From the NCBI GenBank assembly GCA_036510395.1, contig DATCDZ010000152.1, forward strand, positions 4,325 through 68,324: DNA of 64,000 bases. The letters are read 5' to 3'. Under the pieces are notes generated by a model. That model was not told where the DNA came from and ran no database searches. It was given only the letters and a program-made list of their open reading frames with translations. The position numbers were made by a program, and so were the translations under genes. This stretch comes from Verrucomicrobiia bacterium. GTDB taxonomy: Bacteria > Verrucomicrobiota > Verrucomicrobiia > Limisphaerales > UBA11358. Positions 1 through 64,000 of the stretch are shown one piece after another (positions within the stretch are counted from its first letter, which is position 1; every line of letters starts with the position of its first letter).

Positions 1-2648
1 TCGGCAACATTGGTCAGCATGTTGTTAGGCCCAAATTTGAAAGTGCGCCCCTGACGCTCTTGAAGAACAAACGCGCCATTGGTTTTGGCGAGTGTCATTG
101 TGCAATTTGCGGGTGGCGTGAAGGAACCGTCCGGTTGTTTGGTAAATTGAAGTGTATCGTTTCCAAGATTGACCGACACGGCGTTGTTGATGAGTTGGTC
201 AACGCCCCACTTGGCGATGAGCGCCGTGACCATCCAGTTCTTCGCGTCAAGTGTGCCAGTGTTGGTATAGAGATTGAGGGCTGCATAGGTGGCAACGATC
301 ATCGGGGCCATCTGTTGGACGGTTTCGGTGCCCAAACTGCCTTCGGGATCACTGATAGGCAGGGCATTGCAGTAGTAACTGTTCAACCAGCCCGGTCCCA
401 TGCCCGCCGGATTGGAATTAAGGCGGTCGGATGAATAGGATTGCGTCAGATTCAAGCCTCGCGGCTCCGTTCCGCCCAAAGTCAAGGCGGTGGTCGAGAA
501 TTGCAGACTTCCGTCCACCAAGTTCACCGGGTCGGCTCCAAATTGCGTCGGAATCTGCAACGTGTCGGATTGCGGATTGAAAAATGTCGGCTGGTTGTCG
601 CCGGATTCCTGCACGTAGGGCGGATTGATGGTGGCGTTTGGATTCGAGACATAACCGCCGTGGTAGCCGCCTCCGATAATCATGCCCATTGACCTACCAC
701 CGTTCGCGCTGACTCCCAATTCCACGTAGCCATCTCCCGCCCAACTGCTGGCTCCGGCAACATGGTTGGAGCCATTCTGCGGCAACAACAGGATATAACC
801 ATTGCCGATGAGACCGTCCAAGGTGCTCAATGAGGAGCCATAATTAACGAGACTATTGCGGATGTTTGGCCCGCTTGTCCAGTCGGAACTGCTGGCCAGA
901 TAGACGGGCTGCGAGTTTGAGTTGGCGATGTCGAGCATTTTCACCGTGGACGCGGCTACCAGATTGCTGTCCTGCAATTGCTCGATAATTCCATGTTCCA
1001 TCGCGCTGGCGATGTAGCTGTCCACGTCAAAGACCTGATAGCTTCGCTGAAAGTCGGCGGTGTTCGCGCCGCTGTTTGGCAGCGTGCCGGTCAGTTGTAG
1101 ATAAACGTCCACGTAATAACCGCGACCGGCTTCCTCACCCATGCGTCCAAAACGATGTTGGTTTTCCGGCAATAGTCCCCATTCCTGGCAGAGAAGCTCC
1201 TGCGCTAATTCCGTTTGAACCATCCAGCCCAAGCCCATGACATTGAGCGTCTCGGTGGTGACTTGCCGCGATGTATCCGAGTAGCCTTCGGCCCGGTAAG
1301 CGTCCAATTTCCGCTGCCGTTCTTGCAGCCAATACTGGCTCGGCTCGAACCCATACATGATGGCGTAGGATGAATTTGTGCGTTGATAGGCGTTGGTCGA
1401 ACTTAAATCAAATCCCTTCGATGGTCCGCCATCAATCGGAACTTGCAGTGTGCTGTTCCAACCGCCGCCGTAGGGATGCGTGGCGCTGAAGATGACGTTC
1501 ACTGTGTTTGAAGTTCCTGTGGCTGATGTTTGCAAGACTTCTGAATCGTCCTGCCAAAGCTGCGCCACTCCGTTGTTGGAAAATGTGAGCGAAATTCGGT
1601 CTCCTTCCAGTTGCGGCGTGAACCACGTTTGATTGGTTCCGCCGAACGTCATGGAAAATGTTCCCATGAAATTGGTCGGCTCGTTTTGCCAATTCAGTAG
1701 TGGATAAGTGCTGTTGGTATACATGGGAAATTCCAGAGACGTGCTCAATGGCAATCCGCTTGAGGACACAATCTGCTGCCCGCCGATGAGTTGAGCGTCG
1801 GTGGCATTGGGGATGTTATTGGAGATGTAGCCAAGCAGGTTGCTGTTACACGTCTGCAAATCACTTCGCACGGACGTTTCACTTAATCCGCTGACGGCAT
1901 AGCCGCCCGTATCTGTTCCGCCCGCATCGCTCAAGAGCTTGTTGGTATTGAGCATCATGGCCGAAGCCAAATCAACGCCGCTCACCGGCTCGCTCACCTT
2001 GAAGGCCGGGTCGAGGTAATAGTTGGTGCCGCCCACGCTCAAATTCACCCAGATCCTTTGAAAGGCAATGGTGTTCGTGTCGCTCCCAAAAGTATACCAT
2101 GCCGGATTGCCGCGAGTGCCCATGAGGTAACTGAAAAACAAAGTCGTATTGTCCCAATTCGTATTTTGGAGACTCAATCCGAGCCAATGATGCAGGTCTT
2201 GGTGATTGGCCGGGTTGTCGTAGGGCATTTTCAACATCGCAAATTGATAGCTTGGCGAATAACCCGCCGTCCGCAATAGCGCCACCAGCAGGGCGCATTG
2301 GTCGAAATCGTTGCCGCTGCGCTCCAGCAAGGTCAACGCCGCGCCTTTCTTCGAGCCGAAATAATGCACATACCGGATTTGGTCATGCACATAATTGAAG
2401 ATGCGGGTGGGGTCATCGCCCAAGTTGCTGGCCAGCGCCTGAATATCCGGCGTGACCGCTTCCGCCACCGCCGGTCCGGTTTCATTCAAGGGACTTGCCT
2501 GAGCTTGAAAAAGAGGTTGTGCGCCGCCCGTCTCTTGTGAAGGGGCAAGGGCGTTGGTCGTTTCAGCCCAAGCCGGGTCGGTGCCTTGCGCCCGGCCAAT
2601 GCTGGAAATCGTCAGCAATCCAAAAATCAAATATCGCAATGTTTTCAT
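1..2648 (-). CDS. Secreted transglutaminase-like / RHS-family N-terminal (DUF6531-like) protein, partial (C-terminus beyond left edge)
   Basis: Absent from the ORF track because it runs off the left edge. My minus-strand translation from ATG 2648-2646 stays open to nt 3 (both ends re-checked codon by codon). MKTLRYLIFGLLTISSIGRAQG is a signal peptide. LERSGNDFDQCALLVALLRTAGY is a transglutaminase-core-like Cys motif. GADPVNLVDGSLQFSTTALTLGG...LNLTQSYSS resembles the motif preceding RHS/YD repeats. Confidence 0.7.
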   Translation of the reverse strand, partial: MKTLRYLIFGLLTISSIGRAQGTDPAWAETTNALAPSQETGGAQPLFQAQASPLNETGPAVAEAVTPDIQALASNLGDDPTRIFNYVHDQIRYVHYFGSKKGAALTLLERSGNDFDQCALLVALLRTAGYSPSYQFAMLKMPYDNPANHQDLHHWLGLSLQNTNWDNTTLFFSYLMGTRGNPAWYTFGSDTNTIAFQRIWVNLSVGGTNYYLDPAFKVSEPVSGVDLASAMMLNTNKLLSDAGGTDTGGYAVSGLSETSVRSDLQTCNSNLLGYISNNIPNATDAQLIGGQQIVSSSGLPLSTSLEFPMYTNSTYPLLNWQNEPTNFMGTFSMTFGGTNQTWFTPQLEGDRISLTFSNNGVAQLWQDDSEVLQTSATGTSNTVNVIFSATHPYGGGWNSTLQVPIDGGPSKGFDLSSTNAYQRTNSSYAIMYGFEPSQYWLQERQRKLDAYRAEGYSDTSRQVTTETLNVMGLGWMVQTELAQELLCQEWGLLPENQHRFGRMGEEAGRGYYVDVYLQLTGTLPNSGANTADFQRSYQVFDVDSYIASAMEHGIIEQLQDSNLVAASTVKMLDIANSNSQPVYLASSSDWTSGPNIRNSLVNYGSSLSTLDGLIGNGYILLLPQNGSNHVAGASSWAGDGYVELGVSANGGRSMGMIIGGGYHGGYVSNPNATINPPYVQESGDNQPTFFNPQSDTLQIPTQFGADPVNLVDGSLQFSTTALTLGGTEPRGLNLTQSYSSDRLNSNPAGMGPGWLNSYYCNALPISDPEGSLGTETVQQMAPMIVATYAALNLYTNTGTLDAKNWMVTALIAKWGVDQLINNAVSVNLGNDTLQFTKQPDGSFTPPANCTMTLAKTNGAFVLQERQGRTFKFGPNNMLTNVA

Positions 2649-2666
2649 TTGTTAATTCCTTTCCAA

Positions 2667-4136
2667 TTATTGTGAAACCGACAGCACGTTGCCTTCATTG
2701 TCCAAGTTGATGTTTCCATATCTGACGCCGGTGACCGAATCCAGCCAGTCGGCAAAGGTGTAATCGTAAGTTGAGCGCGTGCTTGGCTGCGCGAATTGGT
2801 TGACAATCGGGCTTAATCCAAGCAAAACATCCCAACCGTCGGACAAACCGTCGCCGCTGGTGTTATAGACGTTCGGATCGGATTTTGAAACCAGCAGTTC
2901 GTAAGCATCTGTCAATCCGTCGCCGTCTGAATCTTTAGGCGTCCCTAGAATCAGGAAACACGCCGTGCTTGGCAGGTTTGTCAGGGTATAGATGTTTCCG
3001 TGGTAGCCCTGTCCCATCCACGCCCAAGGCATTCCGGTTGGGCCGAATGACAGGACTGAATTTGCAAAGACATCATACGGCACGCCGTCGGAGCCTCCCT
3101 GAATTGTGAACGTCATCGCCATTCCGCCGTTGGTAACGCTGGTGGTGACATTTGTAATCCAAATATTGGTGCTGGTGATGGCGGAAACCGAGCCGACAAG
3201 CTGCAAGCCGCCCTGTCCGGTGATGGCGTCATAATAGGTCGGCGAACCGGACGGATTTGAAGGTTCGGAAACGATGTTTTCCATCGCCGTGTTCCAAGGA
3301 TTGATCTCGTAATAGGTGTAATACCAGTCAAAAATGGTTTGAACATCGTTGGAACTCAGCGGGTAATTGTAGGTGGCCACGGTGTTGAACATCCCGTGAG
3401 CCTGATTGGTTCCACTGCTCGAACTGCCAATCCAGAACCCGTTGGCCAGAACATCGGGGCCGGGATAAACCGTCACTCCGGGGCCGTTGGTGGCCAGCAC
3501 GCCGTCCAGATACAAGGCCGTATTCGTCGGCGAATATGTCAGCGCAACAAAATGGAAATAGTTGGTCGTCCATGAAATCGGGGCGGAAAGGTAGGTCGTG
3601 ATGCTGTCAGACAAGTCGTTGGTCTGTGCGGCAAAATAAATGTTGTTTCCGCCTTCATCCACAAAAATACTCCACCAGCCATAGCTGTTATCATCCGTGT
3701 AGCTGCCGACTTCAATCAGGCGTCCGTATTGGCCCAGTCCCGTTCCGCCCGCATTCGTGCTCGACCAGGATGATGGCGCGAACCAAAAAGTAACGGTGCC
3801 TGAATCAACCGTCAGGTTTGTGGTTCCGTCATTTTCATAGACGTTATATTGCAACCAAGCCGGGACATTGGTGTCCACGACGAGGGATGAGCCGTTGCCA
3901 AGATGTGAGTAGTTTAGGTTGGTGAACGAAACCGGCGCGTAGCCGGCGTCGCTTGTCCAGTTGGTACTGTCATAAAATGACCACGAATCCAGCGGCGCGT
4001 TTGTCGGCCCATATCCACCGCCGCCGGATGGCGGCACTTGTGCATGAGCCGTCCCTGCCAGAGAATAGAGCAGCATTGCAGGGATGATCAGCCGGATTAA
4101 CTGATAGTTCAATTTAATGTGATTAACAGTTTTCAT
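2667..4136 (-). CDS. Secreted LamG/ConA-like lectin-domain protein with C-terminal Asp-rich (TSP3-like) repeats
   Basis: 489-aa ORF with an N-terminal hydrophobic signal (LIIPAMLLYSLAGTAHA). LamG-like pattern: GTVTFWFAPSSW...YFHFVALTYSPTNTALYLDGVL...GFWIGS. C-terminal DSDGDGLTDAYE and SGDGLSDGWD repeats. It stops 18 nt upstream of the start of feature 1 on the same strand. Confidence 0.75.
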   Translation of the reverse strand: MKTVNHIKLNYQLIRLIIPAMLLYSLAGTAHAQVPPSGGGGYGPTNAPLDSWSFYDSTNWTSDAGYAPVSFTNLNYSHLGNGSSLVVDTNVPAWLQYNVYENDGTTNLTVDSGTVTFWFAPSSWSSTNAGGTGLGQYGRLIEVGSYTDDNSYGWWSIFVDEGGNNIYFAAQTNDLSDSITTYLSAPISWTTNYFHFVALTYSPTNTALYLDGVLATNGPGVTVYPGPDVLANGFWIGSSSSGTNQAHGMFNTVATYNYPLSSNDVQTIFDWYYTYYEINPWNTAMENIVSEPSNPSGSPTYYDAITGQGGLQLVGSVSAITSTNIWITNVTTSVTNGGMAMTFTIQGGSDGVPYDVFANSVLSFGPTGMPWAWMGQGYHGNIYTLTNLPSTACFLILGTPKDSDGDGLTDAYELLVSKSDPNVYNTSGDGLSDGWDVLLGLSPIVNQFAQPSTRSTYDYTFADWLDSVTGVRYGNINLDNEGNVLSVSQ

Positions 4137-4302
4137 AGATTACCTTTTGGAAGTTGGCTCCCCTTTTGCACCCGCAGCGTGGCTGGATTCGCCAGATTCA
4201 TCTGACCATAAAATCTTGCAACATGAGTCCCCGTTGAGTCCAGAGGTTTTCTGTGACTTTGAGGAAACATTTACCCGACAATTATTATAGCAATGTATCC
4301 CG

Positions 4303-4581
4303 TTGTCAATCATCTTTCCCCATGAGTTCAAAATTCGCGTCTGGCACGCTTCGGGGGTGGCGAAAAAAACACTCCAGTTCAACATCCGCATGTCCGAGGA
4401 ACAGCGCACGGAATTGGAAGCCATGTGCCGCCGCCGCCGCCGTCCGTTGAGCTTCCAAGTGGAACATCTGATTGCCTTGGCTAAACTGCTCATTGAATTT
4501 TGCGATGGCAACGATGATCTGGAAATTGCGCGTGAACGGCTGGCCGCTGCCAAAAAGCGTTTGCCAAAAAAGGGCAGTTGA
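4303..4581 (+). CDS. Ribbon-helix-helix (CopG/MobC-like) DNA-binding protein; probable true start GTG 4357
   Basis: KKTLQFNIRMSEEQRTELEAMCRRRRRPLSFQVEHLIALA fits the strand-helix-helix pattern of RHH proteins. The competing antisense ORF 4140-4658 has no recognisable features. Confidence 0.45.
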   Translation: MSIIFPHEFKIRVWHASGVAKKTLQFNIRMSEEQRTELEAMCRRRRRPLSFQVEHLIALAKLLIEFCDGNDDLEIARERLAAAKKRLPKKGS

Positions 4582-4654
4582 ATCGCAACTGAAACATTTC
4601 GCCCACACCTTTCTAAAAAGTGCGCTTCCCGATTAAATTGTTGGAATAGGTTGG

Positions 4655-5077
4655 TCATGCCGTTGCGGTTTCTTCGACGAGGGAAAGAATGCGGGAAAGG
4701 AAATCCTGCGTGTCAAATGGCTTCTCAATGAAATCCGCTGCACCAAGGTCAAGGCCACGCTGCTGATTTTCAATACTGGCATTTCCGGCCACAAATACAA
4801 TTGGTGTTTCCGCGAGGCGGGGGATTTGCCTCAAACGCGTGAACAGGTCGAACCCACTGCTGCCGGGCATTTCAAGGTCAAGGGTGATTAAATCGAACAC
4901 TTGCGTTTGAGCCAGACGCAAAGCTTTTTCGGCATCCAAAGCTCCTTGTGTTTCGCAACCGGCTCGTGTCAGCAGAAATCGCATCATCGTCACCACGGCC
5001 ATTTGGTCGTCCACCACCAGAATTTTCGCTTTAGCTGTCATAAACCCGTGTCGTGAAGATTTGTTATCAGTTTTCAA
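4655..5077 (-). CDS. Stand-alone CheY-like receiver-domain response regulator
   Basis: KILVVDD...FDLITLDLEMPGSSG...PIVFVAG...ADFIEKPF. The probable start is ATG at 5041 (MTAKAKILVVDD). Confidence 0.85.
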   Translation of the reverse strand: MKTDNKSSRHGFMTAKAKILVVDDQMAVVTMMRFLLTRAGCETQGALDAEKALRLAQTQVFDLITLDLEMPGSSGFDLFTRLRQIPRLAETPIVFVAGNASIENQQRGLDLGAADFIEKPFDTQDFLSRILSLVEETATA

Positions 5078-5143
5078 ATCGAAGTCAACACTGTTCTCTT
5101 AAAAGAACAGAAGTTTCCGGCACTGACCTAGCCTTTAATCTGG

Positions 5144-5449
5144 ATGACTGCTCCGCTCAATCTCGTCGGCCCCCAGGTGCGGCGATTTCGCATCAAGAAA
5201 CATTGCACGCAGGAAGCACTGGCGGCCAAGCTGCAAGTCGAGGGCTGGGATGTCAGCCGCGAATCGCTGGCCAAGCTGGAATCGCAATTCCGCCGGGTGC
5301 CGGATTGCGAATTGCTGTTTCTGGCCAAAGTTCTCGGTGTCGAGGTCATGGATTTATTTCCGGCCAAACCGGATTTGAAAAAACTCGACCCGGCGTTGCG
5401 CCTGAAAGTGTCCACCAAATTTCCCCGCCGCAAGTCCCGCCGTTCGTAG
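5144..5449 (+). CDS. XRE-family helix-turn-helix transcriptional regulator
   Basis: VGPQVRRFRIKKHCTQEALAAKLQVEGWDVSRESLAKLESQFRRVPDCELLFLAKVLGVEVMDLF is a typical HTH_3/Cro-C1 pattern. Confidence 0.8.
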   Translation: MTAPLNLVGPQVRRFRIKKHCTQEALAAKLQVEGWDVSRESLAKLESQFRRVPDCELLFLAKVLGVEVMDLFPAKPDLKKLDPALRLKVSTKFPRRKSRRS

Positions 5450-5519
5450 GCGATGATTTTCTGGGTTCCGATTTCTTCCTGTTTCCCCCCCGCGCTCATT
5501 TGGCTGGCGCGGCTGCGCT

Positions 5520-5543
5520 CCTGAAAACAAGAGTGTTTTCAGG
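5520..5543. terminator. Hairpin between convergent genes (possible bidirectional terminator)
   Basis: Perfect 9-bp stem CCTGAAAAC / GTTTTCAGG with a 6-nt loop, lying between the 5449 stop (+) and the 5580 stop (-). No U-tract. Confidence 0.35.
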
Positions 5544-5579
5544 AACCTTGGATTCGCTTGGGGAAAGGGATGCGGCAAA

Positions 5580-6548
5580 CTATTTTGCCGGGTTGTTGGT
5601 GGCTTGCGCCTGATTTTCACCGTCCGGAAGCAAGTGCCGGATTTGTTTTTGGGAGACGCTGCTGCGAAAGAAAATACAGCCATTATTTTGTCCGTTGACC
5701 TGACGCATATCAGCGGCGTAAGCGCCTTCAATCACCAGCACAAATCCCGGTGGACTGGCAAAGCTGTCATTTTGCGTCGGCAACACTTTGATGGGAATTT
5801 GGGCAACGGCCAGCATGTGAAACGCCACCTGATTGAATTGCATGACCTGCGCCATGTCATCAATTTGGATGGCCATTTTGCGGTCGTAGCGGGCGGCAAG
5901 CTCCAAACTAATCAGGCAGGCAATGAGAAGAGCCGCCCCCATGCTCCAAAAAAAACTGGTGGTCCAAGCGGTTTTCCAAATTCGTTTCGTCCATTCGGAC
6001 TTGGCTTCATCGGCGGCATCCTGAATTTTCTCCAGCGTTGGCATGACCTTCCAAGCCAGATCGTTTGTATGCTGCACGAACGGCGCGATGATTTTCTGGT
6101 TGATGCCGGATTGAATCGAGTTTTGAATCCCCTGCACGATGGCCTTGGTGTCCACCTGTGCGCCAAGATTTTTCATCGTCAATTCAATGGCCGCAATGGT
6201 TTCATCGCATTTTTCTTGGGTTGCGCGGCAAAGCTCGTCGGTCTTTTCGGCGTGATCCGTGATGTTGGCATCGCGGGTTTCAATCGTTTTGGCGAGCAAA
6301 CTAACTTCGTCGCGCAGTTCCTGAAAGGTCGCCAGCGAATCGGCGTTGGCCGAAATCATCCGGGCGGGGATGCGTTCGGCGTAATGGGCATACACGTCCA
6401 GCACGAGAAAAAGCTGGCTAAAAAACTGCGTGCTGTCGCCGTCGGCGAAGCGATAATAAACCGCCCGCGCCAGCTCCCGCTTTTCAGCGGGATAGGCGGC
6501 AAGCATTTCTTCAAACAATTCGGATTCGGGCATAACATCTCCTTTCAA
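5580..6548 (-). CDS. Hypothetical coiled-coil protein with one central TM segment (third gene of the ParA-like operon)
   Basis: 322-aa ORF whose start overlaps the upstream stop by 4 nt. The N-terminal half is helical and acidic; the hydrophobic segment is TTSFFWSMGAALLIACLISL. I recognise no family. Confidence 0.6.
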   Translation of the reverse strand: MKGDVMPESELFEEMLAAYPAEKRELARAVYYRFADGDSTQFFSQLFLVLDVYAHYAERIPARMISANADSLATFQELRDEVSLLAKTIETRDANITDHAEKTDELCRATQEKCDETIAAIELTMKNLGAQVDTKAIVQGIQNSIQSGINQKIIAPFVQHTNDLAWKVMPTLEKIQDAADEAKSEWTKRIWKTAWTTSFFWSMGAALLIACLISLELAARYDRKMAIQIDDMAQVMQFNQVAFHMLAVAQIPIKVLPTQNDSFASPPGFVLVIEGAYAADMRQVNGQNNGCIFFRSSVSQKQIRHLLPDGENQAQATNNPAK

Positions 6549-7372
6549 TTCGTGAGATTCACTTTCGCGCCGCGCTTGGCTGAAAATGGTTCGCCGATGG
6601 GCGGCGCGGTTTTAGGTTTGATGGTGGCCGCTTCAACGGCGGGCAACAGCTTGGCGGCAATCTGGTCGTATTGATTGAACATGGTGGCGAGCCAGTCCTG
6701 CAACACGCCCCGCGCCATGATGTCGAGGCCGAGCGAGTCGTTGCCGATGGCTTCATTGAACGGGATGCCGCGCTGATGGTCGGCCTCTAACTTCGCCAGC
6801 CGAAGCTTCACAAATTCCGACAGCACCGGCACGGTGATGGTCACTGCACCGCAGTCGAGCAATTCCTTTTCCATCGGGCTGTTGTCAAACATTCTGGTTT
6901 TGGATGCCCGCGCCGGATTACGGACAATGACATAATCCACCTGCCTGCCGCAGAACTGGCAGACGGCGGCAAGATTGGTCATCACGTCCAAGTCATCGAA
7001 TGGAAACACCATGAGCGTGATGCCGATGTTCTGCGTGGCGGCGATGTCAAAGAAATGCGTGGCCGATAACGCCTTCATCAGTTGCGCGTCCAGATGCGCC
7101 CGTGGGTCAATCAGGGTGACGGGTTGGGCGGTCGTCTTTCGCAGAATCAAAATGAGTTCGTCCAAGTCTTCGGCCTGGCCGTTTAGCGGTATGAGTTTGA
7201 CCTGGCCGGGGAATAATCGGGACAGAGTGCGGTTGTCGCCGTCCAGATCAAATCCCTGCCACGGGAGGCCACGTTGGTTAAGCCAGCACGCGCGGGCGGT
7301 GGCTTCGATGCTTTTGCCCATGTTACCTTTGGCCTGCATGGGCAGAATCAGGCGATGTTTTATAGTTTTCAT
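6545..7372 (-). CDS. ParA/MinD-superfamily P-loop ATPase (plasmid TraL/MobD-like)
   Basis: Deviant Walker A near the N-terminus (PMQAKGNMGKS), a size of 275 aa, and 4-nt overlaps with both neighbouring genes. Confidence 0.65.
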   Translation of the reverse strand: MKTIKHRLILPMQAKGNMGKSIEATARACWLNQRGLPWQGFDLDGDNRTLSRLFPGQVKLIPLNGQAEDLDELILILRKTTAQPVTLIDPRAHLDAQLMKALSATHFFDIAATQNIGITLMVFPFDDLDVMTNLAAVCQFCGRQVDYVIVRNPARASKTRMFDNSPMEKELLDCGAVTITVPVLSEFVKLRLAKLEADHQRGIPFNEAIGNDSLGLDIMARGVLQDWLATMFNQYDQIAAKLLPAVEAATIKPKTAPPIGEPFSAKRGAKVNLTN

Positions 7373-7716
7373 ATTGGGAGGTTATTGAACTGATATGGAT
7401 TATCTGTTTTGGTTGTTGTTGTTGCTGCCTGCGCCGGCGTCGGTGCCGATGCAGATGGATTCACCGTGTCCGGCTGTGCCGTCACCGCTTCGTTTTCCCA
7501 ATGAGACTGCGCCTGACGTTTCAGGTAGCGCCGGTAGAACTGGTGCAATCCCTGAAACGTGATGACGCAATCCTTTTCGGTGCGCAGCCGGGCGGCGATT
7601 TCCTGCCACGTTCGGCGCTGCTGGCGTTGCTCGCGGATAAACTCCGCGAACGCTTCGAGGCGGCTGCGATAAGCGCGTCCGCCGCCACGCCGTTTAATTT
7701 TGATTTCCGAATCCAT
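7369..7716 (-). CDS. Small basic putative DNA-binding protein (first gene of the operon divergent from the relaxase operon)
   Basis: 115 aa. The Arg-rich N-terminus RRGGGRAYRSRLEAFAEFIREQRQQRRTWQEIAARL is HTH-like. It sits next to the GTTGAA iteron array. Confidence 0.5.
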   Translation of the reverse strand: MDSEIKIKRRGGGRAYRSRLEAFAEFIREQRQQRRTWQEIAARLRTEKDCVITFQGLHQFYRRYLKRQAQSHWENEAVTAQPDTVNPSASAPTPAQAATTTTKTDNPYQFNNLPI

Positions 7717-7750
7717 TCGCCACCAGTTTAGGCCAGCCGATGGCGGTTGC

Positions 7751-7795
7751 GTTAGCGAGTAGTGGGCGGGTTAAGCAGGAAAGTGGGCGAGTTAA
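7751..7795 (-). promoter_or_regulatory. Element-specific conserved box (full copy 7751-7773 plus half copy 7782-7795) upstream of the 7716 operon
   Basis: Read in the gene direction: TTAACTCGCCCACT-n7-TTAACCCGCCCACTACTCGCTAAC, ending 34 nt before the ATG. The 23-nt core is identical to 14060-14082 and near-identical to 9631-9649. Confidence 0.55.
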
Positions 7796-7815
7796 ACGCG
7801 ATAGCGTTTTTACCT

Positions 7816-7916
7816 GTTGAAAGGCGTTGAATCGCCGGGTTGAAACCGGTTGAACGGTGTTGAACCGTGACGTTGAAAGGTGTTGAATCGCGTTGAATTC
7901 ATCAACGCTTTTCAAC
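7816..7916. repeat. Iteron array: 8 direct GTTGAA repeats plus inverted copies
   Basis: GTTGAA starts at 7816, 7826, 7839, 7849, 7859, 7872, 7882 and 7892 (spacing 10/13/10/10/13/10/10 nt). TTCAAC follows at 7911, with a GTTGAT-type inverted variant at 7902-7907. The sub-repeat GTTGAAAGG(C/T)GTTGAATCGC occurs twice. Confidence 0.85.
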
Positions 7917-8230
7917 GCAATTTTTCATGGCGTCCGGCGCGCAACCGAGAACCTACGATTTTTCGTAGGGGTGGGGCGTCCACCTTTTAAGCTGACGAAT
8001 AGGAAGCTAAACAATTGATTAAATACCGGGCGATTAGCGTTGAATCGGAATGTTGCAAATGAATTACCACCATGATGAATTTCAGTCGGATGCAACTGAA
8101 ACGGATGATTTAGGAATCACGTTTGGGAAAGATTGAACCGGCATACGTTTCAAAACCGATGATAATTTCTTAACGGGAATTGGTGATGAAAATTCAACCC
8201 GTATATCAGCATTGATTACCGTCAGCACTG

Positions 8231-8301
8231 AATGGCCGTTTCAGAAACCGGAGCGAAACGAAACGGATGAGCAGAGGAGCGCGGTTTTTGAAACGGCCAT
8301 T
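8231..8301. repeat. 20-bp inverted repeat (19/20 match) with a 31-nt spacer
   Basis: AATGGCCGTTTCAGAAACCG (8231-8250) pairs with CGGTTTTTGAAACGGCCATT (8282-8301). Confidence 0.8.
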
Positions 8302-8332
8302 GAGTGCGTCACCGGATAGGTTTGAATCACGC

Positions 8333-8408
8333 GGCGTTTAGTCTGTCCGGTTTCCGAGAGCCGCAGGAAAGCCGAACAGTCTAAACGCCGTTGCCGCATA
8401 TTGTGGAT
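8333..8408 (+). other. Candidate oriT core: imperfect hairpin followed by a nic-like GCATATTGTGGAT
   Basis: GGCGTTTAGTCTGT (8333-8346) pairs with ACAGTCTAAACGCC (8376-8389) at 13/14 positions. GCATATTGTGGAT lies 6 nt downstream (8396-8408). As I recall, the R388/TrwC nic region is GGTGCGTATTGTCT/AT just 3' of a hairpin. The resemblance is weak. Confidence 0.3.
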
Positions 8409-8464
8409 TGTGTTTCAGAGCGATTCTGAATTCAAAAATTCAGGCAGGCTCGCCGATGGGTTAC

Positions 8465-8943
8465 GGGAAAGGATGGGGCAAGCGGTGACTGAATTCTGCC
8501 GGAAATCCAAGCCAAAAGCCTTTTTCATTTTGTTCCAAAATGGAACGAAGCTGCCCAGGCAATCTGGAAAAATACTGCCAATGGTGACATTCGTTTTTGC
8601 AAAGTTTGCAGGAGCGGAGCCGGTTGTTCCGCGAGAATGTCAGCCGAAAAAATAAACCAACGTGACGCATGAAAAATAAATCCGAAAAATGGCGGCAGAC
8701 TGGCCGATGGTTTTTGGGGAAAGGACGGAGCCATGAACGGCCAAATTCCGCCGGGAATGAATGCCGCAAGTGCTTTTCACTTTGTTTCATTTTGAAACAA
8801 TTACCACTGCCTGTTCTGCCAGAATGGTTCCATGAATTTATATTTCGACCAAGTTGCGGGAAAGGATTGGGTCAGGCGGTCGTTGAATTCCGCCGTGAAT
8901 CCAGACCGGAAAAAAAATTCATTTTGTTCATGGGGTGAACAAA
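8465..8943 (+). repeat. Three dispersed ~85-nt U-repeats (8465-8546, 8717-8800, 8858-8943), each ending in a hairpin
   Basis: Shared skeleton: GGGAAAGGA..GG...AATTC.GCCG.GAAT...TTTCA.TTTGTT-hairpin. The terminal hairpins are GTTCC-aaaat-GGAAC, (TT)GTTTC-atttt-GAAAC(AA) and (TTT)GTTCA-tgggg-TGAAC(AAA). Confidence 0.8.
8608..8710 (+). repeat. V-repeat copy 1 (paralogue of the leader and first codons of the 9183 gene)
   Basis: GCAGGAGCGGAGCCGGTTGTTCCGCGAGAATGTCAGCCGAAAAAATAAACC..GTGACGCATGAAAAATAAA...CTGGCCGATGG aligns with 9117-9222. It contains the hairpin GCGGA-n9-TCCGC followed by a GAGAAT -10-like hexamer. Confidence 0.75.
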
Positions 8944-9116
8944 GCGGCTTCGCCAATCCGATAAGATGCCGCCAAATAACAGCCATGAAAAATGACAGCC
9001 AAAAAAATCATTGTGGCAAAAGTGGTGGCTTCATCCTGTGTGTTTTCCGCACTGGATCGCCCGCAAACTCTGCCAAAGTGGGAGCCGTTGGGAAAATTCG
9101 AGTTGTGCAATGGGCT

Positions 9117-9222
9117 GCACAAGCGGAGCCGGAATTTCCGCTAGAATGTCTGCCGGAAACATAAATAAACCGTAGGTGACGTATGAATAATGAAGCGCCA
9201 AACAACCTCGCTGGCCGGATGG
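9117..9222 (+). repeat. V-repeat copy 2 = probable promoter/leader and 5' end of the 9183 gene
   Basis: GCACAAGCGGAGCCGGAATTTCCGCTAGAATGTCTGCCGGAAACATAAATAAACC..GTGACGTATGAATAATGAA...CTGGCCGGATGG. It has the same GCGGA-n9-TCCGC hairpin and a TAGAAT hexamer. Confidence 0.75.
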
Positions 9223-9605
9223 AAAAAGAGATTCGCGTCAAGCCTGGAAAAAATAAAGAAGCAGCAGAACAGCGAGCCAGTGCCGTTTATGTGCTCAACA
9301 ACGAACTCAAGGCGATCTTGAATCTGAACCGGCCACCGGCGCGTTTGAACACGGCGCAGACCGCCGCCTACCTCGGCTTCAAACCGCATGACATCCCGGT
9401 GCTGGCCGCGCGGGGATTCCTCAAGCCGTTGGGCGACCCGATGCCCAACAGCGATAAATACTATGCGCGGGCAAGGGTGCTGGAACGGTTGGACGATGAG
9501 GAATGGCTGTCACTGGCAACAGCGGCCTTGAGCCAGCATTGGCAGAAGAAAAACGCCAGCAAAACCAAAAAGCGGAATGGTCATGCCCGGCCAGTTAAAA
9601 AATGA
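9183..9605 (+). CDS. Helix-turn-helix (excisionase/MerR-like) protein, putative relaxosome accessory factor
   Basis: LNTAQTAAYLGFKPHDIPVLAARGFLKPLG resembles excisionase-family HTH_17 proteins. It lies immediately upstream of the relaxase on the same strand and has a basic C-terminal tail. Confidence 0.6.
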   Translation: MNNEAPNNLAGRMEKEIRVKPGKNKEAAEQRASAVYVLNNELKAILNLNRPPARLNTAQTAAYLGFKPHDIPVLAARGFLKPLGDPMPNSDKYYARARVLERLDDEEWLSLATAALSQHWQKKNASKTKKRNGHARPVKK

Positions 9606-9630
9606 ACTATTCGGTTTAACCACGACCAAC

Positions 9631-9649
9631 TCGCCCACTACCCGCTAAC
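9631..9649 (+). promoter_or_regulatory. Element-specific conserved box upstream of the relaxase gene
   Basis: TCGCCCACTACCCGCTAAC ends 33 nt before ATG 9683. It has the same orientation relative to its gene as the copies at 7751 and 14060. A degenerate upstream half-site is TTAACCACGACC. Confidence 0.55.
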
Positions 9650-9682
9650 GCGGGAAATGCGTTTTGATTTACGCTGGCGGCC

Positions 9683-12649
9683 ATGCTTGCACCGAAAGCC
9701 CAATACAACCCGGTTGACGCCAAAAAGTATTTCAAGGAACACCTGGCGGTCGGCGATTATTATGCCGAGGGGCAGACCGTTCCCGGCCAATGGATCGGCA
9801 AGGACGCGGAAGATTTGGGCTTGTCCGGCGTAACCACCACCGATGAGTTTGTCCGGCTCTGCGACAATCTCCATCCGCAAACCGGCGAACGGCTGACACT
9901 CCGGCAAAAAACCACGCGGATTGAAAAGGGGATTGATGGCGAAGAACGGCAAGCCGCCAATCGCCGGGTTTTTTACGATTTCACTTTTTCCCCGCCCAAA
10001 TCGGTTTCCATTGCCGCGCTGGTCGGCAACGACGCTCGGATTGTCGAGGCGCATGAGCAGGCCGTGACGGTGGCCATGCACCAGTTGCAAACCTTCGCGG
10101 CAACGCGCGTGCGGAAAAACGATGAATGCACGGACCGGCATACAGGCAACCTCGTGGCCGCGATGTTCCGGCATGACACCTCGCGCGCTTTAGACCCGCA
10201 TCTGCATACGCATTGCATCGTGTTCAACGCCACGTTTGACGCGGTGGAAAAGCAATGGAAGGCATTGCAGAACCATGAAATGTTCGCCGCGCAAAAATTT
10301 GTCGAGAATGTTTATTACCATGAACTCACGCGCGAAATGGTGAAGTGCGGCTATCAGATTGAAAACAAACCGCGCGGCGATTTTGAAATCAAGGGCGTCG
10401 CGTCGGAACTGATTGACAGGTTTTCCAAGCGGCACCGGGAGATTGACCGGAAAACCAGGGAACTGCTGGCGCGTGAACCGGAAAAGGCGGGCGACAACAT
10501 TGCGGCGATTCGGGAGAACATCGCGCACAAGGACCGGCCACGGAAAATCCGGGACATCGGTTTGGAAAAATTGCAAACGCTGTGGGACGGCCAGATGACA
10601 GCGGGCGAAAGGGCTTCGCTGGATGGGCTGACGGTGAAGCCGTCCGTCGCGCCCGTTTCCAGCGAGAAGATTTGCGAGCAGGCCGTGACGTGGGCGGAGC
10701 AACACCTGTTTGAACGTCATTCCATCGTCCATGAGCATGAACTGTGGCGGCACGCGCTGGAACGCGTCAGAGGGCAGGACGTTTTACTGGCGGACATTCA
10801 GGCCGTCACTCAAAAACGCGGCTATCTGCACTTCGACGAGCATCCCGGCAAGGTTTCCACGCGGGAGCATCTTGAACGTGAAATGGAAATTGTCCAGAAG
10901 GCCAAAGAGGGGATTGGCGAATGTCATCCGCTGGTCTGGCAACCGAAGCCCTTCAATCCCATGTTGGATGGGGAACAGCGCGAAGCCCTCGCCGCGCTGG
11001 TTTCCAATCGTAACCGGGTCGCGGTCTTTCGTGGCGGTGCCGGCACGGGCAAAAGTTTCGTGCTGCGCGAGCTGGTCGGGCAAATCCGCGACGGCGGGCG
11101 CGGCGTAGTCGTCCTCGCGCCGCAACGCCAGCAAGTGCTGGACATGGAACGGGACGGCTTTCCGTCGCCGCTGACGGTTGCCAGTTTTCTGCAAAAGAAA
11201 GAACTCCAAGAGGGAACGGTGGTGATCGTGGACGAGGCCGGGCAGATTGGGGGCAAGCCGATGTTGGAACTGCTCCGGCTGGTTTCTGAACGCAATGCGC
11301 GGCTGATTTTGTCGGGGGACACGCGCCAGCATGGGGCGGTTGAGGCGGGGGACGCGCTGCGGGCGATTGAAAAACATTCCGGCGTCTCGCCAGTGGAATT
11401 GACCAACATCCGCCGCCAGAATCCGGCGCTGGCGAAGTCAATCGAGGAGCGCAAGCATATCAAGGAATACCGTCAGGCCGTCGAGGCAGCGCGTGACGGC
11501 AAGTTCGCGGAATCGTTTGCACGGCTGGACAAATTGAAAGCGATTGAGTCCTGCACGCTGGCCGACAAGCATGAAAAGCTGACGGCGCGTTATCTGCAAC
11601 TGGTGAAAGATCATCAGTCCACCGTGGTCGTCTCGCAAAGCTGGAATGAGATTCACCAGGTCAACGACGCGATTCGTGTTGCGCTTAAAAATGAAAAGCT
11701 CGTCGGCGAAGCGGAAACCACGGTCACGGCATTTCAGCCGGTGGATTTGACGGAAGCGCAAAAGCGCGATGTCCGTTCTTATGATGCCAATACGGTGCTG
11801 GTGTTCAATCGTGACGTGCGCGGGTTCAAGGCCGGTGAATCGGCGCGGTTGAAATTGATTACCGACACGCATTTGCTGGTGGAAACGGACACGCGCATCG
11901 TCCCCATTTCCTTCAAGCAGTTGGACAAGCTGACGGCCTGCCAGCGCAAGGAATTGGCTTTGGCCGCTGGCGACAAGCTGCAACTCAAGGCGAATGGCCG
12001 CAGCGTGGAAAACCGCAAGCTGGTCAACGGCGAACTGGTCACGGTCAAGGCGGTCCAGCCTGACGGCCGCATTGCACTGGCGGATGGCAGGGTCTTGGAT
12101 AAAAACTTCCGGCAGTTCGTCCGGGGCTACGCCATCACGTCCTATGCGTCACAAGGCAAGTCGGTGGAACACGTTTTGTTTTCGGATTCGGCGGCGAAGG
12201 CCGCGACGAACCAGCAGCAATGGTATGTCACGATTTCGCGCGGCAAAAAGGGGATTCATATTTTCACCACGGACAAGGAGCAGTTGCGGGAGAACATCAC
12301 GCGCAGCGGGGATCGCCCATCGGTGGTGGATGTGCTGATGGCACATTACCGGAAACATGATTCGTTTTTTCGCATGATTGAACGGAGTTGGGGAACGCGG
12401 CTGGCGCTCACCATGACCAACAGCAAACGCGCCAGAGAATTTCGCGCGCTGCGCCAGCGGCAAAACCAAAGTCAGGCGCAAGCGCAAACTGAAACGATCA
12501 AGCAAACGGTTGAATCCAATGAGCCGCGCCAGCAACCCGTCCAGCCACCGGCGCAAAGCCACATGGCTGAAACCACGGAGCCGAAAATCAAGCCGCACCT
12601 GATTTTCCCGGAAGTCCCGAAAAAACAGTCGCGCGGTTACAGGCCGTGA
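9683..12649 (+). CDS. MobF-family relaxase (TrwC/TraI-like) fused to a RecD-like helicase
   Basis: N-terminus: DAKKYFKEHLAVGDYYAEG...GQWIGKDAEDLGLSG. Histidine triad: HDTSRALDPHLHTHCIVFNATF. Walker A: FRGGAGTGKS, with LILSGDTRQHGAVEAG. C-terminal helicase motif: ITSYASQGKSVEHVL...YVTISRGKKGIHIFT. Confidence 0.9.
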   Translation: MLAPKAQYNPVDAKKYFKEHLAVGDYYAEGQTVPGQWIGKDAEDLGLSGVTTTDEFVRLCDNLHPQTGERLTLRQKTTRIEKGIDGEERQAANRRVFYDFTFSPPKSVSIAALVGNDARIVEAHEQAVTVAMHQLQTFAATRVRKNDECTDRHTGNLVAAMFRHDTSRALDPHLHTHCIVFNATFDAVEKQWKALQNHEMFAAQKFVENVYYHELTREMVKCGYQIENKPRGDFEIKGVASELIDRFSKRHREIDRKTRELLAREPEKAGDNIAAIRENIAHKDRPRKIRDIGLEKLQTLWDGQMTAGERASLDGLTVKPSVAPVSSEKICEQAVTWAEQHLFERHSIVHEHELWRHALERVRGQDVLLADIQAVTQKRGYLHFDEHPGKVSTREHLEREMEIVQKAKEGIGECHPLVWQPKPFNPMLDGEQREALAALVSNRNRVAVFRGGAGTGKSFVLRELVGQIRDGGRGVVVLAPQRQQVLDMERDGFPSPLTVASFLQKKELQEGTVVIVDEAGQIGGKPMLELLRLVSERNARLILSGDTRQHGAVEAGDALRAIEKHSGVSPVELTNIRRQNPALAKSIEERKHIKEYRQAVEAARDGKFAESFARLDKLKAIESCTLADKHEKLTARYLQLVKDHQSTVVVSQSWNEIHQVNDAIRVALKNEKLVGEAETTVTAFQPVDLTEAQKRDVRSYDANTVLVFNRDVRGFKAGESARLKLITDTHLLVETDTRIVPISFKQLDKLTACQRKELALAAGDKLQLKANGRSVENRKLVNGELVTVKAVQPDGRIALADGRVLDKNFRQFVRGYAITSYASQGKSVEHVLFSDSAAKAATNQQQWYVTISRGKKGIHIFTTDKEQLRENITRSGDRPSVVDVLMAHYRKHDSFFRMIERSWGTRLALTMTNSKRAREFRALRQRQNQSQAQAQTETIKQTVESNEPRQQPVQPPAQSHMAETTEPKIKPHLIFPEVPKKQSRGYRP

Positions 12650-12656
12650 ACGGCGG

Positions 12657-12950
12657 TCAGTCCAGCGGGTAATCGTCGTGGTCATAATAGTCCGGCGGTT
12701 CCCACAACGGCGGGGCAAACGGTGGTGGTGGTGGCGTTCCCGGCAATTGAATGAAAATCGCTGGCCGGACGTGGGACATGGGTTTTCCTCTCTTTGGTCG
12801 CAATGCGCCGCATAATACCCACACCAAAAGAGCCAGCAAAAGATAGATGGCTCCGATGAGAAAATAGAGCGCATGGTCGTGAACGAATCCGTCAAGGTGT
12901 TTCAATCCCGACGTTTCCAGTTCGAGTGCCTTAATTTGCCAAGGTTGCAT
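12657..12950 (-). CDS. Small membrane protein with a Pro-rich acidic tail (hypothetical)
   Basis: Preferred start is ATG 12950, preceded by GGAGGA (12955-12960) directly after the integrase stop. TM segment: YFLIGAIYLLLALLVWVLCGAL. Tail: PPPPPFAPPLWEPPDYYDHDDYPLD. The track start at 13007 would overlap the integrase. Confidence 0.5.
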   Translation of the reverse strand: MQPWQIKALELETSGLKHLDGFVHDHALYFLIGAIYLLLALLVWVLCGALRPKRGKPMSHVRPAIFIQLPGTPPPPPFAPPLWEPPDYYDHDDYPLD

Positions 12951-12960
12951 GGTGTCCTCC

Positions 12961-14034
12961 TTATGCGGCAACGGCTTTCGCCGCTGGTTCGGGGTTGTGG
13001 CTTCCAATAATCACCTTCTGTTGCCGCTCGTATTCGCTCAAGGAAGGCATTTCCACCGGCGCTTTGCGGGAATAGGCCCGCGTCATGGCCTTGCTGTTGT
13101 GGCCAAGATTCACCTGGGCATACCGTTCGGGATAGCCCGCCGTTTTTGCCCGTTCTGCCCACGCGTAACGGTAGCTGTGCAGCGAGACGCCTTTGATGCC
13201 AAGTCCATCGCAGCGTTGTTTGAACTCCGTGGCGCGGTCACCAGAGCGCACGGTTCGCATATATGGAAACAAGGGGCCGCTCCCCGGCAAGTCGCGCAGG
13301 ATTTCCGCCATGTCTTCATCAAAACGCATGATGGCAATCGAGCCGGTCTTCTGGCGCGCATAGCTGATGACGTGGTGTTCCCAATCAACGTCCTCGGCGT
13401 TCAAGCCCGCCAGATCGGATTGCGATGCGCCCAAGTGCCACGCCAGTTTGTAGAACGCCTTGCGTTCGGGATTGTTCTCGCGGGCGACGATGGCCAGATG
13501 TTCCGCCAGCGTGATGCCGCGCTTCTCTTTGAACTCGACGGCGGGCCACTGGCGTTTCGGCACCAGCGGCCACGGCAGCCAGTTCATGTCCACGCAGAAA
13601 TTGTGCAACCGCCGGAGATAAACATTCGTCGAGACGGTTCCCATTTGCAGGACTTTCAGAATCGCTTCGCCCTTGCTTTCGATGATGACCTGCGGCAAGA
13701 GCATCGCCAGTGCCTTGTCCTTCGCGGCGGTTTTCCAGCGATGTTGATTCGCTCCCTGCTTGGTGCCAATCAACGACTCAATGGCGTTCTGCCATGTCCG
13801 CGTGGTCAAGCCCGTGTCCGAACCGGCCAGATACGCCTTGGCGATTTGCAGGTTAAGAACGGGCTGGCGTTCGGAGTTGTTCTTGGCCGCGACAACCTGC
13901 TTGGCATCGTCCTCATTGGCCGTGCCGAGACTGGTGCGCTTGCCGGTGCTGGTGTCCACGCAATAAAACTTATTGCCCCGGATACCACGACGAATTAAGC
14001 GATAACGTGTTTTCATAGTATTACGCAATCGCAA
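12961..14034 (-). CDS. int: Tyrosine recombinase / phage-type integrase
   Basis: C-terminal catalytic region: GVSLHSYRYAWAERA...NLGHNSKAMTRAYSR. The likely true start is ATG 14016 (MKTRYRLIRRG), since 14034 is a TTG. It lies 155 nt from the tRNA-Cys 3' end. Confidence 0.9.
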   Translation of the reverse strand: MRLRNTMKTRYRLIRRGIRGNKFYCVDTSTGKRTSLGTANEDDAKQVVAAKNNSERQPVLNLQIAKAYLAGSDTGLTTRTWQNAIESLIGTKQGANQHRWKTAAKDKALAMLLPQVIIESKGEAILKVLQMGTVSTNVYLRRLHNFCVDMNWLPWPLVPKRQWPAVEFKEKRGITLAEHLAIVARENNPERKAFYKLAWHLGASQSDLAGLNAEDVDWEHHVISYARQKTGSIAIMRFDEDMAEILRDLPGSGPLFPYMRTVRSGDRATEFKQRCDGLGIKGVSLHSYRYAWAERAKTAGYPERYAQVNLGHNSKAMTRAYSRKAPVEMPSLSEYERQQKVIIGSHNPEPAAKAVAA

Positions 14035-14059
14035 GAATAACTGAAGCCGGTTCCGCAGA

Positions 14060-14082
14060 GTTAGCGAGTAGTGGGCGGGTTA
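14060..14082 (-). promoter_or_regulatory. Element-specific conserved box upstream of the integrase
   Basis: GTTAGCGAGTAGTGGGCGGGTTA is identical over 23 nt to 7751-7773. In the gene direction it is TAACCCGCCCACTACTCGCTAAC, ending 43 nt before ATG 14016. Confidence 0.55.
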
Positions 14083-14188
14083 GTGCCGGTTACGCTAGAT
14101 TCTAACGGAGTAGATAAACTGGTGTCCGTTCTGGTGTCCTTTGACACCCTCGCACCTCTTAAACCATTGCTGCAATAACAGTTAGGAA

Positions 14189-14263
14189 TGGAGGCGGGAG
14201 TCGGAATCGAACCGACGAATGCAGCTTTTGCAGAGCCGTGCCTTACCACTTGGCTACCCCGCC
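14189..14263 (-). tRNA. tRNA-Cys (anticodon GCA), CCA encoded
   Basis: The reverse complement GGCGGGGTAGCCAAGTGGTAAGGCACGGCTCTGCAAAAGCTGCATTCGTCGGTTCGATTCCGACTCCCGCCTCCA folds by hand into a cloverleaf. It has a 7-bp acceptor stem, anticodon loop CUGCAAA and T-arm GTCGG-TTCGATT-CCGAC. Confidence 0.93.
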
Positions 14264-14328
14264 ACAGGGATTGTGAGTTTAATTTTCTTTCGCGTCCGAA
14301 TCAAGCTAAGTTTCGGCTCGACCACTTC

Positions 14329-15456
14329 TCAACCGCCAGAACCCAGTTCATGCCGCCGCCGCCAAAGTTCCTGCGGCTTGATGATGCCGCACGGCGTAAT
14401 AATTCCGGTGATCAATTCAGCCGGCGTCACGTCGAAACCCGGATTGCACGCCCTGCTCGATGGATTTGCCACACGCACATACCGGCGTAAATTCTGACTT
14501 CGGACTTTGGACTTCGGACTTTCAACAATGCCCCACGCGCCGAGAACTTCGCTTTCGCTTCGCTCTTCAATTGGAATGTCGAAACCCTGTTTTAGATTCC
14601 AGTCAATTGTTGAAAGCGGGATGGCTACATAAAACGGAATTTTGTGCCGCGCGGCCAGAACCGCCTTTGTATAAGTGCCGATTTTGTTGGTGACTTCGCC
14701 GGTGCGGCCGAGCGTGCGGTCGCTGCCGACGATGACCAAGTCAATCTCACCGCGTTGCATCAAATGTCCGGCGGCGTTGTCAGCAATGATTTGATGTGAA
14801 ATTTTTTGCTGCGCGAGTTCCCAAGCCGTCAAAGTTGCGCCTTGCGAACGCGGACGGGTTTCGTCGCAGAAGACATGGAACTTTTTGCCCTGCGCCTGCG
14901 CGGCATACATCGGCGCGATGGCGGTGCCGATGTCCACGAACGCCAGCCAGCCGGCGTTGCAATGCGTGAGAATCTTCATGCCGTTGCGGATCAGCTTCGC
15001 GCCGTGTTTGCCAATTTCTTCGCAATGACGGACATCTTCGTTCGCAAATTCCTCGGCGGCGGCAAGCGCGAGCGATTTCTTTTCTTCAACGGTTTTGCCG
15101 CGCGCCATTTCGCGGCGAACGTCGTTCATTGCGTTCACGGGATCAACCGCCGTCGGCCGTGCGGCTTTCAAAGTTTGAAAAACAATTTCGACGTGCGCTG
15201 AAAATTTCTTCAAATCATTTCCGTGAAAAGCCAGCGCGCCCTGCGCGAGGCCGTAAGCCGCCGTCGCGCCGATCGCACCTGCGCCGCGCACAATCATGTC
15301 GCGGATTGCCGCCGCCGTTTCCTTGAAACTTTTCGCGGGGACAATTTTGAATTCGTGCGGCAGCAATCTTTGTTCGATGAACAAAACGGAATTGCGCGCC
15401 CGGTCAAATGTGACAGTGCGGAAATGCTGCGTGCGTCCGTGGACGGTGATGTTCAT
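14329..15456 (-). CDS. mtnA: S-methyl-5-thioribose-1-phosphate isomerase (eIF-2B alpha/beta/delta family)
   Basis: FIEQRLLPHEF...IRDMIVRGAGAIGATAAYG...VGSDRTLGRTGEVTNKIGTY...NPGFDVTPAELITGIIT. Confidence 0.85.
   Translation of the reverse strand: MNITVHGRTQHFRTVTFDRARNSVLFIEQRLLPHEFKIVPAKSFKETAAAIRDMIVRGAGAIGATAAYGLAQGALAFHGNDLKKFSAHVEIVFQTLKAARPTAVDPVNAMNDVRREMARGKTVEEKKSLALAAAEEFANEDVRHCEEIGKHGAKLIRNGMKILTHCNAGWLAFVDIGTAIAPMYAAQAQGKKFHVFCDETRPRSQGATLTAWELAQQKISHQIIADNAAGHLMQRGEIDLVIVGSDRTLGRTGEVTNKIGTYTKAVLAARHKIPFYVAIPLSTIDWNLKQGFDIPIEERSESEVLGAWGIVESPKSKVRSQNLRRYVRVANPSSRACNPGFDVTPAELITGIITPCGIIKPQELWRRRHELGSGG
14496..14522. repeat. Heptanucleotide tandem array (AGTCCRA type) in frame inside mtnA
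   Basis: GACTTCGGACTTTGGACTTCGGACTTT is translated as ESPKSKVRSQ on the gene strand. The same heptamer family forms the intergenic hairpin at 29542-29629. Confidence 0.7.
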
Positions 15457-15548
15457 TAAAAAATAAAACCGCGAATAGACACTAATTCACACGAATATTC
15501 TTGAGCCGGGGAATTTCCCGTTTGTTTGAGTCCATTCGTGGTTAAAAA

Positions 15549-15965
15549 TCACCGGACAGTGGCTTTCATCCGCCGGATTTTTTCCTTGAGGTTGCCGTAG
15601 GCCGGCTGCTGACGGAATTTTTTCAGGTCCGGATCCCTGGCGAGCCACGCGAAATCGCGGTAGCCGAGGCTCAACGCTTTTTCCAGCGCGAACGCGGCGC
15701 GGTCGAACTGGCCGGTGAGCGAGTAGCTGCACGCGAGGTTGTAAAACACGAGCGGACTTTCGGGTTCGAGCCGCGCGAGGCGTTCGTCCACGTCCAAGCC
15801 CTCGCTGAAGCGCCCGCGTTGCGTGTAGTGGTCGCCGAGCAACTGGAGGGCGTCCACATAATTCGGATCGCGGCGGACGATTCCCTCCATGAATTCAATC
15901 CGCGTGTCGAGGTCGCGCTGGCTGGCGCGGCTTGTGCTTTTTCTGCTGCTGCTTTTTAACGGCAT
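15549..15965 (-). CDS. TPR-repeat protein
   Basis: 138 aa with TPR-like helices: ALQLLGDHYTQRGRFSEG...VFYNLACSYSLTGQFDRAAFALEKAL. Confidence 0.65.
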   Translation of the reverse strand: MPLKSSSRKSTSRASQRDLDTRIEFMEGIVRRDPNYVDALQLLGDHYTQRGRFSEGLDVDERLARLEPESPLVFYNLACSYSLTGQFDRAAFALEKALSLGYRDFAWLARDPDLKKFRQQPAYGNLKEKIRRMKATVR

Positions 15966-16077
15966 ACGACACGGCGAAATTGGAGAACCCGCGCCGCCAA
16001 GTCAAGCGGCGGAATGTGAAAAACTTTTTGTGGCGTTGCGCGGCGCGTTGTGCAAAATGAAAACAGCTTCATTCAGC

Positions 16078-17097
16078 ATGAATAATATGAAATGTTTTGT
16101 TACCGGCGCTTCCGGCTTCATCGGCTCGAATCTCGTCCACGAACTTGTCGCGCACGGGCACAGCGTGAAGGCGCTGGTGCGCGCGGGAAGCAATCTGAGC
16201 GGACTCGACGGCACGCACGCCCAACTCGTCACGGGCGACGTGCTGGACCGCAAACTGCTAGAACGCGAGGTTGACGGCTGCGACTGGTGCTTTCACACGG
16301 CGGCGATTTATCAATTGTGGATGCCAGATTACGCACCGATGTATGAGGCCAACGTCGAGGGCACGCGCAACGTCCTCGAAGCCGCCGGCAAAGCCGGTTG
16401 CATCCGCACTGTTTATACCAGCACCGTCGGCTGCATCGGCTTGCCGAAGGAAAAAGACGGAAAAATCGTTCCGGCCAACGAAGGCGAAAAGGTTTCCGAA
16501 GGGGACATGACGAACGATTACAAACGCTCGAAATTCCGCGCGGAAGGCGTGGCGATTGATTTGTTCCGGAAAAGAGGTTTGCCCATCGTCATCGTCAATC
16601 CGTCCGCGCCCGTCGGCCCGCGCGACGCGAAACCGACGCCGACCGGCCAGATCATCGTGGATTATTTGAACCGGAAACTGCCGGCGTATCTGGAGACCGG
16701 GCTGAATTGGGTTCACGTCCGCGACGTTGCCGCCGGGCACATTCTTGCGGCTGAAAAAGGCGTCATCGGCGAGCGCTATATCCTGGGCAATATGCAGGGC
16801 AATTGGACGATGGAAGAAACGCTCGCCGCGCTGCAAGAGATCACCGGCATCGCCGCGCCGAAGACAAAAATTCCGCACTGGGTCGCGCTCGTCGCCGCAC
16901 ACGTCAACGAGGGCACTTCCTTCTTCACGAAAAATCCGCCCAAGGCGCCGCTCGCGGGCGTCCGCATGGCGAAGGAAAAAATGTGGTTCAATCCCGCAAA
17001 GGCCGTCCGCGAACTCGGCCTGCCGCAAACGCCCCCCAAACAGGCCTTCGCCGACGCCGTCGAATGGTTTCGCAAGAACGGGTATGCGAATAAATAA
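16078..17097 (+). CDS. NAD-dependent epimerase/dehydratase (HpnA / dihydroflavonol-reductase-like)
   Basis: Start chosen at MNNMKCFVTGASGFIGSNLV (Rossmann GxxGxxG). The track start 15889 overlaps the convergent TPR gene. Confidence 0.8.
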   Translation: MNNMKCFVTGASGFIGSNLVHELVAHGHSVKALVRAGSNLSGLDGTHAQLVTGDVLDRKLLEREVDGCDWCFHTAAIYQLWMPDYAPMYEANVEGTRNVLEAAGKAGCIRTVYTSTVGCIGLPKEKDGKIVPANEGEKVSEGDMTNDYKRSKFRAEGVAIDLFRKRGLPIVIVNPSAPVGPRDAKPTPTGQIIVDYLNRKLPAYLETGLNWVHVRDVAAGHILAAEKGVIGERYILGNMQGNWTMEETLAALQEITGIAAPKTKIPHWVALVAAHVNEGTSFFTKNPPKAPLAGVRMAKEKMWFNPAKAVRELGLPQTPPKQAFADAVEWFRKNGYANK

Positions 17098-17129
17098 AAG
17101 GCGTAATTTTCATCCGTGGCTGAATAAAC

Positions 17130-17192
17130 TCATCGCTCATCGCCCGCCAGTTTCCGCGCCGCCAGGATTTTTTGCGACGGCTTGCAAATCCA
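17130..17192 (-). pseudogene. Displaced duplicate of the last ~20 codons of tgt
   Basis: The minus-strand reading WICKPSQKILAARKLAGDER* compares with the tgt C-terminus NYKPSQKILAARKAASNER*. The DNA core GCCGCCAGGATTTTTTGCGA(C/A)GGCTTG is shared with 17788-17850. Confidence 0.7.
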
Positions 17193-17222
17193 GCCAATCC
17201 GGTGCATGATTCAAACAGCCGA

Positions 17223-17465
17223 ATGAAAGCGATTGCAAATCAAAAAAGTGTGTTGAGCGGACACATCGTGGCCGACCGGGAAATTCTCGGCGGCGAACCG
17301 GTGTTTCGCGGGACGCGCGTGCCAGTCGCGTCGCTGTTCGAGCATCTGGAAAGCGATTGTTTGCTGGACGAATTTCTTGAAAACTTTCCGACCGTCAGCC
17401 GCGCCGCAGCGGTGGCCGTGCTCATGGGCGCGCAGGAATTGACGCTCGAAAGGGCGCGTCGGTGA
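17223..17465 (+). CDS. DUF433-type antitoxin-like protein
   Basis: HIVADREILGGEPVFRGTRVPVASLFEHLESDCLLDEFLENFPTVS is the typical DUF433 pattern. Its stop overlaps the GTG of the next ORF (GTGA). Confidence 0.75.
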   Translation: MKAIANQKSVLSGHIVADREILGGEPVFRGTRVPVASLFEHLESDCLLDEFLENFPTVSRAAAVAVLMGAQELTLERARR

Positions 17466-17784
17466 AAGTGCTGGTGGACGAGTGCGTGCCGTTGAAACTG
17501 GTGCGTCTGCTCACCAGCCACAATTTCAGCACGCGCAGCAAAAAGGCTGGGATGGTTTCAGCAATGGAAAACTTCTCGCGCAAGCCGAGCCGGAATTTGA
17601 TCTGTTCCTGACCAGTGACCGCAACTTGCAGTATCAGCAAAATCTCAAAGGCCGGAAAATTGCGATCCTGCTTTTGTCCACAAATCACTGGCCGACTTTG
17701 AAAAAACACGTTGAATTGGTCCAAGCTGCGCTGGACAAAATTTCTTCGGGCGAATTTGCGCGCGTAGAAATTCCGAAGAATTAA
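17462..17784 (+). pseudogene. DUF5615 (PIN-like) toxin-like gene with a -1 frame break at an A5 run
   Basis: Frame A from GTG 17462 reads VKVLVDECVPLKLVRLLTSHNFSTRSKK. Frame B continues GWDGFSNGKLLAQAEPEFDLFLTSDRNLQYQQNLKGRKIAILLL. The join lies at AAAAA 17540-17544, and one extra A would restore a single ORF. Confidence 0.7.
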
Positions 17785-17787
17785 ATT

Positions 17788-18933
17788 TCATCGTTCATTA
17801 CTCGCCGCTTTCCTTGCCGCCAGGATTTTTTGCGAAGGCTTGTAGTTGGCGATGAAGTTGCGGTGGTAATCCGCGAACGTCCCCGCCGCGATCGCCGCGC
17901 GCACTTCGGTCATCACTTTCAGATACAGGTGCGAGTTGTGGACGCTCACCATGCGCAGGCCGAGGATTTCATTCGCGCGCAGCAGATGGCGCAGATACGC
18001 GCGCGTGAACGTGCGGCACGCATAACATTCGCAGCCTTCCTCGATCGGGCCGAAATCCGTCTTGTAACTCGCGCCCTTGAGACCGAACGCGCCAGTGTGC
18101 GTGACCGCCGTGCCGGTGCGCGCGATGCGCGTGGGCAGCACGCAGTCGAACATGTCCACGCCGCGCGCGATCAGCTCGACCATCTGCGCGGGCGTGCCGA
18201 GACCCATCGCGTAACGCGCTTTTTTTTCCGGCAAAAATGGGACGGCCAGTTCAATCGCCTTGAACATTTCCGGTTCCGGTTCGCCGACGCTCACGCCGCC
18301 GATGGCGTAACCGTCAAATTCCATTTCCACGAGCGCCTTGGCGCATTGCTCGCGCAACGCGGCGTCGCTGCCGCCCTGGACGATGCCGAAAACTTTCTGG
18401 CCGTCGGCGCGCGGCTGCTCGCGACATTCGCGCGCCCAGCGGATGGTGCGTTCGACGGCGAGGCGCTGCTCCTTCGCGGGCGCGTCGTGCGGCGGACATT
18501 CGTCGAACACCATCGCGATGTCCGAGCCGAGCACGCGCTGGATTTCCATGGATTCCTTCGGCCCGATAAATAAAAGCGAGCCGTCAAGGTGGGAACGGAA
18601 TTCCACGCCGTGTTCTTTTACTTTGCGAATTTTTGCAAGGCTGAAAACCTGGAAGCCGCCGCTGTCGGTGAGAATCGGCTTTTCCCAATTCATGAATTTG
18701 TGCAGGCCGCCGGCGGCGCGAATGATGTCGAGTCCGGGACGGAGGTTCAGATGGTAAGTGTTGCCGAGAATGATCTGCGTGCCCATCTCGTGAAGTTCAC
18801 GCGGGTCGAGCGCCTTGACGCTGGCCTGCGTGCCGACGGGCATGAACACGGGCGTCTCGATGACACCGCGCGTCGTGGTCAATCTGCCGAGGCGCGCTTT
18901 GGTATGCGAGTCGGTTTTGAGGAGTTCAAACAT
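17788..18933 (-). CDS. tgt: tRNA-guanine transglycosylase (queuine tRNA-ribosyltransferase)
   Basis: ARLGRLTTTRGVIETPVFMPVGTQASVKAL...ILGNTYHL...LTDSGGFQVFSL...CECYACRTFTRAYLRHL. Confidence 0.93.
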   Translation of the reverse strand: MFELLKTDSHTKARLGRLTTTRGVIETPVFMPVGTQASVKALDPRELHEMGTQIILGNTYHLNLRPGLDIIRAAGGLHKFMNWEKPILTDSGGFQVFSLAKIRKVKEHGVEFRSHLDGSLLFIGPKESMEIQRVLGSDIAMVFDECPPHDAPAKEQRLAVERTIRWARECREQPRADGQKVFGIVQGGSDAALREQCAKALVEMEFDGYAIGGVSVGEPEPEMFKAIELAVPFLPEKKARYAMGLGTPAQMVELIARGVDMFDCVLPTRIARTGTAVTHTGAFGLKGASYKTDFGPIEEGCECYACRTFTRAYLRHLLRANEILGLRMVSVHNSHLYLKVMTEVRAAIAAGTFADYHRNFIANYKPSQKILAARKAASNER

Positions 18934-18934
18934 T

Positions 18935-19327
18935 TCAGTAATTCAAAACCGGCACGCCGCCCCAGCGAATGATTTTTTTATCGCGCGTGACCAGCGTGAG
19001 CCGGTGAACAATCGCCGCAGCAACGATCAATTGATCGGCAGGATCAGTCGTGGTCAAACCGGCGGCGGCAAGTTTGCAGGATTCGTCGGCGATTTCAGGT
19101 GTGATTGCCAAAATGATTAGATTTTCCGAAAGCGAATCGTGCATCCATTGCAACGGTGAACGGTCAAGAGGCAATTTTTGATATTCAACAGCCTTGCAGA
19201 TTTCCCAAAACGAAATATCTAATAGAAACAAAGGTGTTTCAGGTTCCATTAAAAATTTATGACGCAAAGAAATTTTGTCAGCGGATGAAATAGTTTTCTA
19301 TGCATTGGCATCAAGCAGATGGCTCAT
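18935..19327 (-). pseudogene. VapC-like PIN-domain toxin with an in-frame TAG at codon 10
   Basis: ATG 19327 overlaps the antitoxin stop (ATGA). The reading is MSHLLDANA-TAG(19300-19298)-KTISSADKISLRHKFLMEPETPLFLLDISFWEI...DPADQLIVAAAIVHRLTLVTRDKKI in a single frame. Confidence 0.7.
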
Positions 19328-19581
19328 TGCGTGGCTTTCCATTTCACATCCGGCCTGCCCAAATCTTTCAAAATGGAGCCGCGCGTCGCGCCATAAAGCG
19401 CGCCGGTTTGATTTTTTTTGGAAAGGATGTATTCCGATTTGCCGCGACGAATCGTGACTTTCTCGCCACGGTCGGCGGCGGAAAAAACCCGTTCTGGCGA
19501 ACGATAAAGAGCTGTCGCGGTTGCAGTCATCAGATAAACAGTATGATTGAACTGTTGCCGTGTCAATTGCAAGTCCGGCAA
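19324..19581 (-). CDS. Phd/YefM-like antitoxin
   Basis: TATALYRSPERVFSAADRGEKVTIRRGKSEYILS. The probable start is the internal ATG 19530 (MTATATAL). Confidence 0.6.
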   Translation of the reverse strand: MPDLQLTRQQFNHTVYLMTATATALYRSPERVFSAADRGEKVTIRRGKSEYILSKKNQTGALYGATRGSILKDLGRPDVKWKATQ

Positions 19582-19622
19582 AACGAAACATCCACGAACA
19601 GATCGGCGGCGATTTTTTCAAA

Positions 19623-20027
19623 TTACGGCTGGCTCGTGATTTTCTGCCAGTTGATTCCCTGCGTTCCGGCGAAAATCGCGAACGCCTTTTCATTCTGGAT
19701 CAGTACGGCGCGCACGACGCTCGAATCGTCCGCCCGGCCAAATTCAAGCTGGCTCTCGGGCAGGATGCTCGTTTTCTTGTGCGCGTAAAGCAGCGCGAAC
19801 ACCGCCTGCGCGACCGCCGCGTAAGGCAGCTCCTTGTAGTCGCCGCCGACGGCGTCTTCTACCGCGTCGGCGAGAAATTCAAGCTGGTCCACAAGGTGCG
19901 GAAATTTCGGCGCGCTGATCTGGGTGAATTCCAGTTTCCATTGCGGCAGTTGGCGCAGGACTTTTTCGGCGATGGACGGCGTGATGCCGGTTGAGCCGTT
20001 GTTGACGAACTTTGCGATTTCGGACAT
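19623..20027 (-). CDS. Hypothetical protein
   Basis: 134-aa ORF with protein-like composition. I recognise no family. Confidence 0.45.
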   Translation of the reverse strand: MSEIAKFVNNGSTGITPSIAEKVLRQLPQWKLEFTQISAPKFPHLVDQLEFLADAVEDAVGGDYKELPYAAVAQAVFALLYAHKKTSILPESQLEFGRADDSSVVRAVLIQNEKAFAIFAGTQGINWQKITSQP

Positions 20028-20121
20028 GGCGGCAATGTAGGGAAAGTCCCGGGCCGGCGAAAGTCAAATCGCCGGAGGAATCACGCTTCCATTCGACGCG
20101 AATTTCTTTTACGAATAGCGC

Positions 20122-21003
20122 GTGCAAGATTTGATCGCCAAAGCCGGAACGCTCCTCGAAGCGCTGCCGTATATCCAAAAGTTCAGCGGCGCGACCTTCG
20201 TCGTCAAATACGGCGGCAGTTTCATGGACTCGCCCGACGCCGAAATCCGCAACGGCGTCGCGCGCGACATCGTGTTTCTCGAAGCCGTCGAAATCAATCC
20301 CGTCATCGTCCACGGCGGCGGCAAGGCGATCACGCGCGCGATGGAACAGGCCGGTTTAATCGCGAATTTTATTCAAGGCCAGCGCGTCACCGACGAAGCC
20401 ACGGCAAAAATAGTGGACGACGTTTTGTCGCGCGAAATCAATCCAGACATCGTCGCAACAATCAATTCACTCGGCGGCGCGGCCGTCGGATTTTCCGGCG
20501 CGGACATTTTCAAATGCAAAAAATTGCTGCTTCACGACAGGGATAATCCCAGCAAAAAAATTGACATCGGCTACGTAGGCGAAGTCATCGAAGTCAACGT
20601 CGCGCCGCTCAAGGAATCCATCTGGTGCGGCCACACGCCCGTCATCAGCCCGACCGCGCGCGGCGAGGACGGAAAGATTTACAACTGCAACGCCGACATC
20701 GCCGCCGCGATGTGCGCGATCGCGCTCAACGCGAAACGGCTCGTTTTCTTGAGCGACGTTCCAGGACTGATGCGCGACCCGAAAAATGCTTCCACCGTCA
20801 TCGCGCATTTGCAAACAAATGAAGTGGACGGTCTGAAAAAATCCGGCGTGATTGACAAGGGCATGATTCCGAAAGTGGACAGCGCCGTCGCCGCCATCAA
20901 ATCCGGCGTGGAAAAAGTTTCCTTCGTAGACGGTTGCGTGCCGCATTCCGTCCTGCTGGAGATTTTCACGGACAAGGGAAACGGGACGGAAATTGTTTTG
21001 TGA
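20122..21003 (+). CDS. argB: Acetylglutamate kinase
   Basis: LPYIQKFSGATFVVKYGGSFM...VIVHGGGKAI...YNCNADIAAA. Confidence 0.9.
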   Translation: MQDLIAKAGTLLEALPYIQKFSGATFVVKYGGSFMDSPDAEIRNGVARDIVFLEAVEINPVIVHGGGKAITRAMEQAGLIANFIQGQRVTDEATAKIVDDVLSREINPDIVATINSLGGAAVGFSGADIFKCKKLLLHDRDNPSKKIDIGYVGEVIEVNVAPLKESIWCGHTPVISPTARGEDGKIYNCNADIAAAMCAIALNAKRLVFLSDVPGLMRDPKNASTVIAHLQTNEVDGLKKSGVIDKGMIPKVDSAVAAIKSGVEKVSFVDGCVPHSVLLEIFTDKGNGTEIVL

Positions 21004-21024
21004 TTTGCGATTTACGATTTACGA
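21004..21024. repeat. Heptanucleotide tandem array TTTRCGA x3 (argB-argD spacer)
   Basis: TTTGCGA TTTACGA TTTACGA. Confidence 0.7.
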
Positions 21025-21040
21025 TTCACCCGAATTGCAG

Positions 21041-22387
21041 ATGAAAGAAATTTTTCCAACACCGCCGCCGCTCGTGCAAAACCAGTTCGAGTCCGTGCGC
21101 GAATTGTTTTCCAAAAACGTCGTGCCCAGCTACGGCCGTTTTGATTTGGCGTTGAGCCACGGCAACGGCAGTTACGTCTTTGATGTCGCGGGCAAACGTT
21201 ATCTCGACCTCGGCGGCGGCATCGCCGTGAATTGTCTCGGCCACGCGCATCCGGCGATTTTGGAAGCGCTGAACGACCAAGCCAAAAAACTCATTCACGT
21301 TTCCAATTTGTATTACACCCAGCCGCAGGGAAAACTCGCGGCGGAAATCGTAAAACGCATCGGCGCGGGCAAAGTTTTTTTCTGCAACAGCGGCGCGGAG
21401 GCGAACGAAGGGCTTTTCAAAGCCGCGCGCAAATTCGGCCACGACGAGGGACGGTTTGAAATCCTGACCGCGACAAATTCTTTTCACGGACGGACGCTCG
21501 GCGGCATCGCCGCGACCGGCCAGGACAAGGTCAAAAAAGGTTTTGAGCCGATGACGCCGGGTTTCCGACATATTCCGTTCAACGATCTGGCAGCGGCGCG
21601 CAACGCGATTTCGCCCGCGACGGTTGCGATCATGATCGAAGGCGTGCAGGGCGAGGGCGGCGTCACGCCCGCGGCGCCGGAGTATTTGCTCGGCCTGCGC
21701 GCATTGTGCGACGAGAAAAAACTGCTGCTGTTCATGGACGCTGTGCAAGACGGACATTATCGCACTGGAAAATTTCAGAGCTTCCAGCGGATTTTGGAAA
21801 ATGTAGGACAGGCGTCGCGCCTGTCTCAAACTTCAAATAAAGAAAACGGAGACAGGCGCGACGCCTGTCCTACGGAATTTCTGCCAGACGGCCTTTCGAT
21901 GGCCAAGTCGCTCGGCGGCGGATTTCCGATGGGCGCGTTCTGGATGCGTGAACCGTTTCAAGATTTGCTCGGCGCGGGAACGCATGGCACGACTTACGGC
22001 GGCACGCCGCTCGCCTGCGCTGTTGCGCTGAAAATTCTTTCGGTCATCGAATCGGAAAAACTCGATGAACAGGCGCGCCAGCTCGGCGAGTGGATTTTGA
22101 GCGAATTGAAGCGGTTCGCGGAAATTTATCCGACCGTCGTCAAAAACGCGCGCGGCGTGGGCTTAATGCTCGGACTTGAACTGCAAGAAAAAGAAAAAAT
22201 TCCCAAATTTACCGCCAGCGAAAAATCGGCGGCCATCCAATTTACGAACCGTTTGCACGCGCTCGGCGTCATGGTGATTCCCGCAGGCAATCAAACGATC
22301 CGTTTGCTGCCGCCGCTGAATTTGAAGCCGCAGGAAGCGGGCGAAGGCATTTCCAAAATCGAGGAAGTCGTCAAATCGCTCGCGTGA
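21041..22387 (+). CDS. argD: Acetylornithine aminotransferase (class-III PLP enzyme) carrying an in-frame palindromic insert
   Basis: YGRFDLALSHGNGSYVFDVAGKRYLDLGGGIAVNCLGHAHP...FFCNSGAEANE...FHGRTLGG...DAVQ...AKSLGGGFPMGA. Start chosen at MKEIF. Confidence 0.88.
   Translation: MKEIFPTPPPLVQNQFESVRELFSKNVVPSYGRFDLALSHGNGSYVFDVAGKRYLDLGGGIAVNCLGHAHPAILEALNDQAKKLIHVSNLYYTQPQGKLAAEIVKRIGAGKVFFCNSGAEANEGLFKAARKFGHDEGRFEILTATNSFHGRTLGGIAATGQDKVKKGFEPMTPGFRHIPFNDLAAARNAISPATVAIMIEGVQGEGGVTPAAPEYLLGLRALCDEKKLLLFMDAVQDGHYRTGKFQSFQRILENVGQASRLSQTSNKENGDRRDACPTEFLPDGLSMAKSLGGGFPMGAFWMREPFQDLLGAGTHGTTYGGTPLACAVALKILSVIESEKLDEQARQLGEWILSELKRFAEIYPTVVKNARGVGLMLGLELQEKEKIPKFTASEKSAAIQFTNRLHALGVMVIPAGNQTIRLLPPLNLKPQEAGEGISKIEEVVKSLA
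21803..21873. repeat. Nested palindromic element (GTAGGA...TCCTAC family) inside argD
   Basis: Perfect 25-nt arms GTAGGACAGGCGTCGCGCCTGTCTC / GAGACAGGCGCGACGCCTGTCCTAC around a 21-nt loop. Each arm is itself a hairpin, GACAGGCG-TCG-CGCCTGTC. Confidence 0.9.
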
Positions 22388-22397
22388 TTCTGATTTT

Positions 22398-23027
22398 ATG
22401 ACTCCCGCCGCGCACAAACATTTGTCGAAACGCGATCCGGTGATGCGCCGGCTCATCCGCGAGCACGGCCAATGCGATCTCGCGCCGGAAAAACGCCCTC
22501 CATTTCAATCGCTCGTGATGGCCGTCGCGCACCAACAGCTCAACGGCATGGCGGCGAATACGATTCTGACGCGGTTCAAAAAGCTGTTTCCCGGCAGAAA
22601 GTTTCCGCGCCCGGAAGATTTGGCAAATGTGACGGACGAACAAATCCGCGCGTGCGGATTTTCCTTCGCAAAAATAAAATCCATCCGCGACATTGCAGAA
22701 AAAGCCCTGTCCGGCGTGATTCCAAGTTCACGTCAGATTGTGGAATTGCCTGACGACGAAATCGTGGCGCGGCTGATGGAAGTCCGCGGCGTCGGTCGCT
22801 GGACGGTCGAGATGCTTTTGATTTTTCAACTCGAGCGCGCAGACGTTTTGCCGGCCGACGATTTCGGAGTCCGCAGCGGATTTCGCATTGCCTACAAACA
22901 GCGCGAAATGCCGACGGTGAAAGAACTGCTCGCGTTCGGCGAAAAATGGAAGCCGCACCGCACGACGGCGGCGTGGTTTCTCTGGTGCGCGGCGGACGCG
23001 GCGAAAACAACGAAGAAAAAGAAGTGA
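22398..23027 (+). CDS. HhH-GPD DNA glycosylase (AlkA / 3-methyladenine glycosylase II-like)
   Basis: LMEVRGVGRWTVEMLLIFQLERADVLPADDFGVRSG. Confidence 0.75.
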   Translation: MTPAAHKHLSKRDPVMRRLIREHGQCDLAPEKRPPFQSLVMAVAHQQLNGMAANTILTRFKKLFPGRKFPRPEDLANVTDEQIRACGFSFAKIKSIRDIAEKALSGVIPSSRQIVELPDDEIVARLMEVRGVGRWTVEMLLIFQLERADVLPADDFGVRSGFRIAYKQREMPTVKELLAFGEKWKPHRTTAAWFLWCAADAAKTTKKKK

Positions 23028-23087
23028 CGCCACGACGGTCTTGCGTTAATAAATTCCTTTGGGCGGAATTCCCGAAATTTTTGAAAC

Positions 23088-23987
23088 GTGAAAAATCTGT
23101 TGTCATTGGAAAAATTGCCGGGCGCGGACATGGAGAAAATCCTGCGCGACGCCGCGATTTTCAAGCGGGAGCGGGCGCGGCTGGATCGCAAGCCGCTGGC
23201 CGGGCAGACATGGGCATTGATTTTCAGCAAATCCTCGACGCGCACACGGGTTTCGTTCGAGGTCGGCATCCGCGAACTCGGCGGGCAGGCGATGTTTCTC
23301 AACGCGAACGACATCCAGCTTGGACGGGGCGAGCCGATCAAGGACACCGCGCGAGTTTTGGGCCGCATGATCCACGGCGCGGTCATCCGCACGTTCGCGC
23401 AAACCGACGTCGAGGTGTTCGCGGAATTTTCAAAACTTCCGACCATCAACGCGCTGACCGACGACGAGCATCCGTGCCAGATTCTCGCGGACATTTTCAC
23501 GTTCAAGGAATTGCGCGGGCCGATTTCCGGCAAGGTCGTGACGTTCGTCGGCGACGGCGCGTGCAACGTGCCGGTGTCGTGGATTTTTGCCGCCGCGAAA
23601 CTCGGATTTGAATTAAGAATTGCCGCGCCGAAACAATTTCAGCCGTCCGCTGAAATTCTGGAACGCGCGGGCGGAAAAATCATTTGCACCGAGGATTTGA
23701 AAGCCGCCGTGAAGGGCGCAGATTTGCTTTACACGGACGTTTGGGTTTCGATGGGCAAGGAAAGCGAGTCAGCCGAGCGCTTAAAAATCTTGGCCGGCTA
23801 TCAAATCAATCGAAAGCTCGTGAAGCTCGCAAAGGCCGACGCGCTGGTGATGCACTGCCTGCCCGCGTATCGCGGCAAGGAAATTGACGGGGAAACTTTT
23901 GAGGCGAACGCGGACACGATTTTCACGCAGGCCGAAAACCGGCTTCACGTGCAGAAGGCGATTTTGAACTGGGCGGTTTCAACTTGA
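23088..23987 (+). CDS. argF: Ornithine carbamoyltransferase
   Basis: FSKSSTRTRVSFEVG...DDEHPCQILAD...HCLPAYRGKEI. Confidence 0.92.
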   Translation: MKNLLSLEKLPGADMEKILRDAAIFKRERARLDRKPLAGQTWALIFSKSSTRTRVSFEVGIRELGGQAMFLNANDIQLGRGEPIKDTARVLGRMIHGAVIRTFAQTDVEVFAEFSKLPTINALTDDEHPCQILADIFTFKELRGPISGKVVTFVGDGACNVPVSWIFAAAKLGFELRIAAPKQFQPSAEILERAGGKIICTEDLKAAVKGADLLYTDVWVSMGKESESAERLKILAGYQINRKLVKLAKADALVMHCLPAYRGKEIDGETFEANADTIFTQAENRLHVQKAILNWAVST

Positions 23988-23997
23988 AGCAAAGATT

Positions 23998-24321
23998 ATG
24001 AGCGCGCAAAGCAACATCTACCGTCATGTTGTGTTCTTCAAATTTCATGACCGGACCGGCAAGGAAACGGTGGACGCAATCGTGGAAGCCTTCCGCGTGC
24101 TGTGCGCCGGACTTCCATTTGTAAAAAGTTTTGAATGGGGGCGAAATTCCAGCCCGGAAAACCTTGACGAAGGCTTCACCCATTGTTTCATCGTGACCTT
24201 CGGGAGCGCAAAAGACCGTGACGCTTACCTGCCGCATCCTGCGCATCAGTCCTTCTGTAAAACTCATCTTGATCCAAATCTGGAAAAAGTTTGCGTGATT
24301 GATTACACACCGAACGACTGA
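23998..24321 (+). CDS. Dabb (stress-responsive A/B barrel) family protein
   Basis: YRHVVFFKFHD...FEWGRNSSPENLDEGFTHCFIVTFGSAKDRDAYLPHPAH. Confidence 0.75.
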   Translation: MSAQSNIYRHVVFFKFHDRTGKETVDAIVEAFRVLCAGLPFVKSFEWGRNSSPENLDEGFTHCFIVTFGSAKDRDAYLPHPAHQSFCKTHLDPNLEKVCVIDYTPND

Positions 24322-24348
24322 CCGCTTGAAATTCCGGCCGTCAGGTGC

Positions 24349-25152
24349 CTATGAAAATTGCCGCAGATATTTCAACGCGACTTTCAAATCTTTCGGCCAT
24401 TCGCTTTTGATGGTCACGGTTTCGTTCGTGACGGGATGCGAGAACTGCAATTCTTCCGAGTGCAGCGCGACGCGGGAAATCAGCGGGCGCTCTTCGCGGC
24501 CGGGTTTCAGCCGGTAATCTTTTTTCAGCCGCGAGAGCCACAGGAATTTTCCGCCGTAAAGTTCGTCGCCGACGATCTTCAAATTGACGTGGCTGGCGTG
24601 GACGCGGATTTGGTGCGTGCGGTTCAGAAGCGGCTCGCATTTCAGCAGGGCGTAGCCGTGGCGCGGGAAATTCTCCAGCACTTCAAACTTCGTCTGCGAC
24701 TGCTTGCCATTCGTTGAATCAACGCGCATCAGGCCGGGCGTGACGGGATGCGGCGCGATTTTGGCGTCCACTTCAAATTGGGTTTCCAGCGGTTCGCCGC
24801 GAACGAGCGCGATGTATTTTTCCGACACTTTTTGCGAGCTGAACAGATTGGCGAGCGCGACGAACGCCGGTTTGCTTTTGGCGAGCAGCATCACGCCGCT
24901 GGTTTCGGCGTCGAGGCTGTGCGCGTGGTCCAAATAATCGAGATTGCGTTCGCGCGCCCACGGCTTTTTGTCCGCGATTCCGGCGTGAAGCAGCTTCATC
25001 AAATCCGGACGGTCCGGGCTGGCGATTTCGGGCGAAACCAAAAGTCCGGCGGGTTTGTCGAGCGCGAGGAGAAATTCATCTTCAAACAGGACCGGAATTT
25101 CCCAGAACTCGCGCGTGGCTGGCGAAGAAAGTTTGATGGCCGTGTTCGACAC
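24349..25152 (-). CDS. RluA-family pseudouridine synthase
   Basis: LALDKPAGLLV...HSLDAETSGVMLLAK...RTHQIRVH. Confidence 0.8.
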   Translation of the reverse strand: MSNTAIKLSSPATREFWEIPVLFEDEFLLALDKPAGLLVSPEIASPDRPDLMKLLHAGIADKKPWARERNLDYLDHAHSLDAETSGVMLLAKSKPAFVALANLFSSQKVSEKYIALVRGEPLETQFEVDAKIAPHPVTPGLMRVDSTNGKQSQTKFEVLENFPRHGYALLKCEPLLNRTHQIRVHASHVNLKIVGDELYGGKFLWLSRLKKDYRLKPGREERPLISRVALHSEELQFSHPVTNETVTIKSEWPKDLKVALKYLRQFS

Positions 25153-25154
25153 GG

Positions 25155-26822
25155 CTATTGGGCGGGCGCGGCGCCGCTGGCGGCCTCCTGCTTATAGACC
25201 GGCGTGTCGCGCAATTGGCGGTTGGCCTCGGTCTGCAGCCAGATGTCAAAGCCTTCGTTTTCGCGCTGGCTTTGGAGTTTGGCGGTGAATTTCGGAAGGT
25301 CGGATTTCATGGCCGGCTGGTCAATGGGCAGATGCGACTGCACATAAATGACAAAGCCGCCGTCGTCCGTCTCCTCAAACCTGCTTGTGTGTCCGACCGG
25401 CGTGGAAAATGCCGCCTGCTTGAGCTGCGTCAGGTCGTTGGTGTGGTCGCCGAGTTCGGGCAGTTTCTCCGTGTCGAGCGAGAATGGCGGCAGCGGCAGC
25501 GGCTGCAAACCGGCGGCTTTGCATTCTGTGGCGAAACTTTTTCCGAGCGCACTTCCGACCGCCAGCTTGATGACAAAATTTGTCCCGGCGCTTTGCGCAA
25601 GCAGGGTGGCTTCGTGAATCTGGAAATCATCCGTGACGCGGGCGCGGATTTCTTCGAGCGGCGGAATTGTGGTTGGCAGTTGCCGTGTGAGCGCGATGAC
25701 ATAGACGGCGTTAAGGCCGGCGATCGGCCCGGCGAACGGCTCGTCGGGCGTCAGCGCAAACGCGTCCTTGGTGAAGCCTTCGGGCGCGACGAACTCGTCC
25801 GGGCCGAATTGGCCGCCGAACGGCGCGGTGTTGCGGACGGTCAACCCCTTCTGTTTGGCAACGGTGGCGAGATCCGCAGGTTTGGGCTTGTCCGGATTGA
25901 GTCCGAATACGGCGGTGGCGAATTCATTCGCCTGCACGCGTGCGTCCGCCAGTGCGCGTTGATGGACGCCCTCCTCGCGAATTTTGGATTTTGCCTCGTC
26001 AGGCGTTTTGGCATCTGGAAAGGCCTCGGCACCGTGTTCGCGGTAAAAATTGTCAACGATTTCATCCAGGTTGGTAAGCTCCGTTTTTGCTTTTGCGAGA
26101 TAGTTCGTCACTTCAAACGTGACGTAGCTGACCTGCACGCGGTCGGGCAGGCGGTAGGCGGCGAGGTAGTTCGTGTAGAATTGCGCGACGGCTGCCGGCG
26201 TGGTCTTGACCTGCGACAGGTAATTTGAAGCGGAAAAGAAGACGATTTGCGCGGAGTTTTCCCGGTGTTCGCGCTCGTAATCCAGCGTGGCCTCCTGCGG
26301 CGTGACGAGCGTGGCGGACAATCCCAATGTCTGGATGAGCTGCTGGATGGTAAGGTCGTCCCGGACAAAATTTTCAAAATCGGCGGCTGTCAAACCTTTC
26401 GGCGTCAGGACTTCTTTGACAAAGTCGCTTTCCGGCATGGCCTGGCCGTTGCGCCCGAGCGAACGGAGCATTTCAATCGCCGCGCTTTCCGCCGCCTTAT
26501 CGCCGATGTATATGCCGAGGTCCTCCGCCTTTTGCGCGAGCATCATGCGCACATAAATCTCGCGGTCAATATCCGCCGGCTTCATTTTGTCCGGCCATTC
26601 GCCGTAGTGGAAATAATAGAACAGATAAAATTCGCGCTTGGATTCGGCATAATCGTCCCGCGTGATTTTCTTTCCGTAAATTGAGCCGAAGTTTTCATTG
26701 CCGGCCGCGCCGCCATTGCCCATGCGCTGGCTGGGCGAGAAGAAAAAGAGGAATGATGCGATTGTGGCGACGATGATGATGAACCACAGCCATTTCGAAT
26801 GTTTGCGAATCGTTCCGATCAT
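25155..26822 (-). CDS. PpiD/SurA-like periplasmic chaperone (membrane anchored)
   Basis: N-terminal anchor KWLWFIIIVATIASFLFFF followed by a long SurA-N-like helical region. Confidence 0.6.
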   Translation of the reverse strand: MIGTIRKHSKWLWFIIIVATIASFLFFFSPSQRMGNGGAAGNENFGSIYGKKITRDDYAESKREFYLFYYFHYGEWPDKMKPADIDREIYVRMMLAQKAEDLGIYIGDKAAESAAIEMLRSLGRNGQAMPESDFVKEVLTPKGLTAADFENFVRDDLTIQQLIQTLGLSATLVTPQEATLDYEREHRENSAQIVFFSASNYLSQVKTTPAAVAQFYTNYLAAYRLPDRVQVSYVTFEVTNYLAKAKTELTNLDEIVDNFYREHGAEAFPDAKTPDEAKSKIREEGVHQRALADARVQANEFATAVFGLNPDKPKPADLATVAKQKGLTVRNTAPFGGQFGPDEFVAPEGFTKDAFALTPDEPFAGPIAGLNAVYVIALTRQLPTTIPPLEEIRARVTDDFQIHEATLLAQSAGTNFVIKLAVGSALGKSFATECKAAGLQPLPLPPFSLDTEKLPELGDHTNDLTQLKQAAFSTPVGHTSRFEETDDGGFVIYVQSHLPIDQPAMKSDLPKFTAKLQSQRENEGFDIWLQTEANRQLRDTPVYKQEAASGAAPAQ

Positions 26823-26890
26823 ATTGGCGATATAGGAATTGTCAGCTTAACCGGCAGAAGCAACCTCGGTCAAACTAAAAGCGCGGAACT

Positions 26891-27883
26891 TCAGCCCGCC
26901 TTGAGCCACTCCGCCGCGTCCACCGCCGCGTAAGTGATGAGGATGTCCGCACCCGCCCGCCGCATCGCCAGCAGGCTTTCCAAAGTCACCGCGCGCTCGT
27001 CAATCCACCCTTTTTGCGCTGCCGCTTTAATCATCGAAAATTCCGCGCTCACGGAATACGCCGCCGTCGGATAACCGAATTCCGTTTTCACGCGATAAAT
27101 CAAATCCAGATACGCCAGCGCCGGCTTGACCATCACGATGTCCGCGCCTTCCTGGATGTCCAGCGCCACCTCGCGCAACGCCTCGCGCGCGTTCGCCGCG
27201 TCCATCTGGTAGCTGCGCCGGTCGCCGAATTGCGGCGCGGACTCGGCGGCTTCGCGAAAGGGCCCGTAAAACGCCGACGCGAACTTTGCCGCGTAGCTCA
27301 TGATCGGCATGTCGGAAAAATTATTTTTATCCAGTGCGGCGCGGATTGCCGCAACGCGCCCGTCCATCATGTCGCTCGGCGCGACGATGTCCGCGCCCGA
27401 CTCGGCGTGGCTCAAAGCCGTTTGCGCGAGAACTTTCAACGTCGGGTCGTTCAGGATTTTTCCGCGCGACACGATTCCGCAATGTCCGTGCTCCATGTAT
27501 TCACACAGGCACACGTCCGTGATGACGAGCAGCGACGGCAGTTCCTTCTTCAGCAGCCGCACCGTTTGCTGGACGATTCCATTTTTTGCGAACGCGCCGG
27601 AAGCCTTCGCATCTTTTTTATCGGGAATGCCGAAAAGCAAGACCGCCGGGACGCCGAGCTTATGGGCGCGCGCGGCCTCGCGCAGCAGTTCGTCGGGCGA
27701 AAGCTGGAAAACGCCCGGCATGGAGGCGATGGGATGGCGCAGCTTGCGCCCGGCGCGGACGAACAACGGCAGAATCAGTTGCTCCACGCCCAGCCGCGTT
27801 TCGCGGACGAGATTCCTCAACGCCGCTGACGAGCGCAAACGGCGCGGGCGGTAATTTGGAAATTGTCCGGCGTTCAAATTCAC
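26891..27883 (-). CDS. hemB: Porphobilinogen synthase (delta-aminolevulinate dehydratase)
   Basis: YRPRRLRSSAALRNLVRETRL...DVCLCEYMEHGHCG...APSDMMDGRV...MVKPALAYLD. Confidence 0.92.
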   Translation of the reverse strand: MNLNAGQFPNYRPRRLRSSAALRNLVRETRLGVEQLILPLFVRAGRKLRHPIASMPGVFQLSPDELLREAARAHKLGVPAVLLFGIPDKKDAKASGAFAKNGIVQQTVRLLKKELPSLLVITDVCLCEYMEHGHCGIVSRGKILNDPTLKVLAQTALSHAESGADIVAPSDMMDGRVAAIRAALDKNNFSDMPIMSYAAKFASAFYGPFREAAESAPQFGDRRSYQMDAANAREALREVALDIQEGADIVMVKPALAYLDLIYRVKTEFGYPTAAYSVSAEFSMIKAAAQKGWIDERAVTLESLLAMRRAGADILITYAAVDAAEWLKAG

Positions 27884-27988
27884 AAACCCATTCTAGTTTC
27901 AAATCGCGAAGTGCAAAGCCGAAAGTGCGAACGGGTTTTTAGCCACAGATTGAACACGGATGAAATACGGAATTCAAGGCGGGGATTT

Positions 27989-28939
27989 TCAACCTTTCAC
28001 CCGCAACAATTTCAACGCCGCCAGAAAATCCTCCGGCAGCGGCGCTTCAAACGTCATCAATTTTTTCCGGCGCGGATGAAAGAACGACAGTTCGCGCGCG
28101 TGCAGCATCACGCGCGGCGCGGCGTAATTCGTCAGTTCCTTCAGCCGCGCATTTTGCCGCGCGCCGTAGGTGTCGTCGCCCACGAGCGGATGGCCGATGA
28201 ACTGGAAATGCACGCGGACTTGATGCGTGCGCCCGGTGTGTATCTGCGCCTCCATCAACGTCGCCGCGTAAAGCCGTTCGAGAATCCTGTAGCTCGTGTG
28301 CGCGGCGCGGCCGGTGCTGTCGCCGCTCACGGCCATGCGTTTGCGGTGCGTGGGATGCCGCGCGATGGCGGCGTGAATTTCGGCGGTGGCGCGGCCCGGT
28401 TCGCCGCAGACGAGCGCGTGGTAAATCTTTTTTACTTCGCGCGCCGCGAATTGTTCCGAGAGCGCGAGGTGCGTCTCGTCGTTCTTGGCGACGACGAGGC
28501 AGCCGCTGGTTTCCTTGTCGAGCCGGTGGACGATGCCGGGCCGCGCCACGCCGCCGATGCCGCTCAACGAGCCTTTGCAATGATGCAGCAGCGCGTTGAC
28601 GAGCGTGTGTTCCTCGTGCCCGGCGGCGGGATGCACGACGAGTCCGGCGGGTTTGTTGACGACGAGCAGCGTTTTGTCCTCGAACAGAATGTCGAGCGGA
28701 ATTTTTTCCGGCTGCGCCTGGGCGGGCTTGGCTTCCGGCCAATGGACTTCAATTTTTTCGCTCGCGTGCGGATGATGCGTAGGCTTGACGATTTCGCCGT
28801 TGACGCGGATGTGGCCTTCTTCAATCAGCCGGTGCAGCGCGCCGCGCGAGGCGGTGGGAAATTTCTCGCAAAGGAATTTGTCGAGCCGCTCTTTCGGAAG
28901 CGATTTTTCGACGGTAAAATTTTCAGTTCGATTTTTCAT
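27989..28939 (-). CDS. rluD: 23S rRNA pseudouridine synthase RluD-type (S4 domain + RluA core)
   Basis: RLDKFL...NKPAGLVVHP...HRLDKETSGCLVVAK...GRTHQVRVH. Confidence 0.85.
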   Translation of the reverse strand: MKNRTENFTVEKSLPKERLDKFLCEKFPTASRGALHRLIEEGHIRVNGEIVKPTHHPHASEKIEVHWPEAKPAQAQPEKIPLDILFEDKTLLVVNKPAGLVVHPAAGHEEHTLVNALLHHCKGSLSGIGGVARPGIVHRLDKETSGCLVVAKNDETHLALSEQFAAREVKKIYHALVCGEPGRATAEIHAAIARHPTHRKRMAVSGDSTGRAAHTSYRILERLYAATLMEAQIHTGRTHQVRVHFQFIGHPLVGDDTYGARQNARLKELTNYAAPRVMLHARELSFFHPRRKKLMTFEAPLPEDFLAALKLLRVKG

Positions 28940-29023
28940 CCGCAGATTACACAGATTTTCGCAGATTAAATTTATGACTTGTTTTTAATCTGCGTTCATC
29001 GACGAAATCTGCGGAAAAAGTTT

Positions 29024-29539
29024 TCATTTGGATTCTGCGGATTTCGGCGCGTGTTCATTTTTCCAGGTGATGAGGAAAATCAATCCGACGCCGGTGCAAA
29101 TGGCGCTGTCGGCGATGTTGAACGCGGGGAATCCGATTTCACCGCCGCCGCGCCGGTGCATATAAAAATAAATGAAATCCACGACGGCATGGCGTCCGGG
29201 CAAAAGCCGGTCGGTGAGATTTCCAGCGATGCCGCCGAAGATGAGTCCGAACGCGATCTGCCCCGACAGCGTGTGCGAATCGAAATGGCGCCGCGTGAGA
29301 AACAGCGCGACGAGCGCGAACAGGGCGACGAGCGCGAGCGCGCCGTTGTTGCCCCGAAACAGGCTCCACGCCGCGCCGGTGTTGCCCCAGTGGACGAATT
29401 TGAAGAACCCTGGAATGATGATTTTTTCCTGAAATTCGGGCAGCGTTTCCAGAACGAGCCATTTGGTGAACTGGTCGAGCGCGAGTATGAACAGCGCGAG
29501 CACGGCGATGCGGCGGTTTGATTTCGGGAAAACAGTCAT
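29024..29539 (-). CDS. lspA: Lipoprotein signal peptidase II
   Basis: Start chosen at MTVFPKSNRRIAVLALFILALDQFTKWLV. Motifs include NTGAAWS and FNIADSAI. The longer track ORF (to 29764) reads through the heptamer hairpin. Confidence 0.85.
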   Translation of the reverse strand: MTVFPKSNRRIAVLALFILALDQFTKWLVLETLPEFQEKIIIPGFFKFVHWGNTGAAWSLFRGNNGALALVALFALVALFLTRRHFDSHTLSGQIAFGLIFGGIAGNLTDRLLPGRHAVVDFIYFYMHRRGGGEIGFPAFNIADSAICTGVGLIFLITWKNEHAPKSAESK

Positions 29540-29541
29540 TG

Positions 29542-29629
29542 AGTCCAAAGTCCGAAGTCCGAAGTCCAAAGTCAAGCCAGCCGCGCCGTTGAATTTAGGC
29601 TTTGGACTTTGGGCCTTGGACTTTAGACT
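29542..29629. repeat. Long hairpin built of heptanucleotide arrays (AGTCCRA x5 facing its complement)
   Basis: AGTCCAA AGTCCGA AGTCCGA AGTCCAA AGTCAAG ... loop ... GGCTTTGGACTTTGGGCCTTGGACTTTAGACT, between the divergent lspA and NYN genes. Confidence 0.8.
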
Positions 29630-29635
29630 GCGTTC

Positions 29636-30106
29636 ATGGCGCTCGTGCGAATCCTTGTTGACGGCTACAGCCTGTTGCACAACTGGCCGGAACTGGCGGA
29701 AGGTGCGCCGCGCCACTCCGCGCTCGCGCGGGACGAACTGGTGCAAATCCTGACGCAATATCACGATGCGACGGGCGAACCGGTCACAATTTTTTTCGAC
29801 GGTTCGGGCGCGCCGCCCAACACGCCGAAAAGCGAATCGAGCCGCGACGTGGAGGTTTTATTTTCGCGCGCGGGACAAACGGCGGACGACATGATCGAGC
29901 GCGCGGCGCATCGTTTTCAAAGTTACGGCGAAGTCCTCGTCGTGACGGACGACCATGCGGAGCGCGACATGGTAAGCGGGTTTGGCGGGTCGGTGGCGAG
30001 CTGCGCGAATTTCATCTGCATGATCGGCGGGGCGCTGGCGGAACTGAAGGACGAGTTGAAGAACCACAACCGCGCGGAGCGGAACCGTTTTAACCGGTCG
30101 CGCTGA
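29636..30106 (+). CDS. YacP/Rae1-like NYN-domain ribonuclease
   Basis: ILVDGYSLLHNWPEL...VTIFFDG...VEVLFSRAGQTADDMIE...VLVVTDDHAE parallels B. subtilis YacP. Confidence 0.8.
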   Translation: MALVRILVDGYSLLHNWPELAEGAPRHSALARDELVQILTQYHDATGEPVTIFFDGSGAPPNTPKSESSRDVEVLFSRAGQTADDMIERAAHRFQSYGEVLVVTDDHAERDMVSGFGGSVASCANFICMIGGALAELKDELKNHNRAERNRFNRSR

Positions 30107-30116
30107 AGCAACGCCA

Positions 30117-31226
30117 ATGGAAAAACAGAAACATCCCGGCCATTCATTTTTGCGCGGGCGGATTTTCGCCGCGCTGCTTGCGGGAATTTTTTTAATTCCG
30201 GCGGCGCGCGCCCAGACGGACGAGCGGCGGCCGGTCGAAAATCGTTTCCTGCTCATTTTCGACACTTCGGCGGACATGAAAAAGCGCGTGACGGCGGAGC
30301 AGAAAACGCTGGACAATCTTTTCCTGACGAGCTTTATCGGGCAGTTGCAGTCGGGCGACAGCATCGGCGTGTGGGCGTTCGACAAGGATTTGCGGACGGA
30401 TCAGTTCCCGTTGCAATACTGGTTGCCATCCGAGGCGGCGACGATCGCGGCAGACATCAATTCATTCGTTGAAAAACAGCATTATGCCAATGACACCAGC
30501 TTTGGCTCCTTGCAGCCGTGGCTGAACGAAGTCGTAACGAATTCGGAACGGCTGACGGTGCTGATTTTTTTTGACGGCGAAACCGCGGTCAGCGGGACGC
30601 CGTATGACGACAAGATCAATCCCATTCTCCAGCGGCGGCAGGCTGAACAAAAAAAGGCGCGCCAGCCGTTTGTCATCGTGCTCCGCGCGCAATTGGGGCA
30701 ATACATCGGATGCACGCTGGATTTCCCCCCCACGCCGTTGAGTTTTCCCGATTTCCCGCCGCTGCCGCCGCCGCCCGCGCCGCCCGCGCCGCCCATTCAA
30801 CCGCCGCCCGCGCCTCCGAAGCGAGTTGTCATGCAGTCAATCATCATGATCAACACAAACTCGGAGGCAAAGCCGCCGCCTGCGCCGCCCGCGCCGAAAT
30901 TGGAGATGACCAATTCGCCATTGCCCGTCGCGCTGACAAATCCGGTTCCAGAAACCAACGCCGTCTCCGCCCCGGAAATAATTTCAACGGCAGAAACAAA
31001 TTTGGCTGCGGAAACCAGCGCCGTCTTTGCCCCGGATAAAATCCCGGCGGCAGAAACCAATGCATCGGCGTTGCCGCCGGAAAAATCCGGGCTGGGCGGC
31101 GGCGGCGCGCTGGCAATTGGCGTCGCGCTTTTGGTCGCGGCGGGTGGATTGACAGCATTTATTCTGCGCCGTTCGCGCCAATCCGGCCACGCCAGCCTCA
31201 TCACGCGCTCGATGAGGAAAAAATAA
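30117..31226 (+). CDS. Secreted VWA-like protein with a Pro-rich linker and C-terminal TM anchor
   Basis: Signal peptide (AALLAGIFLIPAARA). FLLIFDTSADM is MIDAS-like. Linker: PPLPPPPAPPAPPIQPPPAPP. C-terminus: GGALAIGVALLVAAGGLTAFIL. Confidence 0.55.
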   Translation: MEKQKHPGHSFLRGRIFAALLAGIFLIPAARAQTDERRPVENRFLLIFDTSADMKKRVTAEQKTLDNLFLTSFIGQLQSGDSIGVWAFDKDLRTDQFPLQYWLPSEAATIAADINSFVEKQHYANDTSFGSLQPWLNEVVTNSERLTVLIFFDGETAVSGTPYDDKINPILQRRQAEQKKARQPFVIVLRAQLGQYIGCTLDFPPTPLSFPDFPPLPPPPAPPAPPIQPPPAPPKRVVMQSIIMINTNSEAKPPPAPPAPKLEMTNSPLPVALTNPVPETNAVSAPEIISTAETNLAAETSAVFAPDKIPAAETNASALPPEKSGLGGGGALAIGVALLVAAGGLTAFILRRSRQSGHASLITRSMRKK

Positions 31227-31270
31227 TTTACGGCGTGACTTTTTGCCGCGCGCGTGGAAAAATCCGCGCC

Positions 31271-31981
31271 ATGAAAGCAATGATTTTTGTCTGCGCCCTT
31301 GGAATCGCCGCGAGTTTCGCGCTGGTTTCATGCACCCAAACCGACCAGACTGCAACCAATAATCCGCCGCAGGACAAAACGCCGGCGTCCGTCGCGGCAG
31401 GATTTGATGATCCCGCCAAGCTCACCGAGAAGGCGCCGGAAACTTTCAAGGCGCAGTTCGACACGACCAAGGGCAAGTTCACCGTTGAAGTCGCCCGCTC
31501 GCTCGCGCCCAACGGCGCGGACCGTTTTTACAATTTGGTCAAGTCCGGCTATTTCACGGACATCGCCTTCTTTCGCGTGATTCCCGGCTTCATGGTTCAA
31601 TTCGGAATTCATGGCGATCCCGCAGTTTCCGCAAAATGGCGTGACGCAAACATCACCGACGATCCGGTCAAGGGCAGCAACACACGCGGCACAATCACCT
31701 TCGCCACCGCAGGCCCCAACACGCGCACCACACAGTTGTTCATCAACTTCGGAAACAACACCGGCCTCGACGGGCAGGGCTTCGCACCTTTCGGCAATGT
31801 GATTGAAGGCATGGACGTGGTGGCCAAAATCAATAGCGAATATGGCGAAGGTTCTCCGAACGGTCGCGGGCCAGATCAGCAGCGCATCCAAATGGAAGGC
31901 AATGCTTACTTGAAAAAAGATTTTCCGAACCTCGATTACATCAAGTCCGCAACCATCCTTCCCGCCGATTCCGTAAAATAA
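31271..31981 (+). CDS. Cyclophilin-type peptidyl-prolyl isomerase, lipoprotein
   Basis: MKAMIFVCALGIAASFALVSC is a lipobox. Cyclophilin core: FFRVIPGFMVQFG...GTITFATAGPNTRTTQLFIN. Confidence 0.85.
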   Translation: MKAMIFVCALGIAASFALVSCTQTDQTATNNPPQDKTPASVAAGFDDPAKLTEKAPETFKAQFDTTKGKFTVEVARSLAPNGADRFYNLVKSGYFTDIAFFRVIPGFMVQFGIHGDPAVSAKWRDANITDDPVKGSNTRGTITFATAGPNTRTTQLFINFGNNTGLDGQGFAPFGNVIEGMDVVAKINSEYGEGSPNGRGPDQQRIQMEGNAYLKKDFPNLDYIKSATILPADSVK

Positions 31982-32000
31982 TTTCCAAATCAAATCATTT

Positions 32001-32579
32001 ATGAGCGAACTCGCAGTCATCAGCACCACCGAAGGCGACATGGTCGTCGAATTCTGGCCGGACGTCGCGCCCGGCCACGTCGAGAATTTCAAGAAACTCG
32101 CGCAAACTGGATTTTACGACGGCACGGCATTTCATCGCGTCATCAAAGGCTTCATGATCCAAGGTGGCGACCCGCTGACGAAGGACGCAGGCAAGGAACA
32201 CGCCTGGGGCACCGGCGGCTCCGGCCACACGATCAAGGCCGAGTTCAACGACAAGGCCCACGTTCGCGGCGTCCTCTCGATGGCGCGCTCCAACGATCCC
32301 AATTCCGCCGGCTCGCAATTTTTCATCTGCCACGGCGACCCGCGTTTTCTCGACCGCCAATACACCGCATTCGGCAGGCTCATCAAAGGCGACGACGTTC
32401 TCGAAAAAATCGCCACCACGCCAACGCATTCCGGCGACCGGCCCGTCAAACGCGTGGGCGTCACCAGCGTAAAAATTGTTCCGGCGCATAGCTCGCGCTC
32501 ATCCGCTTCGGATTGCTCAACAAATCCTGTGTGCCGATGCAAACGAGACAATCGTGCGCGTGCGAATCGCTTTTGTTGA
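32001..32579 (+). CDS. ppiB: Cytoplasmic cyclophilin PPIase with an abnormal ~35-aa C-terminal read-through
   Basis: FHRVIKGFMIQGGDP...SMARSNDPNSAGSQFFI. Homology ends near ...VTSVKIV (~32480). The ORF continues to 32579, antisense to the dnaE fragment. Confidence 0.8.
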   Translation: MSELAVISTTEGDMVVEFWPDVAPGHVENFKKLAQTGFYDGTAFHRVIKGFMIQGGDPLTKDAGKEHAWGTGGSGHTIKAEFNDKAHVRGVLSMARSNDPNSAGSQFFICHGDPRFLDRQYTAFGRLIKGDDVLEKIATTPTHSGDRPVKRVGVTSVKIVPAHSSRSSASDCSTNPVCRCKRDNRARANRFC

Positions 32580-33231
32580 TGTAATGAACGTCGTTCGTCG
32601 CGACGAGCTTCAGGCCAAATTCCTTCGACCATTTGATCAAAAAATTGTTGACCTTCGCCTGTTCGGGAATGCCGTGGTTTTGCAGTTCGAGGAAAAAATT
32701 TTCCGCGCCGAGCGTCTGCTTGAAAAAGTCCACGGCGTCGCGCGCCTTGTCCAGCTGGTCTTTCATGATCCAGTCAGGAATCTCACTGGCGAGGCAGCCG
32801 GACATCGCGATCAACCCTTCGCTGTGCGCGGCGAGGATTTCCTTGTCAATGCGCGGCTTGTAATAATAGCCCTCCAGATGCGCGGCGGTCGTGAGCTTGA
32901 TGAGATTTTTGTAGCCGGCTTCGTCCTTCGCGAGCAAACCGAGATGATGATAAACATCGCGTGTGCCGCCGCCGCCGCCACCGCCGGATTTTTTTTCCAA
33001 TCGCGAGCCGGGCGCGACGTAAACTTCGCAGCCGATGATGGGTTTGATGCCCTTCGCACGCGCGGTCTGGTAAAATTCAATCGCGCCATGCATCGCGCCG
33101 TGGTCGGTGATGGCGAGCGAGGAAAATTTCAGTTCGTGCGCCTTGTCCACGAGCCGGTCAAGACGGCATGCGCCATCGAGCAATGAATACTCGGTGTGCA
33201 GATGAAGATGAACAAAATCGGCGTGCGACAT
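32461..33231 (-). pseudogene. dnaE: DNA polymerase III alpha (DnaE) N-terminal PHP-domain fragment (256 aa of an expected ~1150)
   Basis: FVHLHLHTEYSLLDGACRLDRLVDKA...LAITDHGAMHGAIEFY...GIKPIIGCE...FLELQNHG...VATNDVHYINKSDSHAHDCLVCI...NPKRMSASYAPEQFLRW*. No DnaE-like sequence follows in any frame. Confidence 0.7.
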
Positions 33232-33318
33232 GAAAATAATTTAACTTCTAATCGCCGGGAGACCAAGCTTCAGAAGTAAAATTTTTATGAACTGGCGGAT
33301 TTCCGGCGAATTTGAAGC

Positions 33319-34338
33319 TCACGTCGTCGCTAAAATATTTTCCAGCGCGGCAAAGACTTGTTCCGGTGAAATTCCGGCCATGCAATGGCGCGGGCTGGTG
33401 CAAAAATGGGAGGCGTCGTCGCAGGTGCATTTTGGTCTCTGGATGACGCGGTGTTGCGCGCCGACTGGACGCCAGCGTGTCGGCGACGTGGATCCGAACA
33501 GCCCGATGGTCGGCACGCCCAGCCCGGCGGCGAAATGCATCGGGCCGGTGTCGTTGGAAATGCAGGCGCTGGCGCGCTTGATTACAGCCAGCAGCGTGGC
33601 GAGATTCGTGGGCGGCAGCGCGATGATTTCAGGAACAAGATTTTTCAACTCCTGCAACAGCGCCATTTCGCGCGGATTGGCGCCCATGGTGAAAATTAAT
33701 TTGAAGCCGGCGGTTGTGGCCATCCGATGAAACGCCGCCCAGTGGCCGGACGGCCATTCTTTTTTCGCCATATTTGAACCGATGTGGCAAATGACGGCTC
33801 CATCCGGCAAATTTTTTCCCGCCGCCGCCGCATCCCATTCGGAACTGGTGTGCAATCGGATGTTGATGTCCGATTCAGGCGGCGGCTGGATGCCCCAAGG
33901 CGACAAGAAATCCAGCAGACGCGTAGTTTCATGGCAATCCTGGCGGGTGAGCGGCGGGACATATTGAGTGCAACAAAAACGGCGGCCAACAAAACCTTTT
34001 TCGTAAAGCGGAGCAAGCCTTTCGCGCGCGCCGCACAGGAGGCTCATGATCGCCCCGCGATCGTTGCCGCCAAAATCAACCGAACGGTCAAACCGTTCCG
34101 CCCGCAACGCGCGGATGACCGGCCAGCTCTGTTTGAAAAGTGCGCGTCCGCGAACGCGTGGGATCAGCCAAAGCCGTGTGATGGAGGGTTCGTTTTGCAA
34201 AAGCGGCCCGACCGATTCCGGCGCGAGGACGTGCAGCGCGCAACCGGGATAATGCCGCCGGATCGCCTGAAGCGCGGGAATCATCATCACCGCATCGCCC
34301 AAGGATTTGAACTGGATGGCGAGGATTTTTTCGGGCAT
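33319..34338 (-). CDS. Glycosyltransferase family 9 (heptosyltransferase-like)
   Basis: ILAIQFKSLGDAVMMIPALQAIRRHYP...NDTGPMHFAAGLGVPTIGLFG. Confidence 0.85.
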   Translation of the reverse strand: MPEKILAIQFKSLGDAVMMIPALQAIRRHYPGCALHVLAPESVGPLLQNEPSITRLWLIPRVRGRALFKQSWPVIRALRAERFDRSVDFGGNDRGAIMSLLCGARERLAPLYEKGFVGRRFCCTQYVPPLTRQDCHETTRLLDFLSPWGIQPPPESDINIRLHTSSEWDAAAAGKNLPDGAVICHIGSNMAKKEWPSGHWAAFHRMATTAGFKLIFTMGANPREMALLQELKNLVPEIIALPPTNLATLLAVIKRASACISNDTGPMHFAAGLGVPTIGLFGSTSPTRWRPVGAQHRVIQRPKCTCDDASHFCTSPRHCMAGISPEQVFAALENILATT

Positions 34339-34414
34339 TTGGAAAATGAATTTAAATTATTGCCCAAGACGAAAAAAACAGCCGGTCGAAACCCGGCTGG
34401 TGATTCCAAAAAAG

Positions 34415-35878
34415 CTATTTCTTTTTTTTGAAGTCTTTGCCAAGACGCGCAGCCAGTTTTTTATGCGGCTTGAAACGCGCGTCAATCACCGGACCCAAAA
34501 TGGATGCAAACTTGCGCCGCGACGCGTTCAATTCCCAAAGCAAAGACGGACGGATGAACCCGATCTCGACCGCGTCCTGCACTTCTTTCCATGTGACATA
34601 GCCGGAGTCCAGCGCCTCGCGCAAATGGCCGGCCCAAAGCGCGCCGTTGCGGTTCTTCCGGCTTACCCACGGCTGCGTGTGCATGTCCGTGTAATGGATC
34701 AAATTTGTTTTGCCGGGCGCATATTCTTCCAGTGAATTCCATTCCGGCGGCAACGCGGCGCGGACGGTGTCTGCCGGTTCCAGGCAAACTTCCTTCATCA
34801 ATTGATCGTAATTATAGCGGCCTTCGTCCAGCCCGCGCACGATTTCGTTCAAGTCCCATTTCAAGCGCGAACAATCCAGCAAAAGCACGGCGAATTGTTT
34901 CGGGCGTTTCGGATCGGACGTGGCGCAATGCAGCACGGTCGCGCCGTTAAAAGGCCGGTCCCATAAATCCTGGAAATTCCGCAGCACGAGCATGTCTGCA
35001 TCCAGATAAACCGCGCGTCCGCGATAGCCAGCCAGTTTTGGAATGGCAAAACGACTGAATGAAAAACCTGTTCGCGGCTGGTTTTTCGGATCTTTGGGCA
35101 TCGGAGTTTTCACATGAAGCATATGGTCGAACACGACCGGCAGCGCGCAATGTTTCAAAACGGAAAATTCCAGCACGTGCGCGCCGAGCAACTGGCTTTC
35201 GTCCGTGCCGATGAAAATGCGCACGGGCGTTTCGCTCGTGAGCGGCGCAAAATCAATCCCGTGCCGCCGCACCGTCGAGATCATTCCGTCAAACTGGAGG
35301 TCGAAAGTATTGTGGCCGTTGGCGAGGCGCGTTTTGTCGTCGAGGTCTTTGAATTGCGGCGCGTAGGCGCTGCCGCCGTCCACGCCGAGCGTGCGGATGG
35401 ATTTCGCGCCGGCCGCCGCCAGCAGGCTGATCATCACTTCCGCGCTGAAATAGCCATTTGGAATTTTTGGCGAACCGGTCTCCTGCTGTTCCGAGGAGGC
35501 AAAGTTATACCACACAAGCCGGTTCTCGCGGTCGAGCTTTTTGAGAATTGGAAATTCGTCGAAAAAAGTTTCGAGCGGACGTTTTGCCGCCTCGTGCTTG
35601 ACGTGCGGATAGCGAGGCATCAAAAGAAATCTGGCGTTGCGGTCAATCGCCTCCGCGCAATCGCCCACGACATCAATGTCAATGACGCTGGCCACTTCAA
35701 CGGGCATTTCGCGGACGACGTGGTTGAGCGATAATTTGCGAAACGCGCCCAAGTCAAATTCATTCCTGCGATCCAGTGACAGGCCTTTGCCCAAGACAAG
35801 CCATGAGCCTTTGCCACCGTTGATTTCCGACCACCACTGTTTTAATTCTTTCATAATTGGTTTGCCGCTCAAATTCAA
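34415..35878 (-). CDS. Two-domain protein: unknown N-terminal domain + GT8-like glycosyltransferase
   Basis: The C-terminal half has RIFIGTDESQ...AVYLDADMLV (DxD)...NLIHYTDMHTQPW. I recognise no family for the N-terminal ~215 aa. Confidence 0.65.
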   Translation of the reverse strand: MNLSGKPIMKELKQWWSEINGGKGSWLVLGKGLSLDRRNEFDLGAFRKLSLNHVVREMPVEVASVIDIDVVGDCAEAIDRNARFLLMPRYPHVKHEAAKRPLETFFDEFPILKKLDRENRLVWYNFASSEQQETGSPKIPNGYFSAEVMISLLAAAGAKSIRTLGVDGGSAYAPQFKDLDDKTRLANGHNTFDLQFDGMISTVRRHGIDFAPLTSETPVRIFIGTDESQLLGAHVLEFSVLKHCALPVVFDHMLHVKTPMPKDPKNQPRTGFSFSRFAIPKLAGYRGRAVYLDADMLVLRNFQDLWDRPFNGATVLHCATSDPKRPKQFAVLLLDCSRLKWDLNEIVRGLDEGRYNYDQLMKEVCLEPADTVRAALPPEWNSLEEYAPGKTNLIHYTDMHTQPWVSRKNRNGALWAGHLREALDSGYVTWKEVQDAVEIGFIRPSLLWELNASRRKFASILGPVIDARFKPHKKLAARLGKDFKKKK

Positions 35879-35993
35879 GCTGCTGCCTGCTGCCGCGCAA
35901 TGACATTTGATCTACCCCTGAAAATTCTGCAATTCTTGCCCGACGGATCACGGCGCTTAATGCCAACTCCGGCCAAATTAGGCAAGGCGATAA

Positions 35994-37067
35994 ATGATTG
36001 CGCTTCGCCGGCTGCCTTTGATTTTTTGCTCGACTTGTTTCCTTCAAGCATCCAAAAGTGGCGTTTTAATTGTGATCGGTTGGAAGCCATTTTCGTGGGA
36101 TTCAAATACTGCCAGCGCGCGCCTGCGCTGCTTCGTGCCATGCGCGCAGCTCAAGCAGGCCGGCTGGCCTTGCGAGCTTTTTGAAATTTCTCGTTTGAAC
36201 GATTACAAGTTGGTTGTCTTCCAAAAAGCCTACACAACGGAAGACATAGGGCTGGCCCGGCAACTCAAGGCGCGCAAGGCAAAAATCGTCTTCGACCTGT
36301 GCGACAATCATTTTTATCGAATGACCCACCAGCCTAATCGCGCCGAAGAACTCCACCGCCTTGAACAGATGGTTGAACTGGCCGACATGGTTTCGGTTTC
36401 GACATCCGAACTGGCGAAACTGATCCCTCAAAAAACGACGGCCGTGATTGACGACGCCATGGAAGATTTTTCCGAAAACGGATTGCGAAATTTTTTCATC
36501 CGTAAATTCGGCCTTTGGCATCATCGTTTTTCCAAGTGCGTGCGGCTGGTCTGGTTTGGAACCGCAGGATCCGAAGATCCGCCGTTCGGTTTAATAAACC
36601 TTGCGGCGATCGTCTCGGAACTGAACGAGTTGAATGTTTCAATGCCCGTTTCCTTGACAGTCCTGAGCAATTCCAAAGACAAATTTGAGAAGCAGATTCG
36701 CGATGTAAAATTTCCGGTGCGCTTTTACAAATGGAACAGGGATTCCTTCCGCGCCATTTTTCAACAGCATGACGTTTGCCTGCTGCCGATTTCCAAAAAT
36801 CCTTTCACTGTTTGCAAAACCAACAATCGTTTGTTGCTGTCGCTGCGCTTGGGCATTCCGGTCGTGGCGGATAAAATCCCAAGCTACGAAGAATTTTCCG
36901 GTTTTGTTCCCTTCGGTGACTGGCAAAAGAATATCCGCGCTTACATTGAAAATCCTGAATCAGGCCGCGCGTCTGTCAAAAATGCCCAGGCTTATATCCA
37001 AAACAAGTATCACGATAAGCGCACGGTCCAACAATGGTCTGATCTGCTCGGTTCAATGCTGTATTGA
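35994..37067 (+). CDS. Putative glycosyltransferase (GT1/GT4-like C-terminal half)
   Basis: The only + strand gene of the cluster. ...HDVCLLPISKNPFTVCKTNNRLLLSLRLGIPVVADKIPSYEEF. The start is uncertain. Confidence 0.5.
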   Translation: MIALRRLPLIFCSTCFLQASKSGVLIVIGWKPFSWDSNTASARLRCFVPCAQLKQAGWPCELFEISRLNDYKLVVFQKAYTTEDIGLARQLKARKAKIVFDLCDNHFYRMTHQPNRAEELHRLEQMVELADMVSVSTSELAKLIPQKTTAVIDDAMEDFSENGLRNFFIRKFGLWHHRFSKCVRLVWFGTAGSEDPPFGLINLAAIVSELNELNVSMPVSLTVLSNSKDKFEKQIRDVKFPVRFYKWNRDSFRAIFQQHDVCLLPISKNPFTVCKTNNRLLLSLRLGIPVVADKIPSYEEFSGFVPFGDWQKNIRAYIENPESGRASVKNAQAYIQNKYHDKRTVQQWSDLLGSMLY

Positions 37068-37077
37068 TCGTCACTGG

Positions 37078-37872
37078 TCAGATCGGGCTTTTTTGTGAAG
37101 GCCGGTCCAGTCCCATTTTTCTCGAAATGTCGCCGTTATCAATGAAATCGGGCTGGTTCAATTGCCTGCACAAACCGGCGAATTCTTCCGCGCAGTCGCC
37201 GATGCGCAGAAACGGCGTCGCGCTCAACAAATTGATTTTGCGTTCGCGCAACGCCTCCCGGATTTCGCGCAAGCCTTCGTAATATTCACGGTAGCGCACA
37301 TTCGGATCGTTGCCGGCCCATAAAGTGTGCTGTGCGTGCGCGTGATGATTGTCCGCCAGCGGGGCATTGTCGCAACCGACGAGGATGATGTTTTTCGCGC
37401 CCATGTTCGTCGCCAGATTCACCGCCGACTGCGAAATCGAACTCCAAAGATAAAGATAATTTTCAACCGGTCTGCGAAGCCAGTCCAGATTGCGCCCGGC
37501 CACGCTGGCCTGCCCTTGGATCAGGCTCTCCTTGTTCTCGGGCCGCACAAAATCAAAATAGTAGAATCGCGCTGCGTGGGTTTCGGCAAATTTTCTTTGT
37601 TTGGGCGTGGTGAACTTGATGTATTTTGTGATCCACACGATTTCTTCGCGTGATTCGCCCGTCAGAAATTCAGGGATGTTCAGTTCGGGGCGAATCGTGA
37701 TGCCGTATTTGACGGGCAACATTTGCCACGCCTGGTTCAGCCCGATGGTTATTTTGTCCTCCAGAAACGAAAGCGGGAAGACGCGCAAACTCGTGCCTGT
37801 GCCGACCACATATATGTCCGCGCCCTTGTGCGCACCGTAGAGTTGGCTGACGTAATTCATGGCACGAATCAA
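37078..37872 (-). CDS. DUF115/MptE-like (motility-accessory-factor-like) putative glycosyltransferase
   Basis: GADIYVVGTGTSL...AKNIILVGCD. Confidence 0.5.
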   Translation of the reverse strand: MIRAMNYVSQLYGAHKGADIYVVGTGTSLRVFPLSFLEDKITIGLNQAWQMLPVKYGITIRPELNIPEFLTGESREEIVWITKYIKFTTPKQRKFAETHAARFYYFDFVRPENKESLIQGQASVAGRNLDWLRRPVENYLYLWSSISQSAVNLATNMGAKNIILVGCDNAPLADNHHAHAQHTLWAGNDPNVRYREYYEGLREIREALRERKINLLSATPFLRIGDCAEEFAGLCRQLNQPDFIDNGDISRKMGLDRPSQKSPI

Positions 37873-38750
37873 CTTTTCTGCAAAAGATCAAGCACATCAG
37901 GCCGCACATGTTGTTTTTGCATTTCGTCCTTCAAGAAATCCTCCGTGAAAACTTTGTTGTCCAGACATTCCTTCATCAGATTGATGCAAAAACGCTCCTG
38001 ATTTGAATCGGGATGCTTGAGGTATTTTTCTTCCGTCTGCACCGGCGCTTTTTTGGCGGGCGAAAGCCAGCTCCAAAAGCCGCGCCTGGCCGGTGCGGTG
38101 CGGTAATTCATGTTGTAATCCACAGGCAAACCGGTTTTCCACGGCTGCGTCGAGCGCTCTGTGTTGTGCAGCAATTTGGTTTTTTCGTTGAGCGTGTCGA
38201 AATGGTTCCATTCCTCTTCCAATTCCAAAATGGTGTTCGGGTCTTCGTCGCGCAAAAAAATCCAGTCGCCGTAATCCAGCTTGTGCGCGAACAACCGGTC
38301 AATTTTTTTGTTCCAGTCCCAATGCGGCAGTTGCCCGCAATCCAGCAGCATGGCGCTGGTCGCGTAATAAGGTTTTCCATTGTCCGATTTGATGAGGCGG
38401 CAGACGATTTTTTTTCCGCCCATGTCGCGGTTCAGCAATTCCCAAACGTCAGCCACGGCGAAAATGTCCGGGTCGAGCACCAGTGCGCGTCCTTGAAAAC
38501 CCATTTCCTGCGGCGGCAGAAAACGGATCAGGCTGAACGATTGCAGGTCGCGGTTGTTCCAGGTCACGACGGCGCCTTTGCGGATGTAAGTCTCGCTCTG
38601 ACGTTTGGTCAGGTGCGGATAATCTACCAGATTCAGGATACGCACGTCAAACTTCTCGTTGTTCCGCGAGGCTTTGCGAAGCGAATACTCCGACATTTTC
38701 GCGCCGATCATTTGAACGGGATTCGTATGAATGAACACGGTCGGTTTCAT
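37869..38750 (-). CDS. Nucleotide-diphospho-sugar transferase (GT8-like)
   Basis: RALVLDPDIF...LLHNTERSTQPW parallels the GT8-like domain of 34415-35878. Confidence 0.55.
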   Translation of the reverse strand: MKPTVFIHTNPVQMIGAKMSEYSLRKASRNNEKFDVRILNLVDYPHLTKRQSETYIRKGAVVTWNNRDLQSFSLIRFLPPQEMGFQGRALVLDPDIFAVADVWELLNRDMGGKKIVCRLIKSDNGKPYYATSAMLLDCGQLPHWDWNKKIDRLFAHKLDYGDWIFLRDEDPNTILELEEEWNHFDTLNEKTKLLHNTERSTQPWKTGLPVDYNMNYRTAPARRGFWSWLSPAKKAPVQTEEKYLKHPDSNQERFCINLMKECLDNKVFTEDFLKDEMQKQHVRPDVLDLLQKS

Positions 38751-38782
38751 GGATTGACTTTATTCGGCGTCTTCCGCCGCCG

Positions 38783-38842
38783 TCAATGCTTTTGCGCGAT
38801 GACGTAAGAAAATTTATTTTGGCGGCGATGAAGCAACGCCAG
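38783..38842 (-). pseudogene. Duplicated, internally deleted copy of the 3' end of methyltransferase gene 39547-40515
   Basis: TCAATGCTTTTGCGCGATGACGTAAGAAAATTTATTTTGGCGGCGATGAAGCAACGCCAG aligns with 39547-39621 except for indels. Confidence 0.7.
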
Positions 38843-38843
38843 A

Positions 38844-39533
38844 TCAAGCGGTCTTGGGCTTTTTGGTGCCGACGAGGTTGATCATGCTGGGCACCAGCAA
38901 ATATGGGGCGCGAGTGAACATTCGTGGCGGCGGCCCTATCGGCGAGACTGACGGCGGCGGACGGACTTTCGATTCCTCAGACGTTATAGATCCGCGATAG
39001 ACAACGAATTGATTTGGATCTTCATCAAAACCGGCACTTTCTCCGAAGGCATTGGAGGTGATGCTGTTCAATTCTTTTGCAAAATCAAAATCCGGGAAAA
39101 GGTATTTGAGTCCGGCCGGCGTGAACCGCCAGAAATCATTCGGATATCCATGAAACCGCCATGTAAAAGGCGCGGAAAGAAAGAGCGTGCCGCCCGGTTT
39201 GGTGATACGCGTCAGATTCTGCGCGAACTTGAATATGTTGTCCACATGCTCAATGACGCTGCAACAGATGATCGCCCCGAACTCCCGCCCCAGCTTCTCA
39301 CGAACAACTGAAAAATCCGCCGTGAAATCAACCACCATGTCCACATTGTTCCCCTCCGACATATCCACGCCAACATATTCCAAGCCGTCGAACAGGCTTC
39401 GATAACCAATCGCCGATTTGGTGGCGTAATGGCGCGAACCGATTTCGAGGATTGGAGGATTTGCCAGGTGTCGGTTGGTTCGCACCCATTCGAGTTGGTT
39501 TTTATCGCCCATCGCGCTGTTTGTTTTCCACAA
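38844..39533 (-). CDS. Class I SAM-dependent methyltransferase
   Basis: ILEIGSRHY...VGVDM...FGAIICCSVIEHV...PGGTLFLSAP. Confidence 0.75.
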   Translation of the reverse strand: MWKTNSAMGDKNQLEWVRTNRHLANPPILEIGSRHYATKSAIGYRSLFDGLEYVGVDMSEGNNVDMVVDFTADFSVVREKLGREFGAIICCSVIEHVDNIFKFAQNLTRITKPGGTLFLSAPFTWRFHGYPNDFWRFTPAGLKYLFPDFDFAKELNSITSNAFGESAGFDEDPNQFVVYRGSITSEESKVRPPPSVSPIGPPPRMFTRAPYLLVPSMINLVGTKKPKTA

Positions 39534-39546
39534 CCCTGCATCCGTG

Positions 39547-40515
39547 TCAACACTTTTGCGCGATGACGTGATAACGGTCGCATAAATTTATTTTGGCGGC
39601 GATGAAGCATGGCAGCGCCAGCACGGCGACGCCAAGCGGCGCGTCAACGAGACTGGGGATTTTTTCGTGCTTCATCCAGCCCATATCTGCGAGCAAAAAT
39701 CCCGCGCTGCGAGCGACGTCCTTCGTGACGAATTCCGGAAAAATTTCAACGGATTGAAAACCGGCCTTCTTCAGGCAATCCGCGACGAGCTGCGGCGAAA
39801 ATAAAATGATGTGCCGCGGACAATCCAAGCCCAGCCAGCGGCTGCCGAAAAGCCGGCTGCCCAAACCTGCGGGGTTAGGCGTGGCCAGATGCAACCTGCC
39901 GCCGGGCTTCAATTTACGGAATAAATGTTGCAGCACGTCGGCCGGATCGTAAAGGTGTTCGATGACATGATTCATCCGCACCAGCGTCAGCGATTCGTCA
40001 GGAATTTCCCGCCACAATTTTTCGCCGGCGATTAAACCGCCATGCCCGGCAGCCTTGACTTTTTCGACAACGGATTCGGAAAAATCCACGCCGATGGTCC
40101 GCCAGCCTTTGTGTTTTGCTGTGCCAAGAAATTTTTCCGAGCCGCAGCCATAGTCGAGAAAAACGGAATATCCACGCGGCGGTTGATAAAGCGCTTTCAG
40201 GCGATGCCGCAGCTTGCGCGTTCCGGAGTTCAACAATTTGCCAGTCGCCTTGCGAAAAAATCCCGGCGTGGCCGTTTGTTTCCATTTTTGATATGGCCCG
40301 TAGTCGGACGGATAAAATTTTGAGATCTCCGCCGGGGCTGGCGGCGCGGCCTGGAAACACGCGCCGCACGCGCCGCAGCGCAAATAAATAAATTCATCAT
40401 CGGTGATGCGCAGCAGGCGGTCGCGACCGCGCGTCCAGAAAGAACAGTCGCAGGCGTGGCATACCGGGCAGCAGGATTGAGAAGAAAACGGCAGTTTATT
40501 CATAGATGGATTCAT
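39547..40515 (-). CDS. SAM-dependent methyltransferase with N-terminal Cys4 zinc ribbon
   Basis: CPVCHACDC...CGACGACF; FLDYGCGSEKF...VGVDFS...RMNHVIEHLYDP...PGGRLHLATPN. Confidence 0.75.
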   Translation of the reverse strand: MNPSMNKLPFSSQSCCPVCHACDCSFWTRGRDRLLRITDDEFIYLRCGACGACFQAAPPAPAEISKFYPSDYGPYQKWKQTATPGFFRKATGKLLNSGTRKLRHRLKALYQPPRGYSVFLDYGCGSEKFLGTAKHKGWRTIGVDFSESVVEKVKAAGHGGLIAGEKLWREIPDESLTLVRMNHVIEHLYDPADVLQHLFRKLKPGGRLHLATPNPAGLGSRLFGSRWLGLDCPRHIILFSPQLVADCLKKAGFQSVEIFPEFVTKDVARSAGFLLADMGWMKHEKIPSLVDAPLGVAVLALPCFIAAKINLCDRYHVIAQKC

Positions 40516-41508
40516 CCGCTTGCGCGCATTTATTCAAAGGGACAGTTTGTGGGCGCGACATATTTCCTGAGGAACTCCACAATTTTTTACATCGGTTAAT
40601 TTTGTGCTTGATCCAGAAGATGGCATGCCAGCCTGAACCCAGCATCTGCTTCATTTCCGCAAGGGTGGCGCTCGTTTTCGCGGCGGGCAATCTTCGGAGC
40701 GCATGGATTTGGGCAAAGAGCATCTGTCGTGTGGTCATTTTCCGCAGCCATGGTTTGGCGAAATATTCTTCCAGCAATTGTAAGCTCTCGTTTTTCGTGT
40801 GGCCTCTTTTTTGATTGAATCTGGTCTGCTGCATTGCGTGCTGGCGGAACGCGCAGAGCGTCTCGGCGAGATAGCCGAATTTTCCGTTCTCCAGCAGATG
40901 AAACCACATCTCCATATCCACAAACTGGCTGTAACGCGAGTCATATCCGCGCGCGTCCTGCGGATTTCGGAACATCACGAGCGTCGGTTCACCAATCAAA
41001 TTTGCAGGACGCTCCAGGCAGCGCACGATGATTTTTTTTCCGTCCCACACTCCATCTTGAAAATAGTTCCGAGTCTCAATCACCCGCGAGTGCGCATCAA
41101 TCACTTCCGAAGCGGACGCGACCAGTGAGATGGCAGGATCGCTTTCCATCAGGCCGGCCATTTGGCTGATGGCCGAAGATGAGAGCAGTTTGTCATCGCC
41201 GAAAATAAATTTAACGTATTCTCCGCGCGCCTGTGACAGGCACCAGTTCCAGTTTTGCACCATGCCGAGATTCGCCGGATGAACGTGAAAGCGAATGCGG
41301 TTGTCCTTGGCGGCGTAGCGGGCAATTACCTCGGCGGAATTGTCCGTCGAACAGTCATCGCTGATGAGCAATTCGAAATCCTGATAATCCTGTCCGAGGA
41401 TGGATTCAATCGCCTCCGGCAAATACCGCGCATAATTATATGTCGGAATCAGGACGCTGGCTTTTGGGGCTATCATAGGACGTTTCTCGTTGGACAAATG
41501 CGCGTTCG

Positions 41509-41512
<4 letters not shown>
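40496..41512 (-). CDS. Glycosyltransferase family 2
   Basis: ASVLIPTYNYARYLPEAIESILGQDYQDFELLISDDCSTDNS. Confidence 0.85.
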
Positions 41513-43332
<1,820 letters not shown>

Positions 43333-43386
43333 GGTTTCGGCAATTATGCGCGCACACGCCGAGCAAGGCGAGCAGTTTGTCGGCCT

Positions 43387-44268
43387 TCAGCGGACAAGGC
43401 GGTAATGTTTTTTGTTGAACCGCAGCCCGAACCATTGCTCGAGTCTCAACATGACGCGGTGTTTTTTTTCGCGCGAAGTCAGCTTGTGATCCGGGTCGGC
43501 CTGAAAAATCCCGTCCGCCTTTGGCAGCCATTTCTGCACGGCTTTTGGATGCGTGCCTTCAAATAATTTGAGCGTGGCCGGATCAATTTGCGCGTAGTCA
43601 ACGGACGCCGAAGGCTTCAAATTTTTCTCCCAGTATTTTCCGATGGCGGAAACTTTCAGGTTCATCTGTGCCTCGCTCCGCGCCCAGCCGTAATGATAAA
43701 CCGTCGCGCCCGTGTGCGCCGCGCGCGGATGGCGCGATTTTTTGTGTCCGGCAAGCACGTTGAAAAAAAGCGCCTCGGACGACCACGCGGGAATCGTATT
43801 GCGGATGATCCGCACCTCGCTGCGATACCAGCGCGGCGACCACGCGAAGGTGTTCACGTTGCCGTAAAAATGCAGGTAGTCGAACGCCAGCGCCTCGACA
43901 CGTCCGTCATCCAGATATTTTTCCATCGCCGCGCGGATTTTCGGCAGGTCATTTTCGTGGATGACCTCGTCGGCTTCGAGGTAAAACGCCCAGTCGCCAG
44001 TGCAATTGAACAGCGCGATGGATTTTTGCTGGCCATAGACAAAACCGCCCACGCTGTAATCGCCGCGCAGCCGTTCGTTCCATTGCGTCGGAATAATGCG
44101 GATTTTCGGATCGCCAATTTCCAGCAGCAATTTTTCCGTGTCATCGTCACACGGGCCGAGCGCGACGACAAATTCATCCACCAGCGGCAAAATGGAGCGG
44201 ATGGATTCGGCGAACGGATAGCCGAGCTTCCGCCCGTTCCGCAAAAATGTGAAGCCGCTGATTTTCAT
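43387..44268 (-). CDS. Glycosyltransferase family 2-like
   Basis: ISGFTFLRNGRKLGYPFAESIRSILPLVDEFVVALGPCDDDT...YLEADEV. Confidence 0.65.
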   Translation of the reverse strand: MKISGFTFLRNGRKLGYPFAESIRSILPLVDEFVVALGPCDDDTEKLLLEIGDPKIRIIPTQWNERLRGDYSVGGFVYGQQKSIALFNCTGDWAFYLEADEVIHENDLPKIRAAMEKYLDDGRVEALAFDYLHFYGNVNTFAWSPRWYRSEVRIIRNTIPAWSSEALFFNVLAGHKKSRHPRAAHTGATVYHYGWARSEAQMNLKVSAIGKYWEKNLKPSASVDYAQIDPATLKLFEGTHPKAVQKWLPKADGIFQADPDHKLTSREKKHRVMLRLEQWFGLRFNKKHYRLVR

Positions 44269-44293
44269 TCGCAGGTTTTTTTCATCGCGCGGT

Positions 44294-45109
44294 TCAATGG
44301 TAGTAATAACGGATTTTCCCCGCCACGCGCAATTCCAGCAGCGTGTGTCCGTGCCACAGCCGCTCGAAAATTTTTCGCCAGTTGCCGGCCGTTTTCCGGC
44401 GGATCCGGTTCCAGCGCCGCTGCGCCCAGTTGATTTTCCATTTCCTGCGAAAATATCCGACCGTTTCCGCGCGCGTCGAGCCGCGCGCAGTTTTGAGAGC
44501 CTTCTGCGTCACGCTGCCAAAATGATGGATGTAGGTGCAGCCGCTGACGGCCATCTTGATGCCCGCTTTTTGCGCCCGCCAGAAAAAATCCGTGTCCTCG
44601 TTCCCGCCCTTGTTGAAATTCTCGTCAAAATTCCCAATCACCTCGAACACACTTCGCGCGACCATGAAGCAAACGCCAGAGGCGGTTCCGCGCCGTTGCA
44701 CGGCCTTCATGCTGGCGACATATTCGTGGGCGTAAAGGGACAGGTCATAATCCAGATCGCCCTCGCCCATGCCCGGACTTGCGATGTCCACGCCGTTTTT
44801 TTCCGCGAAATTCAAGAGGCTTTCCAGCCAGCCGGCCGGCACGACCGTGTCATTGTTGAGAAAAACCGTCCACTTCGTTTTGCCGGCCTCAAAACCCTGG
44901 TTCCACGCGGCTGAACACGCACGGTTTTCAGGATTGTGAATCACGCACAACTTCGGTCGCGTCGCCAGAAATTCCGCCGTCCCGTCCGTCGAGGCGTTGT
45001 TGATGACGACAATCATCGAATCGTTGCAGCCCGCCGCGTTGAGGCTTTCAAGGCACTGCCGCGTGAAATGCAGTTGGTTAAAGACAGGAATGACGATGGT
45101 GACGTCCAT
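44294..45109 (-). CDS. Glycosyltransferase family 2
   Basis: VTIVIPVFNQLHFTRQCLESL...VINNASTDGT...FLNNDTVV. Confidence 0.8.
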   Translation of the reverse strand: MDVTIVIPVFNQLHFTRQCLESLNAAGCNDSMIVVINNASTDGTAEFLATRPKLCVIHNPENRACSAAWNQGFEAGKTKWTVFLNNDTVVPAGWLESLLNFAEKNGVDIASPGMGEGDLDYDLSLYAHEYVASMKAVQRRGTASGVCFMVARSVFEVIGNFDENFNKGGNEDTDFFWRAQKAGIKMAVSGCTYIHHFGSVTQKALKTARGSTRAETVGYFRRKWKINWAQRRWNRIRRKTAGNWRKIFERLWHGHTLLELRVAGKIRYYYH

Positions 45110-45126
45110 GATTTTTCAGTGGGGGC

Positions 45127-45429
45127 TTAATCGCCCAGCAATTTTTTCAAATGCTCGCGCGCAGCGGTCTCGCGTTTGTTCGTCTCCGATTTTGGCGGCC
45201 AGTTGCGGCGGATGAAATCAAAATACTCGCAGAAATTTCCAGCGGCCTTTTCCAGAACCGGCTCCGCGCGACGCTCGCGGCATTGCTGCGCGATGCGCGG
45301 ATCGTAATGCGTGCAATTCAGGCAGACGCGCAGATCCGCGCGGCATTTCATGCACGTCTCGCCGCGCCCCGGCTGGCCGCCCAGCGTCCAGGGTTCGCCG
45401 CAATTGTGGCAATGACGGGTCATTTGCAT
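45127..45429 (-). CDS. Small Cys-rich zinc-ribbon protein
   Basis: CHNCGEPW...CMKCRADLRVCLNCTHY...QCRE...FCEYF. Confidence 0.55.
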   Translation of the reverse strand: MQMTRHCHNCGEPWTLGGQPGRGETCMKCRADLRVCLNCTHYDPRIAQQCRERRAEPVLEKAAGNFCEYFDFIRRNWPPKSETNKRETAAREHLKKLLGD

Positions 45430-45456
45430 TTACGATTTGTGATTTACGATTTACGA
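45423..45456. repeat. Heptanucleotide tandem array TTTRYGA (about 5 units)
   Basis: TTTGCA TTTACGA TTTGTGA TTTACGA TTTACGA. It overlaps the start codon region of 45127-45429. Confidence 0.7.
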
Positions 45457-45492
45457 TTGTGCCTGGAAAAGCAATCTCATCGTGCATTAAGA

Positions 45493-46065
45493 ATGAAGAT
45501 CGGATTATTTGGCGGCACGTTCGACCCGGTTCACATCGGCCATCTGCTCGTCGCGCAGGCGGCGGTGGAAGAACTCGGGTTGGACAGATTGTTTTTTGTT
45601 CCCGCCGCTCAATCGCCGTTCAAATCTGAAAATCAAATTGCGCCGGCGCAAATCCGTCTGCAACTGCTCCGGCTCGCGCTCGTCGGAAAAGTAAATTGCG
45701 AAATTGACGGGCAGGAAATCCGGCGCGGTGGAATTTCCTATTCAATTGAAACCTTGCGCGACTACGCAAAGCGATTTCCGGCGGCAAAACTTTTTTATCT
45801 CATCGGCGCGGACAACATTTCGAAATTGAACGAATGGCGTGAAGTGGATGAACTGGCAACGCTCGCGGAATTTGTGGCCGTTCCGCGACCGGGAGAATCA
45901 CAGGCGCCATTTCCGAAACCATTTCGCGGGAAAATTTTGATAGGTTTTCCAATTGAAATTTCCTCGTCGCAAATCCGCGCCCGCGTCAAAGCCAATCTGC
46001 CGATTGAAAATCTCGTGCCGCCGTTCGTGGCCGGCGCAATTTATTCGGCCAAACTTTACATTTGA
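45493..46065 (+). CDS. nadD: Nicotinate-nucleotide adenylyltransferase
   Basis: MKIGLFGGTFDPVHIGHL...ISYSIETL...YLIGADN. The track start at 45151 is an upstream extension. Confidence 0.88.
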   Translation: MKIGLFGGTFDPVHIGHLLVAQAAVEELGLDRLFFVPAAQSPFKSENQIAPAQIRLQLLRLALVGKVNCEIDGQEIRRGGISYSIETLRDYAKRFPAAKLFYLIGADNISKLNEWREVDELATLAEFVAVPRPGESQAPFPKPFRGKILIGFPIEISSSQIRARVKANLPIENLVPPFVAGAIYSAKLYI

Positions 46066-46117
46066 ATTTTATCCGTGTTCATCCGTGCCCATCTGTGGTT
46101 AAATTCTTCAGGTAACT

Positions 46118-46531
46118 ATGGATTCAAAAAAACTGGCGCAGCTTTGCCGCGATTTCGCGGAGAACAAAAAAGCGGAGAACATCGTCATACTCGACGTGCG
46201 CGATCTGTCGTCCGTGACGGATTATTTTGTGATCGCGTCCGGCACGAGCGAACCGCATTTGCGCGCCATCGTGGACGAGATCACCGACCGGCTGCGCGAC
46301 GAGCATGATCTGCGCCCGCTGCGCAAGGACGGCTCGATGCAGGGCGCGTGGGTGATCCTGGATTTTTTCGACGTGATTGTCCACGTCATGCGCTCGGACG
46401 CGCGCGAGCGTTACGACATGGAAGGACTTTGGGGCGACGCGGCGCGGGTGAAGTCGAAGAGCAAACCGGCCAAAATAAAATTAAACAACCGTCAAGCTTC
46501 GAAGAAGCGAATTAGGAAACCCGGAAAATAG
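46118..46531 (+). CDS. rsfS: Ribosome silencing factor RsfS (iojap)
   Basis: KKAENIVILDVRDLSSVTDYFVIASGTSEPHLRAI...WVILDFFDVIVHVM. Confidence 0.88.
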   Translation: MDSKKLAQLCRDFAENKKAENIVILDVRDLSSVTDYFVIASGTSEPHLRAIVDEITDRLRDEHDLRPLRKDGSMQGAWVILDFFDVIVHVMRSDARERYDMEGLWGDAARVKSKSKPAKIKLNNRQASKKRIRKPGK

Positions 46532-46562
46532 GAATCAGAAATCCGAGTTGGTTTCAGATTCT

Positions 46563-46913
46563 TTATTTTACTCTCAACCAAATACTCAGAAACAACAAAA
46601 CGCTGGCAACGACGATCAAATACGAAAGCCAATAAAATTTGCGATTTAAGTTTGGAAGTTCGCGCGGGCCAAAAGTCCAAAAGCGGTGTTGCCGGTAAAG
46701 CGGTAATCGCGCAAAGAAAAGCAGAAAAATTCCCAAAGAGCCTATTCCTAACGCGACATAGAATAAAATAAGTGCGCTTTCAGTTTTGAGAAAGTTCAAC
46801 AATAAGAGTAAGCAAGTCGCCCCAACCGCAATTATTGGAAGAATGAGATCAAACTTGAACAATGCAGCCAAGTCTGCTGGAAAATTCCAATCTGATTTTT
46901 TCTGTTTATTCAC
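46563..46913 (-). CDS. Hypothetical 3-TM membrane protein (AT-rich orphan)
   Basis: 116 aa with three hydrophobic segments. The DNA is visibly more AT-rich than the flanks. Confidence 0.45.
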   Translation of the reverse strand: MNKQKKSDWNFPADLAALFKFDLILPIIAVGATCLLLLLNFLKTESALILFYVALGIGSLGIFLLFFARLPLYRQHRFWTFGPRELPNLNRKFYWLSYLIVVASVLLFLSIWLRVK

Positions 46914-46921
46914 GATCTTTT

Positions 46922-47227
46922 CTATTGAGCCTTTTGCGGGATTTCATTTGACGCCTTCACCATTTCATTCACGAGCTTTTTGAAATCTTCCAGACCAGTT
47001 GAAGGAATAATAATCGTGTCGCGCCGTCCGCCGACGTCCTCGGTGATGCGCAAAAATCGTCCGCGCGGGTTTTCCTTGAGCGTGAGGACGAAAGTTTTGC
47101 GCTCAATCTGAATCGTCTCGGATTTCAGCGTGTCCTCCAGCACCTGCGGCTTGGGCTGGCCGTAACCTTGACTCTGGCCTTGATAAGGCCGCCGTCCGAA
47201 TGGTGATGGTCGTTCGTTTGAGATCAT
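46922..47227 (-). CDS. PUR-alpha-like nucleic-acid-binding protein (DUF3276-type)
   Basis: LKSETIQIERKTFVLTLKENPRGRFLRITEDVGGRRDTIIIP matches the PUR repeat pattern (compare eukaryotic ...[23 protein letters not shown]). Confidence 0.7.
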   Translation of the reverse strand: MISNERPSPFGRRPYQGQSQGYGQPKPQVLEDTLKSETIQIERKTFVLTLKENPRGRFLRITEDVGGRRDTIIIPSTGLEDFKKLVNEMVKASNEIPQKAQ

Positions 47228-47295
47228 GGTCTGCTGCGAGTTTCCCAGCTAAACCGAAAATCCGTCGGCAACGGCAATTTGTCAACTGGCAAAAT

Positions 47296-48654
47296 TCATA
47301 AAATATTCGCAGCAAGTTCCGCCAGTTCCGAGCGCTCGCCTTTCTGCAATTCGATGTGCGCGGCGATGGCCTGGTCGCGGAAACGGCTGACGATGTAATT
47401 GAATCCGTTCGACGACGAGTCCACATACGGATTGTCAATCTGATACGGATCGCCGGTGAAAATGATTTTCGTCCCGTTGCCGACGCGAGTGATGATGGTC
47501 TTGGCCTCGAGCGGCGTCAGGTTTTGCGCCTCGTCAATGACCATGAACTGGTTGGCGATGCTGCGACCGCGGATGTAACTCAACGCCTCGACGACAATCG
47601 CGCCGCTTCGCATGAGGTCGCCACTGCGGCGATGGTCGTGGCCCATGTTGAGGTCGCTCAACATTTCGAGCGCGTCATGGATCGGCTGCATCCACGGCGC
47701 GAGTTTTTCCTCAAGCGAACCCGGAAGAAAGCCAAGTTCCTTGCCCATGGAAATGGTCGGGCGCGCGACGACGAGCCGGCGGAATTCGCGGTCGAGCACG
47801 GTGCGTTTCAATCCGGCGGCCATCGCCATCAAAGTTTTTCCCGTGCCGGCCTTGCCCATGAGCGTGACGAGCTTGACGCGGTCGTCGAGCAGCGCGTCGA
47901 AGGCGTAATGCTGCTCGCGGTTGCGCGGCTTGATTCCCCAGACGCCTTCGCGGCAGTCAATGATCGGAATCAATTTCGTTCCCGTCGCGTCAACTTTCGT
48001 GAGCGCGGCTTTTTTGGGATTCGTTTCGTCGGTGAGCGTGCAGAATTCGTTCGGAAAATATTTTTTGCCGCCGGGAATTTCCAGTTCGCCGTTGGCGCGG
48101 AACGCGGCGATTTTTTCCGTGCTGACGGACATCTCAATCATGCCGGTGTAAAGGTCCTGGATGTGGACGCGGTCGTTCTCATAATCCTCGGCCTGCAAAC
48201 CGAGCGCATCGGCCTTGATTCGCAAATTGATGTCCTTTGAAACTAGAATCGCCGGATTTTTAGGCTGAGTTTTTTGGATTCCGGAGGCGAGCGCGAGAAT
48301 GCGGTTGTCCACGCTGTTGCCGTTCAAGATGTGGCTGTCGCCGTTGCCGTTTCCATTCTTTTGAAACGCGACTTTCAGCTTTCCGCCGTTCGGCAGGTTC
48401 ACGCCTTCGCTCAAGCTGCCTTCGCCGCGAAAGCCGTCGAGCATCCGCGAAACCTGCCGCGCATTCTGTCCAAGTTCGCTGGACTCGCGCTTGAAGCGGT
48501 CAATCTCCTCGATGACTTCGATGGGAATCACGACGTGATTGTCCGCGAAATTGAGGAGCGAGTTGGGGTCGTGAAGAAGGACGTTGGTGTCGAGTATGTA
48601 ATTTTTCACTTGGGCAGTTGATCGAATTTGATTGTCGCCATGCGGCGATGCCAT
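47296..48654 (-). CDS. PIN-PhoH2 (YlaK-like) ATPase
   Basis: YILDTNVLLHDPNSL...VIPIEVIEEID (PIN); GKAGTGKTLMA...VIDEAQN (PhoH). A likelier start is GTG 48609, overlapping the upstream stop (GTGA). Confidence 0.85.
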   Translation of the reverse strand: MASPHGDNQIRSTAQVKNYILDTNVLLHDPNSLLNFADNHVVIPIEVIEEIDRFKRESSELGQNARQVSRMLDGFRGEGSLSEGVNLPNGGKLKVAFQKNGNGNGDSHILNGNSVDNRILALASGIQKTQPKNPAILVSKDINLRIKADALGLQAEDYENDRVHIQDLYTGMIEMSVSTEKIAAFRANGELEIPGGKKYFPNEFCTLTDETNPKKAALTKVDATGTKLIPIIDCREGVWGIKPRNREQHYAFDALLDDRVKLVTLMGKAGTGKTLMAMAAGLKRTVLDREFRRLVVARPTISMGKELGFLPGSLEEKLAPWMQPIHDALEMLSDLNMGHDHRRSGDLMRSGAIVVEALSYIRGRSIANQFMVIDEAQNLTPLEAKTIITRVGNGTKIIFTGDPYQIDNPYVDSSSNGFNYIVSRFRDQAIAAHIELQKGERSELAELAANIL

Positions 48655-49274
48655 TTCTGGATTTGTTTGTGGCGCGCGGGCAGTTTGTAATGGCCGGAGT
48701 AGAGAAAATTTCCGAGCATCCCGAACAAATCAAAATCCACAAAATGAGGCCGGTCATCGAGCAGATAATCTTGGTGCGTCAAAATGATTTCAAACGGAAT
48801 CAGCAATTCTTCCAGCCGCTTGAGCCAGGTTTTTTGATCCTTGCGCCATTGCTCGATGCAGCCGCGCCCGAATTTCCGTTCCTTGAACCGCAAGAATTGC
48901 AACTGCTCCGCCGCCGGGACATTTTCCTTCCAATAAATGTCGTTGAGCCGGAACGTCGCTCCTTCAATCTCGCTTTCGATGAAACGCCAGAGGACGGATT
49001 GCACGCCGCGCCATTGCTTCGGAAAAAGGCCAAGTTCCAATTCTTCATCAAGATATTTGGCGATGACCTGCGAATCGTCGGCGACTTCAAAAATCACATT
49101 TTTACCATCGCGAATGATCGGCACGCCATAATAACGCTGCTTCGTGAGTTTCCAGATCAGCGAGCGATCCTGATTCGGGATGTTTGTGATTTTGAAGGGC
49201 GCTCCGGAAAATTCAAGGATGCGCCGCTGGACAATGCAGAACGGACTCCACGGAAATTGAATCAATTCAATCAT
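48606..49274 (-). CDS. Glutathione S-transferase / glutaredoxin-fold protein
   Basis: IELIQFPWSPFCIVQRRILEF...YYGVPIIRDG is a thioredoxin-fold N-domain, followed by a helical C-domain. Confidence 0.6.
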   Translation of the reverse strand: MIELIQFPWSPFCIVQRRILEFSGAPFKITNIPNQDRSLIWKLTKQRYYGVPIIRDGKNVIFEVADDSQVIAKYLDEELELGLFPKQWRGVQSVLWRFIESEIEGATFRLNDIYWKENVPAAEQLQFLRFKERKFGRGCIEQWRKDQKTWLKRLEELLIPFEIILTHQDYLLDDRPHFVDFDLFGMLGNFLYSGHYKLPARHKQIQKWHRRMATIKFDQLPK

Positions 49275-49381
49275 TTCAAAAAATCGTCGCCGACCGATGC
49301 GTGCAATTTAAGACCCGTCCGCGGACGTGACAAGTGCAAACACCGCTTTACACAAAATTGTAACAGCGTTAGATTCGCCAC

Positions 49382-50050
49382 ATGGCTGAATACGACGCGA
49401 CCGAGTTTATTGACACCGATTTTCAAGCGCACAAGTCGCCGTCACCTTTTGCGCCGACCAACGACCCGCTCCGCGCGCCCACGCGCGAGGACGTGGACCG
49501 CAAAGTTGTCGAGGCGCAGCAAAAACTCGCCGAGCTGAAGCGCGCGCAGGAAGATTTGGAACGCGAACGCGCCTCGCTCGAGGAATTGCGCCGCCGCCAA
49601 TTGGAATTTCAAAACGGCCGCCAGGAAATGGTTCACAACCTCACGCGCGGACTCGGTTTGCTCGAAGAAGCCGAATTCAATGCGCGCCGCGATTCCGAGC
49701 AAATGATTAAAACGCTCGCCGATTTCCGTGGTGCGCTTGAAAAAATCCAAAATGTCCGCGACGAAACGTGGACGAAGGAAAATTTCCAGATGGAATTGAC
49801 CCGCGCGCTGACTGTTGTTGAAAACGCGCGCATGGAATGGAATTCCGCGCGCCTGAAACTGCCCGCGCTCGCCGGCGAAACCGCGCAGAAAAAATCCGAG
49901 GCCGAATCCGCGCCGCAGCCGGCCGTTTCACCGTTCGCCAATTTAAGTTTCGGCGAACTCTGCAAAATCGGCCTTGCAATGACATGGCCGCTCTTAATCG
50001 TGGCGTTGGTTGCTCTCGGCATATTTATCGCAATCCTGTTACGCCGGTGA
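49382..50050 (+). CDS. Hypothetical coiled-coil protein with C-terminal TM anchor
   Basis: QQKLAELKRAQEDLERERASLEELRRRQ...; C-terminus IGLAMTWPLLIVALVALGIFIAILL. Confidence 0.55.
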   Translation: MAEYDATEFIDTDFQAHKSPSPFAPTNDPLRAPTREDVDRKVVEAQQKLAELKRAQEDLERERASLEELRRRQLEFQNGRQEMVHNLTRGLGLLEEAEFNARRDSEQMIKTLADFRGALEKIQNVRDETWTKENFQMELTRALTVVENARMEWNSARLKLPALAGETAQKKSEAESAPQPAVSPFANLSFGELCKIGLAMTWPLLIVALVALGIFIAILLRR

Positions 50051-50052
50051 AA

Positions 50053-50154
50053 TTTTTGATTTACAATTTATGATTTATGATTTGGCAAAAGTCGCCCGCG
50101 CTTGGAAAAAATCATCAATCGTAAATCATCAATCGTAAATCATCAATCGTAAAT
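50053..50154. repeat. Long hairpin of heptamer arrays (TTTNNRA x5 facing 3 perfect 14-nt units AATCATCAATCGTA)
   Basis: Left arm TTTTTGA TTTACAA TTTATGA TTTATGA TTTGGCA. The right arm is 50110-50151, three exact 14-mers that read TTTACGA/TTGATGA on the other strand. Confidence 0.85.
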
Positions 50155-50164
50155 TGTTTGTCGT

Positions 50165-50716
50165 ATGGCGTTCGCGAAAAAAAAGGTGAATCCGGCTGAC
50201 TTGATTTCCGCCCGCGCCCGCGCGCTCAACGACCAGATTTCCTCGCTCGAATCCGAGATCAAAAAACTAGACGGCCAGTTGCAAGGCTCGTCCGCGAAAC
50301 CAAAACTGCGCTCGACGACAATTCCCCACGGCCCGACCGTTTCGCGAAAAATTGAAAATCCGCCGTCGGTGGGGCGAGCGTCCTCGCGAGCCGAGAAACC
50401 AATTTCTCACGAGCCGGTTTTTGAAGAGGTGAACGCAAAATCATTCCAGCCTGAAACTGACCCGCGCGACCGCTACAACCATCTCGGCGTTCGCAAATAT
50501 GACCTGCCCGCGCTGTGGCATCGCCTGTGCAATTATTTCCGCGGCCCGACAACGAGCAACCCGCGCCTCGTGAGTTATCTCGCCGCCGGCGGAGTCCACG
50601 GCCTGCGCCCGATGCGCTACGAAAAACGGATTGCGCGCAGGCGGTTCATTGTTCTTGCAGCCGCATTGTTTCTGCTGTTGCTTGGCACGCTGTTGGTCTG
50701 GCTTCACGGCCATTGA
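50165..50716 (+). CDS. Hypothetical protein with N-terminal coiled coil and C-terminal TM anchor
   Basis: LNDQISSLESEIKKLDGQLQ...; RRFIVLAAALFLLLLGTLLVWL. Confidence 0.5.
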   Translation: MAFAKKKVNPADLISARARALNDQISSLESEIKKLDGQLQGSSAKPKLRSTTIPHGPTVSRKIENPPSVGRASSRAEKPISHEPVFEEVNAKSFQPETDPRDRYNHLGVRKYDLPALWHRLCNYFRGPTTSNPRLVSYLAAGGVHGLRPMRYEKRIARRRFIVLAAALFLLLLGTLLVWLHGH

Positions 50717-50729
50717 ATCGTTGAATCAC

Positions 50730-51263
50730 ATGAAAAATAAACTTGTCGAACTGCCGATCTCCACGCCAGACGGAATTTTCCTCGCGCACTATTCCGAAAA
50801 AGGTCTGGTCGAAATTGATTGGCCAAACACGAATCGTAGGAGACGAAGTAACGAGTCTCGAATTTCTTCAGCTTCCAGCGAATTAGTTAGAGACTCCTCA
50901 CGTCGTCTCCTACAAATTAAAAAGTGGCATCGCGCGACTGAAACGGCGTTGAAAAAAATTCTTGCCGGGAAAAAATCGAAGCTGCCCCCGCTCGACTGGA
51001 AGGGCAAAACGGATTTTCAAAAATCCGTCTGGCGGCAGATGCTGAAAATTCCCGCCGGCAGGACGAAAAGCTACGGCGAAATCGCAACGGCAATTGGCAA
51101 TCCCAAGGCCGTCCGCGCGGTGGGTGGCGCGTGCGGGGCGAATCCGGTTCCGGTTTTGGTTCCGTGCCATCGCGTTCTGGCCGCGAACAAAAAACTCGGC
51201 GGCTTCGGCGGCGGATTGGATTGGAAACGCAGTTTGCTCAAGCGCGAAGGAATAAAAATGTAA
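50730..51263 (+). CDS. ogt: Methylated-DNA-protein-cysteine methyltransferase carrying an in-frame palindromic insert
   Basis: TDFQKSVWRQMLKIPAGRTKSYGEIA...VLVPCHRVL...GGFGGGLDWK. Start chosen at MKNKLVEL. Confidence 0.85.
   Translation: MKNKLVELPISTPDGIFLAHYSEKGLVEIDWPNTNRRRRSNESRISSASSELVRDSSRRLLQIKKWHRATETALKKILAGKKSKLPPLDWKGKTDFQKSVWRQMLKIPAGRTKSYGEIATAIGNPKAVRAVGGACGANPVPVLVPCHRVLAANKKLGGFGGGLDWKRSLLKREGIKM
50836..50913. repeat. Palindromic element (GTAGGA...TCCTAC family) inside ogt, 78 nt
   Basis: GTAGGAGACGAAGTAACGAGTCTC - 30-nt loop - GAGACTCCTCACGTCGTCTCCTAC, with arms 21/24 complementary. It shares the GTAGGA / GTCTC / GAGAC / TCCTAC landmarks with the argD element. Confidence 0.85.
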
Positions 51264-51283
51264 CGTCAGATTGTTAGTCCACT

Positions 51284-51763
51284 ATGTTTGTCATTCGCCA
51301 TATTTTAGCCTTTGCGTTGCTGCTCATATTGGGTTTAGTCCTTGCTTTGTTGGTTATATCGGCGGGTCGGTTTCACTATGAGAGCGTGACATTGACTTTC
51401 CAGAAACCCGTTGATGTTTCTCCAAATTTGCCAGCGTCACTTACCAATGCCGTTCTTTTTGTAAAAGTTTTTGAACCGAGCGACCCTCTAGCTACAAATT
51501 ACGCAAGTTGGCGTGGCAGTCGCAGTTTGAATTTTCCTGGCGGTTCTTCCGGTTCATCTGTCATTGGAACAAATGAGAAATGGGATGAAGATCGATTGAT
51601 TGCCATCAACGCCGAAGGATTTGAAATGCTTTTCACCAAAAGATGGAGATGGGCTGGTCTGGGTCAAAAAATACACAACGAGACAAATGTCATTCTGTTT
51701 CGTTATGGACAAATTACCGAAACAAACACTTTAGGACGAAGGATTGTTGGAAAATTCAAGTGA
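51284..51763 (+). CDS. Hypothetical membrane-anchored protein (AT-rich orphan)
   Basis: N-terminal TM segment ILAFALLLILGLVLALLVI. No family recognised. AT-rich relative to the flanks. Confidence 0.45.
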   Translation: MFVIRHILAFALLLILGLVLALLVISAGRFHYESVTLTFQKPVDVSPNLPASLTNAVLFVKVFEPSDPLATNYASWRGSRSLNFPGGSSGSSVIGTNEKWDEDRLIAINAEGFEMLFTKRWRWAGLGQKIHNETNVILFRYGQITETNTLGRRIVGKFK

Positions 51764-51789
51764 CTTAATTCTGTTTTAGAACATAAAAA

Positions 51790-52421
51790 TTATTCCGCCG
51801 TCAGCCGGATGATTTCGCGCAGCGGCGTCTGCGGTTTGAATTTCACGAGGCGTTCCAGTTTTGTTTTGGGGAGCGCAACCGTCCCGGTTGCCGTTCGGTG
51901 CGTCCCGCGTCGAACACGCACGTGATGGCGCATACAAATTGAAATCAGTTCGCCGTCGAAGATGCCAGTGGCGGGACGCCGTTGGCTGCGACCGGACGGT
52001 CGCGCTCCCCATTTCAATTTGTTTCCGCCGTTACTTTGATAATTTCGCGAAGCATTGTGCGTGGATGGAATTGAACAAACCGTTCCAGTCTTTTCACGAG
52101 CGGCTTGTGCGGCATATCGTCAAGGGCCGCCGGAACACGACGCGAACTGTCAACGGAAAAGCCGAGTCGCTGGTTTTTCCGACGAACGCCTTCGTTCATT
52201 CCGTTCACGCCAGTCTCAACTGCGTGGATTCCCACACGGATGTCAAAGACCTTGTTCACGATCCGCTCGGTCCGCCGGATTGCATGGCGACGCGCCTGGC
52301 GCATTAGTCCCAGCCTATGAATTTGATTTTTGAATCGGCGGATCCTGCGGCTCATTTTTTTATTGCGCGCCTTGCGACAAAGATTTAACTTGGAATTAAC
52401 GAATATGTCGAACGCTGCCAA
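51790..52421 (-). other. Two tandem Arg-rich ORFs (51790-52017, 52014-52421) sharing a conserved C-terminal ~24 aa; nature unclear
   Basis: ...KLERLVKFKPQTPLREIIRLTAE* versus ...KRLERFVQFHPRTMLREIIKVTAETN*. The upstream parts are unrelated and no family is recognised. Confidence 0.3.
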
Positions 52422-52623
52422 AGAATCGTCATCGGCGAACGATTTGCTGAAGAATTCCTCGCTCTACCGCGAGTTTCAGGCCGAGCGCGAGGAAATCCTC
52501 CGGCACAAGTGGATCGAGTCGGAAAAGGCCGGTCGCGACATCGGCTTCGAGCAGGCGCTGACGGATTGGATCATCAGGCACCGCTCAAGCTGGCGCAAAA
52601 ACCGCCAGTCCACGGCGAGTTGA
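52405..52623 (+). CDS. Small conserved hypothetical protein
   Basis: YREFQAEREEILRHKWIESEKAGRDIGFEQALTDWIIRHRSSWR. I recognise the KW.ESEKAG.DIG motif as recurrent in small bacterial proteins but cannot name the family. Confidence 0.5.
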   Translation: MSNAAKESSSANDLLKNSSLYREFQAEREEILRHKWIESEKAGRDIGFEQALTDWIIRHRSSWRKNRQSTAS

Positions 52624-52762
52624 ACTAAAAATTTGTTCCTTTAACGCCGCCCTGCGAGGTGGCAAAGGAAAATATGAACGCGAAATTGCCAAAGACGAAC
52701 TGTCTCGTGAGAGTAGTTTGTCTTTATTTTTTCCACCCGCCCGTGCCGGCGACGACGAAAAC

Positions 52763-52880
52763 CTCCAAGCTCCAACCTCCAAGCTCCAGAGAATCATCAA
52801 ATTCCAATCACCAACAATTGAAGGTTGATGCTTGGAGCTTCTCTGGATGTTGGGTGTTGGATGTTGGAGCTTCTTATTTT
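52763..52880 (+). promoter_or_regulatory. Structured pyrR leader: heptamer arrays with alternative pairings, a UCCAGAGA motif and a U-tract (candidate PyrR attenuator)
   Basis: CTCCAAG CTCCAAC CTCCAAG CTCCAGA GAAUC... faces ...CTTGGAGCTTCTCTGG and GGATGTT GGGTGTT GGATGTT GGAGCTT CTTATTTTT, 5 nt before ATG 52885. Confidence 0.35.
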
Positions 52881-52884
52881 TCCC

Positions 52885-53409
52885 ATGTCTGAAGCCACCG
52901 TCATCCTCGACGCGAATGCGATTGGCCGCGCGCTCACGCGCACCGCGCATGAGATCGCCGAGCGGAATGAAAATTCCGTTGAGGTCGTGCTGATCGGAAT
53001 TCCCGAAGGCGGCGTGCCGCTCGCGCAACGGCTGGGGAAAATTCTTTCGGAAATTTGGAAAATTTCCGTGCCGATTGGCAGTCTCGACGTTTCCATGCAC
53101 CGCGATGATCTGGACCAGCGTGCCGCGCCAAAAATTCATCCGACGAAAATTCCTTTCGACGTGAACGGAAAAATCGTCGTGCTGGTGGACGATGTTTTGT
53201 TCAGCGGCCGCACGATTCGCGCCGCGCTGGACGCGCTGAATGATTTTGGCCGACCAATGAAAATTCAACTGGCGGTGTTGATTGACCGCGGCCATCGCGA
53301 CTTGCCGATTAAGGCGGATTTCGTCGGGAAAAACGTGCCGACCGCTGCGAATGAAAAAGTCCACGTCCGCATCGGCGAAAAAGACGAAGTGATTTTAGAA
53401 CGAAAATGA
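52885..53409 (+). CDS. pyrR: Bifunctional pyr operon regulator / uracil phosphoribosyltransferase
   Basis: [13 protein letters not shown]...[19 protein letters not shown]...[23 protein letters not shown]. Confidence 0.9.
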
Positions 53410-54347
53410 GTTGGAACAAAAAACATCTGCTCGACATCGAATCGCTCACGGCGGACGAAATCGTCACCGTGCTCGACACTGCGCGCGCGTTCAAGGCCGT
53501 CGGTGAACGTGCGATCAAAAAAGTTCCGGCACTGCGCGGAAAAACGGTCGTGAACCTGTTCATCGAGCCGTCCACGCGCACGCGCATCAGCTTTGAACTG
53601 GCGGCACAACGGTTGACCGCCGACATCGTGAATTTTTCCGCCGACGCATCGTCGTTCAAAAAAGGCGAAACTTTGAAGGACACGGCAAAAAATCTCGAGG
53701 CGCTTAATGCCGATTTCATCATCATCCGCCACAGCGCGAGCGGTGCGCCGCATTTTCTGTCGCGCGTCGTGAACGCCAGCATCATCAACGCCGGCGACGG
53801 CGCACACGAGCATCCGACGCAGGCGCTGCTCGACGCGTTCACCATCCGCGAGCACAAGAAAAAAATCGTCGGATTGAACGTCACGATCCTCGGCGACATC
53901 CTTTACAGCCGCGTCGCCCGCTCGAACATCTGGGCGCTGACGAAACTTGGCGCCAAGGTTACGTTGTGCGGCCCGTCCACGCTCGTGCCGAAAACTTTCG
54001 AGCAGATGGGCTGCCGCGTGACGCACGAAGTTGACGAGGCGATTCGCGACGCCGACATCATTCATTTGCTCCGCATCCAGCATGAGCGCCAGCGCAAGAC
54101 GATGTTCCCGAGCATCGGCGAATACACGACGCTTTTTGGCTTGAACAAAGCGCGACTCGCGAAAACAAAATCCGACGCGCTCATCATGCATCCCGGCCCG
54201 ATCAACCGTGGCGTGGAAATTGACAGTGAAATCGCGGATTGCAGTCGCTCGTTGATTTTGGAACAAGTGACGAACGGCCTCGCCGTGCGCATGGCGGTAT
54301 TATTTTTGCTGAACGGCGGCAAAGGCCCGCAGGAAGTGGCGACTTGA
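53406..54347 (+). CDS. pyrB: Aspartate carbamoyltransferase catalytic subunit
   Basis: [17 protein letters not shown]...[10 protein letters not shown]...[13 protein letters not shown]. Confidence 0.92.
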
Positions 54348-54356
54348 AATGAAAAT

Positions 54357-54770
54357 ATGGAAATACTAAACATATGTCCGTTTGATCCGACAATTAAAGC
54401 AAATCGTCAGGTGTTTAACTACATTAAGAACCTCCACGCTCATTCAGATTTTTCGCAAGCGTTGATTAAATCGTTAAAGCCATGCGGGGATGTCCAAATT
54501 TTCTCGCCTGACCATCGTGCTTGTCGCTACCTGACCGTTTCGACCCAAGGCATAATTTTTGGTTTAGCTCTTGGAATGGATACCATTGCTTTTAGGTTGA
54601 ACAAGCAAATGAAAGAAATAGCCCTTGAAACCGGAGCAAAGGCATTTCCGCAATGTGGGGAAGACTGGGTTAATCTGTGGCCGTCTCGATGCGATTGGCC
54701 AAAAGTTGATTACGAATTTTGGGCACTGAAAGCCTACCTCAACATTCGCGAGTCGGTGGGATTGGCCTGA
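54357..54770 (+). CDS. Hypothetical protein (AT-rich orphan directly after pyrB)
   Basis: 137-aa ORF. No family recognised. The composition differs from the flanks. Confidence 0.4.
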   Translation: MEILNICPFDPTIKANRQVFNYIKNLHAHSDFSQALIKSLKPCGDVQIFSPDHRACRYLTVSTQGIIFGLALGMDTIAFRLNKQMKEIALETGAKAFPQCGEDWVNLWPSRCDWPKVDYEFWALKAYLNIRESVGLA

Positions 54771-54838
54771 TTCAATTTTTTCTTAAATCAAATCCCAATC
54801 GGATGCCATGCGGTTTTGAATTCCACCGTGTCGAGAAT

Positions 54839-55654
54839 CTAATACGGGTCTTCCACTTTCGCAGAGAACCAATCGGCTGCGGCGTGGTTTGAATAACGCT
54901 TGAGATTTGTCGCGACGCCAGCTTGCAACTTCGCGCTGATTTCAAAATCACCCGTGCCGTCCACAATCGCGTTCACGTCCATGTGCGTGGCGATGTGCGG
55001 GACGAGTTCGGCGCGCTTGCCGATCAAAATATTTATTACGCCGCCGGGCAAATCACTCGTCGCCAGAATTTCGGCGAACGTCGCGGCGGGGAGCGGAAAT
55101 TTTTCTGACGCGACGACAATCGCCGTGTTCCCGCTCAAAACCACCGGCGCGACCAGTGAAACAAGCGCGAGCAATGATGGTTCGTCCGGCGCTAGCACCA
55201 CGACCAAGCCCGTCGCTTCCGCCGTGGTGAAATTAAAATGCGGCGACGCGACCGGATTCACGCTGCCGAACACTTGCGGGTATTTGTCTGTCCAGCCCGC
55301 GAAATAAACAAGCCGGTCAATCGTGAGCGTCACTTCGCGTTTCGCTTTCGCCGCGCTGACGCCGGTTGAACGCGCAATCTCATTGACTAATTCGTTCGCG
55401 CGGTTTTGCAGCATTTCGGCGGCGCGATATAAAATTTGTCCGCGATTGTAAGCGCTCGCTTTATTCCAGCCTTCAAATGCCGCGCGCGCGGCGACAACGG
55501 CATCGCGAAAATCTTTGCGCGAGGCGTGCGCATAATTATCAAGCTGCGCGCCCTTCGCGGATTTCGCGGGCAGGCAGCGTCCGCTCTCGCTGCGCGGAAA
55601 TTTTCCTCCGATGTAAAGCTTGTAGGTTTTTTTTACGTCGAGTCGCGCGCTCAT
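54839..55654 (-). CDS. Aldehyde-dehydrogenase-family protein, N-terminal/NAD-binding portion only (271 aa)
   Basis: KTYKLYIGGKFPRSESGR...AFEGWNK...RGQILYRAAEML. No catalytic Cys/Glu region follows, so it is possibly truncated. Confidence 0.55.
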   Translation of the reverse strand: MSARLDVKKTYKLYIGGKFPRSESGRCLPAKSAKGAQLDNYAHASRKDFRDAVVAARAAFEGWNKASAYNRGQILYRAAEMLQNRANELVNEIARSTGVSAAKAKREVTLTIDRLVYFAGWTDKYPQVFGSVNPVASPHFNFTTAEATGLVVVLAPDEPSLLALVSLVAPVVLSGNTAIVVASEKFPLPAATFAEILATSDLPGGVINILIGKRAELVPHIATHMDVNAIVDGTGDFEISAKLQAGVATNLKRYSNHAAADWFSAKVEDPY

Positions 55655-55658
55655 AAAA

Positions 55659-55865
55659 TCATTTCTTTTTCCACGGCCAGATGATCTGGACCGCGCCGTA
55701 GAGCGCGAGCGCGATGCCGCCGATGTAAAAATACATCGCCCGGTTTGTCGGCGTGCCTGTGAAAATGTTTTTGACCTGCGAGTCGAGTGATTGCGCCATG
55801 TTGTGTCCCCACACGAGAAGCATGATGCCGATGGCCAGCGCGATGATTCCGATGATTCGTTGCAT
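55659..55865 (-). CDS. DUF3185-like small membrane protein
   Basis: MQRIIGIIALAIGIMLLVWGHNMAQSL...FTGTPTNRAMYFYIGGIALALYGAVQII. Confidence 0.6.
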   Translation of the reverse strand: MQRIIGIIALAIGIMLLVWGHNMAQSLDSQVKNIFTGTPTNRAMYFYIGGIALALYGAVQIIWPWKKK

Positions 55866-55988
55866 GGTGAACCAGCCTATCCGCCGCCATGAATTTCGCA
55901 AAGGCAAAATTATTTTCCGGCCGGAACGAATTTCCTGATCCTTTTTCCCCGCGTTTTACGCACTGTTGAATGAAAGGAAAAAACATTT

Positions 55989-56768
55989 ATGAAAAACACA
56001 AAAACAATGGTGGCCGGCCTCGCAATCCTTGCAGCGGTTACGGTGGCGATAATCGTCAAACAACAATTCCCGACGGTCAAAGATTCGTATTTCAAGCCGG
56101 ACTTCGACAATTTGCGGCGCGTGCCGTCGGGAATCGTGGCCGTCCGTCCGACGCATTCCACAGAATCCATCGGCGACCCGGTCCGAAATATGTTCGAGCA
56201 AGGTTCTCTGGCGCGCACGGTGGGACGCAACGTGACGCTGCGCGACCTCATTGCCGAAGCTTACGATTGCGAACCGAGATTGGTCGTGCTGCCGCCGAAT
56301 GCCTCGAAAAGCGGCTTCGATTTTCTGGTCACGGTGCCGGCAGATGTGCAACAACATTTGCAATCGGCCATCGCGAAAAAACTTGGCTATGTGGTGCGGC
56401 AGGAATCGCGGGACATGGAAGTCCTGAAGTTGAAGATCACGGACGCGAGCCTGCCCGGCCTCACGGCCAGCCCCGAAGGCGAAAGCGAAAGCATCCAATA
56501 CAAGGACGGCAAATTATATTTCACGCACAAGACATTGAAAATGCTGGTGGACGGATTGCAGGACGGGCTTGCGCAGCCGGTGCTGGACGAGACCGGGCTC
56601 ACGGGACGCTACAATTTCTCGATGGCCTGGAGCGGAGCCGCCCAGGAAAAAATGCGTGGCGGCGGATTCGATCTGGACGGCGTGCAAAAAGTCCTCAACG
56701 GCCTGGGACTCGAATTGGAACCGGGCACAGAGCAGATGAACGTCTTCGTTGTCGGGAAAACGCGCTGA
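55989..56768 (+). CDS. TIGR03435-family (DUF3738-like) protein, N-terminally anchored
   Basis: VLDETGLTGRYNFSMAW...LGLELEP...MNVFVVGK. Confidence 0.6.
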   Translation: MKNTKTMVAGLAILAAVTVAIIVKQQFPTVKDSYFKPDFDNLRRVPSGIVAVRPTHSTESIGDPVRNMFEQGSLARTVGRNVTLRDLIAEAYDCEPRLVVLPPNASKSGFDFLVTVPADVQQHLQSAIAKKLGYVVRQESRDMEVLKLKITDASLPGLTASPEGESESIQYKDGKLYFTHKTLKMLVDGLQDGLAQPVLDETGLTGRYNFSMAWSGAAQEKMRGGGFDLDGVQKVLNGLGLELEPGTEQMNVFVVGKTR

Positions 56769-56829
56769 CCCAAATGTTGCAAAGGCCGCATGATTTCCAC
56801 ATCATCCGGCCAATCAACGAAAGGATTTT

Positions 56830-57078
56830 ATGAACGAATTCAAATTTTCCTGCCCGCAATGCCAGCAGCATTTGCAATGCGACGAGCAATTCTCCGGCCG
56901 CGAAATCCAATGCCCTGGCTGCCATCATTTGATCCGCATTCCGACGATTCCCGGCAGAACGGTGGAATACAAACCGGAATCGGGAAAAACGTGGGCGACA
57001 TTTGTGCCGCCGGGAAATGCCGCGCCGCCAAAAAACCTTTCCGTCAAAAAAGACAATCCAGAACCGCCGTCCAAATGA
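56830..57078 (+). CDS. Small zinc-ribbon protein
   Basis: FSCPQCQQHLQCDEQFSGREIQCPGCHHLIRIP. Its stop overlaps the kinase ATG (ATGA). Confidence 0.6.
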   Translation: MNEFKFSCPQCQQHLQCDEQFSGREIQCPGCHHLIRIPTIPGRTVEYKPESGKTWATFVPPGNAAPPKNLSVKKDNPEPPSK

Positions 57079-59197
57079 ACGAACCGTCCAATCGCGAGGA
57101 AGTGATTTTTGAAGCGGCGTTGAAATTGCCGGTCGAACAGCGCGCGGATTATTTGCAAAAAACGTGCGGCGACGACGCGGCGTTGCGCGTGCGAATCGAA
57201 GGATTGCTGAAAGCGTATCAGGACGCGGGCGGTTTTATGGAAGAACCGGCGGCGCGCAAAACAATTATGCTTTCGCTTTCGCCGTCACCGGACGAAAAAC
57301 CCGGCGACAGAATTGGCCGCTATAAATTGCTCCAGCAAATCGGCGAAGGCGGCTGCGGCGTGGTTTATATGCCGAGCAGGAAGAACCGGTCAGCCGTCGC
57401 GTCGCGCTCAAGGTCATCAAGCTGGGCATGGACACGAAAAGCGTCATCGCGCGATTCGAGGCGGAACGTCAGGCGCTGGCGATGATGGATCATCCGAACA
57501 TCGCAAAAGTTTTGGACGCGGGAGCGACGGAAACGGGCCGTCCGTTTTTCGTGATGGAACTGGTGCGCGGAATCAAAATCACGGATTACTGCGACCAAAA
57601 TAAATTGTCCACGCGCGAGCGGCTCGGATTGTTCATCCAGGTTTGCAACGCCATCCAGCACGCGCATCAAAAAGGAATCATTCATCGCGACATCAAGCCG
57701 TCGAACATTCTCGCGACGGCGCACGACGGTTTGCCGGTTCCGAAGGTCATTGATTTCGGGATTGCGAAGGCGACGCAAGGACGCCTGACCGACCAGACGC
57801 TGTTCACCGCGTTCGAGCAATTCATCGGCACGCCCGCTTACATGAGTCCCGAACAGGCGGAAATGAGCGGCCTCGACATTGATACGCGCAGCGACATTTA
57901 CGCGCTCGGCGTCTTGCTTTACGAATTGCTCACGGGGCGCACGCCGTTCGATGCGAAGGAACTATTGCAATCGGGAATTGACGAAATGCGCCGGACGATC
58001 CGCGAGAAAGAACCGGCGCGGCCTTCGACGCGGTTGAGCACGATGCTCGATGCCGATTTGATCGCCGTCGCGCAACGCCGCCAGTCGGAAGCGCCGAAAT
58101 TGATCCACATGATGAGCGGCGACCTGGATTGGATCGTGATGAAGGCGCTGGAAAAAGACCGCACCCGCCGTTACGAAACCGCGAACGGCCTCGCGGCGGA
58201 CGTTCAGCGTCATTTGAGCAACGAGCCGGTCATGGCGCGTCCGCCGAGCACGATTTATCGTTTTCAAAAATTGGTGCGCCGGAACAAAACAATTTTCGCC
58301 ACGGCAAGCGTGGGCGTGGCGGCGCTGGTCATCGGTTTGATTCTTTCGTTGTATTTGTTTGTGCAGGAAAAATCCGCGCTGAAACGTGTAATAGCCGCCG
58401 AGCAGGCGGAAAAGCAACTGCGCGAACAGGCGGAACAAAGCGCGGCGTGGAGCCAGGAAGTCGCCCGCGCCGGATTGCTGTTGATGAACGGACAATACGG
58501 CAAATCAGAGATGATTCTGCGCGACATCCCACCGCACGCGACGATAGTTCCGTTTTACAACGTCTTCGGCAGCATTCACGCGCGGCGCGGGGAATGGCCG
58601 CAGGCGTTGACGAACTGGAACCTCGTCGTCCGATACGCTCCTGACGATCACGTCGGCTATATGTATCTCGCGCCGCTGTTCTTGCAACTCGACGACGTGG
58701 CGGGCTACAAAAATTGCCGCGCGCAAATGCTCCAGCATTTCGGCAACACGTCCGACCCGCGCATTGCCGAACGGACGGTCAAAGCCAGTTTGATTCTTCC
58801 GGCGACACCGGATGAAATGACTGTCATTGCGAGGTTGGCCGACGTCGCCGCGAGCGTTGAAACCAACGCCGACGGATGGGACTTCAATTTGTTTGCGAAA
58901 GGTTTTGCCGAATATCGCCAGGGCAATCCTGCCAAGGCGGCGGAACTTTTGAAGCAAGTCATAACGCTCGATCCGGGGTCATCCTGTCGCGCCGAGACGT
59001 TCCTCGTTTTGGCCATGACGCAGGCCCGGCTCGGCCAGTCCGCAGACAGCCGCGAATCCATGGCCAAGGCAATGGACGTTGTTGACAATTCCTTGCGCAA
59101 AGAAGGTCACCTCGAGGACGATTGGAACGATTGGATTATCATCCACGTTTTGTTGCGCGAGGCGACGGCATTGATCCCGGACGCCGGAAAAATTTAA
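57075..59197 (+). pseudogene. Ser/Thr protein kinase (TM + C-terminal TPR-like domain) interrupted by a 1-nt frameshift between the Gly-loop and the catalytic Lys
   Basis: Frame 0 reads ...[21 protein letters not shown] (ending at 57371). Frame -1 continues [17 protein letters not shown]...[10 protein letters not shown]...DFGIAK...[17 protein letters not shown] would need to be ATGGCCGAG. Confidence 0.75.
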
Positions 59198-59215
59198 TCG
59201 CGAACAATCCGGCAA

Positions 59216-59791
59216 ATGAGCGACGTCACACGCATTCTTCAATCCATGGAAACCGGCGATGCCAAAGCCGCCGATGAATTGCTTCCGTTGGTTTATGCGG
59301 AATTGCGCAAGCTCGCCGCCGCAAAGATGGCGAACGAATCGCCGAACCAGACTTTGCAGCCGACCGCGCTGGTGCATGAGGCGTGGCTGCGCCTCACCGG
59401 AAATGAAAACGTGCAATGGAACGGGCGCGCGCATTTTTTTGGCGCGGCTGCCGAGGCGATGCGGCGAATTCTCATTGACAACGCCCGGCGCAAACGCGCA
59501 TTGCGTCACGGCGGCGGCCAGCAACGGCTCGATGTTGACGAGATTGAAATCGCTGCGCCCGAAAAGGAGGACGAACTGCTCGCCATGAACGAAGCGCTGG
59601 AAAAATTTGCGGCCGTTGACAGACAAAAAGCGGAACTGGTGAAGCTGCGTTATTTCACCGGCCTGACGATTGAAGAAGCCGCCGGAATTCTCTGCATTTC
59701 CGTCCCGACCGCCAAGCGCTGGTGGACTTTCGCGCGCGCGTGGCTTTATCAACAAATCCAAAACGGCAGTGCCGCGCATGGCCGTGATTGA
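59216..59791 (+). CDS. ECF-type RNA polymerase sigma factor (TIGR02999-like, kinase-associated group)
   Basis: LLPLVYAELRKLAAAKMANESPNQTLQPTALVHEAWLRL...LRYFTGLTIEEAAGILCISVPTAKRWW. Confidence 0.85.
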   Translation: MSDVTRILQSMETGDAKAADELLPLVYAELRKLAAAKMANESPNQTLQPTALVHEAWLRLTGNENVQWNGRAHFFGAAAEAMRRILIDNARRKRALRHGGGQQRLDVDEIEIAAPEKEDELLAMNEALEKFAAVDRQKAELVKLRYFTGLTIEEAAGILCISVPTAKRWWTFARAWLYQQIQNGSAAHGRD

Positions 59792-60105
59792 AATTCAATC
59801 CAGCCTGCAATACGCCGCCAGGCTGAATTGTTTGCGAGCTTTTTCGTGGAGAACGCTTGCGGGCACGGCTTCGAGCAGGTCAAGGTAGTCGTTTAATCTT
59901 CCATTTCCTCGCGCAGGGAACCGGTTTGTTTGAGCACGGTTTTGAGCCAGCGCGCCCGCAAGGAGAACTTGAGCATATAAATTATGGTGGAATCCACGGA
60001 ATGATCGGAGAGTGTCTTTATCGTATCTGCCAAGTGGTTTTTGTTGGGTTTTGGTGAAATGAAGTCCGGCCAAATGCGCGAACTTCACGCGCGACGCGTG
60101 AAATT

Positions 60106-61677
60106 TTAATGCCCCGCCGCCATCGGCTTTTTGGCGTATTGCACGCGTTTGAACAGGAAAATGAGGGGAATGCCGCACAGCGCGAGCAGGCCGAACAAAT
60201 AAAAATTATCCACGAACGCCCACAGGTGCGCCTGCTGGTCCAGCAGCGAATAAACGGCGTTGTAAGCCTGCCGCATCGCGGTCACGGGATCGGTCTGATG
60301 CCCAAGCACGCTTTTGGCGACGACGATCTGGCGCGCGAACACCGGGTCGGTCGCCGTCAAATGCCCGACCATCAGCGCCTGGTGTGTCTGCGCGCCGCGG
60401 GCGAGCATCGTGGTGACGAACGCGATGCCGATGCTGCCGCCGAGGTTGCGCATGAGGTTGTAAAGGCCGCTGGCATTCCCGATTTGCGCCTGTCCGAGCT
60501 GGCTCATCGTCGTCGTCGTCAGCGGCACAAAAATAAAACTGATGGCCATGCCGTTGATGACGCTCGGCCAGACGACGCTTCTCATTCCCACTTGCAGGTT
60601 GATGTCGCTCAACATGAACGACGAGAGCGCGAGCATTGAGAAGCCGAAGCAGAGCATCCAGCGCATCCGGAGTTTTCCGACCAGCCGGCCGACAATGAAG
60701 GTCGTGAAGAACGCCGCCACGCCGCGCGGCGCGAGTGCGTAACCGGCTTGCAGGGCCGGATAGCCCATCAGCGTTTGCAGGAACAGCGGCAATTGCGCGG
60801 TTGTGCCGTAAAGAATCGCGGCCAGCGACGTCATCAAAACCAGGCCGATGGTGAAATTCCGGTTCTTGAAAACGCGCAAATCCACGAGCGGATGATCGCT
60901 TTGAAATTCCCACCAGATGAAGGTGAAAAAAGCCATGACTGAAGCCACCGTGAACCAGCGCACCCATTCCGCGCCGAACCAGTCGGCTTCCTGTCCCTTG
61001 TCCAGGACGATCTGCATCGTCGCCAGCCACACGGCCAGCAGGCCAAACCCGATGTAATCAATCGTCGCTTGGACGTCGCGCTTGATGTAAGGCGGATCCT
61101 CGACGACCCACTTCGCCATCAGCACGGCAAAAATTCCCACCGGCACGTTGATGTAGAAAATCCAGCGCCACGAATAGCTGTCGGTGATCCAGCCGCCGAT
61201 CACCGGCCCCAGGACTGGCGCGACGACCACGCCCTGCGCAAACGCCGCCATCGCCACGCCGCGTTTCTGCGGCGGGAAACTTTCCAGCATGATCGCCTGC
61301 GCGATCGGCACCATCGCGCCGCCGCCGATGCCCTGAAAAATCCGCGCCAGAATCAGAGTCGGCAGGCTCCACGCCAGTCCGCACAGCACGGACGCGAACG
61401 TGAACAGCATGATGCAGGTGAGCAGGACGCGTTTGCGGCCGAAATAATTTCCCAGCCAGCCGGTCATCGGCAGCACGATGGCGTTGGCGACCAGGTAGCT
61501 TGTCAGCACCCATGTCGCCTCCTCCGGCGTCGCCGACAAACTGCCCGCGATGTGCGGCAGCGCGATGTTGGCGATGGACGTGTCCAGCACTTCCATGAAC
61601 ACCGCCATCATCACGGTGAGCGTGATGAGCCACGGATTGTGGCGCGGATGCCAGATTTGTTGCGGTGCTTCGGCCAT
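60106..61677 (-). CDS. MFS transporter, DHA2 (EmrB/QacA, 14-TMS) family
   Basis: FMEVLDTSIANIALPHIAGSL...GWLGNYFGRKRVLL...RIFQGIGGGAM. Confidence 0.88.
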   Translation of the reverse strand: MAEAPQQIWHPRHNPWLITLTVMMAVFMEVLDTSIANIALPHIAGSLSATPEEATWVLTSYLVANAIVLPMTGWLGNYFGRKRVLLTCIMLFTFASVLCGLAWSLPTLILARIFQGIGGGAMVPIAQAIMLESFPPQKRGVAMAAFAQGVVVAPVLGPVIGGWITDSYSWRWIFYINVPVGIFAVLMAKWVVEDPPYIKRDVQATIDYIGFGLLAVWLATMQIVLDKGQEADWFGAEWVRWFTVASVMAFFTFIWWEFQSDHPLVDLRVFKNRNFTIGLVLMTSLAAILYGTTAQLPLFLQTLMGYPALQAGYALAPRGVAAFFTTFIVGRLVGKLRMRWMLCFGFSMLALSSFMLSDINLQVGMRSVVWPSVINGMAISFIFVPLTTTTMSQLGQAQIGNASGLYNLMRNLGGSIGIAFVTTMLARGAQTHQALMVGHLTATDPVFARQIVVAKSVLGHQTDPVTAMRQAYNAVYSLLDQQAHLWAFVDNFYLFGLLALCGIPLIFLFKRVQYAKKPMAAGH

Positions 61678-61777
61678 AAAAACCGGCGGAACAATACTTC
61701 ATTCCGGCGCTGCTGCAAAATTTGATTTTTGGCCGCCGGCATTTGCGAAGATTCCGCCGATGGGTTACGCTCCCGCC

Positions 61778-62425
61778 ATGAGAACCAAGCTGATGTCCGT
61801 CTCATCGGGAATTATTATCCTGTCCGCCGCCGGGTTGTGGCTGCGAGCCGACGAGGTGGAAATGCAAAACGGCGACCGCTATTTCGGCAAGGTGCTGTCC
61901 GTCTCCGCCGATTCTGTGACGCTGGACAGCGAAGTGCTGGGCAAAATAAACTTGCCGCGCAAAAATGTGGCGGGCCTCGCTTTCGGCACGAACGCCTCCG
62001 CGCCGAAAGCGGCCAGTGTCGCGACTGTTTCCGCGCCGACGAATCTTCCAACCGCCGCGTCACCGTCTGCCGTGGCGGGGACCAACGCGGATTTGTCCGC
62101 CGCAATCCGCAGTCTGGTCGCGGACACGAATTTAACCGGGAACATCCGCGATCAAATGCTCGCCGGCAGTCCCGAGGCGACGGCCAAATACGGGGCGATG
62201 GTCAGCGGCCTGTTGAGCGGGAGCATGAGCATGGACGACCTGCGGCGCGAAGCGCAGTCGGACGCCGACCAGTTGCGGGCGCTCAAGCGCGACCTCGGCC
62301 CCGATGCCGGCGATTCGCTGGACGGTTATCTGGACGTGCTGGACGATTTTCTCCAGGAATCAGACCCCGCTGTCGATCCGACGAACTCCAACGCCGCGAC
62401 TAAAATTAAAGTTCAAAACCATTGA
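61778..62425 (+). CDS. Secreted hypothetical protein
   Basis: Start chosen at MRTKLMSVSSGIIILSAAGLWLRA (signal peptide). Ala/Ser-rich middle region. Confidence 0.5.
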   Translation: MRTKLMSVSSGIIILSAAGLWLRADEVEMQNGDRYFGKVLSVSADSVTLDSEVLGKINLPRKNVAGLAFGTNASAPKAASVATVSAPTNLPTAASPSAVAGTNADLSAAIRSLVADTNLTGNIRDQMLAGSPEATAKYGAMVSGLLSGSMSMDDLRREAQSDADQLRALKRDLGPDAGDSLDGYLDVLDDFLQESDPAVDPTNSNAATKIKVQNH

Positions 62426-62508
62426 TCCGCGCCCGGCTGCAAGATTCCGGCTTTTCCGGCGCTGCATTCTTCGGGAAAACCTTGACGCGCGCCCGTCGTC
62501 GCGTTGAA

Positions 62509-63240
62509 ATGCAGCCGAACTCCAACCCTCAACCAAATAAAATTATGGCCGTCCCCACCCAACTGACCACCAGCGTGCAAAATGAAACCTTCGGCGGCGT
62601 CACCTATCACATCGAAGGTGAACTGGTGCCGGCGTTGCACCTGGAATTAAGCAACACCGGCGTTTATTTCGAGCATCACATTTTGCTCTGGAAAGACCCG
62701 GCGGTGCAGGTCGCGCTGCACCCGATGAAGGGCGCGTTCAAGCGGATGCTCGCCGGAATGCCGTTCCTGCTGACCGGCGCGAACGGTCCGGGGCGCATCG
62801 CGTTCAGCCGCGACGGCGCGGGCCACGTTTTCGGGCTGCATTTGAAGCCCGGCGACAGCGTGGACGTGCGCGAACATCAATGGCTCGCGGCGACCAACAA
62901 CGTGGAATACAACTTCACGCGCGTGCGCGGCGCGGCGAACATGCTGCTCGGCGGCACGGGATTTTTCATTGACACATTTTCGTGCCCGGCGCGCGAAGGC
63001 ATTTTGTGGCTGCACGGCTTTGGAAATGTTTTTGAAGTGACGCTCGCGCCGGGCGAGGCGATTGACGTCGAGCCGGGCGGCTGGATTTACAAGGAGCGCA
63101 CCGTGCAGATGCAGACGATGTTCCAGAAACTTTCGACCGGCCTGTTCGCCAGCGGGGGACAAATCGTCTGGAACCGGTTCACCGGGCCGGGAAAGATCGC
63201 GCTGCAAACGATGTATTGCCACATGGAAGGCGGCGAGTAG
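62509..63240 (+). CDS. AIM24/TIGR00266-family protein
   Basis: YHIEGELVPALHLEL...GEAIDVEPGGWIYKERTVQMQT... has the typical length and beta-rich pattern. Confidence 0.6.
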   Translation: MQPNSNPQPNKIMAVPTQLTTSVQNETFGGVTYHIEGELVPALHLELSNTGVYFEHHILLWKDPAVQVALHPMKGAFKRMLAGMPFLLTGANGPGRIAFSRDGAGHVFGLHLKPGDSVDVREHQWLAATNNVEYNFTRVRGAANMLLGGTGFFIDTFSCPAREGILWLHGFGNVFEVTLAPGEAIDVEPGGWIYKERTVQMQTMFQKLSTGLFASGGQIVWNRFTGPGKIALQTMYCHMEGGE

Positions 63241-63287
63241 ATCCGTGGCCAGCGGTTCAAAACCGGGTTAGCTGGTCTTAAATCTCC

Positions 63288-63349
63288 GTAAGAGACGGCG
63301 TAAGTAGTCTCATTCTAAAATTTGTGAGCCTCGTCACCTCGACTCCTGC
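63288..63349. repeat. Decayed intergenic copy of the GTAGGA...TCCTAC element family
   Basis: The left arm GTAAGAGACGGCGTAAGTAGTCTC matches the ogt left arm at 19/24. The right arm GAGCCTCGTCACCTCGACTCCTGC matches the ogt right arm at 19/24. The two arms are only ~14/24 complementary to each other. Confidence 0.6.
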
Positions 63350-63361
63350 GACTCGGACAAT

Positions 63362-63430
63362 TTATTTTGGTTTCAATTGCGGGAACAAAATCACATTGCG
63401 GATGCTTTCCTGGCCGAGGAGCATCATGCA
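63362..63430 (-). pseudogene. Isolated 3'-terminal remnant of a class-IIb aminoacyl-tRNA synthetase gene (LysRS-like)
   Basis: CMMLLGQESIRNVILFPQLKPK* resembles LysRS C-termini (...DRL.MLLT...IRDVILFP..R). The upstream sequence in that frame is not synthetase-like. Confidence 0.5.
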
Positions 63431-63533
63431 TACCTTCGGCGTGCGTCGGTGAAATGACCAGCGCGGACTTGCCAGCCTTTGGCTTTTCCAAGTCGGCAAG
63501 GGAATCAACACGATGATAAACACAATGTGTTCA

Positions 63534-63983
63534 TCATTTCCGGCGCAAGGCTTCGTCCAATTTATCCACGATGGATTTCAGCAGCGCCAGGATGACGGGC
63601 TGGGCGTCCATAGTGGGGCGAATTTTTTTTGGCGCGGTGTTGGCGGCTTTCAGAAACCCTCCCAGCAGCGCCAGCATCATGCCGGGCTGCGGGCTGCCCT
63701 GCAAAAATGACTGCAGCTTTTCCTGAGTTCCAACCATGACGCAGGACTCGATCTGGCGCAGGTTGGCCACGAAGGTTTGATCGAGTTCGGAAAAGTTGAT
63801 CTCCGGCGCGCGGCAACCGCAGGGCACCAGCGCAAACCAGGTTTGCAGCAGAAACGGAATGGCAAAGCAAAAATCACTTTCCGTCAGGCCGTCCAGCGTC
63901 AGTTTCCCGGCATCCTGCAAAAGCGTGGCGCCGCTGGCGACAAGTTCATTTTCCGCCGCCGCCGCCGTATCAAACAAATCCAT
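63534..63983 (-). CDS. Hypothetical protein
   Basis: 149-aa ORF. No family recognised. Confidence 0.4.
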   Translation of the reverse strand: MDLFDTAAAAENELVASGATLLQDAGKLTLDGLTESDFCFAIPFLLQTWFALVPCGCRAPEINFSELDQTFVANLRQIESCVMVGTQEKLQSFLQGSPQPGMMLALLGGFLKAANTAPKKIRPTMDAQPVILALLKSIVDKLDEALRRK

Positions 63984-64000
63984 AGCCGCTTGTAGCCGGT

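Follow-up and report, generated by a model that had tools for sequence, protein, structure and literature searches.

Tandem copies of a palindrome-linked, promoter-like module upstream of an excisionase-like gene in a Verrucomicrobiia bacterium

In class II CRP/FNR promoters (E. coli galP1 and FNR promoters; Thermus SdrP), a palindrome with fixed half-site spacing lies about 41 bp upstream and overlaps the -35 region. The -35 hexamer is poor or absent, and the promoter relies on an extended -10 element. The site reported for the Thermus CRP/FNR protein SdrP is TTGTG(N)9CNC, which adjoins or overlaps -35; SdrP acts there as a class II activator, and a one-bp change in spacing abolished measurable in vitro binding (PMC8465061). 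The 64,000-nucleotide stretch of DNA analysed here (the window) carries, at 8.43-9.15 kb, an array of palindromes for which a similar placement is predicted, each before a putative extended -10 box. Its TTGTG half-site and nine-nucleotide spacing are those of the SdrP consensus given in PMC8465061. The region resembles an unusual array of regulatory sites more than it does a small-RNA family.

Other described systems share different features with this locus. On F, several TraM sites (sbmA-C) lie between nic and traM, and R388 has TrwA sites in PtrwA. As in those plasmids, the array stands between an oriT-like region and the gene of a small DNA-binding protein that precedes the relaxase. Frpo (F, ColIb-P9), ssoA/ssoU and the G4-type and phiX-type ssi are likewise orientation-specific hairpins near oriT, sometimes in several copies, with promoter-like boxes recognised by host RNA polymerase. 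In Frpo-type single-strand promoters, Masai and Arai are said to have found in 1997 that -35 and -10 both lie inside one long hairpin. The phage N4 virion RNA polymerase uses three tandem early promoters with a 5-7 bp stem and a small loop extruded from the duplex, which are recognised by structure plus a few conserved bases; short hairpins and tandem promoters are also what is seen or predicted here. Finally, the factor-dependent promoters of excisionase (RDF) genes in integrative elements, such as that of rdfS of ICEMlSymR7A and PE of CTnDOT (with RteC), have no good basal elements and show an inverted repeat immediately 5' of the -35 position, and there, as here, an excisionase-like gene lies upstream of a relaxase gene. 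To our knowledge, a tandem promoter array has not been described for these two systems, and they have no sequence relationship to the modules described below.

Anatomy of the array

Three repeat units of about 130 nt with a common skeleton lie at 8430-8560, 8681-8812 and 8823-8955. Their mean column identity is 73% over the ~130-nt alignment, and nhmmer gives E-values of ~1e-30 between copies. The first-pass annotation had described three repeated units, and these are present. Their terminal stem-loops are also as it gave them: GTTCC/GGAAC (8532-8546), TTGTTTC/GAAACAA (8782-8800) and TTTGTTCA/TGAACAAA (8923-8943). Comparison of about 100 related loci shows that the conserved object is a 62-nt module, which consists, in order, of an A/T-rich run, TTCAyTTTGT, a 19-20-nt palindrome, 21 nt and a -10-like box. 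A covariance-model scan found five complete modules in the window (M1-M5) and zero matches in the rest of the 64 kb. The three hairpins first described stand, and two further modules, at 8579-8640 and 9092-9149, had been overlooked. The -10-like box 21 nt past every window hairpin had also gone unremarked, as had the location of the last module at the expected promoter position of the downstream gene. The features are as follows.

8426..8443, + strand: palindrome CTGAATTCAAAAATTCAG at the start of unit 1; the identical sequence starts unit 1 in most relatives (alignment of 42 unit copies)
8469..8504, + strand: decayed module copy in unit 1, AAGGATGGGGCAAGCGGTGACTGAATTCTGCCGGAA (local alignment to the module consensus, score 39; reached by 0 of 500 shuffles)
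8514..8575, + strand: module M1 (covariance-model match, 58.9 bits); stem TTGTTCC/GGAACGA at 8530-8548, 21-nt spacer, -10-like AAAAAT at 8568-8573 with TGg before the box
8579..8640, + strand: module M2 (43.8 bits); stem TGCAA/TTGCA at 8598-8610, -10-like GAGAAT at 8633-8638
8641..8716, + strand: decayed gene leader, start codon (ATG 8669) and first codons (8560-8700 against 9070-9210, 80% identity)
8726..8757, + strand: decayed module copy in unit 2 (local alignment score 30; reached by 0 of 500 shuffles)
8766..8827, + strand: module M3 (53.3 bits); stem TTGTTTCA/TGAAACAA at 8782-8800, -10-like CAGAAT at 8820-8825 with TGc before the box
8862..8912, + strand: decayed module copy in unit 3 (local alignment score 23; reached by 4 of 500 shuffles)
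8908..8969, + strand: module M4 (59.3 bits); stem TTTGTTCA/TGAACAAA at 8923-8943, -10-like TAAGAT at 8962-8967
8970..9091, + strand: second decayed leader and start copy (GCCATGAAAAATGACAGCC, ATG 8985) with a decayed -10 region (internal repeats; upstream alignment of relatives)
9092..9149, + strand: module M5, last before the gene (42.9 bits); stem TTGTGCA/TGCACAA at 9103-9122, spacer palindrome GCGGA..TCCGC, -10-like TAGAAT at 9142-9147
9183..9605, + strand: gene that the array would serve, encoding a conserved 140-aa protein (148 homologues; no Pfam domain on record for the matches listed)

M2 has an outer inverted repeat, TGACATTC (8585-8592) and GAATGTCA (8635-8642), and folds as a three-way junction (z = -2.6). 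Directly 3' of the first decayed leader and start copy, GGCAGACTGGCCGATGG is similar to gene codons 8-13. The decayed -10 region within 8970..9091 is CTCTGCCAAAGTGGGAGCC, at ~9069-9087; many relative loci have weak module matches at about -102. The box of M5 is followed by the Shine-Dalgarno sequence AGGTGA and then by the ATG at 35 nt. In the decayed module copies the palindrome and the box are gone together, a point in favour of the promoter reading given below. The one at 8469..8504, which lacks both the palindrome and A-11, is the 'GGGAAAGGA ... AATTC.GCCG.GAAT' skeleton of the first-pass annotation. Among relatives the decayed copies are themselves well conserved (42 unit copies aligned), motifs containing GAAT/ATTC recur all through the units, and the unit bodies hold conserved GGA-rich motifs (GGGAAAGGA). 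Judged from these sequences, the best explanation for 8.43-9.15 kb is that it arose by stacked partial tandem duplications of the promoter, the leader and the first codons of the 140-aa protein gene.

The units had been regarded as non-coding, and a protein-coding repeat is rejected by their alignment: no frame is open in more than 15 of the 42 copies, codon periodicity is absent, and most indels are 1 or 2 nt long, with 139 gaps of one base and 22 of two bases compared with 5 of three. A second, weaker hairpin had been proposed around AATTC. This does not survive alignment: in the three copies its 5' arms fall in non-homologous columns, and RNAalifold, run on 42 copies, places no covarying helix at that site.

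Module conservation and the downstream gene

At the box, G-14, A-11 and T-7 are found in 107 of 107 unique modules, A-8 in 100 and A-9 in 97; position -15 is T in 61 and C in 44. An extended -10 element depends on just these positions. The 3' arm and the box are 21 nt apart in 100 of the 107 modules and 20 nt apart in 7, and a separation this fixed indicates a coupling of the palindrome with the box. The 76 distal copies are conserved as strongly as the 31 proximal copies, despite spacers that have diverged beyond recognition. The modules have the sequence features of a sigma-70 extended -10 promoter, namely TG-type -15/-14, A-11 and T-7, and the proximal box also lies at a workable distance from the ATG. 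There is no usable -35 hexamer, the best -35-like match having 3-4 of 6 positions at 20-bp spacing. If the start lies about 7 nt past the hexamer, the palindrome centre computes to -41 or -42.

Several other promoter classes were considered and rejected. In a sigma-54 assignment (-24/-12; 3' arm TGGAAC-N5-TGCC) the GG/GC spacing is one off and the arm is not conserved. The 'AAC' -35 motif of ECF sigma factors reads CAC in half of the modules, and no conserved -10 of that kind lies 16-17 nt downstream. A Bacteroidetes-type -7 motif (TAnnTTTG) in TTCATTTTG has C rather than A at its second position, and the -33 TTTG is absent. An alternative promoter 5' of the hairpin (-35 CTGCCA, -10 GACATT) is possible in one module subfamily only and leaves the invariant A-8 and T-7 unexplained. 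The dyad GCGGA-N9-TCCGC, which would fit a MerR-type promoter with its 20-bp spacer and internal dyad, is confined to one module type.

An AlphaFold model of the 140-aa protein (pLDDT 70-86 over residues 50-130) shows a core (residues ~50-105) of the excisionase/BldC/MerR winged-helix type, after which comes a long basic helix. Foldseek matches it to BldC, Pukovnik Xis, RdfS and NmlR with probabilities of 0.97-1.0 for all four; by target TM-score, BldC and Pukovnik Xis (0.74-0.83) come ahead of RdfS (0.56-0.60) and NmlR (0.31-0.33). The match to RdfS is a point of likeness to ICEMlSymR7A. The model suggests that the product is an Xis/BldC/RdfS/MerR-like DNA-binding protein, and tight, factor-dependent control would be expected for such a protein. 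F and R388 differ here, since their proteins are of the ribbon-helix-helix type. The gene order is the 140-aa Xis/MerR-like gene, then a TrwC relaxase, then an integrase at tRNA-Cys, and the 140-aa gene stands at the head of this section of a small integrated mobilisable element. A mobilisable-element setting had been suggested before, and the array does adjoin the relaxase region. In minimal relatives the element appears to consist of the non-coding region and the xis-like, relaxase and integrase genes at tRNA-Cys. No repeat of the tRNA-Cys 3' end of at least 12 nt, as expected for an attachment site, was found in the window, and a search of a plasmid collection with 7700-9700 returned no match.

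The module keeps its place before this gene. The covariance model, a scan that the first-pass annotation had proposed, gave 206 matches across 99 loci. All 206 are on the gene strand and within ~1.1 kb upstream of the gene, and 300 of 302 nhmmer module matches are on the gene's strand. Relative loci, many of them from peat and bog metagenomes, have 2-7 modules each, with copy number varying between close relatives. In nearly all loci with a full-length gene, the last module ends 34-35 nt before the ATG. The confinement of the module to the gene's upstream region, in the window and in relatives, supports a promoter function, and the stretch from the modules to the gene contains no terminator-like site.

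From the observed anatomy, conservation, symmetry, spacing and position relative to the gene, we infer use of the -10-like box, the start position, protein binding at the palindrome and a candidate binder. Each module would be a sigma-70-type promoter that depends on a symmetric (dimeric) regulator at the palindrome. The predicted geometry is that of class II activation: a palindrome centred ~41 bp before the start, no usable -35 and an extended -10 (YG n nAnAAT). The element's own 140-aa protein is one option for the binder; an XRE protein is also encoded, at 5144-5449. Five tandem promoter copies of this kind would set the expression level, or a threshold, for the protein that may start excision and transfer. 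We give this account of the array, as class II-like promoters of an excisionase-like gene, about an even chance of being right. If it is, very small integrated mobilisable elements control a probable excision and transfer trigger gene through stacked, duplicated, factor-dependent promoters. The shift in promoter copy number between close relatives would then be a simple, evolvable way to tune a threshold, and the locus would offer a rare look at promoter architecture in uncultivated Verrucomicrobia.

Some observations do not sit well with tandem class II-like promoters. If the palindrome were a plain dimer site, the lasting complementarity of inner positions that have no preferred base would be unexplained, as would the coexistence of several palindrome variants in one element. 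Both N9 and N10 spacings occur, which counts against the reading given the intolerance of SdrP to a one-bp change. The module subset with an outer inverted repeat also counts against it. In the other 63 kb of the window there is no further TTGTK-N9/10-MACAA with module architecture and one extra site at chance level, so the window gives no sign of a host regulon, which again speaks against it. No CRP/FNR-type domain was found in the 12 ORFs scanned (2.7-15.5 kb), and none was called in the ~20 kb around minimal relatives. The locus differs from class II CRP/FNR promoters in its inner spacer, which is complementary yet not conserved, in having either N9 or N10, in the TTGTT...AACAA form of half its sites and in the 2-7 tandem copies before a single gene, and its binder is putative.

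Symmetry of the palindrome

The palindrome has the form TTGTK-N9/10-MACAA, with nearly invariant outer half-sites TTGT/ACAA; TTGTT...AACAA accounts for about half of them. Of 87 modules, 68 have N9 spacing and 19 have N10, and both are present in proximal promoters of close relatives. The stem is short (6-10 bp) and A/T-rich with a loop of 3 to 6 nt, and differing variants stand side by side within one element. Compensatory change in the stem, first noticed in three copies, holds far beyond them. Across 68 distinct modules from relatives, 98.5% of cells are paired; the figure falls to 77% in shuffles and to 31-56% when the partners are slid. The inner stem positions keep self-complementarity and not sequence, as had been claimed: the inner pairs are UA in 38 and GC in 30, CG in 42 and UA in 25, and AU in 36, CG in 27 and GC in 5, with zero unpaired. 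The 87-module set gives the same picture of three stem positions with two or three pair types each (K:M, GC 46 and TA 39; N1, CG 51 and TA 30; N2, AT 55, CG 24 and GC 5).

The kind of mismatch bears on whether this symmetry belongs to DNA or RNA. At N1-N3 of the 87 modules, G.T/T.G occurs 9 times against 14 for A.C/C.A, with no strand bias. The absence of a G.T over A.C bias is expected of a palindrome in duplex DNA and not of an RNA stem, and a generic structured RNA was rejected on this count although the helix covaries. It is very improbable that the stem-loops act in a transcript begun at the array's upstream end or at each module, whether as stabilisers, processing or protein-binding sites, weak factor-dependent terminators or the ends of small RNAs from each unit. 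The covarying stem, the sense-strand orientation of every copy, the GGA-rich motifs (GGGAAAGGA) in the unit bodies and the frequent T.G at the outermost stem pairs are consistent with an RNA role, and if upstream modules fire, their transcripts must include the downstream hairpins. Such a role leaves both the exact 21-nt separation from a DNA-type -10 box and the invariance of A-11, T-7 and G-14 without explanation. Inner-pair A.C mismatches are at least as common as G.T, and the proximal hairpin lies 5' of the predicted start of its own promoter. Only the terminal helix of the unit covaries, and the whole-unit fold reaches a z of only -1.3 to -1.9. In Rfam 15, a tRNA is the sole gathering-level match in the window, and 8400-9180 has no match even at E <= 10. 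The repeated small-RNA modules suggested in the first-pass annotation are disfavoured by the mismatch balance, the 21-nt lock to the box and the hairpin's place 5' of the predicted start. Its statement that the stems are not simple terminators was borne out. No T-run (U-tract) follows any of them, the A/T-rich stems being followed by AAGCGG, AAAGC or AATTAC and, on the opposite strand, by AAAATGAA, and a terminator scan of 8400-9180 was empty. These results carry a warning about method: compensatory change in a promoter-adjacent DNA palindrome is not by itself evidence for RNA structure, and the balance of G.T and A.C and the spacing to DNA signals need checking.

The symmetry of the inner positions may reflect a need for transient pairing of the arms, as a hairpin or cruciform. 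Equally, it may result from template-switch correction of quasi-palindromes. Template switching during replication can keep palindromes perfect without selection on structure (PMC7202029).

Another possible explanation is that the modules and the decayed copies between them mainly load protein. They would offer the 140-aa protein, or another relaxosome accessory factor near oriT, multiple sites to bind, act as decoys for it or form a platform on which it nucleates, and the distal -10 boxes would be incidental. The array's location between the oriT-like repeats and the gene, the Xis/BldC-type fold (proteins of these types form co-operative multimers on DNA), the 2 to 7 copies among close relatives, the recurrent GAAT/ATTC motifs and the well-conserved decayed copies would suit such protein loading, and the TraM sites of F are a comparable arrangement. 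We regard it as quite improbable. Distal copies hold the -10 positions as strictly as proximal ones, which a pure binding role does not predict. The palindrome varies within one element, whereas the helix-turn-helix of the 140-aa protein is almost invariant across the family. BldC- and Xis-type proteins bind direct repeats and are not known to bind palindromes. The repeats here are also whole promoter copies with palindromes, unlike the short protein sites of F and R388.

Single-stranded DNA and the oriT-like region

The first-pass annotation had suggested a site for a structure-specific protein or a single-strand priming signal, and both are rivals to the simpler tandem-promoter reading, which it had not considered. 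The main rival to tandem class II-like promoters is a role in single-stranded DNA. The palindromes would be hairpins on the transferred or displaced strand that, with the box, recruit host RNA polymerase or primase for priming or early transcription, serving as redundant single-strand origins or promoters. The array directly adjoins a double inverted repeat at 8225-8390, which shows compensatory changes and is the one non-coding block of the element that is strongly conserved. Two + strand motifs there resemble the R388 nic region GTGCGT-ATTGTCT/ATAG, R388 being compared through its oriT sequence: GTGCGT-CACCGG-ATAG lies 3' of the first repeat and GCATATTGTGGATT 3' of the second. If the + strand is transferred, the array would be the first DNA into the recipient. 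The arms stay complementary whatever their sequence, across loops of 3 to 6 nt, and all copies have one orientation, as strand-specific signals predict. Minimal relatives encode no primase, and host priming would therefore be needed. Overall we consider this role rather unlikely. The nic assignment is one of resemblance, and with gene order as in R388 and the transferred strand running away from the relaxase operon, the array would enter last, not first. The -10 box is a non-template-strand sequence on the + strand, so rightward synthesis would find no template in the + strand alone. The short, A/T-rich stems show no G.T over A.C bias.

Single-strand folding is hinted at by the outer inverted repeat. 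In a subset of modules, GGACATTC/GAATGTCC or its variants TGACATTC/GAATGTCA and GGGCATTC/GAATGCCC form, together with the palindrome, a three-way junction (z = -3.7 and -4.4) that takes part of the -10 box into a helix. The outer helix was rejected as a universal third element, because many modules lack it, including the window's proximal one, and its absence from these weakens the case for a single-strand role.

The modules could also be structure-dependent promoters or priming sites that act through extruded or single-stranded hairpins, with the box read by host RNA polymerase. They would be silent in relaxed duplex DNA and would switch on once the element is single-stranded or strongly supercoiled, as in rolling-circle replication or directly after transfer. 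This is clearly unlikely. If true, the modules would be a compact equivalent, tied to sigma-70, of the N4 hairpin promoters or Frpo, present in 2-7 copies in minimal mobilisable elements of uncultivated Verrucomicrobia. More generally, if the hairpins act in single-stranded DNA, they are a new, compact kind of single-strand promoter or origin. The N4 hairpin differs in being centred near -12 on the template strand and in depending on host SSB and on the phage's single-subunit polymerase, a kind of enzyme that is not encoded here; the downstream box is sigma-70-like. Frpo, sso and ssi elements are 100-300-nt imperfect hairpins with both hexamers, or multi-hairpin primase sites, in contrast to the modules, which have a 6-10-bp stem, a box outside it, no strand bias and a last copy at normal promoter distance. 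An Frpo or ssoA type was rejected since the -10 box lies 21 nt outside the stem, and the outer 8-bp helix pairs part of the box in a subset only.

The module hairpins were also considered as a relaxase/nic site (MOBF oriT) and rejected, as the sequences 3' of them are not conserved, being wholly different between module types. A better oriT candidate is 8225-8410. R388 stbABC has its counterpart here in a divergent partner operon with iterons and a ParA-like ATPase.

The 62-nt module and its copies

In the window, part of a Verrucomicrobiae metagenome-assembled genome, the repeats sit within a gene-free stretch of 1.46 kb (7717-9182). Through the conserved 140-aa protein encoded to its right (148 homologues), 99 related loci were gathered, and the unit was found upstream of this gene in about 60 of them, on the gene's strand every time. 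The conserved core of the aligned copies is a 62-nt module. It consists, in order, of an A/T-rich run, TTCAyTTTGT, a stem-loop, a 21-nt spacer and the box nAnAAT preceded by YGn. The spacer is entirely different in sequence between module types, with its length kept. A covariance model of the module was used to scan the window and the relatives. It matched five copies in the window, M1 to M5, and no further copies in the 64 kb.

Table. Modules and neighbouring genes in the window
8514-8575, module M1
8579-8640, module M2
8766-8827, module M3
8908-8969, module M4
9092-9149, module M5
9183-9605, conserved 140-aa gene, right of the gene-free stretch
9683-12649, TrwC/MOBF relaxase-helicase gene (PF08751, E = 2.8e-85)
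12961-14034, minus strand, tyrosine integrase gene
14189-14263, tRNA-Cys, right of the integrase gene

The relatives hold 206 module copies, 2-7 per locus, all on the gene's strand and at most ~1.1 kb upstream of the gene. In nearly all loci with a full-length gene, the last module ends 34-35 nt before the ATG, with AGGTGA between.

The first-pass annotation had described three repeat units, each closed by a stem-loop. The units align over ~130 nt with 73% column identity, and the stem-loop closes each one. They are not simple terminators, as it had also stated, with no T-run after the stem-loops and an empty terminator scan for this stretch. Nor are they coding: at most 15 of 42 relatives' copies are open in any frame, gaps are mostly 1-2 bases, and there is no codon periodicity. 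A second hairpin proposed around AATTC was not upheld, since its 5' arms fall in non-homologous columns of the three copies and an alignment fold of 42 copies gives the terminal helix as the only covarying one. Overall, the core observation stands and is extended here, and its interpretation holds in part.

Each unit has a decayed module at its centre. The loop, 3' arm, spacer and box of the consensus can be aligned with AAGGATGGGGCAAGCGGTGACTGAATTCTGCCGGAA (0/500 shuffles as good), and both the palindrome and A-11 are gone. The shared skeleton reported earlier, GGGAAAGGA ... AATTC.GCCG.GAAT ... TTTCA.TTTGTT, therefore joins a dead module to a live one downstream. Over the 120 nt that precede the gene, identity to 8560-8680 is 80%, leader and ATG included, and the pseudo-start of that copy is followed by GGCAGACTGGCCGATGG, which resembles gene codons 8-13. 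A second decayed copy of the leader and start follows M4. Judged from these alignments, the region was built by nested partial duplications of the promoter, the leader and the gene's 5' end, stacked on one another, and five promoter copies have stayed intact amid drift all around. The decayed starts are ATG 8669 after M2 (GTGACGCATGAAAAATAAATCC) and 8985 after M4 (GCCATGAAAAATGACAGCC). ORFs opened by them (e.g. 8669-8938, 89 aa) cross the repeat units, and their reading frames are not conserved.

Promoter-like features and palindrome symmetry

An extended -10 box is defined by G-14, A-11, T-7, A-8 and A-9. The first three are present in 107/107 unique modules, A-8 in 100 and A-9 in 97, and the 76 distal copies are no less conserved than the 31 proximal copies. 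Last stem base and box are 21 nt apart in 100/107 modules and 20 nt apart in 7/107. Since this distance holds despite unrelated spacers, the stem and box act together. In every relative, the proximal module is suitably spaced from a ribosome-binding site and a start codon. No credible -35 hexamer was found in the modules, the best matches being 3-4/6 at 20-bp spacing. With an assumed start ~7 nt past the box, the palindrome centre is at -41 or -42, which is the class II activator position. The Thermus CRP/FNR protein SdrP is a class II activator with a reported site, TTGTG(N)9CNC, adjacent to or overlapping the -35 (PMC8465061). Its half-site and spacing resemble the module palindrome, a likeness in possible mode of action and not in membership.

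The central claim of the first pass, that changes in the stem are compensatory, was right and is far better supported than three copies allow. Among 68 distinct modules, fitted to the covariance model and in many cases related by descent, 98.5% of stem cells are paired, compared to 77% in shuffles and 31-56% with slid partners. The three inner stem pairs each show two or three pair types with 0 unpaired cells. A regex-based count (87 unique modules) and a hand-made MAFFT alignment agree with this result. In the former, the palindrome is TTGTK-N9-MACAA in 68 modules and the N10 version in 19. K:M pairs are GC (46), TA (39) or TC (2); N1:N9 pairs are CG (51), TA (30) or non-Watson-Crick (6: CA 5, TG 1); and N2:N8 pairs are AT (55), CG (24), GC (5) or others (3). 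N3:N7 is paired in 61/87, and N4:N6 is unpaired.

An RNA stem is expected to tolerate G.U far better than A.C. Mismatches at N1-N3 are G.T/T.G in 9 cases versus A.C/C.A in 14, so there is no G.T excess. Nor would an RNA role explain why the distance to a DNA-type box is fixed. In the proximal module the stem precedes the start predicted for that module, the array has no Rfam match, and folds of whole units do not stand out (z = -1.3 to -1.9). For these reasons the proposal of small-RNA modules, made on the first pass, is rated low.

As the most likely explanation, we hold with middling confidence that the array consists of tandem activator-type extended -10 promoters with palindromic upstream sites kept self-complementary; the starts and the binder are predicted. 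If a symmetric protein sits on the palindrome in duplex DNA, this accounts for spacing, position and the absence of strand bias alike. Alone, a duplex palindrome leaves unexplained the complementarity of inner positions without a preferred base and the presence of both N9 and N10 in proximal promoters of close relatives. This gap could be filled by either a need for transient arm pairing (hairpin or cruciform) or template-switch correction of quasi-palindromes during replication. By template switching, an imperfect inverted repeat becomes perfect with no structural selection involved (PMC7202029). The array would be a variant of known promoter-operator architecture, and a new class of element only if the hairpins act in single-stranded or extruded DNA. 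To our knowledge, no equivalent has been described.

Modules with an AAAAT loop (the M1 region 8524-8548 and relatives, e.g. L022:938-998 in a related locus) allow a second, mutually exclusive hairpin, which pairs the upstream conserved motif TTCATTTTG with CAAAATGGAA (loop and 3' arm). It is perfect over 10 bp in L022, where a TTTC to TTCC change betters the pairing. On the same stem, M3 has the loop ATTTT and another related locus, L020, has its inverse, AAAAT.

The 140-aa protein and the element

Neither Pfam nor NCBIfam gives a match for the 140-aa protein. The structural model (pLDDT 70-86 for residues 50-130) matches four excisionase/MerR-type winged helices over ~50-67 residues, with a probability of 0.97-1.0 each. 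Target TM-scores are 0.74-0.83 for BldC and mycobacteriophage Pukovnik Xis, 0.56-0.60 for the RdfS excisionase and 0.31-0.33 for the MerR-type NmlR. A long basic helix follows the winged-helix core in the model. An excisionase-like gene directly upstream of a relaxase gene recalls rdfS-rlxS of ICEMlSymR7A, and such a gene is expected to be under tight, factor-dependent control. The protein is a candidate binder of its own promoter array, although the palindromes vary and its helix-turn-helix hardly does, which counts against self-binding.

A 21-24-nt motif, AACCCGCCCACTACTCGCTAAC(GC) in gene orientation, occurs at 7752-7772 (+), 9628-9648 (-) and 14061-14081 (+), with 0-2 mismatches among copies and a chance expectation of 0 copies. 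It precedes the start codons of the 115-aa and relaxase genes by ~30-35 nt and the integrase start by ~27 nt, and is also retained downstream of the excisionase-like gene in relatives. It looks like a common operator/promoter element of the three operons, and is possibly the target of the 140-aa protein.

Left of the gene-free stretch, the 115-aa gene, a ParA-like ATPase gene and a 322-aa gene lie divergently behind GTTGAA iterons. At least seven GTTGAA(A/T) iterons, 10-12 nt apart, occupy 7812-7900 upstream of this operon, the position of the R388 StbA-binding repeats or of a type Ib partition centromere. The gene layout is that of R388 stbABC - oriT - trwABC, except that there is no coupling protein here, and on the basis of this layout we read the region as a putative integrated mobilisable element. 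Smaller relatives carry ~0.8 kb of non-coding DNA, the excisionase-like gene, relaxase and integrase at the same tRNA-Cys / IF-2B site. No direct repeats of at least 12 nt of the tRNA-Cys region (14090-14300) were found in 1-13000 or 14400-64000, which leaves the far end of the element unplaced. The left edge of the stb-like operon carries a stand-alone response-regulator receiver gene (4655-5077, -) and an XRE-type HTH_3 gene (5144-5449, +; E = 3.8e-05). The latter, a candidate regulator or variable accessory gene, occurs at 97-98% identity in four related loci and is missing from others that retain the receiver gene.

A candidate oriT and single-stranded DNA

We keep alive the alternative that the modules serve as a single-strand origin or single-strand promoter. 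The left neighbour of the array is the best-conserved non-coding block of the element, with two long inverted repeats at 8225-8307 (26-nt arms, 31-nt loop) and 8332-8390 (22-nt arms, 15-nt loop). This block is found even where the protein is 63-68% identical, and is still 74-88% identical in distant relatives; in the first repeat, changes in the arms are compensatory. The R388 nic region, GTGCGT-ATTGTCT/ATAG, which was verified at 100% identity in IncW plasmids, has two look-alikes on the + strand: GTGCGT-CACCGG-ATAG after the first repeat (~8305-8320) and GCATATTGTGGATT after the second (~8396-8409). Together, the double inverted repeat and nic-like motifs form a candidate oriT. If the + strand is transferred, the array would enter the recipient first; however, R388, by gene order, transfers the strand running away from the relaxase operon, which would place the array last.

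Some modules, but not all, carry an 8-bp outer inverted repeat as well, GGACATTC/GAATGTCC, with variants TGACATTC/GAATGTCA and GGGCATTC/GAATGCCC; two variants are compensatory. It pairs the upstream flank of the palindrome with the last four -10-box bases and four more.

Table. Examples of the outer inverted repeat
8585-8592 with 8635-8642, window
L031:3906-3975, related locus
L072:3926-3990, related locus

As single-stranded DNA, the outer repeat, palindrome and spacer dyad give a three-way junction (z = -3.7 and -4.4). The outer repeat is missing from many modules, M5 among them. Against a single-strand role, stem mismatches have no strand bias, the stems are short, and the box on the + strand reads as the non-template strand.

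L101-L103 (L101: 9185-15075) are minimal versions of the element. They comprise four modules in ~0.8 kb of non-coding DNA, the excisionase-like gene, the TrwC relaxase, the integrase and tRNA-Cys, with cobalt-transport genes as direct neighbours. The stb-like genes are missing, as is the double inverted repeat, of which just the last ~30 nt of the second repeat and the GCGTTTTGTGGATT motif are left.

What the first reader, a model, noticed from the sequence alone, without database searches (positions are those of the whole stretch)
14496..14522. Heptamer tandem array translated in frame inside mtnA
Four units of AGTCCRA on the gene strand lie inside the isomerase ORF and encode ESPKSKVRSQ.

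This falls in a segment (GAWGIVESPKSKVRSQNLRRYVRVANPSS...NPGFDVTP) about 15 residues longer than the equivalent MtnA stretch that I recall from Bacillus (..[22 protein letters not shown]).

The same heptamer family builds the intergenic hairpin at 29542-29629. A repeat normally found between genes therefore appears to have expanded within a coding region without breaking the frame.
Basis: partly seen in the sequence, partly recalled or inferred. Interest (0 to 1): 0.6.

Follow-up and report, generated by a model that had tools for sequence, protein, structure and literature searches.

The report
In-frame heptamer microsatellite inside mtnA loop
A 30-base run of a 7-base repeat really is translated inside an intact methionine-salvage enzyme, at the tip of a surface hairpin, and related bacteria carry different 7-base repeats at exactly the same spot, which exposes a widespread and apparently undescribed habit of such mini-repeats settling in frame in housekeeping genes.

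Summary
On the gene strand, window 14493-14522 reads AGTCCGA AGTCCAA AGTCCGA AGTCAGA. It encodes ESPKSKVRSQ (residues 312-321) inside a bona fide 375-aa MtnA.

The same unit forms the strong intergenic hairpin at 29542-29629.

A high-confidence model places the peptide in the loop of a beta-hairpin (strands 306-310 and 324-328). About half of the roughly 17 extra residues relative to Thermotoga/Bacillus belong to an older hairpin extension shared by many taxa. Only 8-10 residues come from the repeat.

I compared 80 related species (Limisphaerales, Verrucomicrobiota):
- 45 carry an 18-aa loop with a roughly 4.3-unit heptamer array at the same codons and in the same register.
- At least 13 different units occur, and 16 arrays are perfect.
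- Sister species differ in all four units in concert.
- 13 species lack the array, and 4 lack exactly 21 nt.

Similar arrays lie in frame in MnmC-like, SNF2, UvrC, LeuRS, PheS and other genes, including in Patescibacteria.

Best reading: a tolerated, frame-filtered heptanucleotide microsatellite that evolves in concert and is now decaying in this genome. What generates the arrays, and why they favour four units, remains unexplained. I found no prior description.

The parts
14329..15456 (-). mtnA, S-methyl-5-thioribose-1-phosphate isomerase, 375 aa, intact reading frame
   Evidence: ORF list. NCBIfam TIGR00512 at 380.7 bits, cut-off 279. PDB MtnA chains down to E = 2e-74. AF2 model pLDDT 95.9, with Foldseek TM 0.94-0.96 to 1t9k and 2yrf.
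14493..14522 (-). Heptanucleotide array, 4.3 units (AA AGTCCGA AGTCCAA AGTCCGA AGTCAGA), translated as ESPKSKVRSQ (residues 312-321). It is a decayed copy with a 14-nt super-period.
   Evidence: Close relative L081 has a perfect (AGTCCAA)x4 at the same codons.
14482..14529 (-). Hypervariable loop segment: codons I310-R325 (IVESPKSKVRSQNLRR), 16 aa here, 18 aa in most relatives and 8 aa in array-less relatives
   Evidence: Alignments of 120 proteins and 80 genome loci. The model shows strands 306-310 and 324-328 flanking loop 311-323, with pLDDT 67 in block 311-320.
29542..29629 (.). Intergenic inverted pair of AGTCCRA arrays (arms 29542-29573 and 29600-29629) between two divergently oriented start codons
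   Evidence: RNA fold -48.3 kcal/mol, z = -7.2.
20997..21026 (.). Intergenic heptamer array (GATTTRC, about 4 units), ending about 14 nt before an ATG
45428..45458 (.). Intergenic heptamer array (GATTTAC/GATTTGT, 4.4 units) between divergent starts
50052..50154 (.). Inverted pair of heptamer arrays: ATTTATG x4.6 at 50052-50083 and AAATCAT/CAATCGT x6.6 at 50109-50154, the latter with a perfect 14-nt super-period
52760..52868 (.). Imperfect inverted pair of heptamer arrays: CTCCAAS at 52760-52788 and TGGATGT/TGGAGCT at 52844-52868

Best explanation
The stretch is a genuine heptanucleotide microsatellite carried as a passenger inside a working mtnA gene.

Where it sits. It lies at the tip of a solvent-exposed beta-hairpin, a position that tolerates extra residues. 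It adds a flexible, hydrophilic K/S/P/N/Q-rich loop.

Its history. It descends from an array already present in an ancestor of many Limisphaerales. At this site the array evolves in place. A point change in one unit is copied to the neighbouring units by intra-array slippage or gene conversion, so species differ by whole-array (concerted) unit changes.

The frame filter. Selection on the reading frame lets through only alleles of unchanged length or alleles changed by 3 units (21 nt). Selection on the peptide keeps the A-rich strand as the coding strand.

Decay. When homogenisation lapses, the array decays by ordinary substitutions. That is the state in this window: four units, three variants.

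What is shown: the array and its frame; the loop position; the conserved register; the concerted differences between near relatives; the -21-nt alleles; the decay series.

What is inferred: neutrality of the insert, and the molecular route of homogenisation.
For: Reality and frame.

Permissive site. The AF2 model (pLDDT 95.9) has strands 306-310 and 324-328, and the only internal low-confidence block is 311-320. Unrelated MtnA clusters also carry odd inserts at this hairpin tip: P0157, P0168 and P0270.

Same site, different units. In 81 species-level sequences the loop is 18 aa in 45, 8 aa in 13 and 11 aa in 4. At least 13 units are seen. Sixteen arrays are perfect over 28 nt or more.

In-place descent. 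Of 36 clean arrays, 33 share one register relative to the codons, and 0 of 10,000 random-phase simulations reach that number. The consensus unit is A-[AG]-T-C-C-[AG]-A. Among close relatives the units form a one-step network: AGTCCAA, AGTCCGA, AGTCCGC, AATCCGC, AATCCGA, ACTCCGC.

Concerted change. L036 and L049 are 93% identical outside the loop, yet all four units differ at the same 2 positions. L011 and L061 are 92.5% identical and differ at 3 positions per unit.

Frame filter. L017 differs from its sister L059 by a clean 21-nt gap. In each of the 80 genome loci tblastn matches query residue 1 through 369-375. For the 11 loci I re-examined, the match is a single in-frame stretch.

Strain level. 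Five relatives at 85-91% identity keep 375 aa and differ only by point changes, and the G variant recurs 14 nt apart.

Peptide filter. All mtnA arrays have the A-rich strand coding (39% A, 18% T). Metagenome AGTCCAA arrays inside long ORFs are 44 sense against 4 antisense.
Against: Patchy distribution. Presence and absence are scattered on both trees I could build. The mtnA tree needs 10 short/long changes (bootstrap range 8-16), and the neighbour-gene tree needs 7 (range 5-8). The array-less 8-aa allele resembles the outgroup. A single origin therefore needs several exact losses, allele exchange, or wrong trees.

Flank divergence. The non-repeat flanks of the loop (9 nt and 15 nt) also differ far more between sister species than the rest of the gene. 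This looks more like segment replacement than drift.

The frameshift problem. Homogenising four units without changing length is hard for simple slippage, because 7-nt and 14-nt steps shift the frame.

Four units without a frame. Arrays in non-coding DNA also prefer about 4 units. Their median is 4.3 units or 30 nt, and the AGTCCAA family peaks at 4.x units. The frame filter cannot explain that.

Recurrent units. The same unit families recur at more than 100 unrelated sites and in another phylum. This hints at copying between sites or at a sequence-specific generator.
Confidence: 0.58

Rival explanations
1. RPE-like selfish mini-element. Pre-formed heptamer arrays, single or as inverted pairs, are copied to new sites by an unknown mechanism. 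They land repeatedly at the mtnA hairpin tip and survive there only when in frame.
For: The same unit (AGTCCAA) lies in more than 120 different contexts. These include two different sites of LeuRS, and also PyrD, PheS, AroE, XseA, PurL, LarC and CstA.

Whole inverted pairs lie in frame in a protein kinase, a penicillin amidase and an SNF2 helicase.

The MnmC-like gene has one loop that holds heptamer arrays of three different units in three species and palindromic inserts in others.

The mtnA distribution is patchy, and sister species differ in both units and flanks.
Against: There are no conserved termini or target duplications, and the array end phases vary.

The mtnA arrays share one register and one position.

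The units of close relatives are one mutational step apart.

No linked mobility gene was seen. The integrase next to tRNA-Cys in the window is absent in the relatives L081 and L082.
Confidence: 0.22
2. The array is kept as a nucleic-acid signal embedded in the gene, such as a protein-binding site, a DNA-structure element or an RNA element. On this reading it does the same job as the intergenic arrays.
For: Arrays stay perfect at the DNA level while the unit sequence changes. Their copy number, about 4.3, equals that of intergenic arrays. All five intergenic array loci in the window lie close upstream of start codons.
Against: The array is absent in 13 species and in the outgroups.

It has decayed in 22 of 60 long loops, including the window.

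It has no inverted partner.

tRNA-Cys follows mtnA on the same strand in nearly all species scanned, whether or not they have the array (it is inverted in L024), so the array is not needed as its promoter.

Intergenic arrays also occur between convergent genes.

There is no Rfam match.
Confidence: 0.08
3. The 10-residue hydrophilic loop is an adaptive protein feature, for example for solubility or an interaction surface. The repeat is only the way it was made.
For: The 18-aa length is kept in 45 of 81 species. The composition is strongly hydrophilic: K 20%, S 18%, P 12%, N 11%.
Against: The sequence is hypervariable, is dictated by the DNA period, and is lost or shortened in 17 or more species. 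The model has low confidence there. The same peptides occur in unrelated enzymes.
Confidence: 0.08
4. Phase-variable contingency locus. Unit gain or loss switches mtnA off and on, as in neuO.
For: A 7-nt unit in a coding region shifts the frame unless the change is a multiple of 3 units. Off/on cycles would also homogenise units.
Against: There are only about 4 units. None of the 80 species loci shows a break in the protein match. Close relatives all encode 375 aa. It is a housekeeping gene, and the repeat is not near the 5' end. In neuO, 3-53 repeats occur and 66% of genomes are out of frame (PMC13001214).
Confidence: 0.04

Closest known systems
Heptameric simple sequence repeats of bacteria: cyanobacterial STRR, and Xanthomonas/Nostoc GGGNATC repeats (Rehm et al. 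2015, PMC4692102)
   Same: Both are tandem 7-nt units dispersed over the genome, mostly non-coding and often close to ORF ends. [quoted passage not shown]
   Different: The units here are A-rich and cannot form G-quadruplexes, so the published explanation for four units does not apply. The taxa differ (Verrucomicrobiota, Patescibacteria). Many copies here are translated in frame. The unit differs between species at one orthologous site.
neuO heptanucleotide VNTR (5'-AAGACTC-3') of E. coli K1 phage CUS-3 (PMC13001214)
   Same: A 7-nt repeat is read through in all three frames, giving a 7-residue peptide period. The frame is kept only when the copy number changes by multiples of three.
   Different: neuO has 3-53 copies at the 5' end, is polymorphic among strains and is usually out of frame, so it is a true phase-variation switch. 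The mtnA array has about 4 copies in an internal loop, with stable length and no sign of an off-frame allele.
Rickettsia palindromic elements (RPE) and other intragenic MITEs (review PMC10969869)
   Same: Both are short repeated DNA inserted in frame into unrelated housekeeping genes at positions compatible with the fold (compared).
   Different: RPEs are about 150 bp, palindromic, belong to fixed sequence families and encode a conserved peptide. Here the insert is about 30 nt and is a tandem heptamer with no defined ends. The mtnA copy is not palindromic. The unit changes between species.
REP / REPIN hairpin elements
   Same: The intergenic loci (29542-29629, 50052-50154, 52760-52868) are inverted pairs that fold into long hairpins.
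   Different: The arms here are internally 7-nt periodic, and each arm homogenises on its own, as shown by the diverged arms at 52760/52844. Association with a RAYT transposase was not examined.

Membership tests
MtnA (S-methyl-5-thioribose-1-phosphate isomerase, TIGR00512 / PF01008) | Full-length match above the curated cut-off | tested here: met
   TIGR00512 at 380.7 bits against 279; PRK05720 at 407 bits against 271
MtnA (S-methyl-5-thioribose-1-phosphate isomerase, TIGR00512 / PF01008) | eIF2B-like two-domain fold | tested here: met
   Model pLDDT 95.9. Foldseek to 2yrf and 1t9k gives TM 0.94-0.96 and rmsd about 2 Å.
MtnA (S-methyl-5-thioribose-1-phosphate isomerase, TIGR00512 / PF01008) | Conserved catalytic Cys and Asp (B. 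subtilis Cys160 and Asp240; the catalytic roles come from my own knowledge of the literature) | tested here: met
   C166 (THCNAG) and D246 (GSDR) are invariant among the close relatives and at least 90% conserved in the 108-sequence alignment
Bacterial simple sequence repeat (heptanucleotide microsatellite) | Three or more head-to-tail copies of one short unit, beyond chance | tested here: met
   4.3 copies at 86% matches; 7 hits against 0.05 expected
Bacterial simple sequence repeat (heptanucleotide microsatellite) | Copy-number change by whole units among relatives | tested here: inconclusive
   There is no length change among relatives at 85-100% identity. At species level there are alleles shorter by 21 nt (L017, L058, L031, L043).
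Phase-variable contingency locus (neuO type) | Frequent off-frame alleles and variable repeat number among strains | tested here: not met
   No break in the protein match in any of the 80 loci. The 9 closest proteins are all 375 aa.
Phase-variable contingency locus (neuO type) | [quoted passage not shown] | tested here: not met
   About 4 units, at codons 312-321 of 375
RPE-like / MITE in-frame selfish element | Same sequence family dispersed at many unrelated sites, including housekeeping ORFs, in frame | tested here: met
   AGTCCAA arrays in 120 or more contigs. Pfam-confirmed hosts include LeuRS, PheS, PyrD, AroE, XseA and PurL.
RPE-like / MITE in-frame selfish element | Palindromic structure with terminal inverted repeats | tested here: not met
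   No inverted repeat around the mtnA array. Inverted pairs do exist at other loci.
RPE-like / MITE in-frame selfish element | Defined ends and target-site duplication | tested here: not met
   The flanks of 120 AGTCCAA arrays show no conserved positions, and start and end phases vary
G-quadruplex-forming heptamer repeats (GGGNATC type) | One G-tract per unit, four units | tested here: not met
   Units such as AGTCCAA, AATTCAA and AATCCGA have no G-tract on either strand. The four-unit preference is nevertheless present.
REPIN / REP | Association with a RAYT (IS200/IS605-like) transposase | not tested
   No genome-wide gene content was available. Only flanks of 21 kb or less were examined.

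The most novel reading that the evidence does not exclude
Heptanucleotide mini-arrays of about four units (about 30 nt, single or as inverted pairs) may be a distinct, actively generated class of dispersed DNA found in at least Verrucomicrobiota and Patescibacteria. On this reading they are produced or renewed by a dedicated, 7-nt-periodic copying mechanism. They colonise permissive loops of essential enzymes in frame, much as Rickettsia palindromic elements do. The mtnA array would then be one of many footprints of that mechanism rather than of ordinary replication slippage.
Probability: 0.3. Interest if true: 0.85.

Novelty: new variant of a known kind. Interest (0 to 1): 0.7.

Why it matters
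In this genome the feature is harmless: a decaying repeat in a floppy loop of a normal enzyme. The comparative picture is the interesting part, for four reasons.

1. One codon position hosts at least 13 different 7-nt units across species, many of them perfect four-unit arrays. This is an unusually clean natural record of concerted evolution of a microsatellite under a reading-frame constraint.

2. The same arrays sit in frame in aminoacyl-tRNA synthetases, DNA-repair and biosynthetic enzymes in two distant phyla. Repeat-driven loop insertion may therefore be a common and overlooked source of protein length variation and low-complexity segments in uncultured bacteria. It is also a potential source of confusing indels in alignments and phylogenies.

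3. The preference for four units without any G-quadruplex potential undercuts the only published explanation for that preference. This reopens the question of what sets the size of bacterial heptamer repeats.

4. Full-text searches of the held library found no description of these arrays or of their peptides.

Tried and rejected
Internal promoter for tRNA-Cys: rejected. The tRNA lies just downstream of mtnA in species with and without the array.

Known RNA family: none. Rfam finds only the tRNA in the window.

Second hairpin arm for the mtnA array: none within about 200 nt.

Within-genome seeding from the 29542 hairpin: not supported beyond a clade-wide restricted unit repertoire. Several apparent same-unit hits in the loci were single chance 14-mers.

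Mobile element with fixed ends: no conserved flanks or target duplications.

First structure model: the shallow alignment of close homologues gave pLDDT 45.6 and was discarded. The diverse alignment solved this.

Promoter association of intergenic arrays: my longest-ORF gene calling over-extends starts and could not settle it. Arrays also occur between convergent genes.

Polarising gain versus loss: the single-gene tree and the two-neighbour-gene NJ tree are star-like and disagree in detail. Flank identity groups most array-less species together, but not cleanly.

Papers not held: the Elhai 2008 (small dispersed repeats) and Mrazek 2007 papers are not in the library. What I say about them comes from memory or from citations in PMC4692102.

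Full report
**1. What is in the window**

Read on the minus strand, 14522-14493 is AA AGTCCGA AGTCCAA AGTCCGA AGTCAGA. Tandem Repeats Finder calls 14492-14521 as period 7, 4.3 copies, 86% matches. It also calls 14496-14522 as a perfect 14-nt super-repeat.

A two-unit pattern, AGTCCRAAGTCCRA with up to 1 mismatch, hits 7 times in 64 kb. All hits are here or at 29542-29629. Shuffles give 0.05 expected.

The array lies in ORF 14329..15456(-), 375 aa. The ORF is MtnA by NCBIfam (TIGR00512 at 380.7 bits, cut-off 279) and by solved structures (1t9k at 2e-74, 2yrf at 8.5e-62). An identical protein is on record from a Verrucomicrobiae MAG.

Codons 312-321 read ESPKSKVRSQ. Because 7 is not a multiple of 3, the unit is read in all three frames. 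The peptide period is therefore 7 residues per 21 nt.

The intergenic locus 29542-29629 uses the same unit in two inverted arms and folds as a long hairpin (-48.3 kcal/mol, z = -7.2). The mtnA array has no inverted partner.

The window has four more heptamer loci with other units: 20997, 45428, 50052/50109 and 52760/52844. All are close upstream of ATG codons, and two are inverted pairs.

**2. Where the peptide sits**

With a diverse 108-sequence alignment, AlphaFold2 gives pLDDT 95.9 and pTM 0.93. Strands 306-310 and 324-328 flank a loop at 311-323. Block 311-320 (mean pLDDT 67) is the only weak internal stretch. The model superposes on B. subtilis and Thermotoga MtnA at TM 0.94-0.96.

A first model from close homologues only was unusable, with pLDDT 45.6.

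A full-library HMMER search shows two loop types among diverse MtnA:
- a short type, as in Bacillus and Thermotoga;
- a type with an 8-9-residue beta-hairpin extension, G[ILV]xxxxGxxxxVR[IL]AP.

The array-less relatives of the window (INSRGQRE) and the nearest outgroup cluster (IGNHGKRE) have the extended type.

So, of the 17 residues that HMMER leaves unaligned against Thermotoga, about half are an old extension. The array adds 8 residues here and 10 in most relatives, exactly at the hairpin turn.

**3. Relatives: same site, different repeats**

Among the 120 closest proteins (83-100% identity) about a quarter lack the segment. The rest carry peptides that decode to different heptamers: SPKSKVQSPK, NSKFKIQNSK, NPKSEIRNPK, NPQSAIRNPQ, TPHSALRTPH, EKRKAESGKRK and KQMEDGRWKM.

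DNA from 80 species-level genomes (Limisphaerales / Verrucomicrobia subdivision 3 MAGs) confirms this.
- The loop is 18 aa in 45, 8 aa in 13 and 11 aa in 4.
- Of the 60 loops of 15 aa or more, 16 hold a perfect array of 28 nt or more, 7 hold one of 21-27 nt, 15 hold one of 14-20 nt, and 22 (the window included) are decayed.
- At least 13 distinct units occur.
- tblastn matches the query from residue 1 to 369-375 in every locus. For the 11 loci I re-examined, the match is a single in-frame stretch.

Sister species that are 92-93% identical outside the loop differ in all four units at the same positions:
- L036 (AAGTCCG)x4 against L049 (CAATCCG)x4;
- L011 (AAATCCG) against L061 (AAGGCTG).

They also differ in the 9-nt and 15-nt non-repeat flanks. 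L017 differs from L059 by a clean 21-nt (3-unit) gap.

The arrays keep one register relative to the codons in 33 of 36 clean cases, and 0 of 10,000 random-phase simulations reach that. The consensus is A-[AG]-T-C-C-[AG]-A. Within the closely related group the units are single mutational steps apart.

In the window's own lineage (85-91% identity) the length is constant. L081 is a perfect (AGTCCAA)x4. The window and L085 share G variants 14 nt apart. This fits copying in two-unit steps followed by decay.

**4. Gain, loss or exchange?**

The mtnA tree rooted with outgroups needs 10 short/long changes (bootstrap range 8-16). A tree of two neighbouring genes needs 7 (range 5-8). Flank identity groups most array-less species together, but not cleanly.

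The conserved register argues for one origin. The outgroup-like 8-aa allele nested among array-bearing species argues for several gains, exact losses or allele exchange. I could not reconcile these two lines of evidence.

One untested idea is that the Asn-Ser codons AAT TCA of the array-less allele match the AATTCAA unit. Parallel expansion from that native seed would give a fixed phase (note).

**5. Not only mtnA, and not only this clade**

In 1.17 Mb of loci, period 7 is the commonest TRF period (105 rows). A strict scan finds 54 period-7 arrays against 0-3 for periods 5, 6 and 8-11. Non-mtnA arrays have a median of 4.3 units, or 30 nt.

Several lie in frame in Pfam-confirmed genes:
- an MnmC-like methyltransferase, with three species carrying three units in one loop, while other species carry palindromic inserts there;
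- a glycogen debranching enzyme;
- an SNF2 helicase, with an inverted pair;
- UvrC, a ProA-like dehydrogenase and a Zn-ADH.

mtnA units match arrays elsewhere about ten times more often than composition-matched random heptamers do. The match is not clearly more frequent within the same genome.

A metagenome scan for (AGTCCAA)3 hit its 120-locus limit. The copy number peaks at 4.x units: 13, 75, 21 and 7 arrays for 3.x to 6.x units, and 10 arrays with 7 or more. The seed needs only 3 units. Even after allowing a roughly two-fold under-detection of 3.x arrays, the mode remains.

About 40% of these arrays lie in long ORFs, 44 sense against 4 antisense. Confirmed hosts are LeuRS (two different sites), PyrD, PheS, AroE, XseA, homoserine dehydrogenase, PurL, LarC and CstA. 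A protein kinase and a penicillin amidase each carry a whole inverted pair in frame.

The PheS host belongs to Patescibacteria. Its DTFWL...LLRTHTS loop is hypervariable across 120 homologues and carries heptamer-coded peptides of several units.

The flanks of the arrays show no conserved ends or duplications.

**6. Interpretation**

Best supported (about 0.58): a tolerated in-frame heptanucleotide microsatellite at a permissive hairpin tip. It is inherited, evolves in concert in place, is filtered by reading frame and by peptide hydrophilicity, and is now decaying in this genome.

Main rival (about 0.22): an RPE-like copied mini-element that lands repeatedly at this site.

Minor rivals: an embedded nucleic-acid signal, an adaptive loop, and phase variation. 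Each has specific contrary evidence.

Unexplained by any of these: the four-unit preference in non-coding copies, and the recurrence of the same units across phyla.

**7. Comparison with known systems**

Heptameric SSRs are known to be over-represented in bacteria and to prefer four units in Xanthomonas and Nostoc. There the preference is attributed to G-quadruplexes (PMC4692102). The units here cannot form G4.

neuO shows how a translated heptanucleotide repeat behaves as a switch (PMC13001214). The mtnA array does not vary in that way.

Rickettsia palindromic elements are the precedent for repeated DNA inserted in frame into housekeeping genes (PMC10969869). The present inserts are five times shorter, tandem rather than palindromic, and lack fixed ends.

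Full-text searches for the phenomenon and for the tell-tale peptides found nothing.

**Verdict**

In this genome the feature is functionally ordinary. As a comparative phenomenon it is a new variant of known kinds and worth following up.

Noticed in passing
window 12961-14034 (-) and 14189-14263 (-): A tyrosine recombinase (PF00589, E = 1e-9) lies directly beyond tRNA-Cys, which follows mtnA. Relatives L083 and L084 also have an integrase there, followed in L083 by a TrwC-like relaxase. L081 and L082 instead have a CHASE2-guanylate cyclase gene. tRNA-Cys therefore looks like an integration site for a variable element.
   Followed up: partly
window 20997-21026, 45428-45458, 50052-50154, 52760-52868: There are four further heptamer-array loci with other units (GATTTAC, ATTTATG/AAATCAT, CTCCAAS/TGGATGT). 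Two are inverted pairs. All lie shortly upstream of start codons. Several have perfect 14-nt super-periods. The two arms of 52760/52844 have diverged from each other while each arm stays internally periodic.
   Followed up: partly
L070:1872-2816(-), L004:465-1409(-), L050:6240-7118(-); also L005, L071, L039, L061, L045, L049: An MnmC-like methyltransferase (PF05430) has one hypervariable loop between DFPAWL and PHAI. The loop holds heptamer arrays of three different units in three species. In other species it holds in-frame palindromic (REP/MITE-like) inserts.
   Followed up: partly
L066:2305-5463(-); L017:334-4746(-); L018:3756-5444(+): An SNF2 helicase carries an inverted pair of heptamer arrays in frame between motifs I and Ia. 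A glycogen debranching enzyme carries two separate arrays. UvrC carries two adjacent arrays in its RNase H-like endonuclease domain.
   Followed up: partly
L109:1862-3847(-); L146:3-1487(-): Metagenome contigs hold a complete AGTCCAA inverted pair (SPKSKVQSP...PWTLDFGLWT) translated in frame. In one it sits in a Ser/Thr protein kinase between HRDLKPANILL and ITDFGLAK. In the other it sits in a penicillin amidase.
   Followed up: partly
L136:1464-4199(+) and L198:3274-6327(-): Two leucyl-tRNA synthetases carry an AGTCCAA array at two different positions upstream of the VDLYIGGxEH motif. These are independent insertions of one unit family into an essential gene.
   Followed up: no
L152:2250-3317(-) and proteins P0271-P0390: The PheS loop (DTFWL...LLRTHTS) of Patescibacteria varies from 0 to about 30 extra residues. 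It carries heptamer-coded peptides of several units, the same unit families as in Verrucomicrobiota.
   Followed up: partly
L086-L205 (metagenome contigs with AGTCCAAx3): The copy number of this family peaks at 4.x units (75 of 126 arrays), although it cannot form G-quadruplexes. A few arrays reach 10-18 units, and some switch unit variant along their length (for example L127, L193).
   Followed up: partly
L021:9451-9500 and L040:9355-9404: An orthologous intergenic array (TTTCGGG, 7.6 units) upstream of mtnA differs by only a few point changes between two species whose mtnA arrays are completely different (GACACTC against AATCCGC). Turnover is therefore site-dependent.
   Followed up: no
L001, L004, L014, L019, L022, L025, L028, L073, L078 (record titles): Several MAG records are titled 'uncultured Bifidobacteriaceae/Bifidobacterium', yet they carry an mtnA 77-87% identical to Verrucomicrobiae sequences. 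These are probably mislabelled public records.
   Followed up: no

Follow-up and report, generated by a model that had tools for sequence, protein, structure and literature searches.

[quoted passage not shown] 2026, Mol Biol Evol, PMC13617665). [quoted passage not shown] The sole flanking duplicate described for the islets of Photorhabdus is a 24-bp res-like palindrome tied to Tn3 elements, and the movement of chromosomal TA modules without a mobility gene is still being worked out (PMC13617665). Sequential displacement is known from T6SS effector-immunity modules (Kirchberger et al. 2017, Sci Rep, PMC5361080), and orphan 3' regions are known from Rhs/CDI (Rhs literature cited there). In the minimal mobile elements of Neisseria, transformation followed by homologous recombination swaps the cassettes that lie between two conserved genes (PMC3787668).

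Here we describe a TA pair beside tgt in a stretch of 64,000 nucleotides from a Verrucomicrobiia bacterium, the whole of which is called the window below; related loci carry numbers beginning with L. The locus is a variant of known TA islets and effector-displacement arrays. Like the islets of PMC13617665, it holds no mobile-element gene, is patchily distributed and had its toxin eroded first. Unlike them, it retains a 55-nt duplicate of a core-gene 3' end that the insertion left behind, and such duplicates recur with three TA families.

A direct repeat of the tgt 3' end encloses a TA pair

The gene for queuine tRNA-ribosyltransferase, tgt (17788..18933, minus strand; 381 aa; Pfam TGT, 1.4e-156), is intact in the window, and proteins 93-98% identical are found in related Verrucomicrobia MAGs. 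Its last 55 nt are present twice. The proximal copy (17788..17842, minus strand) is the present functional 3' end of tgt and is contiguous with the cassette; the distal copy (17130..17184, minus strand) is now a non-coding relic. A repeat search returned the two as one ungapped direct repeat, 84% identical at a spacing of 658 nt, and as the sole repeat of its kind in the 64-kb window. A 20-nt exact core, GCCGCCAGGATTTTTTGCGA, occurs twice in the window and no more; with up to three mismatches allowed, chance would be expected to supply 0.07 matches. Beyond the stop, the copies stay similar for some 8-10 nt (AATTTAATTC in one, GTTTATTC in the other). When the tgt end was aligned semi-globally with the distal region, the score was 84, against 30.5 ± 4.7 in 2000 shuffles, and chance similarity was rejected. 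The preliminary description, which had reported a diverged tgt 3' end recurring at 17130 and had made its reading hang on a significant alignment, is confirmed in this respect, and we obtained the same minus-strand translations for the ends of the two copies (KPSQKILAARKAASNER for the proximal and KPSQKILAARKLAGDER for the distal one).

Between the copies, ~600 nt hold two genes only. A predicted antitoxin gene of the DUF433 family (17223..17465, plus strand; Pfam DUF433, 6.5e-15, 55.1 bits against a cut-off of 23.6) is followed in the same direction by a DUF5615 (PIN-like) gene for the predicted toxin (17462..17784, plus strand), whose GTG start overlaps the DUF433 stop as GTGA and whose stop lies 3 nt from the tgt stop. 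The earlier statement that exactly this pair lies between the copies holds insofar as there are no other genes, but the DUF5615 gene is a pseudogene, frameshifted by a 1-nt deletion after 17532. As they stand, neither of its halves has a Pfam match; with the frameshift repaired, the match is 1.2e-6 (28.8 bits against a cut-off of 23.8). The deletion was placed by aligning the gene with its intact counterparts in L087, L090 and L092, each of 107 aa, and it is no sequencing error, because six independent assemblies are identical over 17100-17860 (761/761), frameshift included. Of the marks of a type II TA system, the locus has the adjacent overlapping pair and the DUF433 score and lacks the intact DUF5615 ORF. 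Judged by its reading frames, the TA pair in the window is already half dead.

The DUF433 form on record has 80 aa and starts at the ATG at 17223; it has more than 3000 homologues, the closest of which all adjoin a DUF5615 gene. Exact-sequence look-ups of the window Tgt and of a 97-aa DUF433 ORF gave no match, nor did the cassette in blastn searches of plasmid and phage collections. An Rfam scan of the window returned tRNA-Cys only, and a sigma-70 promoter scan of 17000-18000 found none. A candidate promoter, TTGCAA (17182-17187) and CATGAT (17205-17210) separated by 17 nt, agrees at only 8 of 12 positions and is left as a guess.

Beyond the distal copy lies an NAD-dependent epimerase/dehydratase gene (16078..17097, plus strand; Pfam Epimerase, 2.5e-33), convergent with tgt. 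Only the window, L081-L089 and L119 have this gene downstream of tgt; in the other relatives, where a conserved neighbour is recognisable, grx-panC stands there. The native spacer from the old tgt stop to the epimerase stop (17098..17129, no strand assigned) contains a REP-like motif of the clade, CAGCCACGGATG, and can be aligned both with the L119 spacer between tgt and the epimerase gene and with what follows the tgt stop in L002, L004, L007 and L023.

The two tgt ends compared with an empty site

Which of the two ends is native? L119 has the same convergent tgt/epimerase arrangement, no cassette and a single tgt end. That end is identical to the distal copy at 52/55 positions (23/24 over the last 24 nt) and to the proximal copy at 43/55, and the L119 spacer matches the sequence that follows the distal copy. 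The proximal copy is closer to the ends that tgt has in two other cassette carriers, L092 and L187, with 48-49/55 positions identical (22/24 over the final 24 nt). It reads GCG GCG AGT where L119 and the distal copy have CTG GCG GGC, and the GCG GCG AGT state is also found in the tgt ends of the carriers L087, L090, L092 and L187, as well as in L107 and L108, which hold another TA cassette.

These comparisons indicate that the distal copy is the displaced native tgt end and that the proximal, functional end was imported with the cassette. The arrangement is that of sequential displacement, with the donor allele beside the conserved gene and the old end behind the insert. In L087, the distal copy is decaying and contains an internal stop. 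The preliminary description had taken the repeat for the footprint of an insertion at the tgt 3' end by DNA that brought a replacement terminus, and both points agree with L119. It had named relatives without the TA pair but with both copies as evidence against this view; L119, which is without the pair, has one copy, and so does not speak against it.

L119 could equally have lost a cassette through recombination between the repeats; such a loss would prove mobility, not its direction.

TA cassettes at the tgt end in related loci

Duplicated tgt ends also accompany two other TA families, in four further contexts and with different boundaries each time. A ParE_like cassette is flanked by them in L007, L091 and L187/L188, and a ParE_toxin cassette in L107. 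There are three independent junction types, which start 55, 51 or 70 nt before the stop (-55, -51, -70) and extend 0 to +17 on the 3' side; the duplications are 51, 55 and 70-86 nt long. The duplication is optional: the DUF433/DUF5615 cassette lies beside tgt without it in L090, L092 and L182, and so does the ParE_toxin cassette in L108. Homology between carriers is one-sided, with tgt in common and different genes downstream, the epimerase gene in the window lineage versus grx-panC in L090, L092 and L182. In L108, grx lies ~1.5 kb downstream of tgt, and L107, which has the duplication, runs into unrelated sequence.

Codons that differ between the copies were synonymous in 5/5 cases in L007 (P = 6e-4), 4/4 in L107 (P = 0.004), 4/6 in L091 and 4/7 in the window. 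By these counts, most of the differences are synonymous, as between two alleles. Identity of tgt between relatives swings from 82 to 98% per 150 nt, which indicates that the gene recombines frequently among them. The divergence between the window and L090 is similar for cassette and tgt (88.8% versus 89.0%), so the distribution could be due in part to vertical descent with repeated loss.

In L091, a ParE cassette is inserted ahead of a resident DUF5615/DUF433 cassette, making a two-cassette array. Between L091 and L187, identity is 92-98% from tgt through the cassette and ~57 nt into the distal copy; beyond that point, still within the copy, it collapses. From this pattern, the ParE_like cassette appears to have moved by two-sided homologous recombination by way of the displaced end. 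An IS630-type transposase in L091 is a separate insertion. The largest tgt-grx interval, of 5.5 kb in L019, was considered as an island and rejected, its ORFs looking like housekeeping genes on inspection (pyrF, fabF, fabG) with no integrase-like ORF among them.

The junction behind the cassette

Where the cassette meets the displaced end, the sequence CAAGCCG (17178..17184, minus strand) lies in codons K-P of tgt and equally forms part of the cassette's own end. Read in the orientation of tgt, the cassette ends in ...TTTGCAAG(C/T)(C/T)G.. in all nine contexts, two of which have no tgt nearby (L095, TTTGCAAGCCGCGCC; L186, TTTGCAAGCTGCG). The tgt sequence at the junction is TACAAGCCGTCGC. There is thus microhomology at the non-homologous joint, of 4 to 7 bases according to the donor variant, between TTTGCAAG(C/T)(C/T)G in the cassette and TACAAGCCG in tgt. 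The CAAGCCG variant was seen only in L095, and the 7-nt match needs a donor with that variant; the cassettes seen in a tgt context end in CAAGTCGCC, of which only four exact bases (CAAG) match tgt, a point against the account that we prefer below. In 3/3 sense-oriented cassette contexts, the toxin stop lies within 0-4 nt of the distal copy, a tidiness that a purely random illegitimate join does not predict.

A proposed route of insertion and its alternatives

On the basis of these comparisons, we think it probable, though well short of certain, that the TA islet was gained by recombination anchored in tgt on one side and by a microhomology join on the other, with the displaced end able to serve later as a second homology arm. 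The starting point would have been as in L119: a tgt ending in ..KLAGDER*, a spacer of ~32 nt and the convergent epimerase gene. The donor would have been a relative in which the DUF5615/DUF433 cassette already lay 3 nt behind the tgt stop. On the left side, a homologous crossover in tgt would have imported the donor terminus ..KAAS(D/N)ER*. On the right side, where the recipient would have had no matching downstream DNA, an illegitimate join would have formed at the 4- to 7-nt match CAAG(CCG), between the cassette's own end (up to TTGCAA, possibly a weak -35 box) and the tgt codons K-P, 55 nt before the recipient stop. Such events would yield what the window displays, an intact tgt with an imported end and, behind the cassette, a direct repeat made of the 55 nt with which the recipient gene used to end. 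Two later changes are plain from the sequences: in the window's species, a 1-nt deletion inactivated the toxin, and in the sister lineage L087, the relic is decaying. The related loci, and not this cassette, suggest how spread could continue: the displaced end would act as a second homology arm in the same gene, and a two-armed cassette may move by ordinary two-sided homologous recombination into any downstream context. Because both arms would lie inside one conserved gene, the downstream context need not be shared. It counts against this account that neither a donor genome nor an intermediate of the recombination was seen. Nor could we place the left crossover, whether by sliding-window identity or by listing variable sites, because tgt is too mosaic among relatives.

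Could an integrase have done the same? Integrase-mediated islands are classically recognised by direct repeats of a gene's 3' end on either side of the insert, the window has such repeats (55 nt, 84%), and a tyrosine recombinase gene lies 3.1 kb away (12961..14034; Pfam Phage_integrase, 1e-9). If its product or another integrase acted in trans, the cassette would be a remnant or a cis-mobilizable passenger, the tgt 3' end its att site and the repeats attL and attR. However, the gene at 12961..14034 adjoins tRNA-Cys and a TrwC-type relaxase gene, which makes it part of a separate element, and four unrelated genes (mtnA-like, a TPR gene, the epimerase gene and a tRNA) separate that element from the cassette. 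No second copy of the tRNA-Cys 3' end is present in the window, no integrase gene adjoins tgt there, integrase families are absent from the precomputed Pfam annotations of the cassette-carrying contigs, and no recombinase was found beside tgt in the loci examined. An integrase island has a recombinase in or tied to the element and a fixed crossover position, always with both att copies. Here, the boundaries differ by cassette type on both sides, the second copy is missing for the same cassettes in L090, L092, L182 and L108, and the repeat is without a hairpin or inverted-repeat core. Together with the microhomology at the junction, these features argue for homology-anchored recombination with an illegitimate join and no integrase. 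Site-specific integration at tgt, as the preliminary description had called it, is not supported by the sequences compared, although it rightly remarked on the absence of a recombinase; the two TA genes are all that the repeats enclose. A literature search for tgt as an integration site found no report, and we consider an integrase acting in trans very unlikely. A transposon or IS with a target-site duplication was rejected (variable duplications of 51-86 nt, no terminal inverted repeats, no transposase), as was an integron cassette (DNA folding z-scores of 0.74 and -0.92, no inverted repeat within the copies).

There are two further readings. A single ancient duplication of the tgt end in place, whether a long target-site or a tandem one, could have been followed by neutral decay and occasional gene conversion. 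In its favour, cassette and tgt have diverged to a like degree between carriers, and preservation of the distal region falls off from the window through L087 and L090 (weak, p 0.0015) to L092 (none, p 0.47). The supposed degenerate copy in L090 was rejected, however, as it is mostly native spacer that L002, L108 and L178 also have. The differences between copies are mostly synonymous, and the lengths of the duplications (51, 55 and 70-86 nt) fit no fixed staggered cut. Furthermore, it is the distal copy that agrees with the functional end at the empty site, and it is the functional proximal copy that has four nucleotide changes in two codons, matching natural alleles, the opposite of what duplication in place and decay would leave. 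We hold this reading to be extremely improbable, and L119 already largely refutes it. A single RecA crossover of the Campbell type, in which a circle of ~660 bp (the cassette plus one tgt end) loops out and re-integrates at a tgt end, be it in the genome that it left or in a related one, would have repeat-cassette-repeat as its exact product, and the empty site in L119 could be the product of looping out. Between L091 and L187, moreover, the cassette travels with ~19 nt from the end of the proximal copy and ~57 nt from the start of the distal one. Put together, these make up a single tgt end in circular permutation, with the switch points of both copies coinciding near -19 to -13. That coincidence could also be due to alleles having been shuffled later within a highly mosaic tgt. 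A single crossover accounts neither for the first duplication nor for the duplication-free cassettes, small non-replicating circles are unlikely vehicles between cells, and 55 nt of homology is near the lower limit for efficient RecA recombination. We regard it as conceivable but rather doubtful, and retain anchored recombination with a microhomology join as our preferred account.

Discussion

The locus and its relatives form a readable natural record of one route for TA modules, in which a neighbouring gene serves as the anchor. The record comprises an unoccupied site, carriers that have the duplication and others that lack it, TA cassettes of three families at one gene end and a two-cassette array, and it makes the mechanism testable. 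The donor supplies a spare gene end, and insertion therefore costs nothing. The recurrence of TA insertions at the tgt end points to a way in which such pairs can spread without carrying a recombinase. For annotation, the locus is a warning that a duplicated gene end around an insert is by itself no proof of an integrase.

A bolder reading, which we offer tentatively and consider possible rather than likely, is that the TA cassettes of this clade are recombinase-free mobile elements, each with a split, circularly permuted tgt terminus, which RecA alone inserts and stacks into arrays. One side of the cassette would bear the last ~20 nt of the terminus, stop included, and the other side the ~50-60 nt before them. 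If so, host RecA could insert a cassette in any related genome, with tgt kept intact and the downstream sequence irrelevant, and the arrays, with copies of the tgt end between their cassettes, would resemble those of integrons although no integrase took part.

How does the locus compare with the systems already described? With TA islets it shares a two-gene module alone between housekeeping genes, the lack of a mobility gene, patchiness in close relatives, and a high-turnover site at which genomes hold different TA families and the toxin is lost first with the antitoxin intact. Minimal mobile elements, which Saunders and Snyder reportedly described from Neisseria in 2002, are similar in that different cassettes occupy one slot and are moved by host recombination only. 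They need both flanking genes conserved and leave no duplication, whereas here both arms can sit in one gene. Integron TA cassettes resemble those at tgt in being compact promoter-to-stop units, the newest nearest the insertion point, with repeats between cassettes (L091), but the repeats here are gene-end copies without attC-like folding (z 0.74, -0.92), and no integron integrase was identified beside tgt in the window. Genomic islands and cis-mobilizable elements at gene 3' ends likewise keep the gene intact with sequence borne by the insert and are flanked by direct repeats. The tgt locus departs from them in having no recombinase, variable boundaries, an optional repeat and microhomology at the junction.

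The displacement of T6SS and Rhs modules is matched in the conserved upstream anchor, the illegitimately joined far end, and the old 3' end and cassette pushed back behind the newcomer. In both, repetition builds arrays (compare L091), and the displaced fragments retain homology for further recombination. In T6SS and Rhs loci, the duplicated 3' region is the toxin gene's own and the retained immunity genes are under selection, whereas here it is tgt, a housekeeping gene unrelated to the cargo, that supplies the duplicated piece, and what is carried is a self-contained TA operon, which can lie in either orientation.

A TA cassette lies between two diverged copies of the tgt end

The tgt gene (17788..18933, minus strand; Pfam TGT, 1.4e-156) ends in 55 nt (17788-17842, the proximal copy) that recur on the same strand at 17130-17184 (the distal copy). 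The copies are 84% identical with an exact core of 20 nt, encode the ends ..KPSQKILAARKAASNER and ..KPSQKILAARKLAGDER, and align with a score of 84 versus 30.5 ± 4.7 in shuffles, confirming the duplication and peptide ends reported in the preliminary description; our repeat search of the 64-kb window revealed no other comparable repeat. As also described there, only two genes lie between the copies: a DUF433 antitoxin gene (17223..17465; Pfam, 6.5e-15) and a DUF5615 toxin gene (17462..17784), whose GTG start overlaps the antitoxin stop and whose own stop is 3 nt from that of tgt. The toxin gene matches DUF5615 only once a frameshift is repaired. Compared with intact 107-aa orthologues, 1 nt is deleted after 17532, and 761 nt including this deletion are identical between the window and six independent assemblies. 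These data establish toxin erosion and, judged from sequence, argue that the pair is a half-decayed toxin-antitoxin (TA) module. In L091 (L numbers denote related loci compared with the window), an IS630-family element (525-1572; DDE_3 transposase and HTH ORF) breaks the DUF5615 gene near codon 65, a second, independent toxin inactivation with the DUF433 antitoxin still intact.

A 25-codon ORF (MHRIGWICKPSQKILAARKLAGDER*; 17130-17207, minus strand) starts at an ATG in the cassette upstream region and extends in frame across the displaced tgt end. Its start region, ATGCACCGGATTGG, is conserved in other cassette copies and, on the opposite strand, coincides with the presumed -10 region for the TA operon; the ORF is probably incidental.

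The distal copy resembles the tgt end of a cassette-free relative

The loci compared with the window belong to uncultured Verrucomicrobia that carry the labels subdivision 3, Limisphaerales or Pedosphaera. Where a conserved neighbor was recognizable, the usual order was tgt, ∼45-100 nt, grx, and panC. Only L081-L086 (the species of the window itself), the sister lineage L087-L089, and L119 have an epimerase gene (16078..17097 in the window) behind tgt. The L119 locus has convergent tgt and epimerase genes, no cassette, and one tgt end only (..KLAGDER*). This end is identical to the distal copy at 52/55 positions (23/24 across the final 24 nt), compared with only 43/55 for the proximal copy, and the L119 spacer (ATTTATTCAGCCAGGGATGAAAAT..) matches the window sequence after the distal copy. 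The tgt ends most similar to the proximal terminus are those of L092 and L187, which carry the same cassette (22/24 across the final 24 nt). The match of the single L119 end and spacer indicates that the distal copy is the lineage's original tgt terminus; the proximal terminus arrived with the cassette. That a relative without the TA pair carries one end rather than both favors insertion, here established as import of one tgt terminus with displacement of the native one.

The L119 tgt gene (1560..2744) encodes 394 aa, not 381; at about 1990-2060 it reads ..PPVVVGQASSLSKNRQDACSTLRH.. in place of ..HDAPAKEQRL.., apparently because a small repeat element has been inserted in frame into a conserved region. 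Short REP-like motifs with the pattern (T)AGCCACGGATGAACACGGAT occur at 17098-17129 in the window and behind the tgt stop in L002, L004, L007, L023, L025, and L103 and are also present in the L007 cassette spacer.

The cassette is a discrete unit joined to tgt at a microhomology

The closest DUF433 homologues (85-94% identical) all adjoin a DUF5615 gene. These pairs were found directly behind the tgt stop in the grx-panC context (L090, L092-L094, and L182-L184) or the epimerase context (L087-L089), beside an MFS transporter gene (L095-L101), and beside xseA (L186). In every context, one homology limit falls near the toxin stop and the other at ..TTTGCAAG(C/T)(C/T)G (tgt orientation), overlapping a weak -35-like TTGCAA. 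At the start of the window's distal copy, tgt reads TACAAGCCGTCGC, so the cassette and the displaced tgt end meet on a match of 4-7 nt, which establishes microhomology at this junction. Alignment revealed no significant second tgt-end copy in the grx-context carriers (L092, P = 0.47); a weak signal in L090 was rejected as such a copy, being mostly native spacer.

Other TA families and cargo occupy the tgt end

Duplicated tgt ends recur with three TA families. A ParE_like (PF24732) toxin with a 73-aa antitoxin, codirectional with tgt, lies between them in three contexts, with duplications of about 86 nt reaching 17 nt past the stop (L007), 71 nt at 89% (L091), and 70 nt (L187/L188). All have one junction in common, "ParE stop TGA | (A)CTTCATCGC." The tgt of L007 itself reads GAT TTC at the junction, whereas its distal copy starts AAC TTC, like the window's clade, indicating that this junction arose once and then moved. 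The ParE_toxin (PF05016)/Unstab_antitox pair of L107 is flanked by a 51-nt duplication; L108 carries the same cassette (∼93% identical by eye) without duplication, its grx about 1.5 kb downstream of tgt. L091 holds an array in which tgt is followed by the ParE TA pair, the old tgt end, and the older TA pair; immediately after the ParE cassette's distal copy comes the 3' end of the IS630-broken DUF5615/DUF433 cassette. TA pairs without duplication also occupy the tgt slot, namely, a second DUF433/DUF5615 type (L002) and distant ParE_like pairs (L102 and L105). By our own count, roughly one in four tgt-grx intervals is longer than 200 nt, and most of the window's close relatives fall in this group.

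Non-TA cargo in the tgt-grx slot of some relatives includes a ∼146-aa membrane protein bearing zinc ribbons at its C terminus (L002, 3190-4294; L090, 4440-4985) and a 151-aa membrane protein (L108, 5783-6238), preceded in these loci by a conserved spacer, GGCTGGACAGAAACTG..GGCAAAATAAAGT, with an apparent faint resemblance to the tgt end. On the other side of tgt, the window has a second TA-like islet (18935-19581, minus strand), consisting of a PIN-domain gene (18935..19267; Pfam PIN, 5e-8), whose stop codon lies 1 nt ahead of the tgt ATG, and a preceding 85-aa ORF (19324..19581). The pair is also found in L004 but not in L087 or L002, which have a REP-like palindromic spacer there; no duplication was seen at the islet borders. 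A PemK/DUF2281 TA pair lies between direct repeats in L095 (5543-6410; 127 nt at 76% plus 49 nt at 84%) and L097 (5473-6218). These repeats are made up of the 3' end of PemK itself plus the sequence that follows, and an older PemK 3' remnant (44-aa ORF) lies upstream of the intact operon; the same displacement principle may apply, with the toxin gene as anchor.

The repeats favor homology-facilitated illegitimate recombination

Codons differing between the copies were synonymous in 5/5 cases in L007 (P = 6e-4), 4/4 in L107 (P = 0.004), 4/6 in L091, and 4/7 in the window, and free decay of the distal copy was seen only in L087. Compared with L119, the changes sit in the window's functional proximal copy, and the same states are natural alleles elsewhere. 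The copies differ like alleles of a functional gene, and in-place duplication followed by drift is excluded because of these allele-like differences and the location of the changes. The preliminary description had proposed site-specific insertion at the tgt 3' end; insertion is supported by the single end of L119, but site specificity is not supported, as repeat boundaries vary by cassette type (-55, -51, and -70; 0 to +17), the second copy is optional among carriers, and no folding of the repeat was found. The same features argue against an integrase, transposase, or integron. An integrase acting in trans is likewise unlikely: the nearby tyrosine recombinase (12961..14034; Phage_integrase, 1e-9) adjoins tRNA-Cys (14189-14263) and, with a 988-aa TrwC/AAA_30 relaxase-helicase beyond it (9683..12649), probably belongs to an integrative mobilizable or conjugative element inserted at tRNA-Cys (9683-14263). 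The window contains no second copy of the tRNA-Cys 3' end.

Duplications were found where the sequence behind the cassette is unlike that in carriers lacking a duplication (the window and L087 versus L090/L092/L182; for the ParE_toxin cassette, L107 versus L108), the pattern expected if the tgt side alone offered homology. We infer that the first event would have been homology-facilitated illegitimate recombination, with an anchor in tgt and a join at CAAG(CCG), and that in later spread the displaced end would have supplied a second homology arm. From tgt through the cassette to about nt 57 of the distal copy, L091 and L187 are 92-98% identical; within that copy the identity collapses, and beyond the break L091 has its old resident tgt end ahead of its older cassette. 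Recombination breakpoints within a displaced copy are thereby established, and the displaced end has served as a substrate for recombination. The near-coincident switch points in L091/L187 would also fit a RecA single crossover with a small circle, a possible route that is hard to distinguish from illegitimate recombination anchored in tgt. The tgt gene is strongly mosaic among relatives, indicating frequent homologous exchange at this locus.

Comparison with known systems

TA islets lack mobility genes, occupy a high-turnover spot, erode toxin first, and are proposed to spread through recombination at the core genes beside them (PMC13617665); the tgt locus fits this picture. Its mechanics resemble the displacement model for T6SS effector-immunity modules and Rhs orphan 3' regions, where a conserved upstream anchor and an illegitimate join push the old 3' end back and build arrays (PMC5361080). 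We found no literature report of tgt as such a site. Unlike in the known cases, the duplicated piece at tgt comes from a housekeeping gene that is unrelated, a complete TA operon makes up the cargo and may lie in either orientation, and the displaced end can serve as a portable arm.
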